The translations under genes and the position numbers were made by a program. Shown piece by piece: positions 1 through 43,072 of a stretch of 43,072 nt of DNA. The stretch spans positions 1-43,072 of the forward strand of contig CAZVVA010000002.1 of the NCBI GenBank assembly GCA_964630455.1, written 5' to 3'. The notes beneath the pieces are model-generated. The model made no database searches and was not told where the DNA came from. It worked only from the letters and a program-made list of their open reading frames with translations. Position 1 is the stretch's first letter; each line of letters starts with the position of its first letter. Source of the DNA: an uncultured Candidatus Sumerlaeota bacterium. Its GTDB lineage: Bacteria; Sumerlaeota; Sumerlaeia; MWCT01; JAUWMI01.

Positions 1-771
1 ATGCCGAATCTGGCTCCTCAGATTAAACAAATTACTGTCAAAAAGGCCAGGGTTGCAGAGAAGCCCGAGATCAAAAGACCCCCTGAGATTGGAATAGACA
101 AGAAAGACCCTTTGGTTGGTAATCTGAGAGGGCGTCCTGGAACGGATGAGAAATCCGTTGGCAAATCTCCCGACTCCAATCCGAAAAAAATTACAATTTC
201 CTGGGACGTTTCTGACGCTAACGACGATGAATTGGAATCTACCCTCTATTTCAAAGGTGAAGGCGAGACAACCTGGAAGGAAATCGAAGACGAGATTACA
301 AACACTCGGTATACGTTTGAGACCGTCTCTATTCCAGATGGCCCGTACAGGATCAAAGTTGAGGTGACCGATTTGCCGAGAAACCCTGAGCCGCTGGCCC
401 GGACTGCATCGCTGGTCAGCGAGCTCTTTATCGTAGATAATACCCCACCCGAGATTGCCACGTTCAGTGCGCGTGAGAAGTCAGCGGGCATTTTTACGAT
501 CACCGCCACTGCAAAGGACGGGGCGAGCATTATTGCTGCGGCGCAGTATAACGTTGACGCCGACGACTGGCTGTACCTCATGCCTACAGATGGCATTTTT
601 GACGCTGCTGAGGAACTATTCGCCTTTGATACGGAATTACTAACAGTTGGCGAACATACACTCAGTCTTATGGTTACGGATGACGAGGGCAATACTACGG
701 TACGCAAGGTTCTGGTAACAGTGAAAGGAAGTGGTAATGTTTCGGGTAAAGCTGCATCCGCTCAAGATTAA
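1..771 (+). CDS. C-terminal part of a secreted/surface protein with Ig-like beta-sandwich repeats (5' end outside the window)
   Basis: The ORF is open from base 1 to TAA at 769-771. Two ~90-aa segments have a beta-strand-like pattern ending in 'YRIKVEVTD' and 'HTLSLMVTDDEGN', typical of bacterial Ig-like/FN3-like domains. No catalytic motif was recognised. Confidence 0.5.
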   Translation: MPNLAPQIKQITVKKARVAEKPEIKRPPEIGIDKKDPLVGNLRGRPGTDEKSVGKSPDSNPKKITISWDVSDANDDELESTLYFKGEGETTWKEIEDEITNTRYTFETVSIPDGPYRIKVEVTDLPRNPEPLARTASLVSELFIVDNTPPEIATFSAREKSAGIFTITATAKDGASIIAAAQYNVDADDWLYLMPTDGIFDAAEELFAFDTELLTVGEHTLSLMVTDDEGNTTVRKVLVTVKGSGNVSGKAASAQD

Positions 772-1375
772 TCACGCAACCAAGCTGACCTTACTACGCA
801 TTGTGTGCGTGCCGCTGTTGGCAATTCTGGTTTACTACGGGTGGTGGGGCTGGGTGCTTATAGTCTTTGCGTTTTCTGCTTTGACGGATGCAGCAGATGG
901 CATCATTGCTCGGGCATTACGGCAAAAGACATGGCTGGGCAGCTTTCTCGATCCGCTTGCTGATAAATTGCTTCTGGTCACCGCCTTTATCTCCATGTCG
1001 TTCCTCGTTCGCGACCCGACGGGGCAGACGGGGGTGATTACTGTCCGCGCTTGGATCACTATCGTGGTCGTTTTTCGCGATGTCGTGATTTTACTGGGTG
1101 TGGGCATCCTGCAAATTCTCATCAAGGATCTCGAGTACCGGCCCACGCTTCTGAGCAAAGCCACAACAGTTTGTCAGACTATCACGATTTTTGAAGTTGC
1201 ATTGGCCAATTACCTGATCACCAGTGGCCGCGCTACGGTCGAGCAATTCCTTTTCCCTACAAGTTTGCTCTGCCACATAACCCTTGCAATTACGATTCTC
1301 TCCGGACTACATTACATTCTTATTGGCACAAAAATGCTCTCGCACCATAAAGACTCGCGCCCAGCAACGGGTTAG
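737..1375 (+). CDS. pgsA: CDP-alcohol phosphatidyltransferase (phosphatidylglycerophosphate synthase-like)
   Basis: The family signature D-x2-D-G-x2-A-R-x8-G-x3-D-x3-D is present as 'DAADGIIARALRQKTWLGSFLDPLADK'. The protein is a multi-TM hydrophobic protein of ~210 aa. ATG 737 is preceded by AAAGGAAG (724-731); the track ORF starts at GTG 731. Confidence 0.75.
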   Translation: MFRVKLHPLKINHATKLTLLRIVCVPLLAILVYYGWWGWVLIVFAFSALTDAADGIIARALRQKTWLGSFLDPLADKLLLVTAFISMSFLVRDPTGQTGVITVRAWITIVVVFRDVVILLGVGILQILIKDLEYRPTLLSKATTVCQTITIFEVALANYLITSGRATVEQFLFPTSLLCHITLAITILSGLHYILIGTKMLSHHKDSRPATG

Positions 1376-1379
1376 TAGT

Positions 1380-2699
1380 ATGCGCCACGGTGTCCGCGTT
1401 CAACACGTCGAACCAGATGGGCTTGCCGCGCGTTATGGGATTCGCACGGGCGATCATCTGCTTAGAATTAACAATCACCCTGTGCATGACGCACTTGATT
1501 TCCTTTACTTCTCAGCCCGAAAGCGACTTCGCCTTGAGATCAAATCGCGCACAGGTAGCCTTAACACCGTCTGCATCCGGAAACGCTCTGACGAATACCC
1601 GCTGGGCTTGACCACTGCGCCATTTAAAATTCGTCGTTGCCGCAACCGTTGTCTCTTCTGCTTTTTTCACCAGCTTCCTCCGAACCTGCGCAAGGAGCTC
1701 TACATCAAGGATGAGGACTACCGGCTGTCGTTTTTGCACGGCAACTATATAACAGCCACGGATTTGACTGAAGCGGATTTTACCCGAATTGCCCGGCAGC
1801 GCCTGTCGCCGCTTTACATCTCTGTCCACACCACTGATCCCGCACTTCGGCTTAAGCTGCTCGGTCGCAAACAGGCACCTGACATTCTCCAGATTCTCCG
1901 GCGGCTCAGGAGGCACACGATCTCGTTCCACACCCAAATCGTGCTCTGCCCTGGCTTGAATAACGGAGCGCATTTGCAACGTACCATTACTGAGCTTGCG
2001 CAATTTTACCCCTACCTCCTTTCGATTGCTGTTGTGCCCGTGGGGCTGACGAAATATCGTCCTCGCGCAGTGCGGCTCATGCGTGGTGTGACGCCCGCGT
2101 ATGCACGCAGATTCTTGCGCCAGATAGAGCCGCTCAGGCAAACATTGACCAGGAAGCTTGGCCGCTGTATTCTGTTCTTAAGCGACGAGTTCTACCTGCT
2201 GGCAGGCAGAAAACCTCCATTCTACCGCGGATTCGACATGGTGCCGCAATTGGAAAACGGCATAGGCATGGTGTCGCAATTCTATGAGCACTACGGCAAG
2301 GCCGTTCGCAGACTGCCGAAATCCTTGTCACAACAACGGCGTGTCGGCGTAATAACCAGCAAGCTCGGAGAGGGCGTTCTGCGCCGCATCATCACCCGAT
2401 TGAACCAGATCAGAAATTTGCGGCTTGACCCTCTGGTTGTTTCAAACCGCCTGTTCGGCCCCACAGTGACTGTGACTGGACTGATGGCAGGCAAGGATAT
2501 TTTGCGCACCATTCGCAGGCATCCTGGGTACGACACATATTTTATCCCGGCGAATTGCCTGCGGCCGGAAGATAATCTCTTTCTCGACAATATGAGCCTG
2601 TACCAGCTCGCAGCGTCAACAAAGTCTGATGTGAGAGTTGTACCTAATGATGTTAAGGTATTCATTGCAGAAGCCATTGGAACAGCACATGAACGCTAA
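1380..2699 (+). CDS. DUF512-type protein (N-terminal PDZ-like domain + CX3CX2C radical-SAM-like cluster)
   Basis: It has a PDZ-like segment 'VEPDGLAARYGIRTGDHLLRINNHPV' and a Cys cluster 'CRNRCLFC' (CX3CX2C). It sits immediately upstream of der, as is usual for this family. ATG 1380 lies 4 nt after the pgsA stop; the track ORF start at 1284 lies inside pgsA. Confidence 0.7.
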   Translation: MRHGVRVQHVEPDGLAARYGIRTGDHLLRINNHPVHDALDFLYFSARKRLRLEIKSRTGSLNTVCIRKRSDEYPLGLTTAPFKIRRCRNRCLFCFFHQLPPNLRKELYIKDEDYRLSFLHGNYITATDLTEADFTRIARQRLSPLYISVHTTDPALRLKLLGRKQAPDILQILRRLRRHTISFHTQIVLCPGLNNGAHLQRTITELAQFYPYLLSIAVVPVGLTKYRPRAVRLMRGVTPAYARRFLRQIEPLRQTLTRKLGRCILFLSDEFYLLAGRKPPFYRGFDMVPQLENGIGMVSQFYEHYGKAVRRLPKSLSQQRRVGVITSKLGEGVLRRIITRLNQIRNLRLDPLVVSNRLFGPTVTVTGLMAGKDILRTIRRHPGYDTYFIPANCLRPEDNLFLDNMSLYQLAASTKSDVRVVPNDVKVFIAEAIGTAHER

Positions 2700-4056
2700 G
2701 GTCCACATCGTCACTCCCCCACTTCCAATAGTGGCTATTATCGGAAGGCCTAATGTCGGCAAGTCCACCCTCTTTAATCGAATTGTCGGACTTCGAAAGG
2801 CTGTTGTGTCACCTGCGCCCGGCCTGACGCGCGACCGTAAGTATGCCCGCAGCAGTTGGGAGGGCAAGGATTTCCTACTGGTGGATACAGGGGGATACGA
2901 GCCAAACACGCAGGAGGAGATATCCGTACACATGCGTGAACAGACATGCCTGGCAATTGATGAGGCTGACCTGGTTCTTTTTCTGGCGGATGTTTCCGAG
3001 CCGCTTAATCCCTTGGACGAAGATATTGTGCATGAGCTGCGGACCACCGGAAAGCCCTTCTTTATCGTCGTGAATAAGTGTGACGATTCGAAGCGCAAAG
3101 CCCAGGCTTATGGCTTTAGTCGTTTTGGTGTATCCACAATCTATCCAGTCTCCTCCATGCACGGACTGGGAATCAGCCAGCTACTCGACGACGCGGCGGC
3201 TGCCTTGCCTCCTCCAATGGATGTAAGAGATGAGGCAGGCGGTATTCGCATTGCCGTGGTGGGGCGCCAGAACGTGGGGAAATCTACCCTCATTAATACA
3301 CTTCTCGGACAGCAGCGGGTAATTGCCCACGCAACGCCAGGCACTACACACGACGCCATTGACACCACATTTGAACTTGAAGGACGCCGCTATACGATTA
3401 TTGATACTGCAGGCATCCGGCGCCGTGGGAAAATCGCCAGAGGAATCGAAAGACTCGTAGTCGCGTCTTCCATTATGAGTCTGGAGCGTTGCGATATTGC
3501 GCTGCTGGTGCTGGATGCACAGTCCGGCATTGTGAAGCAGGACACACATATTGGCGGGTACGCACTGGAAGCCGGTAAGGCTTGTATTCTTGTTGTCAAC
3601 AAGTGGGATGGCGTTGAGAAAGACACAGACACCAGTGGCGCTTATGCCAAGATTTTGCGTCGCGAATTCAATTTCTTGCCGTTTCCGCCGATTGTCTTCG
3701 TGTCCGCACTATCTGGACAACGGGTCATGACGATCTTGCCGCTGGTTGATAAGTTGTATGCTTCGGCTCGCAAAGAAATCAAAACCTCGCAGCTCAACAA
3801 GACATTGGAGCGTCTACTCAGCCAGTTCCCTCCTCCTGTCCGGAAGGGCAAGGCGCTGAAAATTCACTATGTCACTCAAATCGGTGTTTTGCCACCGAGA
3901 TTTGCGTTGTTTGTCAACGACCCGACACTGATGCACTTTTCATATCAACGCTACTTGGTGAATCAACTACGTGAAGAATTTGAATTTCAGGGAGTTCCCA
4001 TTCGGCTGAAGCTGCGTAGGAGAGCCGATTCGGCATCCCGGTCGCGCAGAAGATAG
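2689..4056 (+). CDS. der: Ribosome-associated GTPase Der/EngA (double GTPase domain)
   Basis: Two tandem G domains are present: G1 'GRPNVGKST' and 'GRQNVGKST', G3 'DTGG'/'DTAG', G4 'NKCD'/'NKWD', followed by a basic KH-like C-terminus. ATG 2689 overlaps the upstream stop at 2697-2699. Confidence 0.95.
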   Translation: MNAKVHIVTPPLPIVAIIGRPNVGKSTLFNRIVGLRKAVVSPAPGLTRDRKYARSSWEGKDFLLVDTGGYEPNTQEEISVHMREQTCLAIDEADLVLFLADVSEPLNPLDEDIVHELRTTGKPFFIVVNKCDDSKRKAQAYGFSRFGVSTIYPVSSMHGLGISQLLDDAAAALPPPMDVRDEAGGIRIAVVGRQNVGKSTLINTLLGQQRVIAHATPGTTHDAIDTTFELEGRRYTIIDTAGIRRRGKIARGIERLVVASSIMSLERCDIALLVLDAQSGIVKQDTHIGGYALEAGKACILVVNKWDGVEKDTDTSGAYAKILRREFNFLPFPPIVFVSALSGQRVMTILPLVDKLYASARKEIKTSQLNKTLERLLSQFPPPVRKGKALKIHYVTQIGVLPPRFALFVNDPTLMHFSYQRYLVNQLREEFEFQGVPIRLKLRRRADSASRSRRR

Positions 4057-4174
4057 CATGAGCGCTGCCGGTCTGAATTGAGCAGCAAAAGATACCTGCG
4101 CCTGGTCGCCTGGCTCGGGTAGTGCGGCCGCTGGTGGGAAATTATAGATCATTGTCTATGCAAACGGACCGTCC

Positions 4175-4783
4175 ATGACATTTTTCGTACTACTGTTGAT
4201 CGCATATCTGATTGGGTCAATCCCGACAAGCTTCATTCTCGGGAAACTGCTGCGTGGGATTGACCTGCGCGAGCATGGAAGTCGAAATGTCGGTGCGACA
4301 AACGCCATGCGCGTCCTCGGAAAACCTGTGGGAATCGCCGCGCTTTTCGTGGATGCCGCTAAAGGCTTCTTCCCAACGCTTCTGTTTCCGCTCATCAGCG
4401 GAGAGAGCGCCTCTGGGTTCTTAAGTCAGGAGAACCAGGCGCTTTGCATTGGTCTTGCTGCAGTTATCGGCCATATCTTCACAATCTTTTTGAAGTATAA
4501 AGGCGGCAAAGGAGTGGCCACTGGTATTGGAGTGTATCTCGCCCTTGCTCCCAAGGCACTGCTCCTGACCTTCAGCATTTGTTTGATTCTGGTAGCTAGC
4601 ACGCGTTACGTGTCGCTCGGATCCTTAACAGGGGCTATTCTGCTTCCGATCTTTCTGCTGCTTGTTGGACCGCGTTCCCTGCTGCTTGTGATTTTTACCG
4701 TTCTCCTCGGAGGCCTGGTCATCTGGAGGCACCGTGAGAATATAAAGCGCTTGGTGCAAGGAACAGAATCAAAGATTTTTTAG
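4175..4783 (+). CDS. plsY: Glycerol-3-phosphate acyltransferase PlsY
   Basis: It carries the signature 'GSIPTSFILGKLLRGIDLREHGSRNVGATNAMRVLG' and 'KGGKGVATG'. The protein is ~200 aa and polytopic. The der-plsY-gpsA order is conserved synteny. Confidence 0.9.
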   Translation: MTFFVLLLIAYLIGSIPTSFILGKLLRGIDLREHGSRNVGATNAMRVLGKPVGIAALFVDAAKGFFPTLLFPLISGESASGFLSQENQALCIGLAAVIGHIFTIFLKYKGGKGVATGIGVYLALAPKALLLTFSICLILVASTRYVSLGSLTGAILLPIFLLLVGPRSLLLVIFTVLLGGLVIWRHRENIKRLVQGTESKIF

Positions 4784-4882
4784 CTGGTGTCACTAAGACC
4801 CCAGCAGGATTACTCTAAAATGCACGAACATCTCTTGCCACACGTTTATTCTCGGGCAGATTGATATAAGGAGCAAGCGGAT

Positions 4883-5908
4883 ATGAGCCAAGCCAGCGCC
4901 AAACCTGTCGTCTGCGTTCTGGGTGGCGGAACCTGGGGAACAACGCTCGCCCACCTGCTCTCGCTTAAGCGCTTTAAAGTACAGATCTGGGATGTTGACG
5001 AACAGGTTGTCGCGTCTCTGGTAAAAAGCCGTATCCCTCACCGTCTTCCCCACGTGTATCTGCCCAAGAGGATTATGATTACCAACGACCTCCAGATGGC
5101 CCTCCGCCAGGCAAATACGGTTGTCATAGCAATCCCGTCGCACGGGATGCGAGCGCTGTGCGAGCAGCTCAAATCTCTGGGCATTGCGCGCCTCAATGCG
5201 CCAATTATAATTGGCGCGAAGGGTCTTGACACCAAGCAACTGACGACGCTATCGCGCGTGGCGCTCGATGTTATTGGAGAGGCTGTACGGGATCAGCTCT
5301 GTGTGCTGTCCGGCCCAAGCCATGCCGAGGAAGTGTCGCGAGGAGTACCCACTTCCGTAGTTGTGTCTGCATATCATCAAGAAACTGCAGGAGCTGTGCA
5401 GCGGCTCTTCATGACACCCACATTCCGCGTGTACACGCATCAGGATGTCCTGGGCGTCGAGCTGGGAGGTGCGCTCAAGAATATTATTGCGATTGCGGCG
5501 GGTGTGTGCGACGGCCTCAGGCTTGGCGACAACGCAAAAGCTGCACTGCTAACGCGCGGTCTGGCTGAGATTATTCGCCTGGGCAAGGCCATGGGAGCCG
5601 ACGTCCAGACCTTTACTGGTCTCGCTGGCGTGGGTGACCTGATTGTGACCGCTTTGAGCCGCCATAGCAGGAACCGTGCTTTTGGCGAGCGGATTGCTCG
5701 AGACTTAACAGTAAAAGACGCACAACGTCAAATTGGTATGGTCGTGGAAGGCATCACAACTACTCAGGCTGCTCGTCAATTGGCTAAGCGGCATGATGTT
5801 TCAATGCCAATTACTGAGGAAGTCTATAATATTATCTTCAAAGATCGGACACCCAAGGAGGCCCTTGCCAAGCTTATGCGTCGCAGGCCAAAGCCTGAAA
5901 TTTACTAA
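4883..5908 (+). CDS. gpsA: NAD(P)H-dependent glycerol-3-phosphate dehydrogenase
   Basis: It has the Rossmann N-terminus 'VLGGGTWGTTLAHLL' plus 'GALKNIIAIAAG' and 'LLTRGLAEI'. An AAGGAG RBS lies upstream of the ATG. The gene ends in TAA. Confidence 0.92.
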   Translation: MSQASAKPVVCVLGGGTWGTTLAHLLSLKRFKVQIWDVDEQVVASLVKSRIPHRLPHVYLPKRIMITNDLQMALRQANTVVIAIPSHGMRALCEQLKSLGIARLNAPIIIGAKGLDTKQLTTLSRVALDVIGEAVRDQLCVLSGPSHAEEVSRGVPTSVVVSAYHQETAGAVQRLFMTPTFRVYTHQDVLGVELGGALKNIIAIAAGVCDGLRLGDNAKAALLTRGLAEIIRLGKAMGADVQTFTGLAGVGDLIVTALSRHSRNRAFGERIARDLTVKDAQRQIGMVVEGITTTQAARQLAKRHDVSMPITEEVYNIIFKDRTPKEALAKLMRRRPKPEIY

Positions 5909-6497
5909 CAGTGGCATAGGGATTATTCTTTCACCACCTACTCGGACACCGGCCTGGCCCGTACACCCCCCCCCGTGTTTCCCCACAGAGACCACCAAAA
6001 CACTAACGTATCCTTTACCGGCAGGCCTCGTACACAGCGCCTGGATTGTGCAGCACAGTTTGTTCCGTACATACTGTTAGCACGATTGTCTTCCTCACCC
6101 TCTCCTTCAATGCAGCACCGACTCGCATGTCTATTCTGCCCATGGAGCCAAATGCAGTTGTAAAATCTGTGCCATGAGCATAAAAAAAGCTTGATTTCGC
6201 TTTCAGTGCGTGCCATCAAGTACTTAAAAATAAGTCATGTAGACGAGTTACAAGCCGAAAGCTTCAGAGGTTAGTACTGCTTTCGATAAGAAGGAGGTGA
6301 GGACATACTTAAGTAAAAAGTTGCCTGGCGCTACTATATAAAGACTTCCTTGGGTGTTTTCCTGTGTAGTGCTGTGGTAAATGCGGCAATTCTTGCCCAT
6401 AGGGCACCAGTTACCTTAGCAGTTCTCATGCAAGTATGATGTGTTGTGATGTCATGACCCGCTGATTGGCACAGTTGATGAAGAAAGGGTGATACTG

Positions 6498-6890
6498 ATG
6501 GCAGATGCTGCGATCAAAACGCACAGGGACAAGCTGTTCTACCGCATTAACGAAGTAAGCATGATTACGGACATAAAGCCCTACGTCCTACGCTATTGGG
6601 AAACTGAGTTTAAGGAGCTCCAGCCGCAAAAGGATCAGAGCGACCAGCGCCGATATCGTAAGAGCGACATCGAAATGATCCTTCTTATTAAGAAGCTGCT
6701 CTATGAAGAGCGTTTTACAATTGCGGGAGCAAAGAACAAAATCAAGGACATGTATCGCCAAAGTCGAGATGCAGAGAAAAACGCTAAGCAAGTGACCCGT
6801 AAGCGCAGTGGCAACCTCAAGACGATCGGCAAAAAGCTTAACTCTGTACAGAAAGATCTGCATCAATTGGCTAACTCCCTGGACCGCTAG
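6498..6890 (+). CDS. Small MerR-family transcriptional regulator
   Basis: The MerR HTH region reads '[24 protein letters not shown]....[18 protein letters not shown]'. ATG 6498 is preceded by GAAAGGG; the track ORF starts at GTG 6489. Confidence 0.8.
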
Positions 6891-7099
6891 AATATCTGTT
6901 TTGCAAACAATTGGCTTTTGCAACCCAGTAGCTCACAGAACGTGCAAGCAGTAAAGAACGTGAACAGTAGTGGTATGAAGTGCAAGAGGAGTGTCGTGTT
7001 TGCGGCATACCGTTTGCCAGGGGGCAAAAGCTAAGGTCAATCTATCGACGGAGATTCACAGACAGTCATAAATACAGAATTCCAATACATACTTTTGGT

Positions 7100-7176
7100 C
7101 GGGGCGTAGCGCAGCCTGGTAGCGCACCTGAATGGGGTTCAGGTGGTCGCTGGTTCAAATCCAGTCGCCCCGACCA
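7100..7176 (+). tRNA. tRNA-Pro (anticodon GGG), CCA encoded
   Basis: The cloverleaf was folded by hand. The acceptor is CGGGGCG/CGCCCCG, the D stem GCGC/GCGC, and the anticodon stem CCTGA/TCAGG with loop ATGGGGT (anticodon GGG). The T arm is GCTGG-TTCAAAT-CCAGT, followed by discriminator A and CCA. Confidence 0.9.
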
Positions 7177-7317
7177 TTTCTATATTGGGTTAAAAAAGGT
7201 TTAGCATTGCTTAGGCTTTTTCAAGTTGACAGGGAGACTAAATTTTAATTGACGTACACCGCAGAATATAGCATGTTTAATTCCGTTTAATATCTCTGAA
7301 AAGAAAGGAGAAGGCCG

Positions 7318-7578
7318 ATGATGAGATTGATGACAGTACTGCTGGTAGTTCTTGGATTGTGTGCCCTACTTATGAGCGGCTGTGGGACGCAGGAACAAGC
7401 CCAAGCGCCAGATGTGCCAAAGGCAGAAGTAGAGGAAGCTGAAAAAGCAGGAATAGAGGCTGAGAAAGAAGCTAAAGAAGCACTAGAAGCAGCAAAAGAA
7501 GAAGCCGAGCAAGTAGAAAAGAAAGCTGAAGAAGAAGCTGAGAAAGCAAAGGATGCAGCAAAAGATTTAGTTCAGTAG
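7318..7578 (+). CDS. Small secreted lipoprotein with an E/A/K-rich helical tail
   Basis: A GAAAGGAGAAGG RBS precedes the start. The signal peptide 'MMRLMTVLLVVLGLCALLMSGC' has a lipobox-like SGC. The mature part is low-complexity (EEAEKA repeats). Confidence 0.6.
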   Translation: MMRLMTVLLVVLGLCALLMSGCGTQEQAQAPDVPKAEVEEAEKAGIEAEKEAKEALEAAKEEAEQVEKKAEEEAEKAKDAAKDLVQ

Positions 7579-8273
7579 GAATAAATAAGCTTACAGATAA
7601 AACGCTCATCGTGGCAGCATAGACGAGCATATGGCGATGTGACTTAGGCGAGTTCTTTTTTGCCAGTTTATCATCACCTTTGCAGTGGTTAGTATGTCAC
7701 TTCGGCCGGTATCTCATGTCCGTTCCGGTCGAAGTATCATACTATTTTCGCGTTTATCACCTCAAGTATACAGTATAGCGATACCTCCCTCCCGAAATTA
7801 TTAAACATACTTTTCTCCTTGATCCGTGACACTGATGATGCCTCCGAAGGCTTACTTATCCTCGACCGCGCAATAATCGAAACTCTCTCACTCCCAGCTT
7901 TACCTTGATTGTGCAAGGTTATTCGTCAGGCAGTCCATCAGCTGGCCATAAGAATTGCGCCAGGGGTAACCCCCTGCGCGCTACGACCTCCGGGGATCCG
8001 GGCATGACTCGAATATTCGGGTTTGAATGTCCACACCCAAGGGAATGAGTATACCAAGATGAATGGAATTCACTTGCGAACAAGAGGATCGTTCAGGTAT
8101 ATCTTTGCAATTAGGAAGGATAACTGTGATGGATCGGTTTCATAGCCGTGCAATATCGTGCACTGTGAACGTAATAGATAGGTGGGTGTCAACGCGGCGA
8201 TATCATTACACGCCCTGATTTCTCAGAGTATGAGCGCCCGAGAATGGACAGGGCTTGAAAACGGGTTCCGATT

Positions 8274-8291
8274 GGTTCAAATACAGTCGCT
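8274..8291 (+). repeat. Degenerate direct copy of the 3' (T-arm/acceptor) part of tRNA-Pro
   Basis: 'GGTTCAAATaCAGTCGC' at 8274-8291 matches tRNA positions 7152-7169 'GGTTCAAATcCAGTCGC' at 17/18 nt, in the same orientation and 1122 bp downstream. Flanking bases match only partly, and no full cloverleaf can be folded. Confidence 0.6.
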
Positions 8292-8314
8292 TCCACAATT
8301 AACATTTATGTGAG

Positions 8315-10006
8315 ATGGCCAGCAGATCCAATACTATCCCTTCGTGTTTGCATGTCCGCCTCTGGGAACGCATCCGCGCATGGTTCAGCGATTGTGAACA
8401 TATGTTCTTTGTCGTGCTCATCGTTGTCCATCTCATGCCCATCTGGATGTTGAAGTACTTCCCCTCACAGGATGGACCCGTTCACCTCTACAACGCGAAC
8501 GTCGTTCGCGAATATCACCATCCAGATCGCAGCGTCTACCGCGAATACTATGCCCTTAACAAGAACTTAGACCCGAATTGGCTTGGACATCTCGTTTTGG
8601 CGGGACTGATGTATGTTGTTCCGATGCTCATTGCGGAGAAGATTCTCCTGAGCGGTTACATCATCCTCCTGCCTATCTCGATTCGCTATGCGCTTCGCGC
8701 GATTCGTCCCGACACGGGATTTCTTGCTTTCCTGGCGTTCCCGTTCATCTACAACTATCTCTTTCACATGGGATTCTACTATTTCTCATACAGTCTACCG
8801 ATGTTTTTCTTCGTCGTTGGGTTCTGGCTGAAGTACCGGGATCGGTTTACCCTTCGCGAAACGATGATCTTGAGTTTCCTCTCGGTGTTGCTCTACTTCT
8901 GCCATCTCGTATCGCTGGTCATGGCGTATGTGGCAATTGCGCTTTTTGCGCTATGGCTGACGCTCCTCGACCTCGGTCAACAGATAAGTGAGCGGCAATA
9001 TAACGTACGAGCCCTTTGGAAGGCCGTTTCGACACGAGCGCTGCTGCCGTTCTACTCGTTTCTGCCAACACTTGTTCTCGTCACCGCGTTTCTCCTCCAA
9101 AAGGGAACGCAAAGCTTCGCCAAGCCGCCCGCGTGGGAACTGCGGGACCGTCTCATTAGCCTTACCTCGCTCGTCTCGTACGAGAAACAGGAAATATGGT
9201 TTTCGACGGCGTTTGCGGCCCTATTTGCTGCAGTCTTTCTGTACCTTTTCGTATTGAAGGGAGTTCGTTGGCATGTAAATCATTGGGATGGGTTTATCCT
9301 CATATTTGCTGCGTATATCATCTTGTATTTTACCGCCCCTAAACATATGTCCGGAGGTAGTTTCATCAGCCATCGGATGAACTTATATCCATTCTTTGCC
9401 TTGATTCTCTGGTTCGGCGCTCAGTCGTATCATAGGATTGTGAAGTTGAAAATCGGAGTCGTTGCGGCGGTAATCGCCCTGGTTCTACTTGGACTCCACA
9501 CAACCAAATACGTGCAGATCAATGACTACTTGGAAGAATATTTCTCGGGAACACATCTTATCGAAACGAATACAACACTTCTGCCACTTTGCTTCTCACA
9601 TCAACTACACCCACCTCACGAACCGGTTCTCTTGTATGAGGTTAGCCCTTTTCTGCATGCCTCCGCTTATACAACTGCGCAAAGACACGCCGTGAACCTC
9701 TCGAACTATGAAGCCGCGACGGGCTACTTCCCGATTATCTTCCGTCCCAACCTCGATCCGTTCAAGCACATCGGCATTGGGGAGGAACTGGCATTACAGC
9801 TGCCGCGGGTAGACTTCCTCACCTATCCCCAACGGACAGGAGGACGTGTGGACTACGTGCTTGTTTGGTGCATGCATGAGCCAGAAAGCGACAATGAAGA
9901 TGCAAAATCCATCTTTAGACAACTCAAGGAGGGTTATGAGCTCATCTATACCTCGCCGCGACGGGGATTCATGCAATTATATCGTCGAAAAGACTGGCAA
10001 AAATAA
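8315..10006 (+). CDS. Polytopic membrane protein (~11 TM helices + ~150-aa soluble C-terminal domain); possible GT-C-type glycosyltransferase or polymerase
   Basis: It is a long uninterrupted ORF with many hydrophobic helices through aa ~400, then a hydrophilic C-terminus. No diagnostic motif was recognised, so the function is inferred only from topology and EPS context. Confidence 0.55.
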   Translation: MASRSNTIPSCLHVRLWERIRAWFSDCEHMFFVVLIVVHLMPIWMLKYFPSQDGPVHLYNANVVREYHHPDRSVYREYYALNKNLDPNWLGHLVLAGLMYVVPMLIAEKILLSGYIILLPISIRYALRAIRPDTGFLAFLAFPFIYNYLFHMGFYYFSYSLPMFFFVVGFWLKYRDRFTLRETMILSFLSVLLYFCHLVSLVMAYVAIALFALWLTLLDLGQQISERQYNVRALWKAVSTRALLPFYSFLPTLVLVTAFLLQKGTQSFAKPPAWELRDRLISLTSLVSYEKQEIWFSTAFAALFAAVFLYLFVLKGVRWHVNHWDGFILIFAAYIILYFTAPKHMSGGSFISHRMNLYPFFALILWFGAQSYHRIVKLKIGVVAAVIALVLLGLHTTKYVQINDYLEEYFSGTHLIETNTTLLPLCFSHQLHPPHEPVLLYEVSPFLHASAYTTAQRHAVNLSNYEAATGYFPIIFRPNLDPFKHIGIGEELALQLPRVDFLTYPQRTGGRVDYVLVWCMHEPESDNEDAKSIFRQLKEGYELIYTSPRRGFMQLYRRKDWQK

Positions 10007-10355
10007 GGACGGGCACCTAATTGCGCTCGCTTTTGATTCCGGAGGCAGGTATAAAGTTTTGGGAGTGGCTTTTTGGATTTGTTATATATCCCTTGAAATA
10101 TAATGCATTGATCGTTGAGAAGGCGACGTGTACGTGTAAGATTGACTTCTCCGACGAGGCCGTCTCTAATATTTATCACAGCACCCGGATGCTTTAAAAT
10201 ACGCCCCTTTGCAGAGCCTGCTAAGGTCGGAGAAATACACGGCAGTTCTTCACCTCTATTTTAAATACAAGAGGTCGCAAAACAAAAAATAAGCAGCTCG
10301 TTAGCTGGAGATTTTCTTCGCAAAGCGACTTCTCGGAGTCATTTGGTATCTTTCC

Positions 10356-11879
10356 ATGAACGCTGCTCGCAAACTAGCCTTAGGATCAGCCATGCGGACA
10401 GCCAACCTTGTGGTTCAGGTTGTTGTCGGTGTGTTCTTGATGCCTTTTATCATCCATACCCTGGGTGATCGCATCTATGGCTATTGGGTATTGGTCGCTG
10501 CCTTTCTTGGATACTACGGCCTTCTTGACCTTGGAATTGTCACTGCCGTGCAGTACCGGGTTGCACGATCTATAGGAGAGCGGAATGAGAAGGAGATAAA
10601 CCGCTCAGTTTCCACTGCATTTGTCATGTTCGGATTAGTGGGTCTGCTCATTTTCGCAATTACCATAGTCGCAGCGTTCCTCTCCCCTCGCATAATTAAA
10701 GATGCGACAGAGGCAGCTCTTCTTAGCAAAGTGCTATTAATCATGGGAATAGGCTTCGCGGCTGGGTTTCCGTGTCGAGCTTTTCTTGGAGCTCTGTCTG
10801 CCGAGCTCCGTTTCGATCTTATATCTGGACTCAACATCGCGGGTACCCTGGTGAGAGCTGCTTTAATTGTCATTTTGCTAAAAGCAGGGCATGGTATAGT
10901 GGCACTGGCTCTTGTGACGATGGCACTTGAGCTTTCTAATCATCTGGCACACTACGTGCTCCTTAAATTAGTGCGACCAAGCTTTCGCCTCTCAATTAAA
11001 TCAGCAAGTCGCAAGGTGATGAAGGATTTATTTGGCTATAGTGTTTTCACGTTCATTGCAAAAATAGCCGATCAAATCAGATTTAACATGGACGCCTTCA
11101 TTATTGGTGCTTTTCTTGGTGTCGGCATGATAACGCACTACGCAATTGCCAAACGATTAACCATGTATTTTAGAAATCTAATAATCTCTCTCATGGGTGG
11201 CATTGGCCCAATGTTCAGCCAGCAATTGGGCCGCCAAGATGAAGATGCGATGCGCCGGACTTTCGTCACGGGGACAAAACTTTCCACTATTTTCTCGATG
11301 TGCGTAGGGCTGTGTCTTCTCGTATATGGAAAACCATTCATTGCTGCTTGGATGGGTGTTGATTATATTGATGCCTATGTTCCTCTTTTTCTGTTAATTA
11401 TAGGAACAACCGTTGATCTCGCCCAAGCGCCCTCTGTGGGTTTTCTCTATGGCATAGCGCGCCATAAATTTTACGCTTATTGCAATTCTGTGGAAGCAGT
11501 GCTCAATCTCTCGCTCAGTTTACTATTAGTATCTAAATACAAGATGCTGGGCATAGCCCTTGGCTATGCTATTCCAATGATTGTCATGAGGCTGTTTGTG
11601 CAGCCTTTTTATGTATGTAAATGTCTAAAAATGCCCTATAAGGACTACTACTATAGCGTCCTTGGCAAAGCCTTTGCCAAAATTGCTCTAGTGTTTGCTC
11701 TTTCATGGTGGCTATTCAGCCGCCATTTCATTGGCGTCGGAATTATTGGATTGGCACCGCCAATTGCAATAACAGTTATATTGACGCTGGGAATTTCGCT
11801 ATTTTGGGTATTGGACTCACAAGAAAAAAAATGGCTTTTTAACAGATTGGGGATCGGAAAACTCTTCAAATATGACTAA
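10356..11879 (+). CDS. wzx: Polysaccharide flippase (MOP superfamily, Wzx/PST-type)
   Basis: The protein is 507 aa with ~14 TM helices. Its N-terminus ('LGSAMRTANLVVQVVVGVFLMPFIIHTLGDRIYGYWVLV') is typical of oligosaccharide flippases. Confidence 0.75.
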   Translation: MNAARKLALGSAMRTANLVVQVVVGVFLMPFIIHTLGDRIYGYWVLVAAFLGYYGLLDLGIVTAVQYRVARSIGERNEKEINRSVSTAFVMFGLVGLLIFAITIVAAFLSPRIIKDATEAALLSKVLLIMGIGFAAGFPCRAFLGALSAELRFDLISGLNIAGTLVRAALIVILLKAGHGIVALALVTMALELSNHLAHYVLLKLVRPSFRLSIKSASRKVMKDLFGYSVFTFIAKIADQIRFNMDAFIIGAFLGVGMITHYAIAKRLTMYFRNLIISLMGGIGPMFSQQLGRQDEDAMRRTFVTGTKLSTIFSMCVGLCLLVYGKPFIAAWMGVDYIDAYVPLFLLIIGTTVDLAQAPSVGFLYGIARHKFYAYCNSVEAVLNLSLSLLLVSKYKMLGIALGYAIPMIVMRLFVQPFYVCKCLKMPYKDYYYSVLGKAFAKIALVFALSWWLFSRHFIGVGIIGLAPPIAITVILTLGISLFWVLDSQEKKWLFNRLGIGKLFKYD

Positions 11880-12047
11880 ACTGCAAGGGAAGATCAAAAC
11901 ACATATAATTTCACAGAACCTTATTGAGAGAAGACAAAGTCAATATTATTTATCTTGTGTAAAACTATAAGGCTCTAGAAGACTGATACAGTTGATAGAC
12001 ACCTTCAGAAATCAGAGAAAGTAATACAAGCCAGGGGCCCTTTAATC

Positions 12048-12998
12048 ATGGAAAAGCGAGTGAGTATCAGCGTGATAATTCCAACTTACAATCGAGCCAG
12101 GTTTGTGACAAAAGCAATAGACAGTGTTTTATCTCAGACGTATAAAAATTATGAGATTATTGTCGTTGATGATGGTTCAACAGATGACACTCGCCATGCT
12201 TTGGAGCCTTATCAGGATCGTATACGCTATATATATCAGGAAAATCGTGGTGTGGCAGCCGCTCGTAATTTAGGCATTAAATCATCGAACGGAAAATGGG
12301 TAGCTTTTCTTGACTCAGACGACACATGGTTGCCCGAAAAACTCTCGTTTCAAATGGAATGCGTAACTCAAAGCGACGCACAAGTCTGTTTTACTAATAT
12401 TATATATGAGAGCGAACCCGATGAGCACACATCCCTCGTTCCTACAGAACAGAAAGAAATGAGATATAAGTTATATGGTGAGCCTCTTGAGATGGTTTTG
12501 GATACTTCAATAAAAAACTACGTACAATCAATGTTGGTTAAGCGCAGCCTCTTTGCTCATGTAGGGTATTTCGATGAGCGGTTACAGATTGCGGACGATA
12601 CTCGGATGATTTTTAATTTAGCCTTCGAAACGGCCTTTGCGTATATAACTACACCGCTCACCATTATAAATCGCTCAGCTGAAAGAAAAGGACTGATGAG
12701 CAATCGGCTGGATTTAGTTAAAGTAAGGACAAAAGAAGGGATTACGATTCTTTCTGAAGTCTATTTTCGTTGTGAACAAAAGGGGAGGAGAATTATTCGG
12801 AGGGTTAGGAAAACATTGGGCTTTTTTCTTGCAACTATGGCGGAAATTTGTTGTTTTGAAAAGAATATGCATGACGCCAGACGGTATGCCTTCGATGGTC
12901 TGCGCTTTGGGGGTTATTTAAGAACATATTTAAGATGTCTTGTTGTGCTTTGCTTCCCATGGGCTATGCGCTGTAGACGCAAGAGTACTTGGAGGTAG
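12048..12998 (+). CDS. Family 2 glycosyltransferase
   Basis: GT2 N-terminal signature 'VSISVIIPTYNRARFVTKAIDSVLSQTYKNYEIIVVDDGSTDDT', plus 'FLDSDD' (DxD). Confidence 0.85.
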   Translation: MEKRVSISVIIPTYNRARFVTKAIDSVLSQTYKNYEIIVVDDGSTDDTRHALEPYQDRIRYIYQENRGVAAARNLGIKSSNGKWVAFLDSDDTWLPEKLSFQMECVTQSDAQVCFTNIIYESEPDEHTSLVPTEQKEMRYKLYGEPLEMVLDTSIKNYVQSMLVKRSLFAHVGYFDERLQIADDTRMIFNLAFETAFAYITTPLTIINRSAERKGLMSNRLDLVKVRTKEGITILSEVYFRCEQKGRRIIRRVRKTLGFFLATMAEICCFEKNMHDARRYAFDGLRFGGYLRTYLRCLVVLCFPWAMRCRRKSTWR

Positions 12999-13489
12999 AA
13001 AATAATCTATAGTTTTGCGCCTGCGTGGTTGTTCCATAACTTTGCAACAAAAACGAGACCGAATATTACCTTTCTATTTCTTGCCGATGTTCCGCGATGC
13101 AAAACCATAGCATTTGTATTGGATAGGGAAACTGCATGAAGAGCGAATTCGACTCCTTGGCAGACTTGGGGTTTTAAAGGAAGGCAAATCAATGCTCTGT
13201 GGCACAGTTGCTCGGCCAACCGGAAATTTAGCAGTCTATTTTCATTAATTGACATAATATATATTCTTGGTGAGCACCACCCACGTATTGCATTGAAGAT
13301 CTTTCATGTTGCTAATTTCCACGCTAATGTGATCATGCGACAAGGAGGTGTCCCGCTATTCATTGACAATCTCATGCTCTTGTTGTAGGCGGTCTATTTG
13401 TTTGTTTCAACGAGACAAAACTTGATTCAATTACCAGATTTTGTTCATTGCTGCAAAATTCCTAATCCTGTTGAAAGGAAGTGTTCGTA

Positions 13490-16400
13490 ATGAAAAATCT
13501 CGCAGGGGTTGCTTTCTTAACCTTTTTCCTCCTGTGTAGCTTTGGACAGCCAGATGCTATAGCTACAAATCCCACTGCCCAAATAGAAGTAGAGCCATCT
13601 ACTACAGTAGAAGTAGGAGAAGAAGTATTATTTGATGCAACCGGCTCTGTTGATGATAAACCCTTAGTAGAAGGTAAATTTGAATGGCAATTTGGAGACG
13701 GATATACCTTAATGGAGGGATATCCATATTATTACATTTATGATGGTGGTATTACCTGCAGTCATTTTTATATGCAGCCAGGAACATACACTGTCACTTT
13801 AACTGTAACAGATATAGATGGAAACCAAGACACAGATACTAAGACCATGACAGTTATAATGTCTCTTTATGGCCCACCAAAAACTGATAATATAGAACTG
13901 CTTCATGCTAACTTCCATGGTCACATTGCCCAGTATATCTATGCAAGGATAGCTGATACTGCAACCCAGACCGCCAAGATAAAAGTTATGATAAAAGGTG
14001 ATAGTGGCTATGAGCAAGTTATACACCAAAGCCCTGCATCGGCAGGAGAAGAGATAAAATTCTTACTTAGAAACTCACTCCTTCCAGCTGGAAACTACTA
14101 TTTAATTGTTCAGCTGCTAGATTCTTCCGATGGATTGGTTGACCAAGTTTCTGAGAAATTCTCAAAACCCTATGATGGAATACCTCATGTAGGTATAGAT
14201 GAAAACAACGCCATCTGCATAGATGGTGTACCTTTCTTTCCTGTGACACCGTTTATAGTGACTGAAGGCTATGAAATGGATCACTATGCTGCTGCAAAAT
14301 TGATTAATACTCTTTATGCTGAAGGATGGTATCCGGGACATGATTTGGATACATGGAAAGACTATCTTAATGAAGGCTCTAATCATGATTTATATGTTAT
14401 AGGACCTAATGCATATTGGATGACTGATGTTCCTGCACGTAAATTTATGAGAAATGCTGACATTAATAATCTTGTTAATTATGTTACTGAAACAAAGAAC
14501 TACCCTGCTCTTTTGATGTGGGCGTATGTTGATGAACCAAGCCTAGGAGGCTGGGGAGCATATACACCACCTCCTGTTTTAAGAAGCTGGACTTATAAAA
14601 CTCATCAGCTTGATTCACAACATCTTGTAGCTGTTAATTTTTATGGATATTCTTATCTTCCGGGTATGAGTGGAACGCACTACACTATGATGAACAAGTA
14701 TAGTTATTATGGGGATGAGAGTCTTTCTATTTTTGGTAACGCTGAGGAGTTTGGCGGGAAAAGACAGCACGTTGTTGATGTAAATGGTTTTGATATTTAT
14801 CCCGTAGAGTTTGGAGTAACCATGGAAAGATATGCAATAGCAATAGATAACTTGATAGGATGGAATTACAATTTAATTCCTGCAATGTCTTTTATTGAAA
14901 CTCAGGATATTGGACAGAGTGCGGGATCACCATATGCACCAACAGCAGAGCAGATAAGAATGGAAAACTGGCTTAATGTTGTCCATGGCATTAAAGGAAT
15001 TAACTGGTTCCCACTTTTTAAACCAAGACCTGCTGAGAATGATGGTGCAATGGCAGAGTTTGTAAGACAAATAACAGCATTAACACCAGTAGTCTTAGGT
15101 CCAGAGCCAGAAAGAGGAGTTGTTGATAATGCCAATGTCTGGGGAAATAGAATAGATACAATGTTAAGAGAAGATAGTGAAAACATCTACATCTTTGCTG
15201 TAAGAATAACAGAGGTAGACGGAAGCACAGGCGGTCCTCATCCAGATGATGTCGGAGACAGAACAGTAACATTTACAGTTGAGGGCTTAACAGACAATAC
15301 AATTGTTTATGAGCCTGCAGAATTTATGAAAATTAGTTATGAAAATCATGGAACTCCGGCTGGAGGAAGGTATTTTAACTTTAATACAAATGCGCCCATT
15401 ACCCCAGGCACTCTACTTGTTGCAGGAAAGATAAATGAAGAATATTTTGGCTGGCGTTTCTTTTTTGATAATGGAGACGGAACACTTTACGGATTAAACT
15501 CTGGCATGACAGGAACAGTAAATTATGAAACAGGCCAAGTCTATGCTGACTTTGGAACATCTAATAATATCTATGCGGGTGAAGAATATGTAAGAGCAAT
15601 GTATCAGCCTAATCTTACTGATAGAATTGTAGGAATTATAACCGGAAATACATTCACAGACACATTTGCTCCCAATGATGTACATATATACAGAATACCT
15701 AAAGAACCTGCAACTGAACCAATAATAAGCGTTACACCAGCATATGGAATTAACTTTGGTAATGTTAATGTAGGTGAGTATAAAGATGAAACCTTCACAG
15801 TTAAAAACATGGGAGTAGGTATATTAGAAGGAACTGCATCTGTAGATTCTCCATTTAGCATTATATCAGGTGGAAGCTATTCTCTCTCAGCTGGTGAATC
15901 TCAAGATGTAGTGGTAAGATTTACTCTAGCAGAAGCTGGTTCAGTATCATCTACTATAACATTCACTGGTGCAGATGGTGCAACAAGGACTCTCTCCGGA
16001 ACAGGCGTTATAGTTGACACAGAAGCACCAACAGTACCAACAAACCTTGCAGCCACAGTAATATCAACTAGCCAAATAAACGTCTCCTGGAATGCATCCA
16101 CTGATAATGTACGGGTTTTAGGTTATAAGATATACAGAGATGGAGTTATGGTGGCAACATCTGCTACTATTAGCCACTCTGATACAGGTCTTAGTCCTTC
16201 TACTACATACACATACAGAGTATCTGCATATGATGCTGCTGGAAATGAATCTGATAAATCAACCCCTGTCTCTGCTACTACATTAGCTGATACAACCCCA
16301 CCGTCTATTGTATCAGTAACTGCACAAGAGACATCTGTTAATATTGTCTTTAGTGAGCCCATAAATAAATCGTCAGCAGAACGTAAAGAAAATTATAATA

Positions 16401-18223
16401 TCAATGATGGTATAATATCAATAATCCAGGCTTCTCTTTCAGTTGATCTTGTAACTGTCACATTAACAACTTCTTCTCATACAGATGAGCTAACCTATAC
16501 CTTAACAGTAGAAGATGTAAAAGATACCGCTTTGAATCCAATCCAGCCAACCCAGATAGATTATGTATATAGAGCTGATGTAACTGATGGTTTAATTGCT
16601 CACTGGAAACTTGATGAAGGAACTGGCACAATTGCACAAGACTCTTCAGGTAATGGTCATGATGGAACTTTAATTAATGGCCCAGTATGGACGACAGAGG
16701 GAAGAATTAATTATGCTTTAGATTTTGACGGAAGTAATGATAAGGTTACAGTTCCTCACCATGATGATTTAGACCCTGAATCAATAACAGTTGCTGCATG
16801 GGTTTGTTTGGAGCAATCAAAAACATGGAGTGCTGTATTAACTAAGGATGAACAAGTTTCTTATTGGCTTGGAGTAGGAGGCACAACACCTATTTTTCTA
16901 TTAAGTCCTGATGGTTCAAGTGGGAGGCATATTATATTTTGGGCAGATTCTGGTATGACTTTAAATACCTGGCATCATATAGCAGCTACTTATGACGGGA
17001 ATTATGTACAATTGTATATTGATGGCTCATCAAGCGGAAGCCCTCAAGGTTATAATGGGGGAATTTACCAAGGCACTTCACAAGTTTTAATTGGTGATAG
17101 TATTACATGGCAGACTTTTAGCAATGCATTTAATGGCATCATTGACGATGTTCGTATCTATAACAGAGCTTTGAGTCAGGAAGAGATTCAATCTATCTAT
17201 TATGCAGCTCCCATTCCGCAGTACACCTTTGATTCAAGTCTTGAAGGCTGGCGTTTCGTGACAAACGTTGGCTACGGTCCAGTTACCTCCGGATATAGTG
17301 GTGGCCGAATTAGTATCAGTTCAGCGAGTGATACGACAAACCGCGTGGGATTCTGGAGCGGGCCGCTGGACATTCCTTGCTTGGCGGGTAATGTGTATCG
17401 GGCCAAGTTCCTGGTCTCCTCCAGTGAAGCCACGGCGTCTGCGAATCCGCAGTTCCGCATGCGATGGTTCCAGGATCAAGCTCTGGAGTCCGCATCGCAC
17501 GTTGTGAACGCATCAGCCCCGCACAGCAACTCCTTGCCAACTGATCCAGCACAGCGAGAATACCCCAGCTACTTTGCGCCGATCTTCGCATACAAGCTTG
17601 GTGTTGCATTTGATATGCTTGACTTCGACGTCTCTCAGTATGGCACGCACTATGTGGATCAGGTTACAGTGGACCGGTTTCCACGCCCGGGATCCAGCAC
17701 AGCAGTCAAGGCGTATACCGATTCTACTGACTTTGCCAACTGGTCATTCTTGTCAGGCATTGGCGGCTACGGTCCAGTTACGTCCGGCGGTGCTGGCACT
17801 GGCACGCTGTCCATTACGTCCAGCCTGGCGAACTTTGGCAATTCGGGATTCTGGCAGTCGAGCGCGACGGCAAATGAGCTGACGTATGTGGCGGATAAGC
17901 TCTACCGGGCGACATACACTCTGAGCGCGACTGACGCGGATCGAAACGACTTGGCACAGGTGAGACTGCGTTGCCAGAGTGAAGACGGCCAGATGACGGC
18001 GGCGATGGAGCTGAACAGCCAAGGCCTAGGTGGCCCAGGCGCAATGCCAGCACTTGCTGGTACTGACTACGAGGTCTACTGGGAGACCCCAACTCTGCCC
18101 GGCTCACCAACGGCGTCACAGGATGGGTTCGTCGTGACGATTGATATGCTTGACTTCGACACGGCGAAGGGCGGTACCATCTACATGGACGGTGTTGCGA
18201 TTGATTATCTTACGATTCCTTAG
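13490..18223 (+). CDS. Giant secreted multidomain protein: signal peptide, PKD, clan GH-A-like glycanase region, Ig-like, FN3, Big-like, LamG, and two tandem uncharacterised C-terminal modules
   Basis: ATG 13490 follows AAAGGAAG, and the signal peptide is 'MKNLAGVAFLTFFLLCSFGQPDAIA'. The PKD domain reads 'FDATGS...FGDG...GTYTVTLTVTDIDGN'. TIM-barrel-like motifs are 'LLMWAYVDEPS' and 'SFIETQD'. The FN3 domain reads 'PTNLAATVISTSQINVSWNASTDNVRVLGYKIYRDG...YTYRVSAYDAAGNES'. The LamG domain reads 'ALDFDGSNDKVTVP...NTWHHIAATYDGNYVQLYIDG...DDVRIYNRALS'. Confidence 0.8.
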   Translation: MKNLAGVAFLTFFLLCSFGQPDAIATNPTAQIEVEPSTTVEVGEEVLFDATGSVDDKPLVEGKFEWQFGDGYTLMEGYPYYYIYDGGITCSHFYMQPGTYTVTLTVTDIDGNQDTDTKTMTVIMSLYGPPKTDNIELLHANFHGHIAQYIYARIADTATQTAKIKVMIKGDSGYEQVIHQSPASAGEEIKFLLRNSLLPAGNYYLIVQLLDSSDGLVDQVSEKFSKPYDGIPHVGIDENNAICIDGVPFFPVTPFIVTEGYEMDHYAAAKLINTLYAEGWYPGHDLDTWKDYLNEGSNHDLYVIGPNAYWMTDVPARKFMRNADINNLVNYVTETKNYPALLMWAYVDEPSLGGWGAYTPPPVLRSWTYKTHQLDSQHLVAVNFYGYSYLPGMSGTHYTMMNKYSYYGDESLSIFGNAEEFGGKRQHVVDVNGFDIYPVEFGVTMERYAIAIDNLIGWNYNLIPAMSFIETQDIGQSAGSPYAPTAEQIRMENWLNVVHGIKGINWFPLFKPRPAENDGAMAEFVRQITALTPVVLGPEPERGVVDNANVWGNRIDTMLREDSENIYIFAVRITEVDGSTGGPHPDDVGDRTVTFTVEGLTDNTIVYEPAEFMKISYENHGTPAGGRYFNFNTNAPITPGTLLVAGKINEEYFGWRFFFDNGDGTLYGLNSGMTGTVNYETGQVYADFGTSNNIYAGEEYVRAMYQPNLTDRIVGIITGNTFTDTFAPNDVHIYRIPKEPATEPIISVTPAYGINFGNVNVGEYKDETFTVKNMGVGILEGTASVDSPFSIISGGSYSLSAGESQDVVVRFTLAEAGSVSSTITFTGADGATRTLSGTGVIVDTEAPTVPTNLAATVISTSQINVSWNASTDNVRVLGYKIYRDGVMVATSATISHSDTGLSPSTTYTYRVSAYDAAGNESDKSTPVSATTLADTTPPSIVSVTAQETSVNIVFSEPINKSSAERKENYNINDGIISIIQASLSVDLVTVTLTTSSHTDELTYTLTVEDVKDTALNPIQPTQIDYVYRADVTDGLIAHWKLDEGTGTIAQDSSGNGHDGTLINGPVWTTEGRINYALDFDGSNDKVTVPHHDDLDPESITVAAWVCLEQSKTWSAVLTKDEQVSYWLGVGGTTPIFLLSPDGSSGRHIIFWADSGMTLNTWHHIAATYDGNYVQLYIDGSSSGSPQGYNGGIYQGTSQVLIGDSITWQTFSNAFNGIIDDVRIYNRALSQEEIQSIYYAAPIPQYTFDSSLEGWRFVTNVGYGPVTSGYSGGRISISSASDTTNRVGFWSGPLDIPCLAGNVYRAKFLVSSSEATASANPQFRMRWFQDQALESASHVVNASAPHSNSLPTDPAQREYPSYFAPIFAYKLGVAFDMLDFDVSQYGTHYVDQVTVDRFPRPGSSTAVKAYTDSTDFANWSFLSGIGGYGPVTSGGAGTGTLSITSSLANFGNSGFWQSSATANELTYVADKLYRATYTLSATDADRNDLAQVRLRCQSEDGQMTAAMELNSQGLGGPGAMPALAGTDYEVYWETPTLPGSPTASQDGFVVTIDMLDFDTAKGGTIYMDGVAIDYLTIP

Positions 18224-18274
18224 TATTAGAGATATACTTGGATCAAGCAAAGGGCAGGATATGAAGCAAAGAGG

Positions 18275-18312
18275 GGTAAAAGAACCACTTTACGTCTCTT
18301 ACCTGTTTTTTC
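18275..18312 (+). terminator. Possible Rho-independent terminator of the giant gene
   Basis: The stem GGTAAAAGA (18275-18283) / TCTCTTACC (18295-18303) pairs at 8 of 9 positions with an 11-nt loop, followed by a T6 run at 18306-18311. It lies in the convergent gap between the + and - gene sets. Confidence 0.4.
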
Positions 18313-18479
18313 ATTTTCGGCGCAAAGGAAAAATTCTCAGTAACTGCTAGTGCTGCACGGGTAGAATATGAGCTACCATAAACTAACTTTGTGGCAATTT
18401 GAAAATGCAAGTGCCAATATAAATGCTTTCAAATTATGAAAGGCCAAAGGCCATCCCGCCAAATTATCTAGCAGTATGT

Positions 18480-19676
18480 TTACTTTGTCGAGCTTGCAGA
18501 TGTTTGCTTTCCTCGAATTCGTTGTCGCCATCTGGTTTTCACTTTGCTTAGAAATCCCATTCTCCTCATAGCGAATTCTCCCAGAGCTGAGATTCCAGAG
18601 CAGGTTCCTCTGATTAGATTAATTGTCTGAGGTTTAAATCGCCGGGAGAAAAGATACACCGTAACCTCAGGCCAAGAGCATGTGCAGTAGGATCTTTTGT
18701 AATCAGCGTGGCCAAAGCCAAAATCAATTTGTTCTATACTATTAGAATTACACAACTCCTCCAAGACTTTGACAAATAATAGTGTTCCTAGACTAAATCG
18801 TCTCCATTGCGAATCATACCCAATGTAGTTAAGGTGTAATGTATTTCTATATTGAATTCCAATCTGGAATGCTGAAGGGACATTTTTACAGTATAGCACA
18901 TGGGCTTTTAGCCAGCCAAGTCTGGCTCTTGAAGCAAGCAATTTTCGGTATTTCTCATTGTCCACGAAACTAACGCCCATTGCAAACTGGTATGTCTTTC
19001 GAGACACAAATCCTGCATCTTTGGAAAGTCTTGAAACGTCGGATTCTTGTTCGTAGCTCTTCACATACCACTTCCCCCTCAGATTATCTGTCAGACGCCG
19101 CATCTGCCGTCTTATTTCATGACGATGCTTGGTTGATAGCCTTCCATAGAATTCCTCAACATTACGTGGGATTTCCATATTCCAATGAACGTTAGTCAGC
19201 CAGGGACGTCCTCGTTCGAGTCCTCTCACTTTTCTTCGCAAGTACTTGTACAGGTTGGATTCAGAATGAATGTGGTTAAAGGTCACTACATCTGCCGTAC
19301 CAGAGGCTAAAGCCATACGCAAATGTCGAAGCAGAAAGTCGAATTCATTCTCGCCAGGATCTCCCAAAACGCCGCCATATACAAAAACAATTTTCTTAAT
19401 GCTGGGCTCCCATATCTTCTTATATCCTATTGTGCACTTGATCTTGCCGGAAGATAGCCGGCCTACTACAAGCGTTTGTAATTTGTTTTTCGCCTTAATA
19501 GCTACAATGTACGGAGATTCCTCTTCCCCACAAAACTCAAGATTAGCCAAATACCCGTCAATGTCGGCATTGGGAGTGGTTTCAGCACAAGAATCCTGCA
19601 ATCTTACCCAATCCTGGCGTATAGATTCGACCCCTTCGAGACTGGTTATGGTTTCGATTTTTAAATCAGTTTTCAT
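18480..19676 (-). CDS. GNAT-fold acyltransferase of the CelD/BcsL (Acetyltransf_6-like) type
   Basis: The protein is 398 aa. Its C-terminal motif 'FSLGTLLFVKVLEE....IEQIDFGFGHADYKRSY' resembles the 'DfGrG..YK' signature of CelD-like GNAT proteins, and the overall length and layout fit that family. Confidence 0.6.
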   Translation of the reverse strand: MKTDLKIETITSLEGVESIRQDWVRLQDSCAETTPNADIDGYLANLEFCGEEESPYIVAIKAKNKLQTLVVGRLSSGKIKCTIGYKKIWEPSIKKIVFVYGGVLGDPGENEFDFLLRHLRMALASGTADVVTFNHIHSESNLYKYLRRKVRGLERGRPWLTNVHWNMEIPRNVEEFYGRLSTKHRHEIRRQMRRLTDNLRGKWYVKSYEQESDVSRLSKDAGFVSRKTYQFAMGVSFVDNEKYRKLLASRARLGWLKAHVLYCKNVPSAFQIGIQYRNTLHLNYIGYDSQWRRFSLGTLLFVKVLEELCNSNSIEQIDFGFGHADYKRSYCTCSWPEVTVYLFSRRFKPQTINLIRGTCSGISALGEFAMRRMGFLSKVKTRWRQRIRGKQTSASSTK

Positions 19677-19805
19677 TTGAAAACCCTGGATTAGAATATT
19701 CAGCGACGATCAGAGGCATGGGTGAAGAAGAGCATTTGCATGGTTAACCTGAGAATCTCATTTGTTCTGTAATTTGTTTACAGGTATATTCTAGTTAGTA
19801 GACAC

Positions 19806-20732
19806 TTATTTTAGGCCAGCACGTATTCCCTTGAGTAGACTTTCGATCTGTCTTTCATCCATTCCTTTTAGCCGTTCAAAGAGATCCTTTCGAACCCTCC
19901 TGATAAGAGAAAACAGCACGGGATGAAGGTGCAGATATGCGGGCAGTGCAAGCACACGGGCGCCACGTTCGATCTTAAAATTATTCACGCTCTGTTTTGC
20001 AGATAACGTCCCAGTGTATATGCACTGGATATCTGATTGTTTAGCGGCACATATTCTGACCGTATGCAACATTAGCTCAGAGGAACGCAAATTCATCCCT
20101 TCAAGAGAATTCAAAGCGCTAAGGAGGAACAAAACATCTTTCACCAAGCAGTTTGTCCATATACTTACAAGCCCATTCTTGGAATAGGCACCCCAAATTC
20201 GTACCTTAGGGAAGCGAAATAGGAGCCGTGCCCAATCAGCAAATACCTTCTCATCGATCCGGTCTTTTCTGTATGAATAACCTGTCCGCTTATAGAAGGA
20301 AAGGTAAACTTGAAACCCTTCCTCAATAAGTTGATCCACACTTTTTATCAGACATACTGTTAAGCATTTGGATGGCTTTTGGATTCTTCGTCGGAAGCTC
20401 GACCCAAGACTGTTTTCCTTATAAGCTTGAGGTTGTTCGAAGACCAAAAGGTTCATATAAGAATTGTGTAGGTGTTTTGCAGACACAGGATGTTGAACCG
20501 CTGCAAATTTGCCAAAAGATCTTTTTGTCTCGCTAGTAGACAATTCCACAAAGGGAAACAGCGGCCTGTAGAAATATGGACGTACTCGGTGCCACCAAAT
20601 TTCCCCTTTCTTCTGGAGTTTTGCTCCCATTGCTTTTTCAAATTCGGCGTACTCGTCTATGCTCATGCGCTTCCACAAGGGCATTGCGTCTATTGCAGTG
20701 TTTTCAGAAAGCCTCTGAGTCAGTGTTCTCAT
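19806..20732 (-). CDS. Fem/GNAT-fold acyltransferase-like protein, paralog A
   Basis: The protein is 308 aa and is clearly paralogous to 21573..22439: 'MSIDEYAEF..AMGA', 'FYRPLFPF.EL', 'FADWAR.LFRFPKV', 'NKFKIERGARVL..PAYLHLH'. The '..FK...GA' tail resembles Fem/GNAT (COG2348-like) proteins. It shares an ATGA overlap with the upstream methyltransferase stop. Confidence 0.5.
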   Translation of the reverse strand: MRTLTQRLSENTAIDAMPLWKRMSIDEYAEFEKAMGAKLQKKGEIWWHRVRPYFYRPLFPFVELSTSETKRSFGKFAAVQHPVSAKHLHNSYMNLLVFEQPQAYKENSLGSSFRRRIQKPSKCLTVCLIKSVDQLIEEGFQVYLSFYKRTGYSYRKDRIDEKVFADWARLLFRFPKVRIWGAYSKNGLVSIWTNCLVKDVLFLLSALNSLEGMNLRSSELMLHTVRICAAKQSDIQCIYTGTLSAKQSVNNFKIERGARVLALPAYLHLHPVLFSLIRRVRKDLFERLKGMDERQIESLLKGIRAGLK

Positions 20733-21553
20733 AGTTGTTTCTTGCCACGTGCCGTTTTTTTAACAACAAAGAAAAGACTCTTGTCCGGAGAAAAGCTAGT
20801 CAGGAAGGACGGTCGCTTGCCCTTTTCGATATTGCGGCTGGAGTTGAAATAGATAAGCTTTAATCCGAGCTGTTGGAGTGTCTTCTGGATGCCAAATGGT
20901 GTGGAATAATGGTGATACCAGCCTTTGCGAACTTTATCCCCCCATTCCCAACCTGGTTTACTCCGACCGCTAATTCTCCGGCCAAGGTACTCTAGGGTAA
21001 GCCAGATCCACGCGAGCCATCTTTTGCCAAACGCCAGCCCAGATTTGCAAGAAAGAATGAAGCATCCACCTGGTTTGAGTATTCGGTGGACGCCCTCTAG
21101 TAATTGCCTACGGCTGGCTTTTCCTGGGATTTGGTCAAATCCATTGAATGAAAAGAGGACGTTCTGATACGATTCATCGGGAAAAGAGAGTTTTCGCGCA
21201 TCCATGGTCCGGAAATCAAGTTCAAGACCGTATAGAGCCGCCTGACTTTTCGCGGCCTCAATCATTTCCGGAATGAGGTCAATTCCAGTGACCTTAAATC
21301 CCTTTTGCGCCATGGCAATGGTTGTTCGACCAGCGCCACATCCTAAATCAAGTACGGAACTCTGCGGCTCAAAGTACCGCTCAATCAAAATTTCTTCAGA
21401 TCGCCATAAGCCGACCGTCATGTATTTGCGGACAAACTTAGGATTGGAATACTCGGCCTTAACGAAGTCATCAGGTGAAAGAATGCCCTTGTCCGGCCAA
21501 TCTATGACAATTCTTTCTTTTGAGCTTCGTATGTCCGCCATTTCCCTTACCAA
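20729..21553 (-). CDS. Class I SAM-dependent methyltransferase
   Basis: Motif I 'VLDLGCGAGRTTIAMAQKGFKVTGIDLIPEMI' and motif post-II/III 'ILKPGGCFILS'. Confidence 0.85.
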   Translation of the reverse strand: MVREMADIRSSKERIVIDWPDKGILSPDDFVKAEYSNPKFVRKYMTVGLWRSEEILIERYFEPQSSVLDLGCGAGRTTIAMAQKGFKVTGIDLIPEMIEAAKSQAALYGLELDFRTMDARKLSFPDESYQNVLFSFNGFDQIPGKASRRQLLEGVHRILKPGGCFILSCKSGLAFGKRWLAWIWLTLEYLGRRISGRSKPGWEWGDKVRKGWYHHYSTPFGIQKTLQQLGLKLIYFNSSRNIEKGKRPSFLTSFSPDKSLFFVVKKTARGKKQL

Positions 21554-21572
21554 TATCCCAAAACCATAGCTG

Positions 21573-22439
21573 TTATCTACACATTGTAGTTTTCATTTTG
21601 TTTTGCACCTGTCTTTCATCCAATCCTATCAGTCGATGGTACAGACTTTTTCGGGCGAACTTGATCAAAGAAAGAAGCCCACGATGAAGATGTAGATAAG
21701 CAGGCATAACAAGAACGCGCGCCCCTCGCTCGATCTTGAACTTGTTTAAACTCTCTTTCTGTGCGAGCCATCCAGAATATATACATTTGATTCCCTCATG
21801 CTTTGCAGCAAAATCTCTTATTGTGTGAAGCATCAGCTCCGGCGACTGCAATTCAAGCGCTTCACCAGAATTGATGCTGTCTAGATAAAATAGGGTATCT
21901 TCCACTAAGCAGGTGATGTCGATTTGCACCAATTTATTCTGGGAATATGCCCCCAGGACTACAACTTTGGGAAAGCGAAATAGGCTACGAGCCCAGTCGG
22001 CAAATATTCTTGGATTTCTTCGATCGCTCTTGTAGGAGAAATGTGTCCGTTTATAGAAACATAGGTACACAGGATACCCTTGAGCAGTAAACTCCTCCTG
22101 ATCAAGTATGGGACGTATCGTCAGACGTTTGTACGTCTTCAAGATTCTTCTTTTATTAACCTTTGGCAAGGTACTGAGTTTATATGAGTCCGGCTGTTCG
22201 TAAACGATGAAATTCATGTGAGAATTGCAGGTCTCTCCTCGAGGAACTGCATGTTGCATAGCACCCAGGCATCGCGGATGTTCGTCTACATCTCGAGAGG
22301 TCAATTCTAAGAAAGGGAAGAGCGGGCGATAAAAGAAAGGATGCTGTTGTTGCCACCAGACCCCATTTTTTTGCCGGAGATTTGCTCCCATTGCCCTGTT
22401 GAACTCAGCGTATTCATCTATACTCATTCGTTGCCACAT
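21573..22439 (-). CDS. Fem/GNAT-fold acyltransferase-like protein, paralog B
   Basis: The protein is 288 aa and is collinear with paralog A over its whole length (motifs listed there). Confidence 0.5.
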   Translation of the reverse strand: MWQRMSIDEYAEFNRAMGANLRQKNGVWWQQQHPFFYRPLFPFLELTSRDVDEHPRCLGAMQHAVPRGETCNSHMNFIVYEQPDSYKLSTLPKVNKRRILKTYKRLTIRPILDQEEFTAQGYPVYLCFYKRTHFSYKSDRRNPRIFADWARSLFRFPKVVVLGAYSQNKLVQIDITCLVEDTLFYLDSINSGEALELQSPELMLHTIRDFAAKHEGIKCIYSGWLAQKESLNKFKIERGARVLVMPAYLHLHRGLLSLIKFARKSLYHRLIGLDERQVQNKMKTTMCR

Positions 22440-22453
22440 GGCGAGTTACCAGA

Positions 22454-23671
22454 TTATTTTCCGTACCTTGGGCTCGAATATTTGCAATGCCTTTGCAAGC
22501 CCCCTCGGATTTTTGAAAATGCCTTGCTTACGACATACTGGATCCACGCAATAAATGGCATGGGATCTTTCCAAGACAAAATAGCAAAAATCTTCTTCTT
22601 CTTCAAATAAGGCTTTACGTACTCCCTGATTGTGAAATGCTCTATATTGCGTGACATTATCAGGTGCATCAAATCTTTTGTAATATCTATCCAGTGAATT
22701 CCCATTTTCTGTTTACGAAAAGGTGGGATTTCGTTGTACATTAAGTGTCGGTATATGATCCATGGGAAATTTATGCCGCATTTTACTGCCAGAGAGCCGG
22801 AAAGGTTAGTTCTGCCATTTACTTCAATAAATTTGTAAACACCGTCGCGAATATCACGTTTAAATTCTGTGCATGAGAAACCGGAAAAGCCTAGCTCCTT
22901 GAGTATAGTTCGGCTCGGCTCAATGATTTCCGGTATCCGCTTGCTTAGAAGTACCCTTGGGGATCCGAACTTCGGCGGATGAACCCTGACTTTTTCAGCT
23001 GTGAATTCTGCCACGGGCGAGCCATCCCAGAAGTATGAGTTGTAATTGACACCATATGTGTCGTCGCCCGGGATCAACTCTTGAATCATCACTTCCAACC
23101 CCGCTTCTGACGCTCTGTTGAAAGATGTATATAGATGTTCGTCATTTTTAACTTCGAACATCTTACATCCGAAGATTTCATAGTACTTGTGTGCCTCGCA
23201 TTAATTGACCAGGCAAGGGTAGTCTATGTCATTTTTAAATCTTTCAATATCTTCTACTGAGTTAGGGACCACGGTCTTAGGAGATGGTATTCCTAATTTC
23301 TCTGCAAGACGGTATGTGTGTTTCTTTACTACTATTTTTTCGAGGAGCTCCCAATCAGGAGCAGCTACAACGTATGCCGATTGCAGTTCATGCTTATGCT
23401 TGGAAATAGCAACGATTTCAAACTCGTCACAGGGAAGAAGCAGGCTTCCTTTCCAGTCTTTTCCTTTGTCAAGAAGGAAAGAAATGAATTCGTCTTCCGA
23501 GGTTAGAACGTTTGGTACCCAGACTTTCTGTCGGATGTACTTTGACACCTGCCCCATCTCGCTTTTTTGGTAATACAAGGCTATAATAGGGACGCCCTTC
23601 TTTCCTAGGCTTCTAATAACTGCCAGTCCTGGAATGAGACAGGGAATAACTATTGCCGTTTTATTATTCAT
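22454..23671 (-). pseudogene. ATP-grasp carboxylate-amine ligase (COG3919 / D-aspartate-ligase-like) interrupted by one in-frame TAA
   Basis: The track ORFs 23201..23671 (pre-ATP-grasp, 'AIVIPCLIPGLAVIRSLGKKGVPIIAL...DIDYPCLVN*') and 22454..23161 are in the SAME frame. Read on the minus strand, the junction is ..TAC CCT TGC CTG GTC AAT TAA TGC GAG GCA CAC AAG TAC TAT GAA ATC TTC GGA TGT AAG ATG TTC.. Read through the stop, the product would be ~404 aa, a normal length for this family. Confidence 0.7.
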
Positions 23672-23697
23672 AGGACTTTTCCATGTGTTAAATTTAC

Positions 23698-24801
23698 CTA
23701 ATTGTGGCCGAAGTCCGCAATTGCCGCAGTCACAGTTTCAATTTGCTCGGCGCTTAATTCGGGATATATAGGCAAAGAGAGGAGTTCCTGGACGCACTTT
23801 TCAGTCACTGGAAACGAGCCCTTTTGATAGCCGAGGGACGCGTATGCTGGCTGTAAATGAATTGGAACTGGGTAGTGAATTCCACAGTGAATACCTTTTT
23901 TAGCCAAAGCATTTTTCAGATTGTCCCGATTTCTTGTGCGAATTGCATATATGTGATAAACATGTCTTGCATACTCTGCTTCCGTGGGAATTACCATGCT
24001 TGAGTTCTCAAGCAATTCATTGTAGCGCCGTGCACAGGTGCGTCGTGCTTTGTTCCACTCGGATAGATATTTCAATTTTACACTCAGAATAGCGCCCTGA
24101 AAACCGTCCATGCGTGAATTCCATCCGATCCACATGTGTTCATGTTTCTGCTTTTGGCCGTGATCGCGGAGCATGCGAATTCTTTCTGCAAGGGACGCAT
24201 CGTTTGTGACTATAGCGCCCGCCTCGCCGTATGCACCGAGGTTCTTGCCCGGGTAAAAGCTAAAACATCCCGTGCTACCCAGGGAGCCCGCAGGCTGTCC
24301 TTTGTATTGAGCCCCATGTGCCTGGGCTGCATCTTCTACGACATAGAGACCTTTTTCCTTTGCCGTTGCCAGAATTGCGTCCATATCGGCAGTGTGACCA
24401 AATAGATGAACAGGAATGATGGCTTTTGTCTTTTTCGTAATCACTGATTTCAGCAAATCAGGATTCATGTTGTAGGTTTGCTCATCAACATCTACGAAAA
24501 CGGGCCTAGCGCCAGTGAAACTAATAGCTTCTGCTGTGGCAATGAACGAATTCGGGGCAGTGATCACTTCATCCCCGGAACCAATTCCAAGAGCGAGAAG
24601 ACTTAGCCAAAGCGCTTCCGTGCCACTGCCCACACCCACGGCAAACTTGCAGCCACAAAATGAAGCAAACTCTTTTTCAAATCTTGCAACAGCCGGACCG
24701 CTTGCAAATGCGGTGTCGTCCATAACCCGCGTTAATGCTTCGTGTATCTCATCTCGGATTGTAGCATATTGTACTTTCAAGTCTAGAAATGGAACAGTCA
24801 T
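23698..24801 (-). CDS. DegT/DnrJ/EryC1/StrS-family PLP-dependent sugar aminotransferase
   Basis: N-terminus 'VPFLDLKVQY..IRDEI', 'GSGTEAL', and PLP-lysine region 'CFSFYPGKNLGAYGEAGAIVTND'. The protein is 367 aa. Confidence 0.9.
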   Translation of the reverse strand: MTVPFLDLKVQYATIRDEIHEALTRVMDDTAFASGPAVARFEKEFASFCGCKFAVGVGSGTEALWLSLLALGIGSGDEVITAPNSFIATAEAISFTGARPVFVDVDEQTYNMNPDLLKSVITKKTKAIIPVHLFGHTADMDAILATAKEKGLYVVEDAAQAHGAQYKGQPAGSLGSTGCFSFYPGKNLGAYGEAGAIVTNDASLAERIRMLRDHGQKQKHEHMWIGWNSRMDGFQGAILSVKLKYLSEWNKARRTCARRYNELLENSSMVIPTEAEYARHVYHIYAIRTRNRDNLKNALAKKGIHCGIHYPVPIHLQPAYASLGYQKGSFPVTEKCVQELLSLPIYPELSAEQIETVTAAIADFGHN

Positions 24802-25280
24802 TTCTTCTTCTCCTCATTGATTCTGCGCATAATTCGAGCAGGATTTCCGGCGACGATTGTAAACGGTGGAACATCTTTTGTCACAACACTTCCCGCACCC
24901 ACAATAGCCTTCTCGCCAATTGTGACTCCGCATAGTAAAGTGGTACTCGAACCGATTGAGGCTCCTTTTCTTACCAGGGTTGGCACGCAGACCCAGTCTT
25001 CATCTGTCTGCAATGTACCATCTTCTTTAGTTGCATGGGGAAACGCATCGTTAATAAAGGTCACATTATGTCCGATGAACACATTGTCTTCGATAGTTAC
25101 CCCTTCGCAAATAAATGAATGACTCGAAATCTTGCAATTTTTACCTATTTTGCTTCCTTTCTGGATCTCTACGAAGGTCCCGATCTTCGTATTATCGCCA
25201 ATCTCGCAGCCATAAAGATTCACGAAGTCATAAATTTTGACATTCTTGCCAAGCTTAACGTCAGAAGCGATATTTTTCAT
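24798..25280 (-). CDS. Left-handed beta-helix (hexapeptide repeat) sugar N-acetyltransferase
   Basis: Hexapeptide repeats 'IGDNTKIGTFVEIQKGSKIGKNCKISSHSFICEGVTIEDNVFIGHNVTF' and 'IGSSTTLLCGVTIGEKAIVGAGSVV'. It shares an ATGA overlap with the downstream DegT start. Confidence 0.85.
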   Translation of the reverse strand: MKNIASDVKLGKNVKIYDFVNLYGCEIGDNTKIGTFVEIQKGSKIGKNCKISSHSFICEGVTIEDNVFIGHNVTFINDAFPHATKEDGTLQTDEDWVCVPTLVRKGASIGSSTTLLCGVTIGEKAIVGAGSVVTKDVPPFTIVAGNPARIMRRINEEKKK

Positions 25281-25283
25281 TCG

Positions 25284-25739
25284 TTAAGACCGTTTAAGGA
25301 AATCTATGATTATTTGTTCAATACTACATTTTGGAGGAACATAGCACTTAAACTCTAAACTTCGTACCTTCATTAATACATCTTTTAGTTTATCAAGATC
25401 TTTGCACCATATTAGATAGCCCTCGCGCGACAACTTCTCCAGAATTTCGTCTTGATGTTTATCAGGGATATTCGGATTACTGACGCCAACAAACTTTACA
25501 TGCCGACGAAGTAACTCGAAAGTTGTTCCTACGCCACCAGAACCCACTACCAGCGTCGCTTCCTTAAAATAGTGGTCTAGGGAGGGCGCTAGGCGAAACC
25601 ATTCGCAATTATGAGGCTCATATTTCCCCGTGGCTATCTGCATAATAACTGGTTCATCGATCAACGGCACAAGTTCATCCATACGTTGTATGAGCTGATC
25701 GTTGCCTACATTAGAACTGCCAACAGTAACGAAGATCAT
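25284..25739 (-). CDS. Alg13-like (GT28 C-terminal domain, PssE/Cps14G-type) glycosyltransferase subunit
   Basis: 'MIFVTVGSS...' is followed by 'LVVGSGGVGTTFELL', as in the catalytic half of split UDP-sugar transferases. Start ATG 25739 overlaps the TAA of the upstream gene (TAATG); the track start at 25868 lies inside that gene. Confidence 0.7.
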   Translation of the reverse strand: MIFVTVGSSNVGNDQLIQRMDELVPLIDEPVIMQIATGKYEPHNCEWFRLAPSLDHYFKEATLVVGSGGVGTTFELLRRHVKFVGVSNPNIPDKHQDEILEKLSREGYLIWCKDLDKLKDVLMKVRSLEFKCYVPPKCSIEQIIIDFLKRS

Positions 25740-26326
25740 TAGAATGGTCTCCCAGCGTAAATTGCGCGAGGATAGAGCGTAAGCTGTTCTTCCCATTGGA
25801 CAAAGAAAAGATCCGCAAAGAGATGATACGCAACAAAGCCAGATAAGGATCGGCTCTTTATACGGCAAGCTGACTCAATGAATATTGTCTTTCGGCGCAA
25901 AAGCCAAGCAGCAAACATCACCGCTAGCGCACCACCACTACCGTTGGTAATTATGGCATGTGCGCGAACTTTTTTTAACAGCCTTATGGATTGTATAACG
26001 CTGGGCATAAAGCAAATTACTTTTCTCATCAGGGAACATACACCGCCGGCTCTTATTGAGCGTAGGCTTGGCCAAATTTTGTAAACTGGCCCGGGGACGC
26101 GAATTTTGTGTTTGGTTAACAGGTCATCCTTGCAAATAATGTAGGATATTTCTATTTCAGGGGCGAACCTATCTGCAAGAGCCAATATTTCAAACGCATG
26201 ACCTCCTGCCATTAGGACAACGGTTACGGATATCTGGCTCTTCGGCGTCCTTCCGTTGTGTGTGGGAATTTCTTCTTTTTGTCCCGGTTTCAATAGCAAG
26301 TCAGAAGTCTCATTTGTCTTCCGCAA
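25739..26326 (-). CDS. Alg14-like (PssD/Cps14F-type) glycosyltransferase membrane-anchoring subunit
   Basis: 'VVLMAGGHAFEILALADRF', 'IITNGSGGALAVMFAAWLLRRKTIFIES..R.KS.SLSG' and 'ADLFFVQWEE' match the Alg14-like family layout. It is paired with an Alg13-like partner. Confidence 0.7.
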   Translation of the reverse strand: MRKTNETSDLLLKPGQKEEIPTHNGRTPKSQISVTVVLMAGGHAFEILALADRFAPEIEISYIICKDDLLTKHKIRVPGPVYKIWPSLRSIRAGGVCSLMRKVICFMPSVIQSIRLLKKVRAHAIITNGSGGALAVMFAAWLLRRKTIFIESACRIKSRSLSGFVAYHLFADLFFVQWEEQLTLYPRAIYAGRPF

Positions 26327-26564
26327 TGGGCAACCACCTTCTGGGGGTATCCAGCCAGGATAGTTTTCATATTGTTAACGGAGCCGAGTCTCTTCTGCTA
26401 TTATTCTTAGCATTCTCTGTTCTTCATCTAGTTTTTGCTCAATGTGCCATCTTACACGAGCGTTGGCCAGCGAAAGCCTTTGCATGAAATCGATTTACTG
26501 ACCGGCAATTGGCTTCAGCCCTTACAATCCTATGGCCTATGCGGCTAATCTGGGAACGCTCTTT

Positions 26565-27296
26565 TCAAGTAGCTGCCTTAGAGTTTTTTCGTTCAATTGC
26601 GTAAAGCTCTCTAATAGTAATAGGCGTCAATCCTTTATTGCGCGCCAACTCAAGAACCAATTCGAGGACTCGAAGCGTAGCCTCAGTGCCACCCTTTGTA
26701 AAATCGGAACGTCGGTCATGGAATAATATTACCGTTCCATTGGAAATGTGCTCTTGCATTCTCCGGGGAAATACATTTTCCCAGGAGAATCTGTAATCCT
26801 TCGGATCTAGGCTCCAAAATACGGCGGTCTTTCTGTTCTGATAAATATAAAGCATTGATACAAGATTTAATTTCCCATAAGGCGGTCGAAAAAAGCTAAT
26901 TGCCCCATTCTTGGTATATGCCGCGAGCTGGTGTTTACCTTTCCATAAATCCACCCATGTTCCATAAGGTCCGGTGAGCCATGGGTGCTTATGTTCGTAA
27001 CCATGTTCGCCCAATTCGTGTCCTTCCTCGACGATTCTTTTCATAAGATCTGGATATCGTTTCACGTTCTTGCCGATTGGGAAAAAGGTTGCTTTTGCAT
27101 TAAACTTTGCAAGAATGTCAAGTATCTTGGGCGTGCATACTGGATCCGGACCATCGTCAAATGTCAGGCAGAGGCCCGAACTCTTTCTTGCCAATTGTAA
27201 AAACTCCTTCCGCAAAAATAGCTTCACCATCCAGGGCAAGAGAATATAGAAGATAGCGATTACGACGATAGTTACTAGTGCTACTTTGATCCACAT
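26565..27296 (-). CDS. Membrane-anchored NodB-type polysaccharide deacetylase
   Basis: It has an N-terminal TM helix, then canonical motif 1 'LCLTFDDGPDP', 'NAKATFF', motif 2 'HELGEHGYEH' and motif 3 'FFRPPYG'. Confidence 0.85.
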   Translation of the reverse strand: MWIKVALVTIVVIAIFYILLPWMVKLFLRKEFLQLARKSSGLCLTFDDGPDPVCTPKILDILAKFNAKATFFPIGKNVKRYPDLMKRIVEEGHELGEHGYEHKHPWLTGPYGTWVDLWKGKHQLAAYTKNGAISFFRPPYGKLNLVSMLYIYQNRKTAVFWSLDPKDYRFSWENVFPRRMQEHISNGTVILFHDRRSDFTKGGTEATLRVLELVLELARNKGLTPITIRELYAIERKNSKAAT

Positions 27297-27720
27297 ATTA
27301 GAGCTTTCCGGGCATTTCTATGATATTCAACTTTTCATAAGGATCGATGAGCTCTCTTTTTCCAATCGCGAGATTCCAGATCAGGTACACCTATTCTTTC
27401 TACATTGACAACTATGAAATCCAGCCCCGGCATTTCCATAATCAAGCCGTGTTTACTCGTCTTACTTCCGGTTCACTACACTCGTTGGTTATACACTGGG
27501 TTCAATCCTTAGCATCATGGGGCGGGAAAGCCCCCCCTACAATCTTCAGCAAGATGTACCGAAGCGATGATACCTTTGCTGTAGTTACGGAATACCCTTT
27601 CCGTTCCAGACATTCCTCCTTAGGCCGAACACCTTCGTCATGAGGGTAATGTGACAAGTGCTATCTTTAGTAAAGTAAGTTGCTTTACCCTATGCCGATA
27701 AACAAAATGGCTATTATTTC

Positions 27721-28791
27721 TTAGCCCATGTGCTTATAGAGTAAGTTACCTACAAGAGTGAGCAACGGATTAGGGAGGTACGAGAAGACCTGCTTTGCAA
27801 CTCTCATTTTCCATCCCTCGGTGCTATCATGTGCGCACGTGTTAGCTGATCTATAATAGCAAATTCTTCTGCGCAGAGTCCCCCACCGATCTTTGAACGT
27901 AGTCAGGCCGGTATTGTCAACGCTGCTGCGTCCCATGTCGAATTCTTGAGCTCCATCTTGTTGGGCCTCCTGCATGGCACGCCAAAGAAGAGCAACCGTG
28001 CCTCCCAGGTTCTTATACCTTGGATCCGAGCATCCGTACTTATAATAGTGTTTATTCTTATAAGAAAGCGTTACAATTGCAGCAATAGGTTGATCGTTCT
28101 TGAACGCAATACGTATTTTGAATCTATTGTTTAAGCAGTGTTGTAGGTTGCGAAACCATTGCTTCGGCTGAGGTGGCAATTGATGTTTACGGCGTGTCAT
28201 AAGCAGCATATGATAGAAAGCCGACTGAAGCTTATTCGACGCCCCTTCCTTAAATGTTAGGCCCTCGCGCTGCGCACGCCGAATTGGCCGCTGGATGCAG
28301 TCTTTATGAAAACCTTGCATCAGTTCTTCAGGCACAGGCTTCAGATTCAGGCAGTGAAAAAAGTAAGCGTCGCTTTCAGCAAGTGATCCATTTTCCAGCA
28401 GCCAGTCCTCATCCATCCGCAGCGGCCTTAATTCCACGTATTTCCGATGCTGTTCAGTCTGATCGCTTTGCAACCTCTCCAGAATTTCATGCAGGGCATC
28501 AGCAGAATCTATGAGCGGCTGGCAATGGTCCGAAAATGGTAAAGAAACCAGACGTTTTCCAGTCAACCAGCTATCTACTTTGCAAAACACAATTGCATTG
28601 GTCAGATCTGATACTGGACTTGAGGTGGTATACGCAACGGGTTCATAGCCGTAAGTACGATATAATGCTTCCAGCCATTCGCGGGTGTGAAAAATAGAAG
28701 CATCGGGGCGTCTCTCCAGAAATTCTGGCCACCGCGCATCGTTTAATGGATTGGTACAGAAGACGGCCATCATACCTCCCAAATTCGCCAC
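27721..28791 (-). CDS. FemAB-family (COG2348-like) acyl/aminoacyl transferase, of the type associated with PEP-CTERM-style EPS loci
   Basis: 'ARWPEFLERRPDASIFHTREWLEALYRTYGYEP', 'LTGKRLVSLPFSDHCQPL' and the C-terminal 'YYKYGCSDPRYKNLGG..LLWRAMQEA...FDMGRS......GLTTFKDRWG' resemble Fem/GNAT duplicated-domain proteins. Confidence 0.65.
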   Translation of the reverse strand: MANLGGMMAVFCTNPLNDARWPEFLERRPDASIFHTREWLEALYRTYGYEPVAYTTSSPVSDLTNAIVFCKVDSWLTGKRLVSLPFSDHCQPLIDSADALHEILERLQSDQTEQHRKYVELRPLRMDEDWLLENGSLAESDAYFFHCLNLKPVPEELMQGFHKDCIQRPIRRAQREGLTFKEGASNKLQSAFYHMLLMTRRKHQLPPQPKQWFRNLQHCLNNRFKIRIAFKNDQPIAAIVTLSYKNKHYYKYGCSDPRYKNLGGTVALLWRAMQEAQQDGAQEFDMGRSSVDNTGLTTFKDRWGTLRRRICYYRSANTCAHDSTEGWKMRVAKQVFSYLPNPLLTLVGNLLYKHMG

Positions 28792-30065
28792 AAGAAATCC
28801 TGGAGCGTCATACAGTCAATATCACCGCTCACGCACAGGGCGCTTCGGCAGCCTTGCGGCCATCGCCAAAGCCTCACCATGGGAGTATCAGCAGAGTCTA
28901 TTGCATGAAGTACATTAAAAGCCCTTTCCTGGCTTAGCGCATTGGATTCATCTAGGACATAAGCAGCTCGAGCACAGTGGATCGGATCCAATGTGAGGAA
29001 TCCTTCCTCGTGTAAAAAATCTCGCCAGCTCGAATGGCATTGGTTGCTGAGTGCAACCCCTGGTAGAATCCCTCTGCCAGACAAGATCCGTTTACTTGTC
29101 TGAGTATAATTGCCAAAGAATAGGTGGTCTTTGGATCTGCCCATGCCCCGGCAGAGTACCGTTGCTTCCTTGGGTGTCTTCAGATTTAGTGTGTAATTGT
29201 CCCCTGCAATCTCGAGATGGAAACTTGACTTCCTGCGTTGCTTCCACCAATTGGCAATTGTTGCAAGCTGTGCCTTGAAAACCGGCTGTGATAGCTGGTC
29301 TGCGATCGTCAAAACATAGTCCAGCGCCTCATCGCAAAATGGCAAGCGTTCGTGATGAAGCTGCACTGTGAAGATTTCCCCACGCGCATGGCTTTGTTCT
29401 AAGATTGACTGCCAGATGCGTCCGATGCGCTTCTTGTCACGCTTGAGCTGGAGACGATCCACACAGGCTTCGTCATCTGGAATGGATACCGGAATTTCCA
29501 CATGGCCGTCTATCAAGTGTGGAATGACGCGATATTGCGTCGCTGACTGGCTGCTATAAAGCTCCAGAACCTTCTGATATGCCTCCCATGCCTGAGAAGG
29601 AAACTCATCCTGGTCCACCACTGGCCAGTGGACAACAAAATTACTTGCCCAGGCAAAATTGCAATCACTTACCGCCAGATGAGTGTCATTATTGCTGCGC
29701 AAATAGGGCGAGCGAAACCCACACATGCGAATCCCGGCCTTTTCAAAGATCTCTATCGCTCGCTCAAAATGCTCTCGCTGTTTCTCAAACGGAAGTTGCG
29801 TGTAATCCGTATGCACTAACCCATGCACAGCGAACTCCACACCCTGTGCCTGCAATCTAATAATTGGCTTCGGATAGCGCCGTAAGATGCAAGCAGTGGC
29901 CGGGAATGTTGGCAAAATACCGTGAGCCTTGCAAATATCGGTCATCCTTTGCAACTGCTTCTCCATGCGTGCCGGCGTAAAGCCAAAGCGGCAAAATAGG
30001 CTTGCGACGCGGTGCACAAGGTTACCGAGTCCTCGAGAGTTAAATATAAATCTTGCAAGGTTCAT
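28770..30065 (-). CDS. Atypical NodB-like polysaccharide deacetylase-family protein (431 aa)
   Basis: It has 'GILPTFPATA', 'GVEFAVHGLVH' (H-x3-H), 'GFRSPYL', 'EIPVSIPDDEA' and 'FTVQLHHERL'. It lacks the canonical N-terminal TFDD motif and ends with 'WPQGCRSALCVSGDIDCMT...'. It overlaps the next gene by 22 nt. Confidence 0.55.
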   Translation of the reverse strand: MNLARFIFNSRGLGNLVHRVASLFCRFGFTPARMEKQLQRMTDICKAHGILPTFPATACILRRYPKPIIRLQAQGVEFAVHGLVHTDYTQLPFEKQREHFERAIEIFEKAGIRMCGFRSPYLRSNNDTHLAVSDCNFAWASNFVVHWPVVDQDEFPSQAWEAYQKVLELYSSQSATQYRVIPHLIDGHVEIPVSIPDDEACVDRLQLKRDKKRIGRIWQSILEQSHARGEIFTVQLHHERLPFCDEALDYVLTIADQLSQPVFKAQLATIANWWKQRRKSSFHLEIAGDNYTLNLKTPKEATVLCRGMGRSKDHLFFGNYTQTSKRILSGRGILPGVALSNQCHSSWRDFLHEEGFLTLDPIHCARAAYVLDESNALSQERAFNVLHAIDSADTPMVRLWRWPQGCRSALCVSGDIDCMTLQDFLWRIWEV

Positions 30066-30223
30066 CGTTTGCCTTATCTTTTCGTATGCCCGTGAATTTC
30101 AAGTATTATACCAGAATCAATGCATCATAATACTTTGATATTGTTCGAAACAATCTGGATTATCTTGCGCTGCAAAGCCTGAGTAATCCTCTTCAGGGCT
30201 TGATTCTTCTGTTATTTTTTTCA

Positions 30224-31240
30224 TTACTTATTTCCTTTATAGACAATTCCAGTCTCAGAACTATCCCTGAAAGACAATGCACGTCTTAGTCTTTGCATCT
30301 GTGTTCTTCTGAGATATTGAATGAACTCGGGCGTGACTGGCCTTTGTTCCTTTTTCAGAGCTGCCTTTATGTATCCGTAGGCCATAAAAAGGCCGCTCAA
30401 TATGTAAGGCCTTGCAATTGCCATGGTGTGCGAGCACTTCAGGAGTTCAAAAAAGGGATGGAAACCCAAAAGATAATCAATTCGACCTCTCCGAATGAAT
30501 CCGACAAGGATATTTCCTTCCGACGAAAACGTTCTTCTATGATGGAGTATCTTCAAATTCTGAATGGTTAGGGTTTTCCACCCCTTCATGCGGGCGGTAA
30601 TCTCATCAATGGCATCCCATGCAGTACTCTCAACAATACCTCCTATATCCAAAAAACATTCTCTTCGGTATGTTTTCGTTGCGCCGGCAACGTGCAAAGG
30701 ATGGCTCTTGCGCGGCCGTGCTATCCCATGCCTTAATTCATGGAGATTGCCCCCAGCTATTCCCAACTTGGTATCACCAGCAAACTCCTTTAGCAGCAGC
30801 TCAAAATAATTTGGCCCGAACGACATATCTGCGTCCAAATTGACAAGGAAGTCGTAGTTGTCACAACTCAGGTGTTTAAGTCCAAGGTTAAAAGCCCTCG
30901 CAGGAGCACCTCCGCCAATGTCTCGCCTATTTCTGACAGCGGGATTCCTGATGAGCTTTATCCAGCCATACTGGTGACAGTTTCTTTTCACAATATTGGG
31001 CGTACCATCCGTTGAGCCGTCGTCCACAATGATCCATTCCCTTGGCAGAACGGTTTGGGCAATCATAGACTTTATTATCTTCTCGATAAATGCTGACTCG
31101 TCTCGAACAGGAGTTATTACTACGTACTTATGGCTTGGGATCATAGTACTCTGCTCTGATTGCTTCCTGTTCATCCTATCGTCCACATCTAATTGCCTTT
31201 TAGAAAACTTTGATAATCTTGGGCCAAAGCGGTATTTCAT
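30224..31240 (-). CDS. Family 2 glycosyltransferase
   Basis: 'YVVITPVRDESAFIEKIIKSMIAQTVLPREWIIVDDGSTDGT' and 'NLDADM'. It shares an ATGA overlap with the upstream gene stop. Confidence 0.8.
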   Translation of the reverse strand: MKYRFGPRLSKFSKRQLDVDDRMNRKQSEQSTMIPSHKYVVITPVRDESAFIEKIIKSMIAQTVLPREWIIVDDGSTDGTPNIVKRNCHQYGWIKLIRNPAVRNRRDIGGGAPARAFNLGLKHLSCDNYDFLVNLDADMSFGPNYFELLLKEFAGDTKLGIAGGNLHELRHGIARPRKSHPLHVAGATKTYRRECFLDIGGIVESTAWDAIDEITARMKGWKTLTIQNLKILHHRRTFSSEGNILVGFIRRGRIDYLLGFHPFFELLKCSHTMAIARPYILSGLFMAYGYIKAALKKEQRPVTPEFIQYLRRTQMQRLRRALSFRDSSETGIVYKGNK

Positions 31241-32220
31241 AATTGAGTTTCATTACGAAAGCCAAGATGAAACTTTGCCGTTAAAAGACCCAATTTAATT
31301 CTTCTTTTTAATTTGCTTGATACAAGCCGCGAACTCAGTGGAATTGAGCAAGTCCAATAAAAGAGCCTGATTATTGTTCCGAGAAGCAGAAGTACATTGG
31401 CGAACCATTTTGCCACCCGCCCCTGACGTTTTTCAATAAACAACAACAAGCTTTTCCGTTGTTCTATGAGCATGTCTTCCCATCTTAAAGCAGCACTCGA
31501 TCCCCCAAGGTGGACTATTTCGGCGTGCGGAAAATAGAGCACGTTCCATCCATTGGAGCGCATCCGCCAGCACCAGTCTGTTTCTTCGGCATACATGAAA
31601 AACCTTTCATCCATCAGGCCAACTCGACTGATGGCTTCTCGACGAACCAGCATAAAACAACCGGTCAATGCTTGTACCTCACGCACGCTTCTATAATCCC
31701 ACCACGTCATCCGTTCGCGCCCAAAAAAACAGCTCCTAGGGAAGACACTGTGTAAGCCAAACGTTAATATTAGTAGGTTCAAAAGACTGTGGTACATAAA
31801 ACAACTTCGCTGGAGAGTCCCATCAGAGGTAAGAACCTTGCAACCTACTACCCCAGCCTTCGGATGCTCATCCGCAAAAGCCACTGTCTTGGTAATGGCA
31901 CCATCTAGCACAATCGTGTCCGGGTTGAGCAACAGAACGTATCTTCCTGTTGCAAGAGTGATTGCTTGATTATTCGCCGCTGCAAAGCCTCTATTCTCGG
32001 CATTGCGGACAAGATCCACTTGAGGGAATTCGTCTTCAACCATTTGTGCTGATCCGTCTGAGGATGCATTATCAACGACGAACACTTCGAAGCTAATAGG
32101 CCCCGCTTGTTCATAGACTGAACGTAAGCAATTGCGAAGAATTTCCTTGGTATTCCAGCTGACTATGATGACCGATACGTCCATCCTCATGCTCTTTCTT
32201 TCAGGGATAATATCAGCCAA
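31237..32220 (-). CDS. Family 2 glycosyltransferase (rhamnosyltransferase-like subgroup)
   Basis: 'VSVIIVSWNTKEILRNCLRSVYEQ...FEVFVVDNASSDGS', 'LLLNPDT' and 'EETDWCWR'. Confidence 0.85.
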   Translation of the reverse strand: MADIIPERKSMRMDVSVIIVSWNTKEILRNCLRSVYEQAGPISFEVFVVDNASSDGSAQMVEDEFPQVDLVRNAENRGFAAANNQAITLATGRYVLLLNPDTIVLDGAITKTVAFADEHPKAGVVGCKVLTSDGTLQRSCFMYHSLLNLLILTFGLHSVFPRSCFFGRERMTWWDYRSVREVQALTGCFMLVRREAISRVGLMDERFFMYAEETDWCWRMRSNGWNVLYFPHAEIVHLGGSSAALRWEDMLIEQRKSLLLFIEKRQGRVAKWFANVLLLLGTIIRLFYWTCSIPLSSRLVSSKLKRRIKLGLLTAKFHLGFRNETQL

Positions 32221-32317
32221 CGCTTAGCCTGCCTTTTTAATTATCCTCGCATGCTGCCTTATTAACTGCGCTCCGTGCTCTGTTTATCAGGGCTTCTGCA
32301 TAAGCAATGTTCATTTG

Positions 32318-33625
32318 TTATTCGCGCTTATGTACTGTTTGTACTTGTGTTTGGTTCAAATAAACGATACCCGGTATAGCTCCACACAGGCCTAGCAAGA
32401 TATAGAATAAGTTGCCTGATTGGTCAAACAAAGACACAGTATTTATTGCTACCAATATACCGGTAACCGAAGCCAGCAAGCACCAGATCATCCACTGATC
32501 AGCCTTGTTGTGGCTAGCCAAGACAAGGGCTCTTCGCAGCCGAATTAACGATGCAACTATGACAGCCAAGAAAGGCAAAAGCCCCAGCAGTCCGAAGCGA
32601 GCCAGTCTGCCAATGTATTGATTAACAAGATCCCAGTGTTCCCAAGGAATACGGTTAGTATGTATCCCTACCAGTCCATAGCCTTCGACCCAATGACCCG
32701 TCATCCCACCGCCGAGAGCCTCCTTTATAAGACCGATTCGATAGTAGGCTGTTGCGGGGCTGAATGTAAGGCCGGCCGGAACTTCGTAGAAGTGCCTGTT
32801 GCTGAACACCTCAACAAAAATACATGCAGCAACCAACACTATAAGAAAAGCAGGCCAATAACGTCTAATTGGAAACATTGAAAGCACAAGTAATGCCACT
32901 AAACCTGCAAGGATCGGTGCACTGGAAGCAGATGATACTATGCCAACCAACATTAATCCAATCCCTGTAGCAATAGCCAGCCGATGACGCTTCGCATGTC
33001 CCCACAAGCCTGCACAGCACGGCGCAAGTATGGCAAAGAAAAGGCCAAAGAGAATGCAAACTGAAAACGTTACCTCTGCACGATACAAACCATATCTGAC
33101 GTACGTACGAGCTTCTCCGGGTCTCCACGCGCTATATTGATGAAGAAATCCAACCGGATTATGACCGGTGAGACTCTGATAAGCGCCAACAATAGCCAGC
33201 GGGGCGCCAATAATTAAAAAGCCTTTCAGAAGCGTCAAGAATTGCTCTCGAGAAGTTACAATTACCCGCACCGCAAAATACGGGAGCAACGTGTTGAAGG
33301 CCGTTCCACTGCGGTTTTCTACTATTTTCCAGAATGGCTCGTTCATCAAACCAGCTATAACGGTACCAAGGAGCGCGATGATAATAAGCCGGTCGAGCCA
33401 GCACCACTTAAATTGCTGCGCCATTTTGGTTCGGAACAAGATATTGGCGTATAGTGCAAGGATTACTATTCGGCTCGCAGAAAAATCAAGCGTGCCCACC
33501 TTCAATGTTAAATACGAAGGATACCACCCAAGAACCGCCACATAAATAATAAGTCCCAGAATTGGACGAACAGAGAACGCAGCCAAAGAGCCTATTGCGG
33601 CTATTAATAATGTTAGCGGCTCCAC
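32318..33625 (-). CDS. wzy: O-antigen ligase/polymerase-like membrane protein (Wzy-type)
   Basis: The protein is 435 aa with ~11 TM helices and a central loop region ('HAKRHRLAIATGIGLMLVGIVSSASSAPILAG') resembling the Wzy_C/O-antigen ligase domain. The EPS context supports the call. Confidence 0.65.
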   Translation of the reverse strand: MEPLTLLIAAIGSLAAFSVRPILGLIIYVAVLGWYPSYLTLKVGTLDFSASRIVILALYANILFRTKMAQQFKWCWLDRLIIIALLGTVIAGLMNEPFWKIVENRSGTAFNTLLPYFAVRVIVTSREQFLTLLKGFLIIGAPLAIVGAYQSLTGHNPVGFLHQYSAWRPGEARTYVRYGLYRAEVTFSVCILFGLFFAILAPCCAGLWGHAKRHRLAIATGIGLMLVGIVSSASSAPILAGLVALLVLSMFPIRRYWPAFLIVLVAACIFVEVFSNRHFYEVPAGLTFSPATAYYRIGLIKEALGGGMTGHWVEGYGLVGIHTNRIPWEHWDLVNQYIGRLARFGLLGLLPFLAVIVASLIRLRRALVLASHNKADQWMIWCLLASVTGILVAINTVSLFDQSGNLFYILLGLCGAIPGIVYLNQTQVQTVHKRE

Positions 33626-33716
33626 GGTCTCTTTCTATTCTCCTTCAGCCCAAATCCGCTTCCCATGCTTCTACTCTGTTCTTGTACCGACCACACAACA
33701 GAATTCTTTATGCATA

Positions 33717-34901
33717 TCAATAGTAATGGAGCTTTGTATATTGCCTTAGCAGCGACCTTGCCATTGGAAATCTATTCTTCCATAGTGTTAGTGGTTCTCG
33801 CAGCTGCTTCTGAGAGAGGAGCTGATAAACAAGAACTTTGGCTCTTGCCTTTTGGATCTTACCCACAAGGGCTTTCTGATATGTGAGTACGTCGGCTCGT
33901 GTGGTTTCTCTAAGGCTGATAGCGCCGCACTTTTCTGCCGATCGAATGTTATCCTTCGCACGTTCACTTCTTACCACAACCAGCGATAGTCCTCTTTGTT
34001 CCGAGGCAATGAGTTCTTTGCCCCACGGATCACCGACCGATACGTCCGCAGCATCGGCAAATGTGTCGAAACACAGCATGCACCTGATTGCTGGATTGCT
34101 TGCAACAAGGTGACGCCAGGCATCCATGTATGGCCTTTTAAGCAATATCTTGCGACCGTTCGATGCCCGGAACAAACCAGGCCAGCCGTGCCCCCGATAT
34201 TGAATCTTCCGCACGTCTTGAAATCTCACACCCCATCGGGAGAGAAAAGATGCTGTGTTGCTCCGCGGAGGAGTGCATGCACAAAAAATTCCTATGGATA
34301 AGCGAACTTGTTTTTTCAGTTCAGGGACAAGATCTTGCAATTTGCGCAAAGCCTGAATTTCACACGGCTTCCCAACAAATGCGTAGTTTCCTGGTTTCTT
34401 TATTATTTGGTCAAGGGTCGTACAATTTGAAACCGGACCATATCTGGAGCCACGCGCCGCCAGAATCCCTTTCTCATCAGTAGCAAGAAACGACCGGTTC
34501 AAAAGCGGATCGGAATCATCTCCGCATGCTACTACCGCTCCGTCTATCTCTTGCGCGCGCAGCAGATAGATCAAGAACGCCGATATAAACCCTCCTGAAG
34601 ATCCTTCTGTCCGTATTGCATCGTCATTAGCATGAGCAATCCAGTAGTCATGGAAATCATTTAAACATGACACATGAAGTTTTTCATTTAGGTTTTTCAG
34701 CAAGTGCGTGCTAGGACATACATCAATGCATTTTCCACACTTTATACATGCGTCAGCCTGCACTTGAGGATAGTTGAAGTGCCGGCCACTGATCATTTCT
34801 ATGCATGCCTGCGGACATATGACGGTGCAACCGCCACAGCCGCAGCAAATTCGCTTTTTGACAATCAAACTGATATTTTGACCGGTTATCTTCATTGCCA
34901 A
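33717..34901 (-). CDS. FrhB-like (coenzyme F420 hydrogenase/dehydrogenase beta subunit family) Fe-S protein
   Basis: It has two ferredoxin-type clusters, 'CCGCGGCTVICP' and 'CIKCGKCIDVCP' (CxxCxxCxxxCP), followed by an FrhB-like body. It overlaps the upstream pyruvyl transferase by 10 nt. Confidence 0.75.
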   Translation of the reverse strand: MAMKITGQNISLIVKKRICCGCGGCTVICPQACIEMISGRHFNYPQVQADACIKCGKCIDVCPSTHLLKNLNEKLHVSCLNDFHDYWIAHANDDAIRTEGSSGGFISAFLIYLLRAQEIDGAVVACGDDSDPLLNRSFLATDEKGILAARGSRYGPVSNCTTLDQIIKKPGNYAFVGKPCEIQALRKLQDLVPELKKQVRLSIGIFCACTPPRSNTASFLSRWGVRFQDVRKIQYRGHGWPGLFRASNGRKILLKRPYMDAWRHLVASNPAIRCMLCFDTFADAADVSVGDPWGKELIASEQRGLSLVVVRSERAKDNIRSAEKCGAISLRETTRADVLTYQKALVGKIQKARAKVLVYQLLSQKQLREPLTLWKNRFPMARSLLRQYTKLHYY

Positions 34902-36214
34902 TTCATACTGAACTCTTGGATCTCTGCAAAAAGATTTAGCACGCGCTTCTTCACGTCAGGCATGGTCCGCTCCAGATGATTTCTAATGGTGTCTCTTTCT
35001 GTATATGCTCTATTAATGACACCGAGTATTTCCTGTTCTTCCATTTTCCGAGGATCTGCTACGCAATCTCCAAGTTCGATCGAGTCCGTAACACCTTTGA
35101 ATTTCTTACTGTATGCGATAGCCACAGTTGGAATATTCTGCGAAAGTGCCGCGATGCATGCATGCATACGTGATCCAATGAAAAAGTCCAACATTCCAAT
35201 AACGTACTTGATTTCGTTCTGATTATAGGTTTCCCGAACGACTTGGATTCGGCTTCCATACTTCGCTCTAAGCAAATCATAAACCTGGGCACATACTCCC
35301 TGGTCGCTTTCTATATGCTCTGGGGGATGGAAAGCGTGTGGCACAAGCAGGACAATCGTATTCTCCTTCTGCATCATCAAAGTGATAACTTTGAGAATCA
35401 TTTGTCGGTAATCAACTTTTAATCCAAACATATTGTTGCGGGTGTAGCCCCCGTTATAAAGCAGGCCGCTGATGTTAAGCCCAACCACGATACACTTCTT
35501 GTCGCGTGTTTTGAGAAGGGACCCAATGTCAATGCTATCTGGCTTTGCTGGCTCAAGCACGAATCCTACATCGTAGCAAAACCGAGCCTTTCCATTGGCG
35601 ATACGCCTTTTTAAAGAATTTACATATTCGCTCAGACCAATACGGTCTCTGGAATAGATTATGGTGGTACGGTTCAAAATATATGTGGCAATAGCTTTGG
35701 CCAGGATACCTTTAAAGGGTCCGATAGTTTGCGGCAACAGAACGAAATTTTTCCTCAGCATGATAGCAAGCATTTTGGGAAGGGATACGTAAAAGAACCT
35801 GCTCTTGCCGTAAATATCGCTAAAACTGTCTCCGCCACTGATGTCCGCCACAATGTCGGCATTCAATAGCGTTTTAAGGCAATTGTTGTTCTTAACTATA
35901 CGTTTTCGAACAAACGGAATCGGTATCAGCTTCAGAATACACGAAAGTAATAAAAGCATGGCAATATTATTCTTAAGATAAAACTTTTTGGAAAACCTCA
36001 TATTTACCAGGCGCACAGTGGTTTTCTTATCCCCAATTATTAACTTGTAGTCCTTTGGCTGATATGCGTAGTCCAGAATTGCAACTTCCGCATCGGGCAA
36101 TTGCGCCAGAACGCACTTTATTGTAGCATGGGTAAGCGCACTAACCCCCATATTGCCCGTCTCAAACGAAACACCCATTAGGCAGACCTGTTTTGTTTTT
36201 ACATCCGGTTTCAT
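34892..36214 (-). CDS. Polysaccharide pyruvyl transferase family protein
   Basis: The protein is 440 aa. 'ISGGDSFSDIYG', 'LPQTIGPF' and the C-terminal 'GSRMHACIAALSQNIPTVAIAYSKKF' are typical of PS_pyruv_trans proteins. Pairing with an FrhB-like gene is a known association. Confidence 0.7.
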   Translation of the reverse strand: MKPDVKTKQVCLMGVSFETGNMGVSALTHATIKCVLAQLPDAEVAILDYAYQPKDYKLIIGDKKTTVRLVNMRFSKKFYLKNNIAMLLLLSCILKLIPIPFVRKRIVKNNNCLKTLLNADIVADISGGDSFSDIYGKSRFFYVSLPKMLAIMLRKNFVLLPQTIGPFKGILAKAIATYILNRTTIIYSRDRIGLSEYVNSLKRRIANGKARFCYDVGFVLEPAKPDSIDIGSLLKTRDKKCIVVGLNISGLLYNGGYTRNNMFGLKVDYRQMILKVITLMMQKENTIVLLVPHAFHPPEHIESDQGVCAQVYDLLRAKYGSRIQVVRETYNQNEIKYVIGMLDFFIGSRMHACIAALSQNIPTVAIAYSKKFKGVTDSIELGDCVADPRKMEEQEILGVINRAYTERDTIRNHLERTMPDVKKRVLNLFAEIQEFSMNWQ

Positions 36215-36400
36215 TTCTCGGGTACCTGATTGCAGAGGTTCTTGCAGACATTAAATCTATTTTGCAAACAGCTTTCGAAAATTGTGTTTAAGAGTTGCTC
36301 CTTTGCGGCGCGCGCTCTATTACTTTAGAGCTGTGCCATACAAGAGCGTTTTAGGAGGGACGCTAGAGATTGCATAATTATCAGCAGCCCAAAGTTTGAA

Positions 36401-37255
36401 CTAACCCGAGCTACCATAGGAACGAACAGTGAATTTACAGAACAAGCGTTCTATTTTGTGTCGAGCGCGCTTTGCCCTTGCTCGCCAACCTATGTACTCA
36501 TCAGGATCAGTCGTAGCATGCTGTACTCTCTCCGCGTTCCTCTTTATTCCCTTTACCCATTCCTGAATAGTATAGCGGCCAGTATTTCGGGCGCTCAGAG
36601 GCAAGTTCATGGCGAATTCTTTATCAGAATGAATACCTGTGTGCGGAGCCCGAGGATCATCCATATGCTCTTGATAAACCAGCGGAAAGTACCACCCATT
36701 GAGATACCCTGCTTTGGCGATGCGAAAGCAATAGTGCGTGAACCCTTCCCTGCGCCGGAGTAGACCAATTTGTTTTTGTATTTTACCTTTCATTAAGTAG
36801 CCAGAGCCTCCGACCCAGCAGTTTTGCAGCAAGCGATGCTTCCCAATAGAAATAATCTTGTTCACAGCCAGGTCCGGCCGAAAATCCTCTGGCATGAAGT
36901 GCCAGCATGCCACAATGCCGAGTTCAGGAACGTCTTGATGTGCTGCTGATAAGATCTCGCACCAACCATCAGGTACAAGACAGTCATTATCGACCTTGCC
37001 CACTAAGTCAGCGGTTGATTGGTTCCAAAACCAATTTGTCGGCTCGCGAAGTTTAAGATTACGATGATGATAAATGATCCGCCTAATTCTAGGGTGAGCC
37101 TCAAATGCTTTAAGAACCTGTCGAGTAGACTCGTCCGATGCATTATCCCATACAGTAATCGAAACATTATGCGAGGAAGTTTCACATAGTCGCCCTAATG
37201 ATAGTCTGGTGTAATCCGAGCGATTATGAGTAATCATGAGGACATCTATTTTCAT
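36401..37255 (-). CDS. Family 2 glycosyltransferase
   Basis: 'IDVLMITHNRSDYTRLSLGRLCETS..NVSITVWDNASDEST' and 'KVDNDCL' (DxD-like). Confidence 0.75.
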   Translation of the reverse strand: MKIDVLMITHNRSDYTRLSLGRLCETSSHNVSITVWDNASDESTRQVLKAFEAHPRIRRIIYHHRNLKLREPTNWFWNQSTADLVGKVDNDCLVPDGWCEILSAAHQDVPELGIVACWHFMPEDFRPDLAVNKIISIGKHRLLQNCWVGGSGYLMKGKIQKQIGLLRRREGFTHYCFRIAKAGYLNGWYFPLVYQEHMDDPRAPHTGIHSDKEFAMNLPLSARNTGRYTIQEWVKGIKRNAERVQHATTDPDEYIGWRARAKRARHKIERLFCKFTVRSYGSSG

Positions 37256-37387
37256 AGTGCTGCTTCAAGCCGTTCTAGATTGCTGGTGGACTGCAATAAC
37301 TGAACCTGGTCAAGAAAATACCCATTACCCTAGTGCCAAAGTTCAATCTTTTTCCTCCCTTCTATTGGACACCAAAGGCCCACACTC

Positions 37388-38449
37388 TCAAGTCAATAGC
37401 CTTTTTTCTGCAAACTTAGATTGGCTATCAAATACATCCGGATCAATCGCAATCGGGCTTCCGCCATTCTTTAAGGATTTATTCGCCGCTTCAAGCACCG
37501 AGACGACGCGCAGTCCACTCGCGCCGTTAGATATTGGTTCCGTGCCATTGCCGATGCATTCGATAAAATGCTGGCATACCTTTTTGAGCGGTTCCGTCTC
37601 TTCCAACCGCGGGCTATAAATATCGCCGTACCTGTAGGAAAAGTGGAAATCACCAAAAGTTTCGTAGTGCGCCGGAACTTCGACACCCTTGTCATAAATC
37701 TTGATTTTCTCCAATGGGTCAACGTCGTCGTAAACCAGCATCTTCTTACTACCCACGATTGTGATTTTCCTAATTTTGTTCGGATGCAGCCAGCTACTCT
37801 GAATGTAGACGCCAAGGTTGTCAGAGAAATTGAGACCGAGCGCTGCTACGTCCTCAATGTCTGGCTTGAGGTGTGCCTTGCCTTGCCCACTAACGCTTTC
37901 CGGCTGCTGGTCAAGCAGATAGAGAACAATCGATACGTCATGCGGCGCCAGATCCCATACGACGTTGATATCATTTTGAAACAGACCAAGATTTACCCGG
38001 ACACAATCAATATAATATATTTTCCCAAGCTCTCCACTCCGGATAATTGCTTTTACCTTGTTGACCGCAGCCGTGTACTCAAAAGTATGGTCTACCATTA
38101 GCGTCCTGCCATGCTTAACGGCAAGCCGAATAAGTTCTTTACATTCCTTGACCGACGCAGTTATAGGCTTTTCAAGCAAAACGTGTTTGCCGCGTTGCAA
38201 GCATTGCTGAGCCATGGGAAAGTGCATTGCAACAGGCGTTGCGATTGCCACCGCATCAATGTCGTCATTGTTGAGAATGTCCTGAAAGTCGCTGGTCACT
38301 GCGACTGACGGATATAGGCGTTGTATGTATTCCAATCGATCTGGCTTTGCGTCACACGCCATTGTCATGACACACTGGGGAAGAGAACAAAAATTGCGAA
38401 TCAAGTTAGGGCCCCAATACCCGCACCCCACTACTGCAACTTTAATCAT
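37388..38449 (-). CDS. Gfo/Idh/MocA-family NAD-dependent sugar(-nucleotide) oxidoreductase (WbpB/WlbA-like)
   Basis: Rossmann 'MIKVAVVGCGYWGPNLIRNF' and 'HVLLEKPITASVKECKELI' (EKP motif). ATG 38449 was chosen; the track start at 38500 would overlap the upstream gene. Confidence 0.85.
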   Translation of the reverse strand: MIKVAVVGCGYWGPNLIRNFCSLPQCVMTMACDAKPDRLEYIQRLYPSVAVTSDFQDILNNDDIDAVAIATPVAMHFPMAQQCLQRGKHVLLEKPITASVKECKELIRLAVKHGRTLMVDHTFEYTAAVNKVKAIIRSGELGKIYYIDCVRVNLGLFQNDINVVWDLAPHDVSIVLYLLDQQPESVSGQGKAHLKPDIEDVAALGLNFSDNLGVYIQSSWLHPNKIRKITIVGSKKMLVYDDVDPLEKIKIYDKGVEVPAHYETFGDFHFSYRYGDIYSPRLEETEPLKKVCQHFIECIGNGTEPISNGASGLRVVSVLEAANKSLKNGGSPIAIDPDVFDSQSKFAEKRLLT

Positions 38450-38456
38450 TTGCTTT

Positions 38457-39788
38457 TCATCCTTCCTGGCAGCTCGCCATTGATTTCGAGCCAATCCCAA
38501 TACGAAGTACCGTGGGAATGGTCTTCGCCAAAATCTTTATATCTGTCCAAAAGGAGAGATTCTTCATATATCGAAGGTCCACACGAACCATTTCGTCGAA
38601 TGTCATGGCGTTCTTGCCGTTAACCTGCCAAAGTCCAGTAATTCCCGGAACTATATTTAGGCGCTGTTTGTGCCAATCCTGATAATCTTCCACCTCGTAT
38701 TGGATGGGTGGCCTGGGACCGATTAATGACATTTCTCCTCTCAACACGTGTATCAATTGCGGTAATTCATCAAGACACCATGCACGAAGCAATCGCCCCA
38801 ATTTTGTAACCCGCGGGTCGTTACGAATTTTTGTCATCGGCTTATCGGATCCGTTGCCATTGCCGTTGCATATCAGTTCCTTGAGATGTTCTTGATGGAT
38901 TGATTCGTCAGCGTGCGTTCGCATTGAGCGAAATTTCAGGAATTGGAACTGTTTACCCAGGTAGCCGACTCGCTTTTGCCTGAAAAAAATCGGCCCTCGG
39001 GAAGTCATTTTGATTAATAGCGCAACTAAGAACATGATGGGAGAAAGTATCAGCAGCCCAAACGAAGCCCCCAGTATATCTATTGTGCGCTTCCACCTGG
39101 GAAGACAGTATGCGAGTAGCTGAAACAGTTTTCCCGGGTGAACGACTTGAATCTCGTTCAGGAGTTGTGCTGTATGAAGAGAAGTTGCACATGAGCCACT
39201 CTCTATATCAGAAGGTGCCATTGTTTGGCGGGATGTTTGAGAGTCGGCATCCTGGGTGGTCTCTGAGCGCACAGGTCGGTTTTCGTTACTTTGGGCCCGA
39301 TTTGCATCAAGACGGGAATCATCTCGGTCGGAAGAATTATGGTTGCCAGGGTACCAATACATTTTCGAAACAAGCCACATCGAATCTCCGCCTACACTGT
39401 GTACCTTCAACAAATGCTTTTTAAAAGACGCTTCAACTTTTTCAACAACCTGGAGCGCGCCTTTTCGAAGCGTATCTGGCAAAATAATTCCAACCCATTC
39501 TTTGCCATCTTCACGATGCCAGCCCCGCGTATCGCTGGCTCTGGTGCATTCTTGTATAAGTTTAGCCAGATAAGCTAAGCCCCGGATACGGTCGTCTCTT
39601 TTCCCCGACGTGCAGCGCACATCAAACACAAGAAGCACGAAGGGCGAGTTGCTCCGTTCAGCACGCAGCTTCTCCCTCTTCAGCTGCCCATTAAAGGCCT
39701 CAGCACTCCAGAGATCCGGAATGTCAGAGCGGATGCCTGTGCGCTTTCCTGAGCCAGATATCAGCCAACGGAGAATTCTCGATGGCAC
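38457..39788 (-). CDS. Polyprenyl-phosphate sugar-phosphate transferase (Bac_transf/WbaP-EpsB type) with an N-terminal degenerate GGDEF-like domain
   Basis: The C-terminal ~215 aa hold a TM helix 'ILGASFGLLILSPIMFLVALLI' followed by 'RGPIFFRQKRVG..GKQFQFLKFRSM', 'DPRVTKLGRLLR...DELPQL..VLRGEMSLIGPRP'. The N-terminal ~135 aa resemble a GGDEF fold (see finding). Confidence 0.85.
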   Translation of the reverse strand: MPSRILRWLISGSGKRTGIRSDIPDLWSAEAFNGQLKREKLRAERSNSPFVLLVFDVRCTSGKRDDRIRGLAYLAKLIQECTRASDTRGWHREDGKEWVGIILPDTLRKGALQVVEKVEASFKKHLLKVHSVGGDSMWLVSKMYWYPGNHNSSDRDDSRLDANRAQSNENRPVRSETTQDADSQTSRQTMAPSDIESGSCATSLHTAQLLNEIQVVHPGKLFQLLAYCLPRWKRTIDILGASFGLLILSPIMFLVALLIKMTSRGPIFFRQKRVGYLGKQFQFLKFRSMRTHADESIHQEHLKELICNGNGNGSDKPMTKIRNDPRVTKLGRLLRAWCLDELPQLIHVLRGEMSLIGPRPPIQYEVEDYQDWHKQRLNIVPGITGLWQVNGKNAMTFDEMVRVDLRYMKNLSFWTDIKILAKTIPTVLRIGIGSKSMASCQEG

Positions 39789-39834
39789 GCGTCTTCTTCC
39801 TTTCGCTGAAAGTTTCTATTTCGAATCTTTGCGA

Positions 39835-40527
39835 TCAAAGATGTTTGTACAGCACTTTGGGAATGTGGTACCGCTTCTTATTTAGAACAACTCCGAGTAT
39901 TTTAGCACCGGAACTCATAATTGCCCTTTGCGCGTGTTGTACAACTTCACGCCGAGTACGTTCGGCTTCTAGCACCAAAACAGTGGCGTCTGCTTTTGTC
40001 GGCAATATGAGCGAGCCGGCAGAGTCAATCACCGGCGGACAGTCAAGCACTACCATGTCGTAGTTTCTTTTGGCCTCCCGCAAAAAATTGCTAAACTCCC
40101 CACTGCCGAAAACACGCCAGGGCTTCAACGTCTCCTTCCCTGCAAAAAGGACGTCAAGTCTCTGGCCAATGCGATGTACTGGCCACGGAAGGTCAGACTC
40201 TGTTGTAAGCGCCTCGACTAATCCTGGAGCTCGCTGTGCTTGTAAGAGTGTATGCAACCAGGGGTCCTTAATATTACAATCAACCAGTAAAACAAATCGT
40301 TCGCGATCCTCAGCAATCGTTAGAGCAAAGCTTGTTGCCACCGTTGTGACCCCCTCGCCCGCATGGCAGCTGGTGAATGCCAGGACAGATGGCACGTAGG
40401 CCCTGCCATCCATGGAAGCCATGACTGCATGCTTTAGCGCGCCGCACTGTTCTTCCATTCGGTTGGGGATCTTCCAGCTGATGATGATTCCGTCCCCTAT
40501 CTTGGCGGTAATCATTTTGTTACTCAT
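39835..40527 (-). CDS. BY-kinase-like (CpsD/CapB/EpsG-type) P-loop protein with a degenerate Walker A
   Basis: Walker A' 'VLLVDCNIKDP' and Walker B 'YDMVVLDCPPV' are present. The Walker A position reads 'TSCHAGEGVTTVA' instead of the usual '..GEGKS/T..'. It overlaps the upstream Wzz-like gene by 8 nt. Confidence 0.7.
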   Translation of the reverse strand: MSNKMITAKIGDGIIISWKIPNRMEEQCGALKHAVMASMDGRAYVPSVLAFTSCHAGEGVTTVATSFALTIAEDRERFVLLVDCNIKDPWLHTLLQAQRAPGLVEALTTESDLPWPVHRIGQRLDVLFAGKETLKPWRVFGSGEFSNFLREAKRNYDMVVLDCPPVIDSAGSLILPTKADATVLVLEAERTRREVVQHAQRAIMSSGAKILGVVLNKKRYHIPKVLYKHL

Positions 40528-42124
40528 GAGACAGTAACCTCTCGTTTCTCCCGGGCTGGCCTGTAGCTAATAATAACTCCCGTTTTCTCACCTTCGGTAT
40601 AGTAGCAAGAACGGGTAGTCCCAAACGACGTTCAACTTCCTCATTCGTTTTCAGGGAGTGATCAAAATACTCTATAACAAAGGCAAAGCCTATGCTTCCG
40701 AAAAATGCGATGAATAATCCGATAGCAATCATGCGCGTTTTCCTTGGCTTGACCGGTGCCACTGGCAGAGTAGCGGGCTGTAAGATTTTAACATTAGAAA
40801 CATGTGCACTGTCCAGAGCGGCCGAGATTTCAGTAGCCTGCAGGTTATCGAGGTACTTCAGATATTCCTGTTCGCTCAGGCTGATATTACGCTTCATCTT
40901 TGTAAACTCTCCTTCAAGTGCTGAAAGTTCATTGAGGGACTTTTCTCGTTTCGCCAACTCCCCAGCCAAGGATTCCTTTCTCGCCCGGAGTGATGCCAGA
41001 TGGGCTTGCTCGCTTTTCATTGTGCTTTCTAGCGCCGCCTTATCGGTATCAATCCCTGTAAGTGCTCCAGATTTCTTTTCCTTCTCCCTTGCGATCAATG
41101 ATCGTGTAACTTCGATTTGTTGCTTGATATCGCGCATCTCCTTTGAATCTTCCGGATATTTTGCAGAAATTTCCGCTTGCTTGAACATTAGCTCAAGTAA
41201 CCTTGTGTTCAGTATTCTTGCCAGCTCACCAGGAACTGCTGTTGAAGCTTCGGAATTCTGTTTCGCAGGCTTTTCTAACTCCTCCTTGAATGAGGAGATC
41301 ATGGCAAGCGATCCATTGATTTCGGCGTTCATATCATAGAGGCGGGCCTGTAAATCATCCACCTGAGCCAGCAGTCCGTATTCTTGCTCTTCAATGTTGA
41401 TTATGCCATGCGTTTTACAGAATTCTTCGAATTCAGCTTGGCCACGTGCGAGCTGAGCTGCAAGAGCAGCACTGCGTTCGCTAAAGAACTGCGAGGAAAC
41501 TTCTAACCGAAAAACATCAATATGGCGCTTCATATAGATACGCAAAAGTGTGTCAAGTACACGCTGCGCGAGATGAGGATCCGTTGCTGTAAAACCTACT
41601 GAAATAATGCTTCCTCTATTTTTCGCAGTGAGATTATTCATCACCCTGTTGATAACTCTCTCGCGGAGTGGAATTTCAGAAGGGGTTTCCAGCTGAGCAA
41701 TTTGCGTGCGAGGAAGTTTTGCAACCTCTCCCTTTGCGTTCGCAAGGAAGGCCTCTAACCCAATCTGATCAACTGTCTGCGCAGCAACGATATGACTTTT
41801 CAGAATTGTAATTTCAGATTCCATCTGGTCCCGATAGCTGGTAGTCCCGCGTCCTTCTCCGCTTCGAATCACCGGATCATCAGAAAGCATTTCGCGTCCG
41901 ATCCGAACCATTATCTTCGCTTGCGATTCATAAGTTTTTGACGTACGAGAAGCCATGAATGCTGCAGCACCGACAATGATGACAAAACACAGCAGGATTT
42001 TCCATTTTTGCCGAAACAGGGTGCGAAAGAAGTCACGTCGCGACTGTTCGGGAACTTCTGAGATGTCTCGTAGATACGGGTTCCCATGCATTGGCACGTT
42101 TGATTTTAATTCCATCGGCTCCAT
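40520..42124 (-). CDS. Polysaccharide co-polymerase / chain-length determinant (Wzz/GumC family)
   Basis: The protein is 534 aa with an N-terminal TM ('ILLCFVIIVGAAAFMA') and a C-terminal TM ('MIAIGLFIAFFGSIGFAFVI') flanking a long coiled-coil periplasmic region. The Wzz-like N-terminal block reads 'YESQAKIMV'. Confidence 0.8.
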   Translation of the reverse strand: MEPMELKSNVPMHGNPYLRDISEVPEQSRRDFFRTLFRQKWKILLCFVIIVGAAAFMASRTSKTYESQAKIMVRIGREMLSDDPVIRSGEGRGTTSYRDQMESEITILKSHIVAAQTVDQIGLEAFLANAKGEVAKLPRTQIAQLETPSEIPLRERVINRVMNNLTAKNRGSIISVGFTATDPHLAQRVLDTLLRIYMKRHIDVFRLEVSSQFFSERSAALAAQLARGQAEFEEFCKTHGIINIEEQEYGLLAQVDDLQARLYDMNAEINGSLAMISSFKEELEKPAKQNSEASTAVPGELARILNTRLLELMFKQAEISAKYPEDSKEMRDIKQQIEVTRSLIAREKEKKSGALTGIDTDKAALESTMKSEQAHLASLRARKESLAGELAKREKSLNELSALEGEFTKMKRNISLSEQEYLKYLDNLQATEISAALDSAHVSNVKILQPATLPVAPVKPRKTRMIAIGLFIAFFGSIGFAFVIEYFDHSLKTNEEVERRLGLPVLATIPKVRKRELLLATGQPGRNERLLSHE

Positions 42125-42232
42125 TCTTCCACCTCTTGCTGAACCAAGCGTTTTAACCTGGTCTACTGCGTCACTGGTCTATTTGGAAAAGCATGCTACT
42201 GACCTAATACCTCTTTATGTTGACGATGGAAA

Positions 42233-42937
42233 CTACCAAGCCCCAATAGGTATCCGGGGCAGCATCCTATTGATATACTGATCAACCCACTGGTTAATCT
42301 TGTTAATTCTGGTGCGCGGCACGTAAACAATATCCATAGGCTTAAGGTAAAACGAATCGCTCTCCTTGCCTTTAACCACGTCTCGCAGGTCGAAAGCCCC
42401 TCCGTACCAGTTTCCTTCATCCTGGCGCATTACGATAACATTCGATAATTTCGCACTCTCTTTGATAAATCCACCAGCCTGTATAATAGCCTGGAGCAAC
42501 GTAATGTTACCGTTTAGCGGGAGTGCTCCGGGCGTGCCCACCTCCCCACCAACAAAAATTTGCTGGCTGGCAAGTGTGCGCACTATCACGCTGACAGAAG
42601 GTTCTTTAAGGTATGGCGTATATAGCCTTTCAAGCTTGAGTATGAGTTCGTCTGGAGTGAGACCCTTTACCTCGACGTCATCAACCATCTGGAGGGTAAT
42701 TTTCCCATCTGGCCGAATGGTCAGGCTCTCGTTCAGGTCCGGAGTATAATAGAACTTGATTTCAATCTCGTCTCCTGGCGCAAGTCGCACCTCTTGGGGG
42801 ATAGTCACGCCTCTTATGCTGGTATCCAGAGGCATGGTTTGTAGACTCAATGTGGCAGCACATGCAACAAGGAGTAAGAGGCACGGAGCACTGGCAATCA
42901 GGGCAACCGTACGAAAAACTCTTGAGATGTTTTTCAT
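42233..42937 (-). CDS. Outer-membrane polysaccharide export lipoprotein (Wza-like; Poly_export + SLBB domains)
   Basis: ATG 42937 is preceded by GGAGGG, and the lipobox is 'LLLVAC'. Poly_export block: 'LAPGDEIEIKFYYTPDLNESLTIRPDGKITLQMVDDVEVKGLTPDEL'. SLBB block: 'FVGGEVGTPGALPLNGNITLLQAIIQAGG'. Confidence 0.85.
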   Translation of the reverse strand: MKNISRVFRTVALIASAPCLLLLVACAATLSLQTMPLDTSIRGVTIPQEVRLAPGDEIEIKFYYTPDLNESLTIRPDGKITLQMVDDVEVKGLTPDELILKLERLYTPYLKEPSVSVIVRTLASQQIFVGGEVGTPGALPLNGNITLLQAIIQAGGFIKESAKLSNVIVMRQDEGNWYGGAFDLRDVVKGKESDSFYLKPMDIVYVPRTRINKINQWVDQYINRMLPRIPIGAW

Positions 42938-43072
42938 AAAACCCTCCAGCGATTTTGCCTTTGGTAAAACCACAACCAAATCAACTTACATGGTGTCTGC
43001 AGATAACTTTTCGCAGGATACTTTTGCCTAATCGTCAGTGCAGCAAGCAAACACCTGGTTAAGCAGCAACAA

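Follow-up and report, generated by a model that had tools for sequence, protein, structure and literature searches.

Gene content of the distal segment

The window analysed here is a 43,072-nucleotide stretch of the genome of an uncultured Candidatus Sumerlaeota bacterium. It carries a minus-strand gene array that runs from Wza (42233-42979) to position 18480, about 24.5 kb, the operon length given in the original prediction. According to the ORF list and profile searches, the segment 18480-23671 is filled by six minus-strand ORFs (Table 1), none of which matches a glycosyltransferase family, in line with the earlier statement that the last 5 kb of the operon encode no such enzyme. We read these ORFs as the tailoring end of a Wzx/Wzy-type exopolysaccharide (EPS) operon, whose host is probably Gram-negative.

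Table 1. Coordinates of the distal segment and of linked upstream genes in the window
Feature	Position	Strand	Basis or remark
398-aa PF13480 (Acetyltransf_6, CelD/BcsL-type) tandem GNAT	18480..19676	-	final gene of the operon
308-aa paralog of the 288-aa protein	19806..20732	-	53% identity
Class I SAM-dependent methyltransferase, 274 aa	20729..21553	-	PF13649, PF08241
288-aa tandem-GNAT Fem-fold transferase (predicted)	21573..22439	-	structure model; no Pfam/NCBIfam model
Remainder of the ATP-grasp reading frame	22454..23200	-	in frame with the N-terminal fragment
ATP-grasp N-terminal fragment, 156 codons, COG3919/'D-aspartate ligase'-type	23201..23671	-	weak NCBIfam PRK12767 matches
DegT/DnrJ/EryC1 sugar aminotransferase	23698..24801	-	profile match
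Hexapeptide-repeat acetyltransferase	24798..25280	-	
NodB-type deacetylase, 243 aa	26565..27296	-	N-terminal hydrophobic anchor or signal
FemAB/PF13480 protein, 356 aa	27721..28791	-	PF13480 53 bits, PF02388 46 bits
NodB-type (CE4) deacetylase, 431 aa	28770..30065	-	paired with the FemAB-like gene
GFO/IDH/MocA	37388-38500		

The upstream FemAB-like gene, the two NodB-type genes and the DegT gene, which had been announced as members of the same operon, are all found as described. The GFO/IDH/MocA, DegT and hexapeptide acetyltransferase proteins form a WbpB/WbpE/WbpD-like trio that, together with the two NodB-type deacetylases, provides the operon with makers of amino sugars or free amines; the DegT aminotransferase is likely the source of the amino-sugar acceptor. 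The 356-aa FemAB-like gene overlaps the NodB-like gene upstream of it by 22 nt. The 431-aa product of the latter has neither a signal peptide nor a transmembrane segment, and is therefore predicted to be cytoplasmic.

The methyltransferase is assigned to class I, as had been proposed, by its matches to PF13649 (80.9 bits, cut-off 27) and PF08241 (69.8 bits); its stop codon lies in a 4-nt overlap with the start of the gene that follows. Compared with three related loci, the genes of the segment are under purifying selection (dN/dS 0.11-0.26) and are, on sequence evidence, real genes.

Structure models of the Fem-fold proteins

The 288-aa and 308-aa proteins flank the methyltransferase and are clear paralogs (E 3e-111), as originally predicted. 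The profile searches proposed at that time fail to recognise them: they have no Pfam match at E<=0.1, no NCBIfam match at E<=0.01 and no match among PDB sequences at E<=10. The 398-aa and 356-aa proteins belong to the PF02388/PF13480 profiles and the two paralogs do not, and an hhalign comparison of the 288-aa type with the 398-aa family returns a probability of 1.6%. The Fem-like fold of the two paralogs is visible only through structure prediction and Foldseek. Modelled with AF2, the 288-aa protein (pLDDT 93.8, pTM 0.91) is a tandem GNAT; Foldseek gives this model and that of the 398-aa protein a probability of 1.00 to FemX, Sbb17 and MprF domains. Among Foldseek ranks 1-24, 22 are aminoacyl-tRNA-dependent transferases, comprising Sbb17/Sba18 with streptothrisamine (E 2e-9, TM 0.6), FemX, MprF/aminoacyl-PG synthases and ATE1, while 2hqy, whose function is unknown, fills the two ranks left. 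Acetyl-CoA tandem GNATs begin only at rank 25, with VipF (TM 0.46). The 308-aa protein is counted as a tandem GNAT because of its identity to the 288-aa protein. The 398-aa protein matches PF13480 at 71 bits (cut-off 22), as expected of the CelD/BcsL-like GNAT announced, and its model (pLDDT 91.9) finds FemX and Sbb17 as best matches. The fold guesses made for the three proteins are thus borne out.

The three proteins may instead be acyl-CoA-dependent N- or O-acyltransferases that add acetyl or unusual acyl groups to the polysaccharide without any tRNA, a reading that we consider possible but rather unlikely. PF13480 bears the name of an acetyltransferase (GNAT) domain, its members are often annotated 'CelD/BcsL acetyltransferase', and one homolog is called 'CelD/BcsL family acetyltransferase'. 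The 398-aa protein is a clear member of this group of cellulose and EPS loci; to our knowledge, the function of CelD/BcsL itself is unestablished, and being called by this name does not speak for acetyl-CoA use. Structurally, the acetyl-CoA-dependent clavulanate CBG protein (2wpw/2wpx), VipF and the Eis-like 2hv2/3n7z match the 398-aa model nearly as well as its best matches do (E 1e-9 to 1e-10), and the 288-aa model more weakly. The position that would correspond to the catalytic FemX Lys also varies in the 288-aa family: position 235, equated with FemX(Wv) Lys305 by motif and secondary structure rather than by superposition, is K in the window proteins, and K in 49% and Y in 46% of 143 family members.

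Against acyl-CoA stands, besides the ranking of the 288-aa model, the state of the pyrophosphate-binding motif. The 143 members of the 288-aa family have no conserved Gly pair at positions 190-200, where the Q/RxxGxG/A acyl-CoA loop, which classical GNATs carry between strand 4 and helix 3, was sought, and the 398-aa family offers one invariant Gly, G297, in place of such a pair. The proteins are unusually basic, the 288-, 308- and 398-aa products each carrying a net charge of roughly +16 to +25; none of the three has a transmembrane segment, and all are taken to be soluble enzymes of the cytoplasm. In the 288-aa family, residues 93-104 make up a basic helix that is conserved, position 96 being R or K in 93% of the 143 members. 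Finally, the operon already owns a dedicated hexapeptide acetyltransferase. Across these 143 proteins of the 288-aa family, an 'FK..RG' motif reminiscent of the Fem 'FKxxFG' motif contains R238 and G239, both nearly invariant, and the 398-aa family harbors an invariant K327, the Lys of the 'YK' motif, in 'DFGFGDAxYKRSYG'.

An interrupted ATP-grasp gene

The ATP-grasp gene was presented as a COG3919-type ligase. The family holds: there are more than 800 homologs, for which JGI uses the names 'D-aspartate ligase' or 'predicted ATP-grasp carboligase'. The single ORF does not. An in-frame TAA at 23201-23203 interrupts the gene, whose translation reads '...YPCLVN*CEAHKYYEIFG' where intact orthologs read 'YPCL(I/V)KPCEAHKFYE'; the ORF listed for the remainder, 235 aa long, starts at an ATG at 23161. 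Within the conserved 'KP' motif, the stop takes the place of Pro and the preceding Lys is changed to Asn, AAG CCA having become AAT TAA relative to L026, three base changes in 4 nt. Both the intact ORF and the conserved Lys of the 'hhhKP' strand ('LVN*' versus 'L(I/V)KP'), which we take to be an ATP-binding residue in ATP-grasp enzymes, are thus missing, in contrast to the COG3919/'D-aspartate ligase' amidoligases. The gene is intact in the relatives L008 and L026 (417/405 aa; the 22454-23200 remainder of the window copy is 75-83% identical to them, with dN/dS of 0.13-0.21) and internally deleted in a third, L010. As read from its frame, the ligase gene is inactivated in this genome, which weakens the argument that counted it among the amide-bond-forming catalysts of the operon. 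Its dN/dS against related loci is 0.12-0.23, so the inactivation is either recent or a sequencing/assembly artefact.

The ligase is not alone in decaying, and the whole module could be an accessory segment under erosion that serves little or no function here, although we give this a poor chance. Within the clade of the window, the ATP-grasp gene and the 308-aa paralog decay independently, the latter being split in L026 while L010 has a truncated copy, and the window lacks an AsnB-like gene that L008 and L026 both carry after the last gene. Conversely, all four related loci have intact 288-aa, methyltransferase and 398-aa genes (dN/dS 0.11-0.23), the 308-aa gene is intact in the window (0.26), and even the ATP-grasp gene carries the mark of purifying selection. 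Outside this clade, COG3919-type homologs are unlinked to the Fem-fold family: none was detected in the 67 other loci of the 288-aa family screened for one, and in L027 and L028 such homologs lie in polysaccharide loci with GFO/hexapeptide/DegT trios.

Genomic context of the 288-aa family

The co-occurrence check suggested for the five-gene block gives a negative answer: the block is not a conserved unit, being confined to close relatives of the window, where parts of it erode. The stable core is Fem-like, methyltransferase and FemAB-like. About 780 clusters make up the unnamed family to which the 288-aa type belongs. Of 30 assessable non-redundant loci, 13 have a FemAB/PF13480 gene no more than 300 bp from the family gene, and 17 have one within 3 kb; the methyltransferase is a conserved partner in several loci, and the trio of 288-aa-type, methyltransferase and FemAB genes recurs in a relative that is only 38% identical (L030/L031). 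No dedicated tRNA is found next to the family genes. In 8 of the 30 loci there is no FemAB-like, NodB-type, methyltransferase, exosortase or PEP-CTERM-like protein, a tally that screened these four linked gene types plus PEP-CTERM-like proteins and left other polysaccharide genes unscored.

Family members often reside in polysaccharide loci or in exosortase/PEP-CTERM loci. Exosortases occur in 8/30 assessable loci and proteins with a PEP-CTERM-like tail in 10/30, and a recurrent cassette places a FemAB-like gene and then a VPDSG-CTERM-like protein after the family gene, sometimes with an XrtC-like exosortase. With ATE1 and MprF domains among the structural matches, this would suit a Fem-fold pair that does not serve to decorate the polysaccharide backbone as such, but builds or modifies the acceptor or substrate of exosortase sorting, or that aminoacylates a protein or lipid in the manner of ATE1 and MprF. 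We regard this as unlikely: no scanned ORF of the 43-kb window matches an exosortase, no PEP-CTERM tail was seen in the window C-termini read or flagged by a regex scan, and the gene sits amid glycosyltransferase, Wzy-like and NodB genes. Elsewhere, too, the family lies among GT2, Wzy-like, pyruvyl-transferase and NodB genes (L011, L013, L025, L033, L034). A combined scheme, with a slim chance of being right, would have the Fem-fold family and its FemAB-like partner build a short aminoacyl or peptide stem on an EPS amino sugar, as nucleophile acceptor for exosortase-attached PEP-CTERM proteins. If true, it would give Gram-negative bacteria an equivalent of sortase joining LPXTG proteins to the FemXAB-built pentaglycine bridge, and would name the long-unknown acceptor of exosortases.

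Proposed function

From the three Fem-like enzymes, the methyltransferase and the broken ligase gene, amino acids are probable decorations of the polymer. The reading that fits the segment best, held with moderate confidence, is that amino sugars are decorated in an aminoacyl-tRNA-dependent way. Gene content, folds, purifying selection, linkage and the ATP-grasp lesion are observations; donor, acceptor, sequence of steps and methylation target are inferences. Amino sugars would come from the GFO/DegT pathway, or the cytoplasmic NodB-type deacetylase would unmask them, and they would be presented as nucleotide sugars or on an undecaprenyl-diphosphate-linked repeat unit. The Fem-fold enzymes would N-aminoacylate them from aminoacyl-tRNA, much as FemX does with peptidoglycan precursors and Orf11/Sba18/Sbb17 with the streptothricin-analog amino sugar. 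The Pfam-less 288-aa type and the canonical FemAB/PF13480 type may form a pair that adds successive residues or serves different amines, and the methyltransferase would act last, methylating the product.

The structural-match ranking, the basic helix, the positive charge and the absent CoA motif are indirect indications for aminoacyl-tRNA as the putative donor. Counting against this scheme are the lack of significant sequence or profile similarity between the two paralogs and Fem families, the K/Y variation at the Lys305-like position, the almost equal acetyl-CoA GNAT matches of the 398-aa model, the usual acetyltransferase annotation of PF13480 proteins, the lack of a dedicated tRNA beside the family genes and the eight loci devoid of screened partners. 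The chemistry of Fem-like EPS proteins was said to be uncharacterised, and our literature search likewise found no paper characterising them.

Comparison with known systems

A FemAB and deacetylase pair of the XrtA/PEP-CTERM type is listed in PMC3684757. The overlapping NodB-like and FemAB-like genes of the window mirror this uncharacterised TIGR03019/TIGR03006 pair of EPS loci, although the 356-aa protein scores 112.8 bits against a TIGR03019 cut-off of 260 and its NodB-like partner 35 bits against a TIGR03006 cut-off of 276. Relatives of the 288-aa family are often found near exosortases, whereas the window ORFs scanned and C-termini read show neither exosortase nor PEP-CTERM protein.

FemX, FemA and FemB (FemABX, PF02388) share the tandem-GNAT fold with the proteins described here. 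They are cytoplasmic, act on nucleotide- or lipid-linked glycan precursors and work as several paralogs in series, features to which the present set can be likened. The 398-aa family keeps an invariant Lys in its 'YK' motif and the 356-aa protein matches PF02388. The 288/308-aa proteins differ by matching neither PF02388 nor PF13480 and by the K or Y at the Lys305-like position. Going by their secondary-structure summary, the predicted models seem to lack a separate long helical insertion like that of FemA, and the setting is an EPS operon of a probably Gram-negative host instead of murein synthesis.

The closest structural relatives are Orf11, Sba18 and Sbb17 (PDB 9wqw, 9wqx, 9wqy), aminoacyl-tRNA-dependent peptide synthases from streptothricin-type antibiotic pathways. 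The 288-aa model matches them best (E 2e-9, TM about 0.6), and they are of the same size (about 286 aa), despite a sequence identity of only 13-14%. They serve natural-product clusters, while the 288-aa protein belongs to a polysaccharide cluster. Orf11 turns streptothrisamine into glycylthricin with Gly-tRNA, acylating the free amine of the amino sugar (PMC12945691). This amino-sugar aminoacylation is the very chemistry proposed for the Fem-fold proteins of the window.

Operon layout

From position 42979 down to 18480, the minus strand carries a single closely spaced gene array. It opens with genes encoding Wza, a Wzc-like protein, a tyrosine kinase, a priming sugar transferase, and a GFO/IDH/MocA oxidoreductase, then four GT2 glycosyltransferases, a pyruvyl transferase with an FrhB-like partner, and a 10-TM Wzy-like protein. 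The pair formed by a NodB-like (431 aa) and a FemAB-like (356 aa) gene comes next, with a second NodB-type gene, then Alg14/Alg13-like genes, a hexapeptide acetyltransferase, and DegT. The FemAB-like, two NodB, and DegT genes that the original prediction placed upstream of the distal module are all found in this array. After DegT follow the ATP-grasp, 288-aa, class I SAM methyltransferase, 308-aa, and 398-aa genes (table); as predicted, none of them matches a glycosyltransferase family. Their dN/dS values, 0.11-0.26 against three related loci, indicate that these genes are real and under purifying selection. Promoter/terminator counts in 18100-28000 did not exceed those of shuffled sequence, and are therefore uninformative on sub-operon structure. 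An Rfam scan of the window returned tRNA-Pro alone.

The tRNA-Pro(GGG) adjoins a MerR-family regulator at the margin of the polysaccharide region, a junction also found in the syntenic locus L026 (81-93% DNA identity), and may represent the boundary of a variable island. A stretch of low GC takes in a flippase and a GT2 together with the larger part of a 1580-aa PKD/fn3/laminin-G protein, which converges on the operon, lacks a PEP-CTERM tail, and differs from its L026 counterpart in its central part. Mosaic differences separate the window from L026: the Alg14/Alg13-like pair and a 563-aa protein without family match are found in the window and not in L026, which harbors past the last operon gene a 545-aa gene missing from the window, its L008 counterpart being weakly Asn-synthase-like. 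Homologs of the paired pyruvyl transferase and FrhB/FdhB-like 4Fe-4S protein accompany the Fem-fold family in L022 and L063 too.

Coordinates of the features discussed (window, unless a locus is named)
Feature	Position	Strand	Remark
MerR-family regulator	6489-6890		
tRNA-Pro(GGG)	7100-7176		
Mosaic difference from L026	7183-10221		
563-aa protein	8315-10006		
Low-GC stretch	11000-17000		38-41% (45-53% elsewhere)
1580-aa protein	13481-18223		
Mosaic difference from L026	18224-18479		
398-aa gene	18480-19676	minus	PF13480
308-aa gene	19806-20732	minus	
SAM methyltransferase	20729-21553	minus	
288-aa gene	21573-22439	minus	
ATP-grasp frame	22454-23671	minus	in-frame TAA at 23201-23203
Mosaic difference from L026	25284-26523		
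356-aa FemAB-like gene	27721-28791	minus	
431-aa NodB-like gene	28770-30065	minus	
Pyruvyl transferase, FrhB/FdhB-like	33717-36214	minus	
Fem-fold/FemAB/VPDSG cassette	L006:1118-5239		
Same cassette	L002:8825-11887		
Same cassette	L019:9977-15700		
Same cassette	L022:9926-15718		
Same cassette	L024:5726-13065		
Same cassette	L073:7989-13300		
Neighbours of the L002 Fem pair	L002:3800-8803		
ATP-grasp homolog locus	L027:1624-11610		
ATP-grasp homolog locus	L028:1-10309		

A Fem-fold family missed by profile libraries

The 288- and 308-aa proteins flanking the methyltransferase are indeed paralogs (53% identity). Neither matches Pfam (E<=0.1) or NCBIfam, a 33-sequence profile finds no PDB sequence, and hhalign of the 288-aa family against the 398-aa family gives a probability of 1.6%. 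A word-indexed search of 5.8 billion proteins returned 35 relatives, none with a Pfam domain, and an exhaustive profile search of 1.84 billion cluster representatives returned 777 at E<=1e-3 and 198 at E<=1e-30, hence a family size of ~780 clusters (at 50% identity). Together, these searches identify a genuine, unnamed family, here Fem288. Its nearest named relatives in a genome scan with a 14-sequence alignment as query belong to uncultured Syntrophaceae, "delta proteobacterium", Desulfatibacillum, Acidobacteriota, and Verrucomicrobiota MAGs.

The AlphaFold2 model of the 288-aa type, calculated from the family alignment, reaches a pLDDT of 93.8 and a pTM of 0.91. Its best Foldseek matches in the PDB are Sbb17/Sba18 (E 2e-9, TM ~0.6), aminoacyl-tRNA-dependent peptide synthases whose crystal structures include the amino sugar streptothrisamine, followed by Weissella FemX, the alanyl-/lysyl-phosphatidylglycerol synthase domains (MprF), and ATE1; the first acetyl-CoA-dependent tandem GNAT of the list, VipF, ranks 25th (TM 0.46). 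The model and this order establish that the Fem/GNAT fold assignment is right and that the nearest structural neighbours are tRNA-dependent enzymes. The Fem/GNAT-like nature originally proposed for both proteins holds at the level of fold, the Pfam, NCBIfam, and PDB-sequence profiles being blank. The 398-aa protein, described as a CelD/BcsL-like GNAT, is borne out as a PF13480 member modelled as a tandem GNAT (pLDDT 91.9). FemX and Sbb17 are its best matches, with acetyl-CoA-dependent tandem GNATs close behind, and its K327 is invariant in its family, within "DFGFGDAxYKRSYG".

Sequence features and the donor

In classical GNATs, a Q/RxxGxG/A loop after strand 4 is the acyl-CoA pyrophosphate signature. 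This loop is not conserved among the 143 members aligned to the 288-aa family profile. The same members display a conserved basic helix at residues 93-104 (R/K96 in 93%, R/K100 in 82%) and near-invariant H205, R208, R238, and G239; a "F-K/Y-x-x-R-G" segment resembles the Fem "FKxxFG" motif, although members are divided between K (49%) and Y (46%) where FemX Lys305 would be expected. These sequence features favour tRNA as the donor of the Fem-fold proteins. Acyl-CoA-dependent acylation, to which the acetyl-CoA enzymes ranked close behind the best matches of the 398-aa model would lend some weight and against which the missing loop signature speaks, is rather unlikely. No dedicated tRNA gene adjoins family members, unrelated tRNAs lying several kb off.

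The 288-, 308-, and 398-aa proteins have no hydrophobic segments and a basic-residue excess of 16-25, which likewise favours a tRNA donor. The 431-aa NodB-like protein possesses neither signal peptide nor TM segment, making a cytoplasmic deacetylate-then-acylate order possible. The methyltransferase matches the generic SAM-binding core alone, with no pointer to O-, N- or C-methylation.

Erosion of the five-gene block

The ATP-grasp gene belongs to the predicted ligase family, which is large (>800 homologs, labelled "D-aspartate ligase" or "predicted ATP-grasp carboligase" by JGI), and it is interrupted in the window. Its frame reads "...DIDYPCLVN*CEAHKYYEIFGCKMFEV..." at the stop, where the intact orthologs of L008 (417 aa) and L026 (405 aa) read "YPCL(I/V)KPCEAHKFYE". 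At the DNA level AAG CCA has become AAT TAA, three changes in four bases, so that the protein ends there and the Lys of the "KP" strand motif is lost. This Lys contacts ATP in ATP-grasp enzymes. The window gene is probably inactive. With dN/dS still at 0.12-0.23 in both halves, the lesion is either recent or an assembly error.

In the co-occurrence check originally proposed, the five-gene block was found in the window's own clade alone. There, L008 has both the ATP-grasp and the 308-aa-type gene intact; in L026 the ATP-grasp is intact and the paralog is split into two ORFs; in L010 an internal deletion leaves 63 codons of the former, and the latter is down to 75 codons; the window retains an intact paralog. 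What stays constant is thus a core of Fem-fold gene, methyltransferase, and PF13480 gene, and the ATP-grasp and second paralog are undergoing independent loss. Decay of the whole module, suggested by these lesions and opposed by purifying selection on all five genes, is very unlikely.

No ATP-grasp homolog was found in the 67 other Fem288 loci screened (L001-L025 except L008, and 53 metagenome loci). In the two loci examined from the other side, L027 and L028, ATP-grasp homologs (50-56% identical) sit in other polysaccharide loci, with no Fem-fold partner. They stand beside GFO/hexapeptide/DegT trios and two methyltransferases, together with a second ATP-grasp paralog, a PS-decarboxylase-like gene, and a no-Pfam gene CE4-like by eye, in what looks like a different, uncharacterised amino-sugar tailoring set. 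The no-Pfam genes were considered as hidden Fem288 members and rejected, as the HMM gave no hits; by eye, their sequences seem to bear CE4-deacetylase-like motifs.

Gene neighbourhoods of the wider family

Among 79 loci collected (54 non-redundant at 90% identity), 30 have at least 1.5 kb of flank on each side and are assessable. In 13 of these 30, the family gene has a FemAB/PF13480-type gene no more than 300 bp away, and in 17 no more than 3 kb away; a NodB-type gene is found within 3 kb in five, and a methyltransferase adjoins the family gene in three. Exosortases occur in 8/30 and PEP-CTERM-like-tailed proteins in 10/30; another eight loci have none of these five features. The Fem288-methyltransferase-FemAB trio is found again in L030/L031, with a family gene just 38% identical to the window's, and the Fem288-methyltransferase pair in L001 (P0008, ~40%). 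In Syntrophaceae-like MAGs (L011, L013, L025, L033, L034), homologs of the window GT2, Wzy-like, and pyruvyl-transferase genes surround the family gene, and a NodB-type gene adjoins it.

A recurrent cassette assembles the Pfam-less Fem-fold gene, a FemAB-like gene, and a gene for a small secreted protein that ends in a VPDSG/PEP-CTERM-like tail (such as "...IPDGASTALLLGLALSGLSFISRKIRA"), in uncultured bacteria including Verrucomicrobiota MAGs (L019, L022, L024), several loci having an XrtC-like exosortase nearby. It suggests a connection of Fem-type chemistry to exosortase sorting. It is very unlikely that the role of the Fem-fold proteins is tied to exosortase substrates or involves a protein or lipid acceptor. 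That the Fem pair builds an acceptor stem for protein attachment by exosortase would be of high interest if true; it gets no hint from the window, which has no exosortase, and is quite unlikely on present evidence. To note, a class-III aminotransferase, an aspartate-kinase-like gene (AA_kinase + ACT), and a PGA_cap gene lie beside the L002 Fem pair, and might be a source of an unusual amino acid or a tie to a poly-amino-acid capsule.

Proposed function and comparison with known systems

Overall, the original prediction stands for gene content and folds and fails for the interrupted ATP-grasp. Its inference of an amino-acid- or acyl-decorated polysaccharide is reasonable and partly supported, by folds and context and not by the broken ligase; its argument from a concentration of amide-bond-forming catalysts loses force, since the ligase, besides being broken, is not conserved as a partner. 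The locus very probably encodes Fem-fold acyl or aminoacyl transferases that form an EPS tailoring module; for a tRNA-dependent aminoacylation of amino sugars the chances appear even. In this cytoplasmic module, the Fem-fold transferases would N-acylate amino sugars of the repeat unit or nucleotide-sugar precursors, with amines supplied by the GFO/DegT pathway or NodB-type de-N-acetylation, and aminoacyl-tRNA as the most likely donor. The Pfam-less and canonical Fem-like types may work as a pair, the methyltransferase acting on their product. The locus offers a good and testable entry to tRNA-dependent glycan modification, its basis being wholly fold similarity and gene context.

Fem-type enzymes redirect charged tRNA out of translation to cell-envelope chemistry; those characterised so far act on peptidoglycan, lipids, protein N-termini, a few antibiotics, and phage DNA. 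Catalogues have listed FemAB-like genes of exopolysaccharide and PEP-CTERM loci since 2006. The literature searches made here found no paper establishing their chemistry, in agreement with the original statement that it is uncharacterised. Experimental precedent for the proposed reaction comes from Orf11, of the enzyme group of Sba18/Sbb17, which converts the amino sugar streptothrisamine to glycylthricin in a Gly-tRNA-dependent manner (PMC12945691). A FemX-like GNAT has been noted in the Pseudomonas Pap cluster (PMC7716237). The catalogued pattern is a FemAB-like gene beside a polysaccharide deacetylase in PEP-CTERM/exosortase EPS loci (NCBIfam TIGR03019 and TIGR03006), one such pair being listed in PMC3684757. 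The 356- and 431-aa proteins resemble this pair, with scores far under the curated cut-offs, and the exosortase of those loci is absent from the 43-kb window. New as compared to this pattern are a separate Fem-fold family missed by profile libraries, its strong linkage to canonical Fem-like genes, and the methyltransferase as its recurrent partner. This second family accompanying FemAB-like genes provides concrete candidates for tRNA-dependent polysaccharide aminoacylation, which, if confirmed, would represent a new glycan-modification class that could alter biofilm charge, adhesion, and protein anchoring, and could inform what exosortases attach their substrates to.

Follow-up and report, generated by a model that had tools for sequence, protein, structure and literature searches.

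The window (the whole stretch of 43,072 nucleotides of Sumerlaeota DNA that was analysed) carries a gene whose product combines an N-terminal GGDEF-like domain with the Bac_transf core of a priming phosphoglycosyl transferase (PGT). Upstream and on the same strand lies a block of three genes encoding a Poly_export/SLBB protein, a Wzz/GNVR chain-length protein and a P-loop BY-kinase-like protein: the top NCBIfam models for these are the export, chain-length and tyrosine autokinase proteins of the XrtA/PEP-CTERM type, every score being under its cut-off. The oxidoreductase gene found downstream recurs beside the domain/PGT pair in other genomes (loci L008, L013, L014 and L016). The full protein is present in identical form in both NCBI and JGI, as nameless entries, and a scan for related loci based on this single protein recovered only two close Sumerlaeota orthologs. 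A search of the window revealed no second copy of the GGDEF-like domain, and its annotated ORFs include no diguanylate cyclase or phosphodiesterase gene, a result that concerns these 43 kb only and not the whole genome.

Table 1. Features of the transferase gene and its surroundings (positions are those of the window; residue numbers refer to the 443-aa protein).
Feature	Position	Strand	Description and basis
Poly_export/SLBB gene	42233-42979	-	upstream, same-strand block; Pfam
Wzz/GNVR chain-length protein	40520-42124	-	upstream, same-strand block; Pfam
P-loop BY-kinase-like protein	39835-40527	-	upstream, same-strand block; Pfam
Upstream same-strand block as a whole	39835..42979	-	Pfam and NCBIfam
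Shine-Dalgarno-like AGGAAG	39796..39801	-	7 nt 5' of the GTG start; read from the sequence
GGDEF-like::Bac_transf priming PGT, whole gene	38457..39788	-	443 aa, GTG start; ORF list and Pfam domains
Degenerate, truncated GGDEF-like domain	39339..39716	-	aa 25-150; alpha1, beta1, alpha2, beta2, beta3, alpha3, beta4
Helix alpha1 motif E39-x2-R42-x2-R45	39654..39674	-	R42 = PleD R313, R45 = WspR R198; hmmalign
RxxD tetrad R83-A-S-D86	39531..39542	-	I-site position; = PleD R359/D362, WspR R242/D245; alignments
Family-specific G89-W90	39519..39524	-	right behind RxxD; W in place of PleD R366 / WspR R249
Site of the lost GG(D/E)EF, R92-E93-D94-G95-K96-E97-W98-V99	39492..39515	-	3-residue insertion; hmmalign against PleD and WspR
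K117	39438..39440	-	position of PleD R390 / WspR K273, third cis I-site residue; hmmalign
Low-complexity S/T/N/Q/D/E-rich linker	39105..39338	-	aa 151-228, ~78 aa; composition
Bac_transf (PF02397) catalytic core	38505..39092	-	aa 233-428; Pfam E 2.1e-65
Sole hydrophobic segment, S249-P250 inside	39003..39077	-	aa ~238-262; hydropathy scan
Catalytic dyad D340-E341 in LDELPQL	38766..38771	-	residue-for-residue alignment with WbaP LDELPQL
GFO/IDH/MocA oxidoreductase	37388..38500	-	downstream; top match UDP-GlcNAc 3-dehydrogenase

Judged by alignment, the transferase core is intact: the Asp-Glu dyad, the Ser-Pro helix and GPRP are all in place. The Bac_transf match reaches 220.1 bits (cut-off 27) and covers model positions 1-178 of 179, EPS_sugtrans of NCBIfam matches at E 1.6e-81 and is confined to the C-terminal part, and a comparison of the core with the PDB returns WbaP (E 2e-43) and PglC (E 2e-37). 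The NCBIfam models for WbaP, WcaJ and EpsZ match through their C-terminal ~190 positions only, with scores far under the cut-offs, and no hydrophobic segment precedes aa 238 in a hydropathy scan. By its domain layout the protein is a small monotopic PGT, without the large WbaP/WcaJ-type architecture. The one hydrophobic segment aligns with the WbaP stretch that precedes the catalytic core and is predicted to form the re-entrant membrane helix of a monotopic PGT, a topology inferred from what is established for PglC and WbaP; since this segment, with its Ser-Pro, is the only one, the N-terminal domain would be cytoplasmic. The linker between the two parts has low pLDDT in a single-sequence AF2 model. 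The original prediction, which had drawn the protein as a GGDEF-like domain followed by a linker, a membrane helix and Bac_transf, is borne out in this respect by the disordered linker of ~78 aa, the single hydrophobic segment and the intact core, and the positions it gave are exact (aa 25-135 at nt 39384-39716; RASD, aa 83-86, at 39531-39542; EDGKEW, aa 93-98, at 39495-39512).

A GGDEF fold without its catalytic elements

Recognition of the N-terminal domain depends on how it is compared. As a single sequence it matches Pfam GGDEF (PF00990) over aa 31-128 with 17.5 bits (E 0.0038), missing the gathering score of 23.8 and spanning model positions 14-113 of 161 only; TIGR00254 gives 14.7 bits (cut-off 37.4), and the three best matches in a PDB sequence search are all GGDEF domains and all weak (E 0.19-0.73). 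With PF00990 under its gathering threshold, the single-sequence resemblance is suggestive and not significant. A profile made from 55 family members, on the other hand, retrieves 33 solved GGDEF domains from the PDB (hmmsearch; top match 3ign, E 5.7e-13) and only one non-GGDEF chain, at a weak E of 0.25. The AF2 model of the domain, built with the alignment, has a pLDDT of 92.2 and a pTM of 0.87, and its best 50 Foldseek matches in the PDB are all GGDEF domains (probability 1.00; query-normalised TM 0.54-0.74), among them PleD, PelD, WspR and c-di-GMP-bound GcbC. Even the single-sequence AF2 model of the full protein (pLDDT 43), which is uninformative on the PGT core and on domain packing, keeps the order alpha-beta-alpha-beta-beta-alpha-beta over aa 29-146.

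On the evidence of family profile and predicted structure, then, the N-terminal domain has a GGDEF fold. This is what had been claimed from the sequence, with a Pfam search and an AlphaFold model named as checks and the lack of any significant GGDEF-fold match as grounds for giving the claim up: the Pfam search with the single sequence fell short, the AF2 model and its Foldseek matches did not, and the claim stands, profile and structure both pointing to GGDEF. Three other assignments were set aside. The GGDEF_2 (PucR-type) palm is touched by 4 of 150 members and the Cas10 palm by 2 of 150, compared with 31 of 150 for GGDEF, and the top structural matches are GGDEF domains proper; an Abi_2 match in Pfam (E 0.07) is noise.

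The domain was held against the features of an active cyclase, namely GG(D/E)EF, the residues D327, N335 and D344 of PleD, and the C-terminal phosphate-binding elements, and does not meet them. In the hmmalign alignment R92-E93-(DGK)-E97-W98-V99 occupies the place of PleD G368-G369-E370-E371-F372, in columns where the family shows variation and gaps. The original prediction's line-up with PleD is in the right register once the beta2-beta3 hairpin is allowed the three-residue insertion (PleD sequence and numbering were verified). At the guanine-binding segment FKxxNDxxGHxxGD the domain is ~5 residues shorter than PleD and WspR, with the gap falling on the NDxxGH stretch; it stops after beta4 and lacks alpha4-beta5, the C-terminal third with the phosphate-binding residues. 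The equivalent of the metal-binding PleD D327, D56, is present here and is kept in just 180 of 278 family domains. Because GG(D/E)EF, the guanine-binding segment and alpha4-beta5 are gone, the domain cannot make c-di-GMP: the catalytic motif is destroyed, as originally predicted, and the determinants of GTP binding are missing as well.

Conserved I-site residues and the domain family

A word-indexed homolog search with aa 1-172 found nothing, and an exhaustive search was required: phmmer against 1.84 billion representatives gave 186 proteins at E<=1e-3, bona fide GGDEF proteins among them. Clustered at 50% identity, the family numbers 186 clusters or more. It is uncurated, none of the Pfam and NCBIfam models reaches it, and its members are mostly annotated as hypothetical. 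Of 150 matches, 42 carry Bac_transf, and no other output domain recurs; members either stand alone or are joined to Bac_transf. Stand-alone members are sited in loci with Wzz/GNVR, BY-kinase and Poly_export genes, that is, in Wza/Wzc-type exopolysaccharide (EPS) loci. In either form, fused or free, the family goes with EPS loci, and it marks such loci in lineages that, like Sumerlaeota, are uncultivated. Three loci carry one free and one fused copy each, and tandem domains occur in eight proteins, in seven of which RxxD is found in both copies. Two apparent stand-alone genes, P0235 (L011) and P0255 (L016), proved to be fused genes broken by frameshifts in a nanopore assembly and were discarded. 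Two stand-alone contexts do not add to the link with EPS: L007 lies outside any EPS locus, and L015 is too broken up for a verdict.

Across the aligned family the strongest constraint falls on R83xxD86 together with R42 and R45. The tetrad, located five residues ahead of the former GGDEF hairpin, had been placed at the I-site in the original prediction, and hmmalign puts it exactly there, with R83/D86 on PleD R359/D362: R83 is kept in 277 and D86 in 273 of 278 domains. Almost as constant is the motif of helix alpha1 (E39 in 264, R42 in 260 and R45 in 274 of the 278), and immediately behind RxxD follows a pair peculiar to the family (G89, 272/278; W90, 254/278). The members were collected by profile, a procedure that favours sequences keeping the signature, and the counts are thus somewhat inflated.

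The residues at issue have documented roles. R359, D362 and R313 of PleD, and R242, D245 and R198 of WspR, contact c-di-GMP (PMC2270323, PMC7288161); R313 and R198 come in trans from a second GGDEF domain to complete the I-site, in the arrangement where two such domains are cross-linked by an intercalated c-di-GMP dimer (PMC2270323, PMC7288161). The third cis residue is a different matter: it is Lys here, and the position holds K or R in only ~28% of family members, so that the pocket differs from a canonical I-site. It could also be that E39, R42, R45, R83 and D86 are conserved as an intramolecular salt-bridge network and not as ligand contacts. The family represents the GGDEF fold pared down to a minimum, with the I-site alone retained.

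Possible control of the priming step by c-di-GMP

A dead domain that keeps only the residues for binding c-di-GMP might put the start of slime synthesis under the direct control of this messenger. We read the protein as a small monoPGT whose dead, truncated GGDEF domain most probably serves the enzyme as its c-di-GMP receptor; both binding and effect on the enzyme are inferred, no binding data being available, and our confidence in this reading is evenly balanced. Beyond what was first noted, it gains from the near-invariance of RxxD in 278 family domains, the conserved alpha1 arginines and the link of the family with EPS loci; against it weigh the altered third cis position, the possible salt-bridge network, the sub-threshold Pfam score of the single sequence and the lack of diguanylate cyclase and phosphodiesterase genes among the annotated ORFs of the window. 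The ligand – probably an intercalated dimer – would be held by R83/D86 (and K117) of one domain and by R42/R45 of a second, supplied by another PGT protomer or, in other genomes, perhaps by a tandem repeat of the domain or its free-standing paralog. Bridging would alter the oligomeric state of the PGT cores, or their orientation on the flexible linker, and the first sugar-phosphate transfer to undecaprenyl phosphate would thereby be switched, with activation by high c-di-GMP as the likeliest outcome. This direction is a guess, made by analogy with other c-di-GMP-controlled EPS systems. That a monoPGT can be controlled allosterically or through its dimerisation has a precedent in the action of EpsW~P on EpsZ (PMC12802240). 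In its most specific form, in which a c-di-GMP dimer bridges the RxxD face and the alpha1 arginines of two dead GGDEF domains and so assembles or disassembles the active PGT dimer, the proposal is tentative, and we would sooner expect some detail of it to fail than all to hold; it would represent the first direct second-messenger control of a Wzx/Wzy-type priming step, the product-inhibition site of diguanylate cyclases being reused as a portable, ligand-dependent dimerisation switch.

A close functional parallel is PelD of the Pseudomonas aeruginosa Pel system, likewise a dead GGDEF fold with RxxD, which controls exopolysaccharide production post-translationally and appears among the Foldseek matches from rank 32 onward (TM ~0.55). 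PelD, however, is a protein of its own in the inner membrane, has TM helices and a GAF domain, and acts in a synthase-dependent pathway, whereas the Sumerlaeota domain is smaller (it ends after beta4), lacks a GAF domain and is fused to a Wzx/Wzy-type priming transferase; and where PelD binds with R367/D370 plus R402, the position of the third Arg is here a Lys, unconserved in the family. Listeria PssE, Bacillus YdaK and Caulobacter HfsJ are c-di-GMP-responsive EPS or holdfast components, and the first two, whose genes belong to EPS operons, are I-site receptors of the degenerate GGDEF type. None of the three is known to be a priming PGT or to be fused to one. The resemblance to PleD and WspR extends to the cis (R83/D86) and trans (R42/R45) residues of the I-site, but there the I-site inhibits the cyclase of its own domain, while the Sumerlaeota protein has no cyclase and its only attached output is the PGT. 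WbaP, homologous in its catalytic core, carries four TM helices at its N-terminus together with an accessory domain that binds nucleotides; in the present protein no TM segment comes ahead of aa ~238, and a GGDEF-like domain is found instead.

Alike in the step controlled are EpsW~P-EpsZ of Myxococcus xanthus and CapB1-CapM of Staphylococcus aureus, in which the initiating monoPGT of a Wzx/Wzy-type pathway is itself regulated (PMC12802240). In these systems the input arrives in trans, as a phosphorylated response regulator or as tyrosine phosphorylation, in contrast to the built-in putative receptor described here; EpsZ is, moreover, a large WbaP-type PGT, in contrast to the small core with a soluble N-terminal domain. 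For post-translational control of PGTs a 2025 study lists these two cases only, CapM being phosphorylated on Tyr and EpsZ interacting with EpsW~P, and it remarks that control by c-di-GMP is known from synthase-dependent pathways and not from Wzx/Wzy ones (PMC12802240). Priming PGTs commit scarce undecaprenyl phosphate to one glycan, and their post-translational regulation is largely open; a receptor domain inside the PGT would, if real, close the gap in c-di-GMP control of Wzx/Wzy pathways. An I-site receptor domain is of a known kind, and what would be new – granted that the receptor is inferred, without binding data – is a priming transferase as its output. The original prediction knew of no characterised priming transferase built in this way, and we found no description of the GGDEF-like::Bac_transf architecture in the literature searched; a 2024 PNAS/bioRxiv paper on monoPGT annotation mentions neither GGDEF nor c-di-GMP nor fusions. 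The system lends itself to direct testing, offering a soluble domain of 130 aa and three obvious point mutants.

Of the competing explanations the most durable holds that the dead GGDEF fold is a protein-protein module independent of any ligand, which dimerises the PGT or docks a partner (the adjacent BY-kinase/Wzc-like pair, a stand-alone paralog or a diguanylate cyclase), the Arg, Asp and Trp residues forming the interface. Domain-domain pairing fits the sharing of loci by free and fused copies and the existence of tandem copies; large monoPGTs require dimerisation, and for EpsZ the activator is a protein, EpsW, which in the proposed model promotes the active dimer (PMC12802240). The lack of conservation at the PleD R390 position agrees with this too, as does a family-specific Y-x-Y-P motif next to an adjoining BY-kinase-like gene, for which the Tyr-phosphorylation of CapM is a precedent (PMC12802240). 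A protein interface would not, however, be expected to preserve the exact nucleotide-contacting I-site set of PleD and WspR, and the GGDEF-GGDEF pairing known to use these residues goes through c-di-GMP. We regard such a module as unlikely, while keeping it in play.

The domain might instead sense something other than c-di-GMP: GTP, pGpG, a 3'3'-cGAMP-like cyclic dinucleotide, or a UMP/UDP-sugar of the pathway as feedback. Degenerate GGDEF domains are able to bind GTP, as in GGDEF-EAL proteins such as PdeA. The pocket is, in addition, non-canonical, with W90 replacing the Arg before GGDEF and a variable residue at the R390 position. Yet it is the GTP/substrate site that is deleted or degenerate and the I-site face that is left, and the combination of RxxD with a trans Arg has so far been a c-di-GMP-specific signature (PMC2270323, PMC7288161); another ligand seems to us improbable.

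Still harder to sustain is the suggestion that the N-terminal region is no more than a remnant in decay or an artefact of annotation, the working enzyme starting at the internal M137. A version of 307 aa that begins at this residue (P0007) does exist in the gene calls of one assembly, but its source contig is only 1.5 kb long, and on that ground it is probably a cut gene. The frame is open, and two ~90%-identical Sumerlaeota orthologs keep the GTG start together with the peptide register upstream and the AGGAAG ahead of the GTG, which favours the long form of the protein over the M137 start. Measured against the orthologs, dN/dS is higher in the GGDEF-like domain (0.32-0.45) than in the catalytic core (0.17-0.19), as decay would have it, but lower than in the linker (0.64-1.2); this purifying selection relative to the linker, the confident AF2 fold, and a family of this size with near-invariant motifs leave the remnant or artefact very little room. 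An unorthodox but active diguanylate cyclase making c-di-GMP locally, for which the fold alone speaks, is effectively refuted by the sequence, since GG(D/E)EF is absent here and variable in the family, the Asn/Asp segment for guanine binding has been deleted, conservation of the metal-binding Asp is poor, and alpha4-beta5 is missing along with its phosphate-binding residues.

Fold, lost catalysis and retained I-site residues

From the single sequence alone, a GGDEF fold for the N-terminus could only be called "perhaps": its PF00990 score of 17.5 bits falls short of the gathering threshold (23.8), and the three best PDB sequence matches, all GGDEF domains, have E values of 0.19-0.73. An exhaustive phmmer search (query aa 1-172) of 1.84 billion representatives gave 186 proteins at E<=1e-3. 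Among the 150 best matches, 42 carry Bac_transf and no other recurrent output domain was found; 31 match the GGDEF model at E<=0.01, a few of these being genuine GGDEF enzymes. Used as a profile, a 55-sequence domain alignment matched 33 solved GGDEF domains (best E 5.7e-13). AlphaFold2 with this alignment gave a model (pLDDT 92.2, pTM 0.87) with the order alpha1-beta1-alpha2-beta2-beta3-alpha3-beta4, for which the top 50 Foldseek matches in the PDB are all GGDEF domains (probability 1.00), including c-di-GMP-bound GcbC, WspR, DgcB, PleD and PelD. Because profile, model and structural search all give GGDEF, the fold, originally predicted for aa ~25-135, can be assigned computationally to aa 25-150 and is regarded as secure.

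PleD and WspR were aligned to the family HMM (PleD sequence and numbering, and WspR numbering, were verified). PleD GGEEF falls on R92-E93-(D94-G95-K96 insertion)-E97-W98-V99, in columns where family members vary and gaps occur. The FKxxNDxxGHxxGD stretch, the guanine segment, is five residues shorter and lacks the Asn/Asp equivalents; D56, equivalent to the metal-binding Asp, is kept in only 180/278 family domains; and the domain ends after beta4, at position ~113 of 161 in the Pfam model. Cyclase activity is excluded with high confidence, as the original prediction had expected from its destroyed GG(D/E)EF.

The RxxD motif does lie at the I-site, as had been claimed: R83 (277/278 family domains) corresponds to PleD R359 and WspR R242, and D86 (273/278) to PleD D362 and WspR D245. 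Similarly conserved are R45 (274/278; WspR R198), G89 (272/278; PleD C365, WspR A248), E39 (264/278; WspR E192), R42 (260/278; PleD R313) and W90 (254/278; PleD R366, WspR R249); these counts are somewhat inflated, since members were gathered by similarity. An intercalated c-di-GMP dimer cross-links two GGDEF domains, the second contributing arginines in trans (PMC7288161; PMC2270323), and R42 and R45 occupy the positions of these arginines (PleD R313, WspR R198). K117 stands at the position of PleD R390 and WspR K273, in a column that is basic in only ~28% of the family. The family has, in other words, shed the enzyme and retained its product-binding face. No other argument for c-di-GMP binding is as strong, yet it remains indirect, there being no binding data.

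Transferase half, selection and genomic context

The C-terminal half is apparently an ordinary, functional monotopic phosphoglycosyl transferase (PGT): Bac_transf spans aa 233-428 (Pfam, E 2e-65), the core matches WbaP (E 2e-43) and PglC (2e-37) in the PDB, and LDELPQL (D340-E341) and GPRP are conserved. The sole hydrophobic segment (aa ~238-262) includes Ser249-Pro250, which, on established knowledge of PglC/WbaP, is the signature of a re-entrant helix. Since this single segment reads as re-entrant, everything before it is inferred, by topology rules, to be cytoplasmic; the N-terminal TM helices of WbaP/WcaJ-type PGTs are absent from the 443-aa protein.

Selection, fusions and gene contexts indicate a working domain with a link to the PGT. 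Measured against two orthologs, dN/dS is lowest in the catalytic core (0.17-0.19), higher in the domain (0.32-0.45) and highest in the linker (0.64-1.2), all from small counts. Where members of the family are not fused to Bac_transf, they are stand-alone proteins of ~150-225 aa that are annotated "hypothetical" and matched by no Pfam or NCBIfam model at threshold. In one stand-alone lineage (loci L003-L006, L009, L010, L012) the gene lies between an NDP-sugar epimerase gene and Wzz/GNVR, BY-kinase-like, sigma54-activator and exosortase genes. L008 and L014 share the gene order of the window, Poly_export-GNVR-P-loop-[domain]-GFO_IDH_MocA-Bac_transf, except that a separate gene encodes the domain, and in L013 the free domain is immediately upstream of the PGT. 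In all three, the PGT bears its own fused copy as well, and this adjacency suggests that free and fused domains act as a pair. Two tandem copies occur in 8/269 family proteins collected (P0038, P0051, P0061, P0085 and P0100, fused to Bac_transf, and P0111, P0125 and P0139); E-R-R...RxxD-xx-GW is kept in both copies save the second of P0085, with RxxD in both for 7/8.

Apparent stand-alone genes in L011 and L016 (nanopore assembly ERZ26871208) were rejected as frameshift-broken fused genes: in each the domain gene is followed by fragmented Bac_transf genes, and in L011 beta4 runs on in another reading frame. The context of L007 is unrelated to EPS and that of L015 is uninformative. In the main stand-alone lineage, L003 and L010 carry a receiver-less sigma54 activator (Sigma54_activat + HTH_8, ~320 aa) between the dead-GGDEF and Wzz/GNVR genes, and L003 also has an exosortase EpsH gene close by. 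A small L014 protein with a weak PilZ match, encoded ~6 kb upstream of the stand-alone gene, is one more hint, a faint one, that c-di-GMP signalling operates around such loci.

Proposed mechanism and alternatives

Architecture, cytoplasmic placement (by topology rules), loss of catalysis and retention of I-site residues are established here; the mechanism is inferred. c-di-GMP, probably as a dimer, would bridge two domains, binding R83/D86 (and K117) in the first and R42/R45 in the second, and would thereby alter the pairing of PGT cores on their ~78-aa flexible linker. That high c-di-GMP would activate is an assumption, made by analogy with EPS systems elsewhere. There is precedent in that monotopic PGT activity is dimer-dependent and EpsZ is activated by a dimer-stabilising partner (PMC12802240). 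A cross-linking unit of two domains would also accommodate the tandem, free and fused variants. In function the domain resembles the degenerate-GGDEF I-site receptors of PelD/PopA type; in structure it is a smaller derivative, outside curated models.

The domain could instead be a ligand-independent docking or dimerisation module, a reading to be weighed against the retained product-binding face. A family-specific Y-x-Y-P motif at its C-terminus (Y146 in 74% and P147 in 85% of the first alignment, of 150 domains), absent from canonical GGDEF domains, could then serve as a BY-kinase target, by analogy with CapM/CapB1-type Tyr phosphorylation of PGTs. The ligand might also be another nucleotide; the correspondence with PleD and WspR points, indirectly, to c-di-GMP. 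An odd active cyclase is poorly supported given the degraded catalytic columns. The same holds for a remnant or a wrongly called start: the GTG is preceded, at 7 nt, by an SD-like AGGAAG (sequence inspection), and two ~90% identical orthologs, both from Candidatus Sumerlaeota MAGs, share the GTG as well as the N-terminal peptide.

The predicted nucleotide positions of aa 25-135, RASD and EDGKEW are exact against this ORF. The original observation is confirmed and its interpretation supported on every testable point, c-di-GMP binding and control being inferred only, without binding data. No source names the 443-aa protein, and, in keeping with the original prediction, which knew of none, the literature searched contains no characterised GGDEF-like fusion to a priming transferase and no described precedent for the priming PGT of a Wzx/Wzy-type pathway as output; a 2025 mBio paper explicitly limits c-di-GMP control to synthase-dependent pathways (PMC12802240). 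One public gene call of the same protein, on a 1.5-kb Logan contig (P0007), begins only at M137 and so lacks all of the GGDEF-like domain, which shows that annotation pipelines can overlook the architecture.

The EPS block of the window

The gene belongs to a long minus-strand EPS block encoding Poly_export, Wzz/GNVR, a BY-kinase-like P-loop protein, the PGT, GFO/IDH/MocA, GT2s, pyruvyl transferase, FemAB-like proteins, deacetylases, DegT and a hexapeptide acetyltransferase; a Wzx-like flippase is encoded on the plus strand. For the export, chain-length and BY-kinase-like genes the best NCBIfam matches are XrtA/PEP-CTERM-type models, all below cut-offs. No GGDEF, EAL or HD-GYP enzyme is encoded within the 43,072 bp of the window, which is an entire NCBI contig. 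Oxidoreductase, acetyltransferase and aminotransferase resemble a WbpB/WbpD/WbpE-like set for a UDP-2,3-diacetamido sugar; because this trio also accompanies the domain/PGT in L008, L013, L014 and L016, it hints at the donor sugar of the PGT. Four ORFs (288-563 aa) that lie within the cluster or close to it have no Pfam match, and a Wzy-type polymerase may be among them.

Coordinates of features in the window and in family loci
Feature	Position	Strand	Remark
GGDEF-like::Bac_transf ORF, 443 aa	38457..39788	-	GTG start
Y-W-Y-P, aa 144-147	39347-39358		adjoins BY-kinase-like gene 39835-40527 (-)
GFO/IDH/MocA oxidoreductase	37388-38500	-	best match UDP-GlcNAc 3-dehydrogenase
Hexapeptide acetyltransferase	24798-25280	-	
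DegT aminotransferase	23698-24801	-	
Pfam-negative ORFs	32318-33625; 8315-10006	-; +	also no NCBIfam match
Pfam-negative ORFs	19806-20732; 21573-22439	-; -	
FrhB/FdhB-like gene, pyruvyl transferase gene	33717-34901; 34892-36214	-; -	overlapping
Alg13/Alg14-like pair	25284-25868; 25739-26326	-; -	split glycosyltransferase
1580-aa protein	13481-18223	+	
Free and fused copies, side by side	L008:6001-6612; 7768-8913		metagenome EPS locus
Free and fused copies, side by side	L014:6769-7347; 8500-9645		metagenome EPS locus
Free and fused copies, side by side	L013:7130-7747; 7750-8976		metagenome EPS locus
Sigma54 activators	L003:7820-8788; L010:8957-9901		
Rejected stand-alone genes	L011:8001-9288; L016:8001-9182		
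Small protein, weak PilZ match	L014:128-445	-	

Inside the cluster, an FrhB/FdhB-like (F420 hydrogenase beta-subunit family) 4Fe-4S gene overlaps the polysaccharide pyruvyl transferase gene, and an Alg13/Alg14-like glycosyltransferase is split, Glyco_tran_28_C and Alg14 being separate neighbouring genes. Bordering the cluster is the gene for a 1580-aa protein that combines PKD, fn3, Ig-like and Laminin_G_3 domains and is presumably either secreted or at the cell surface.
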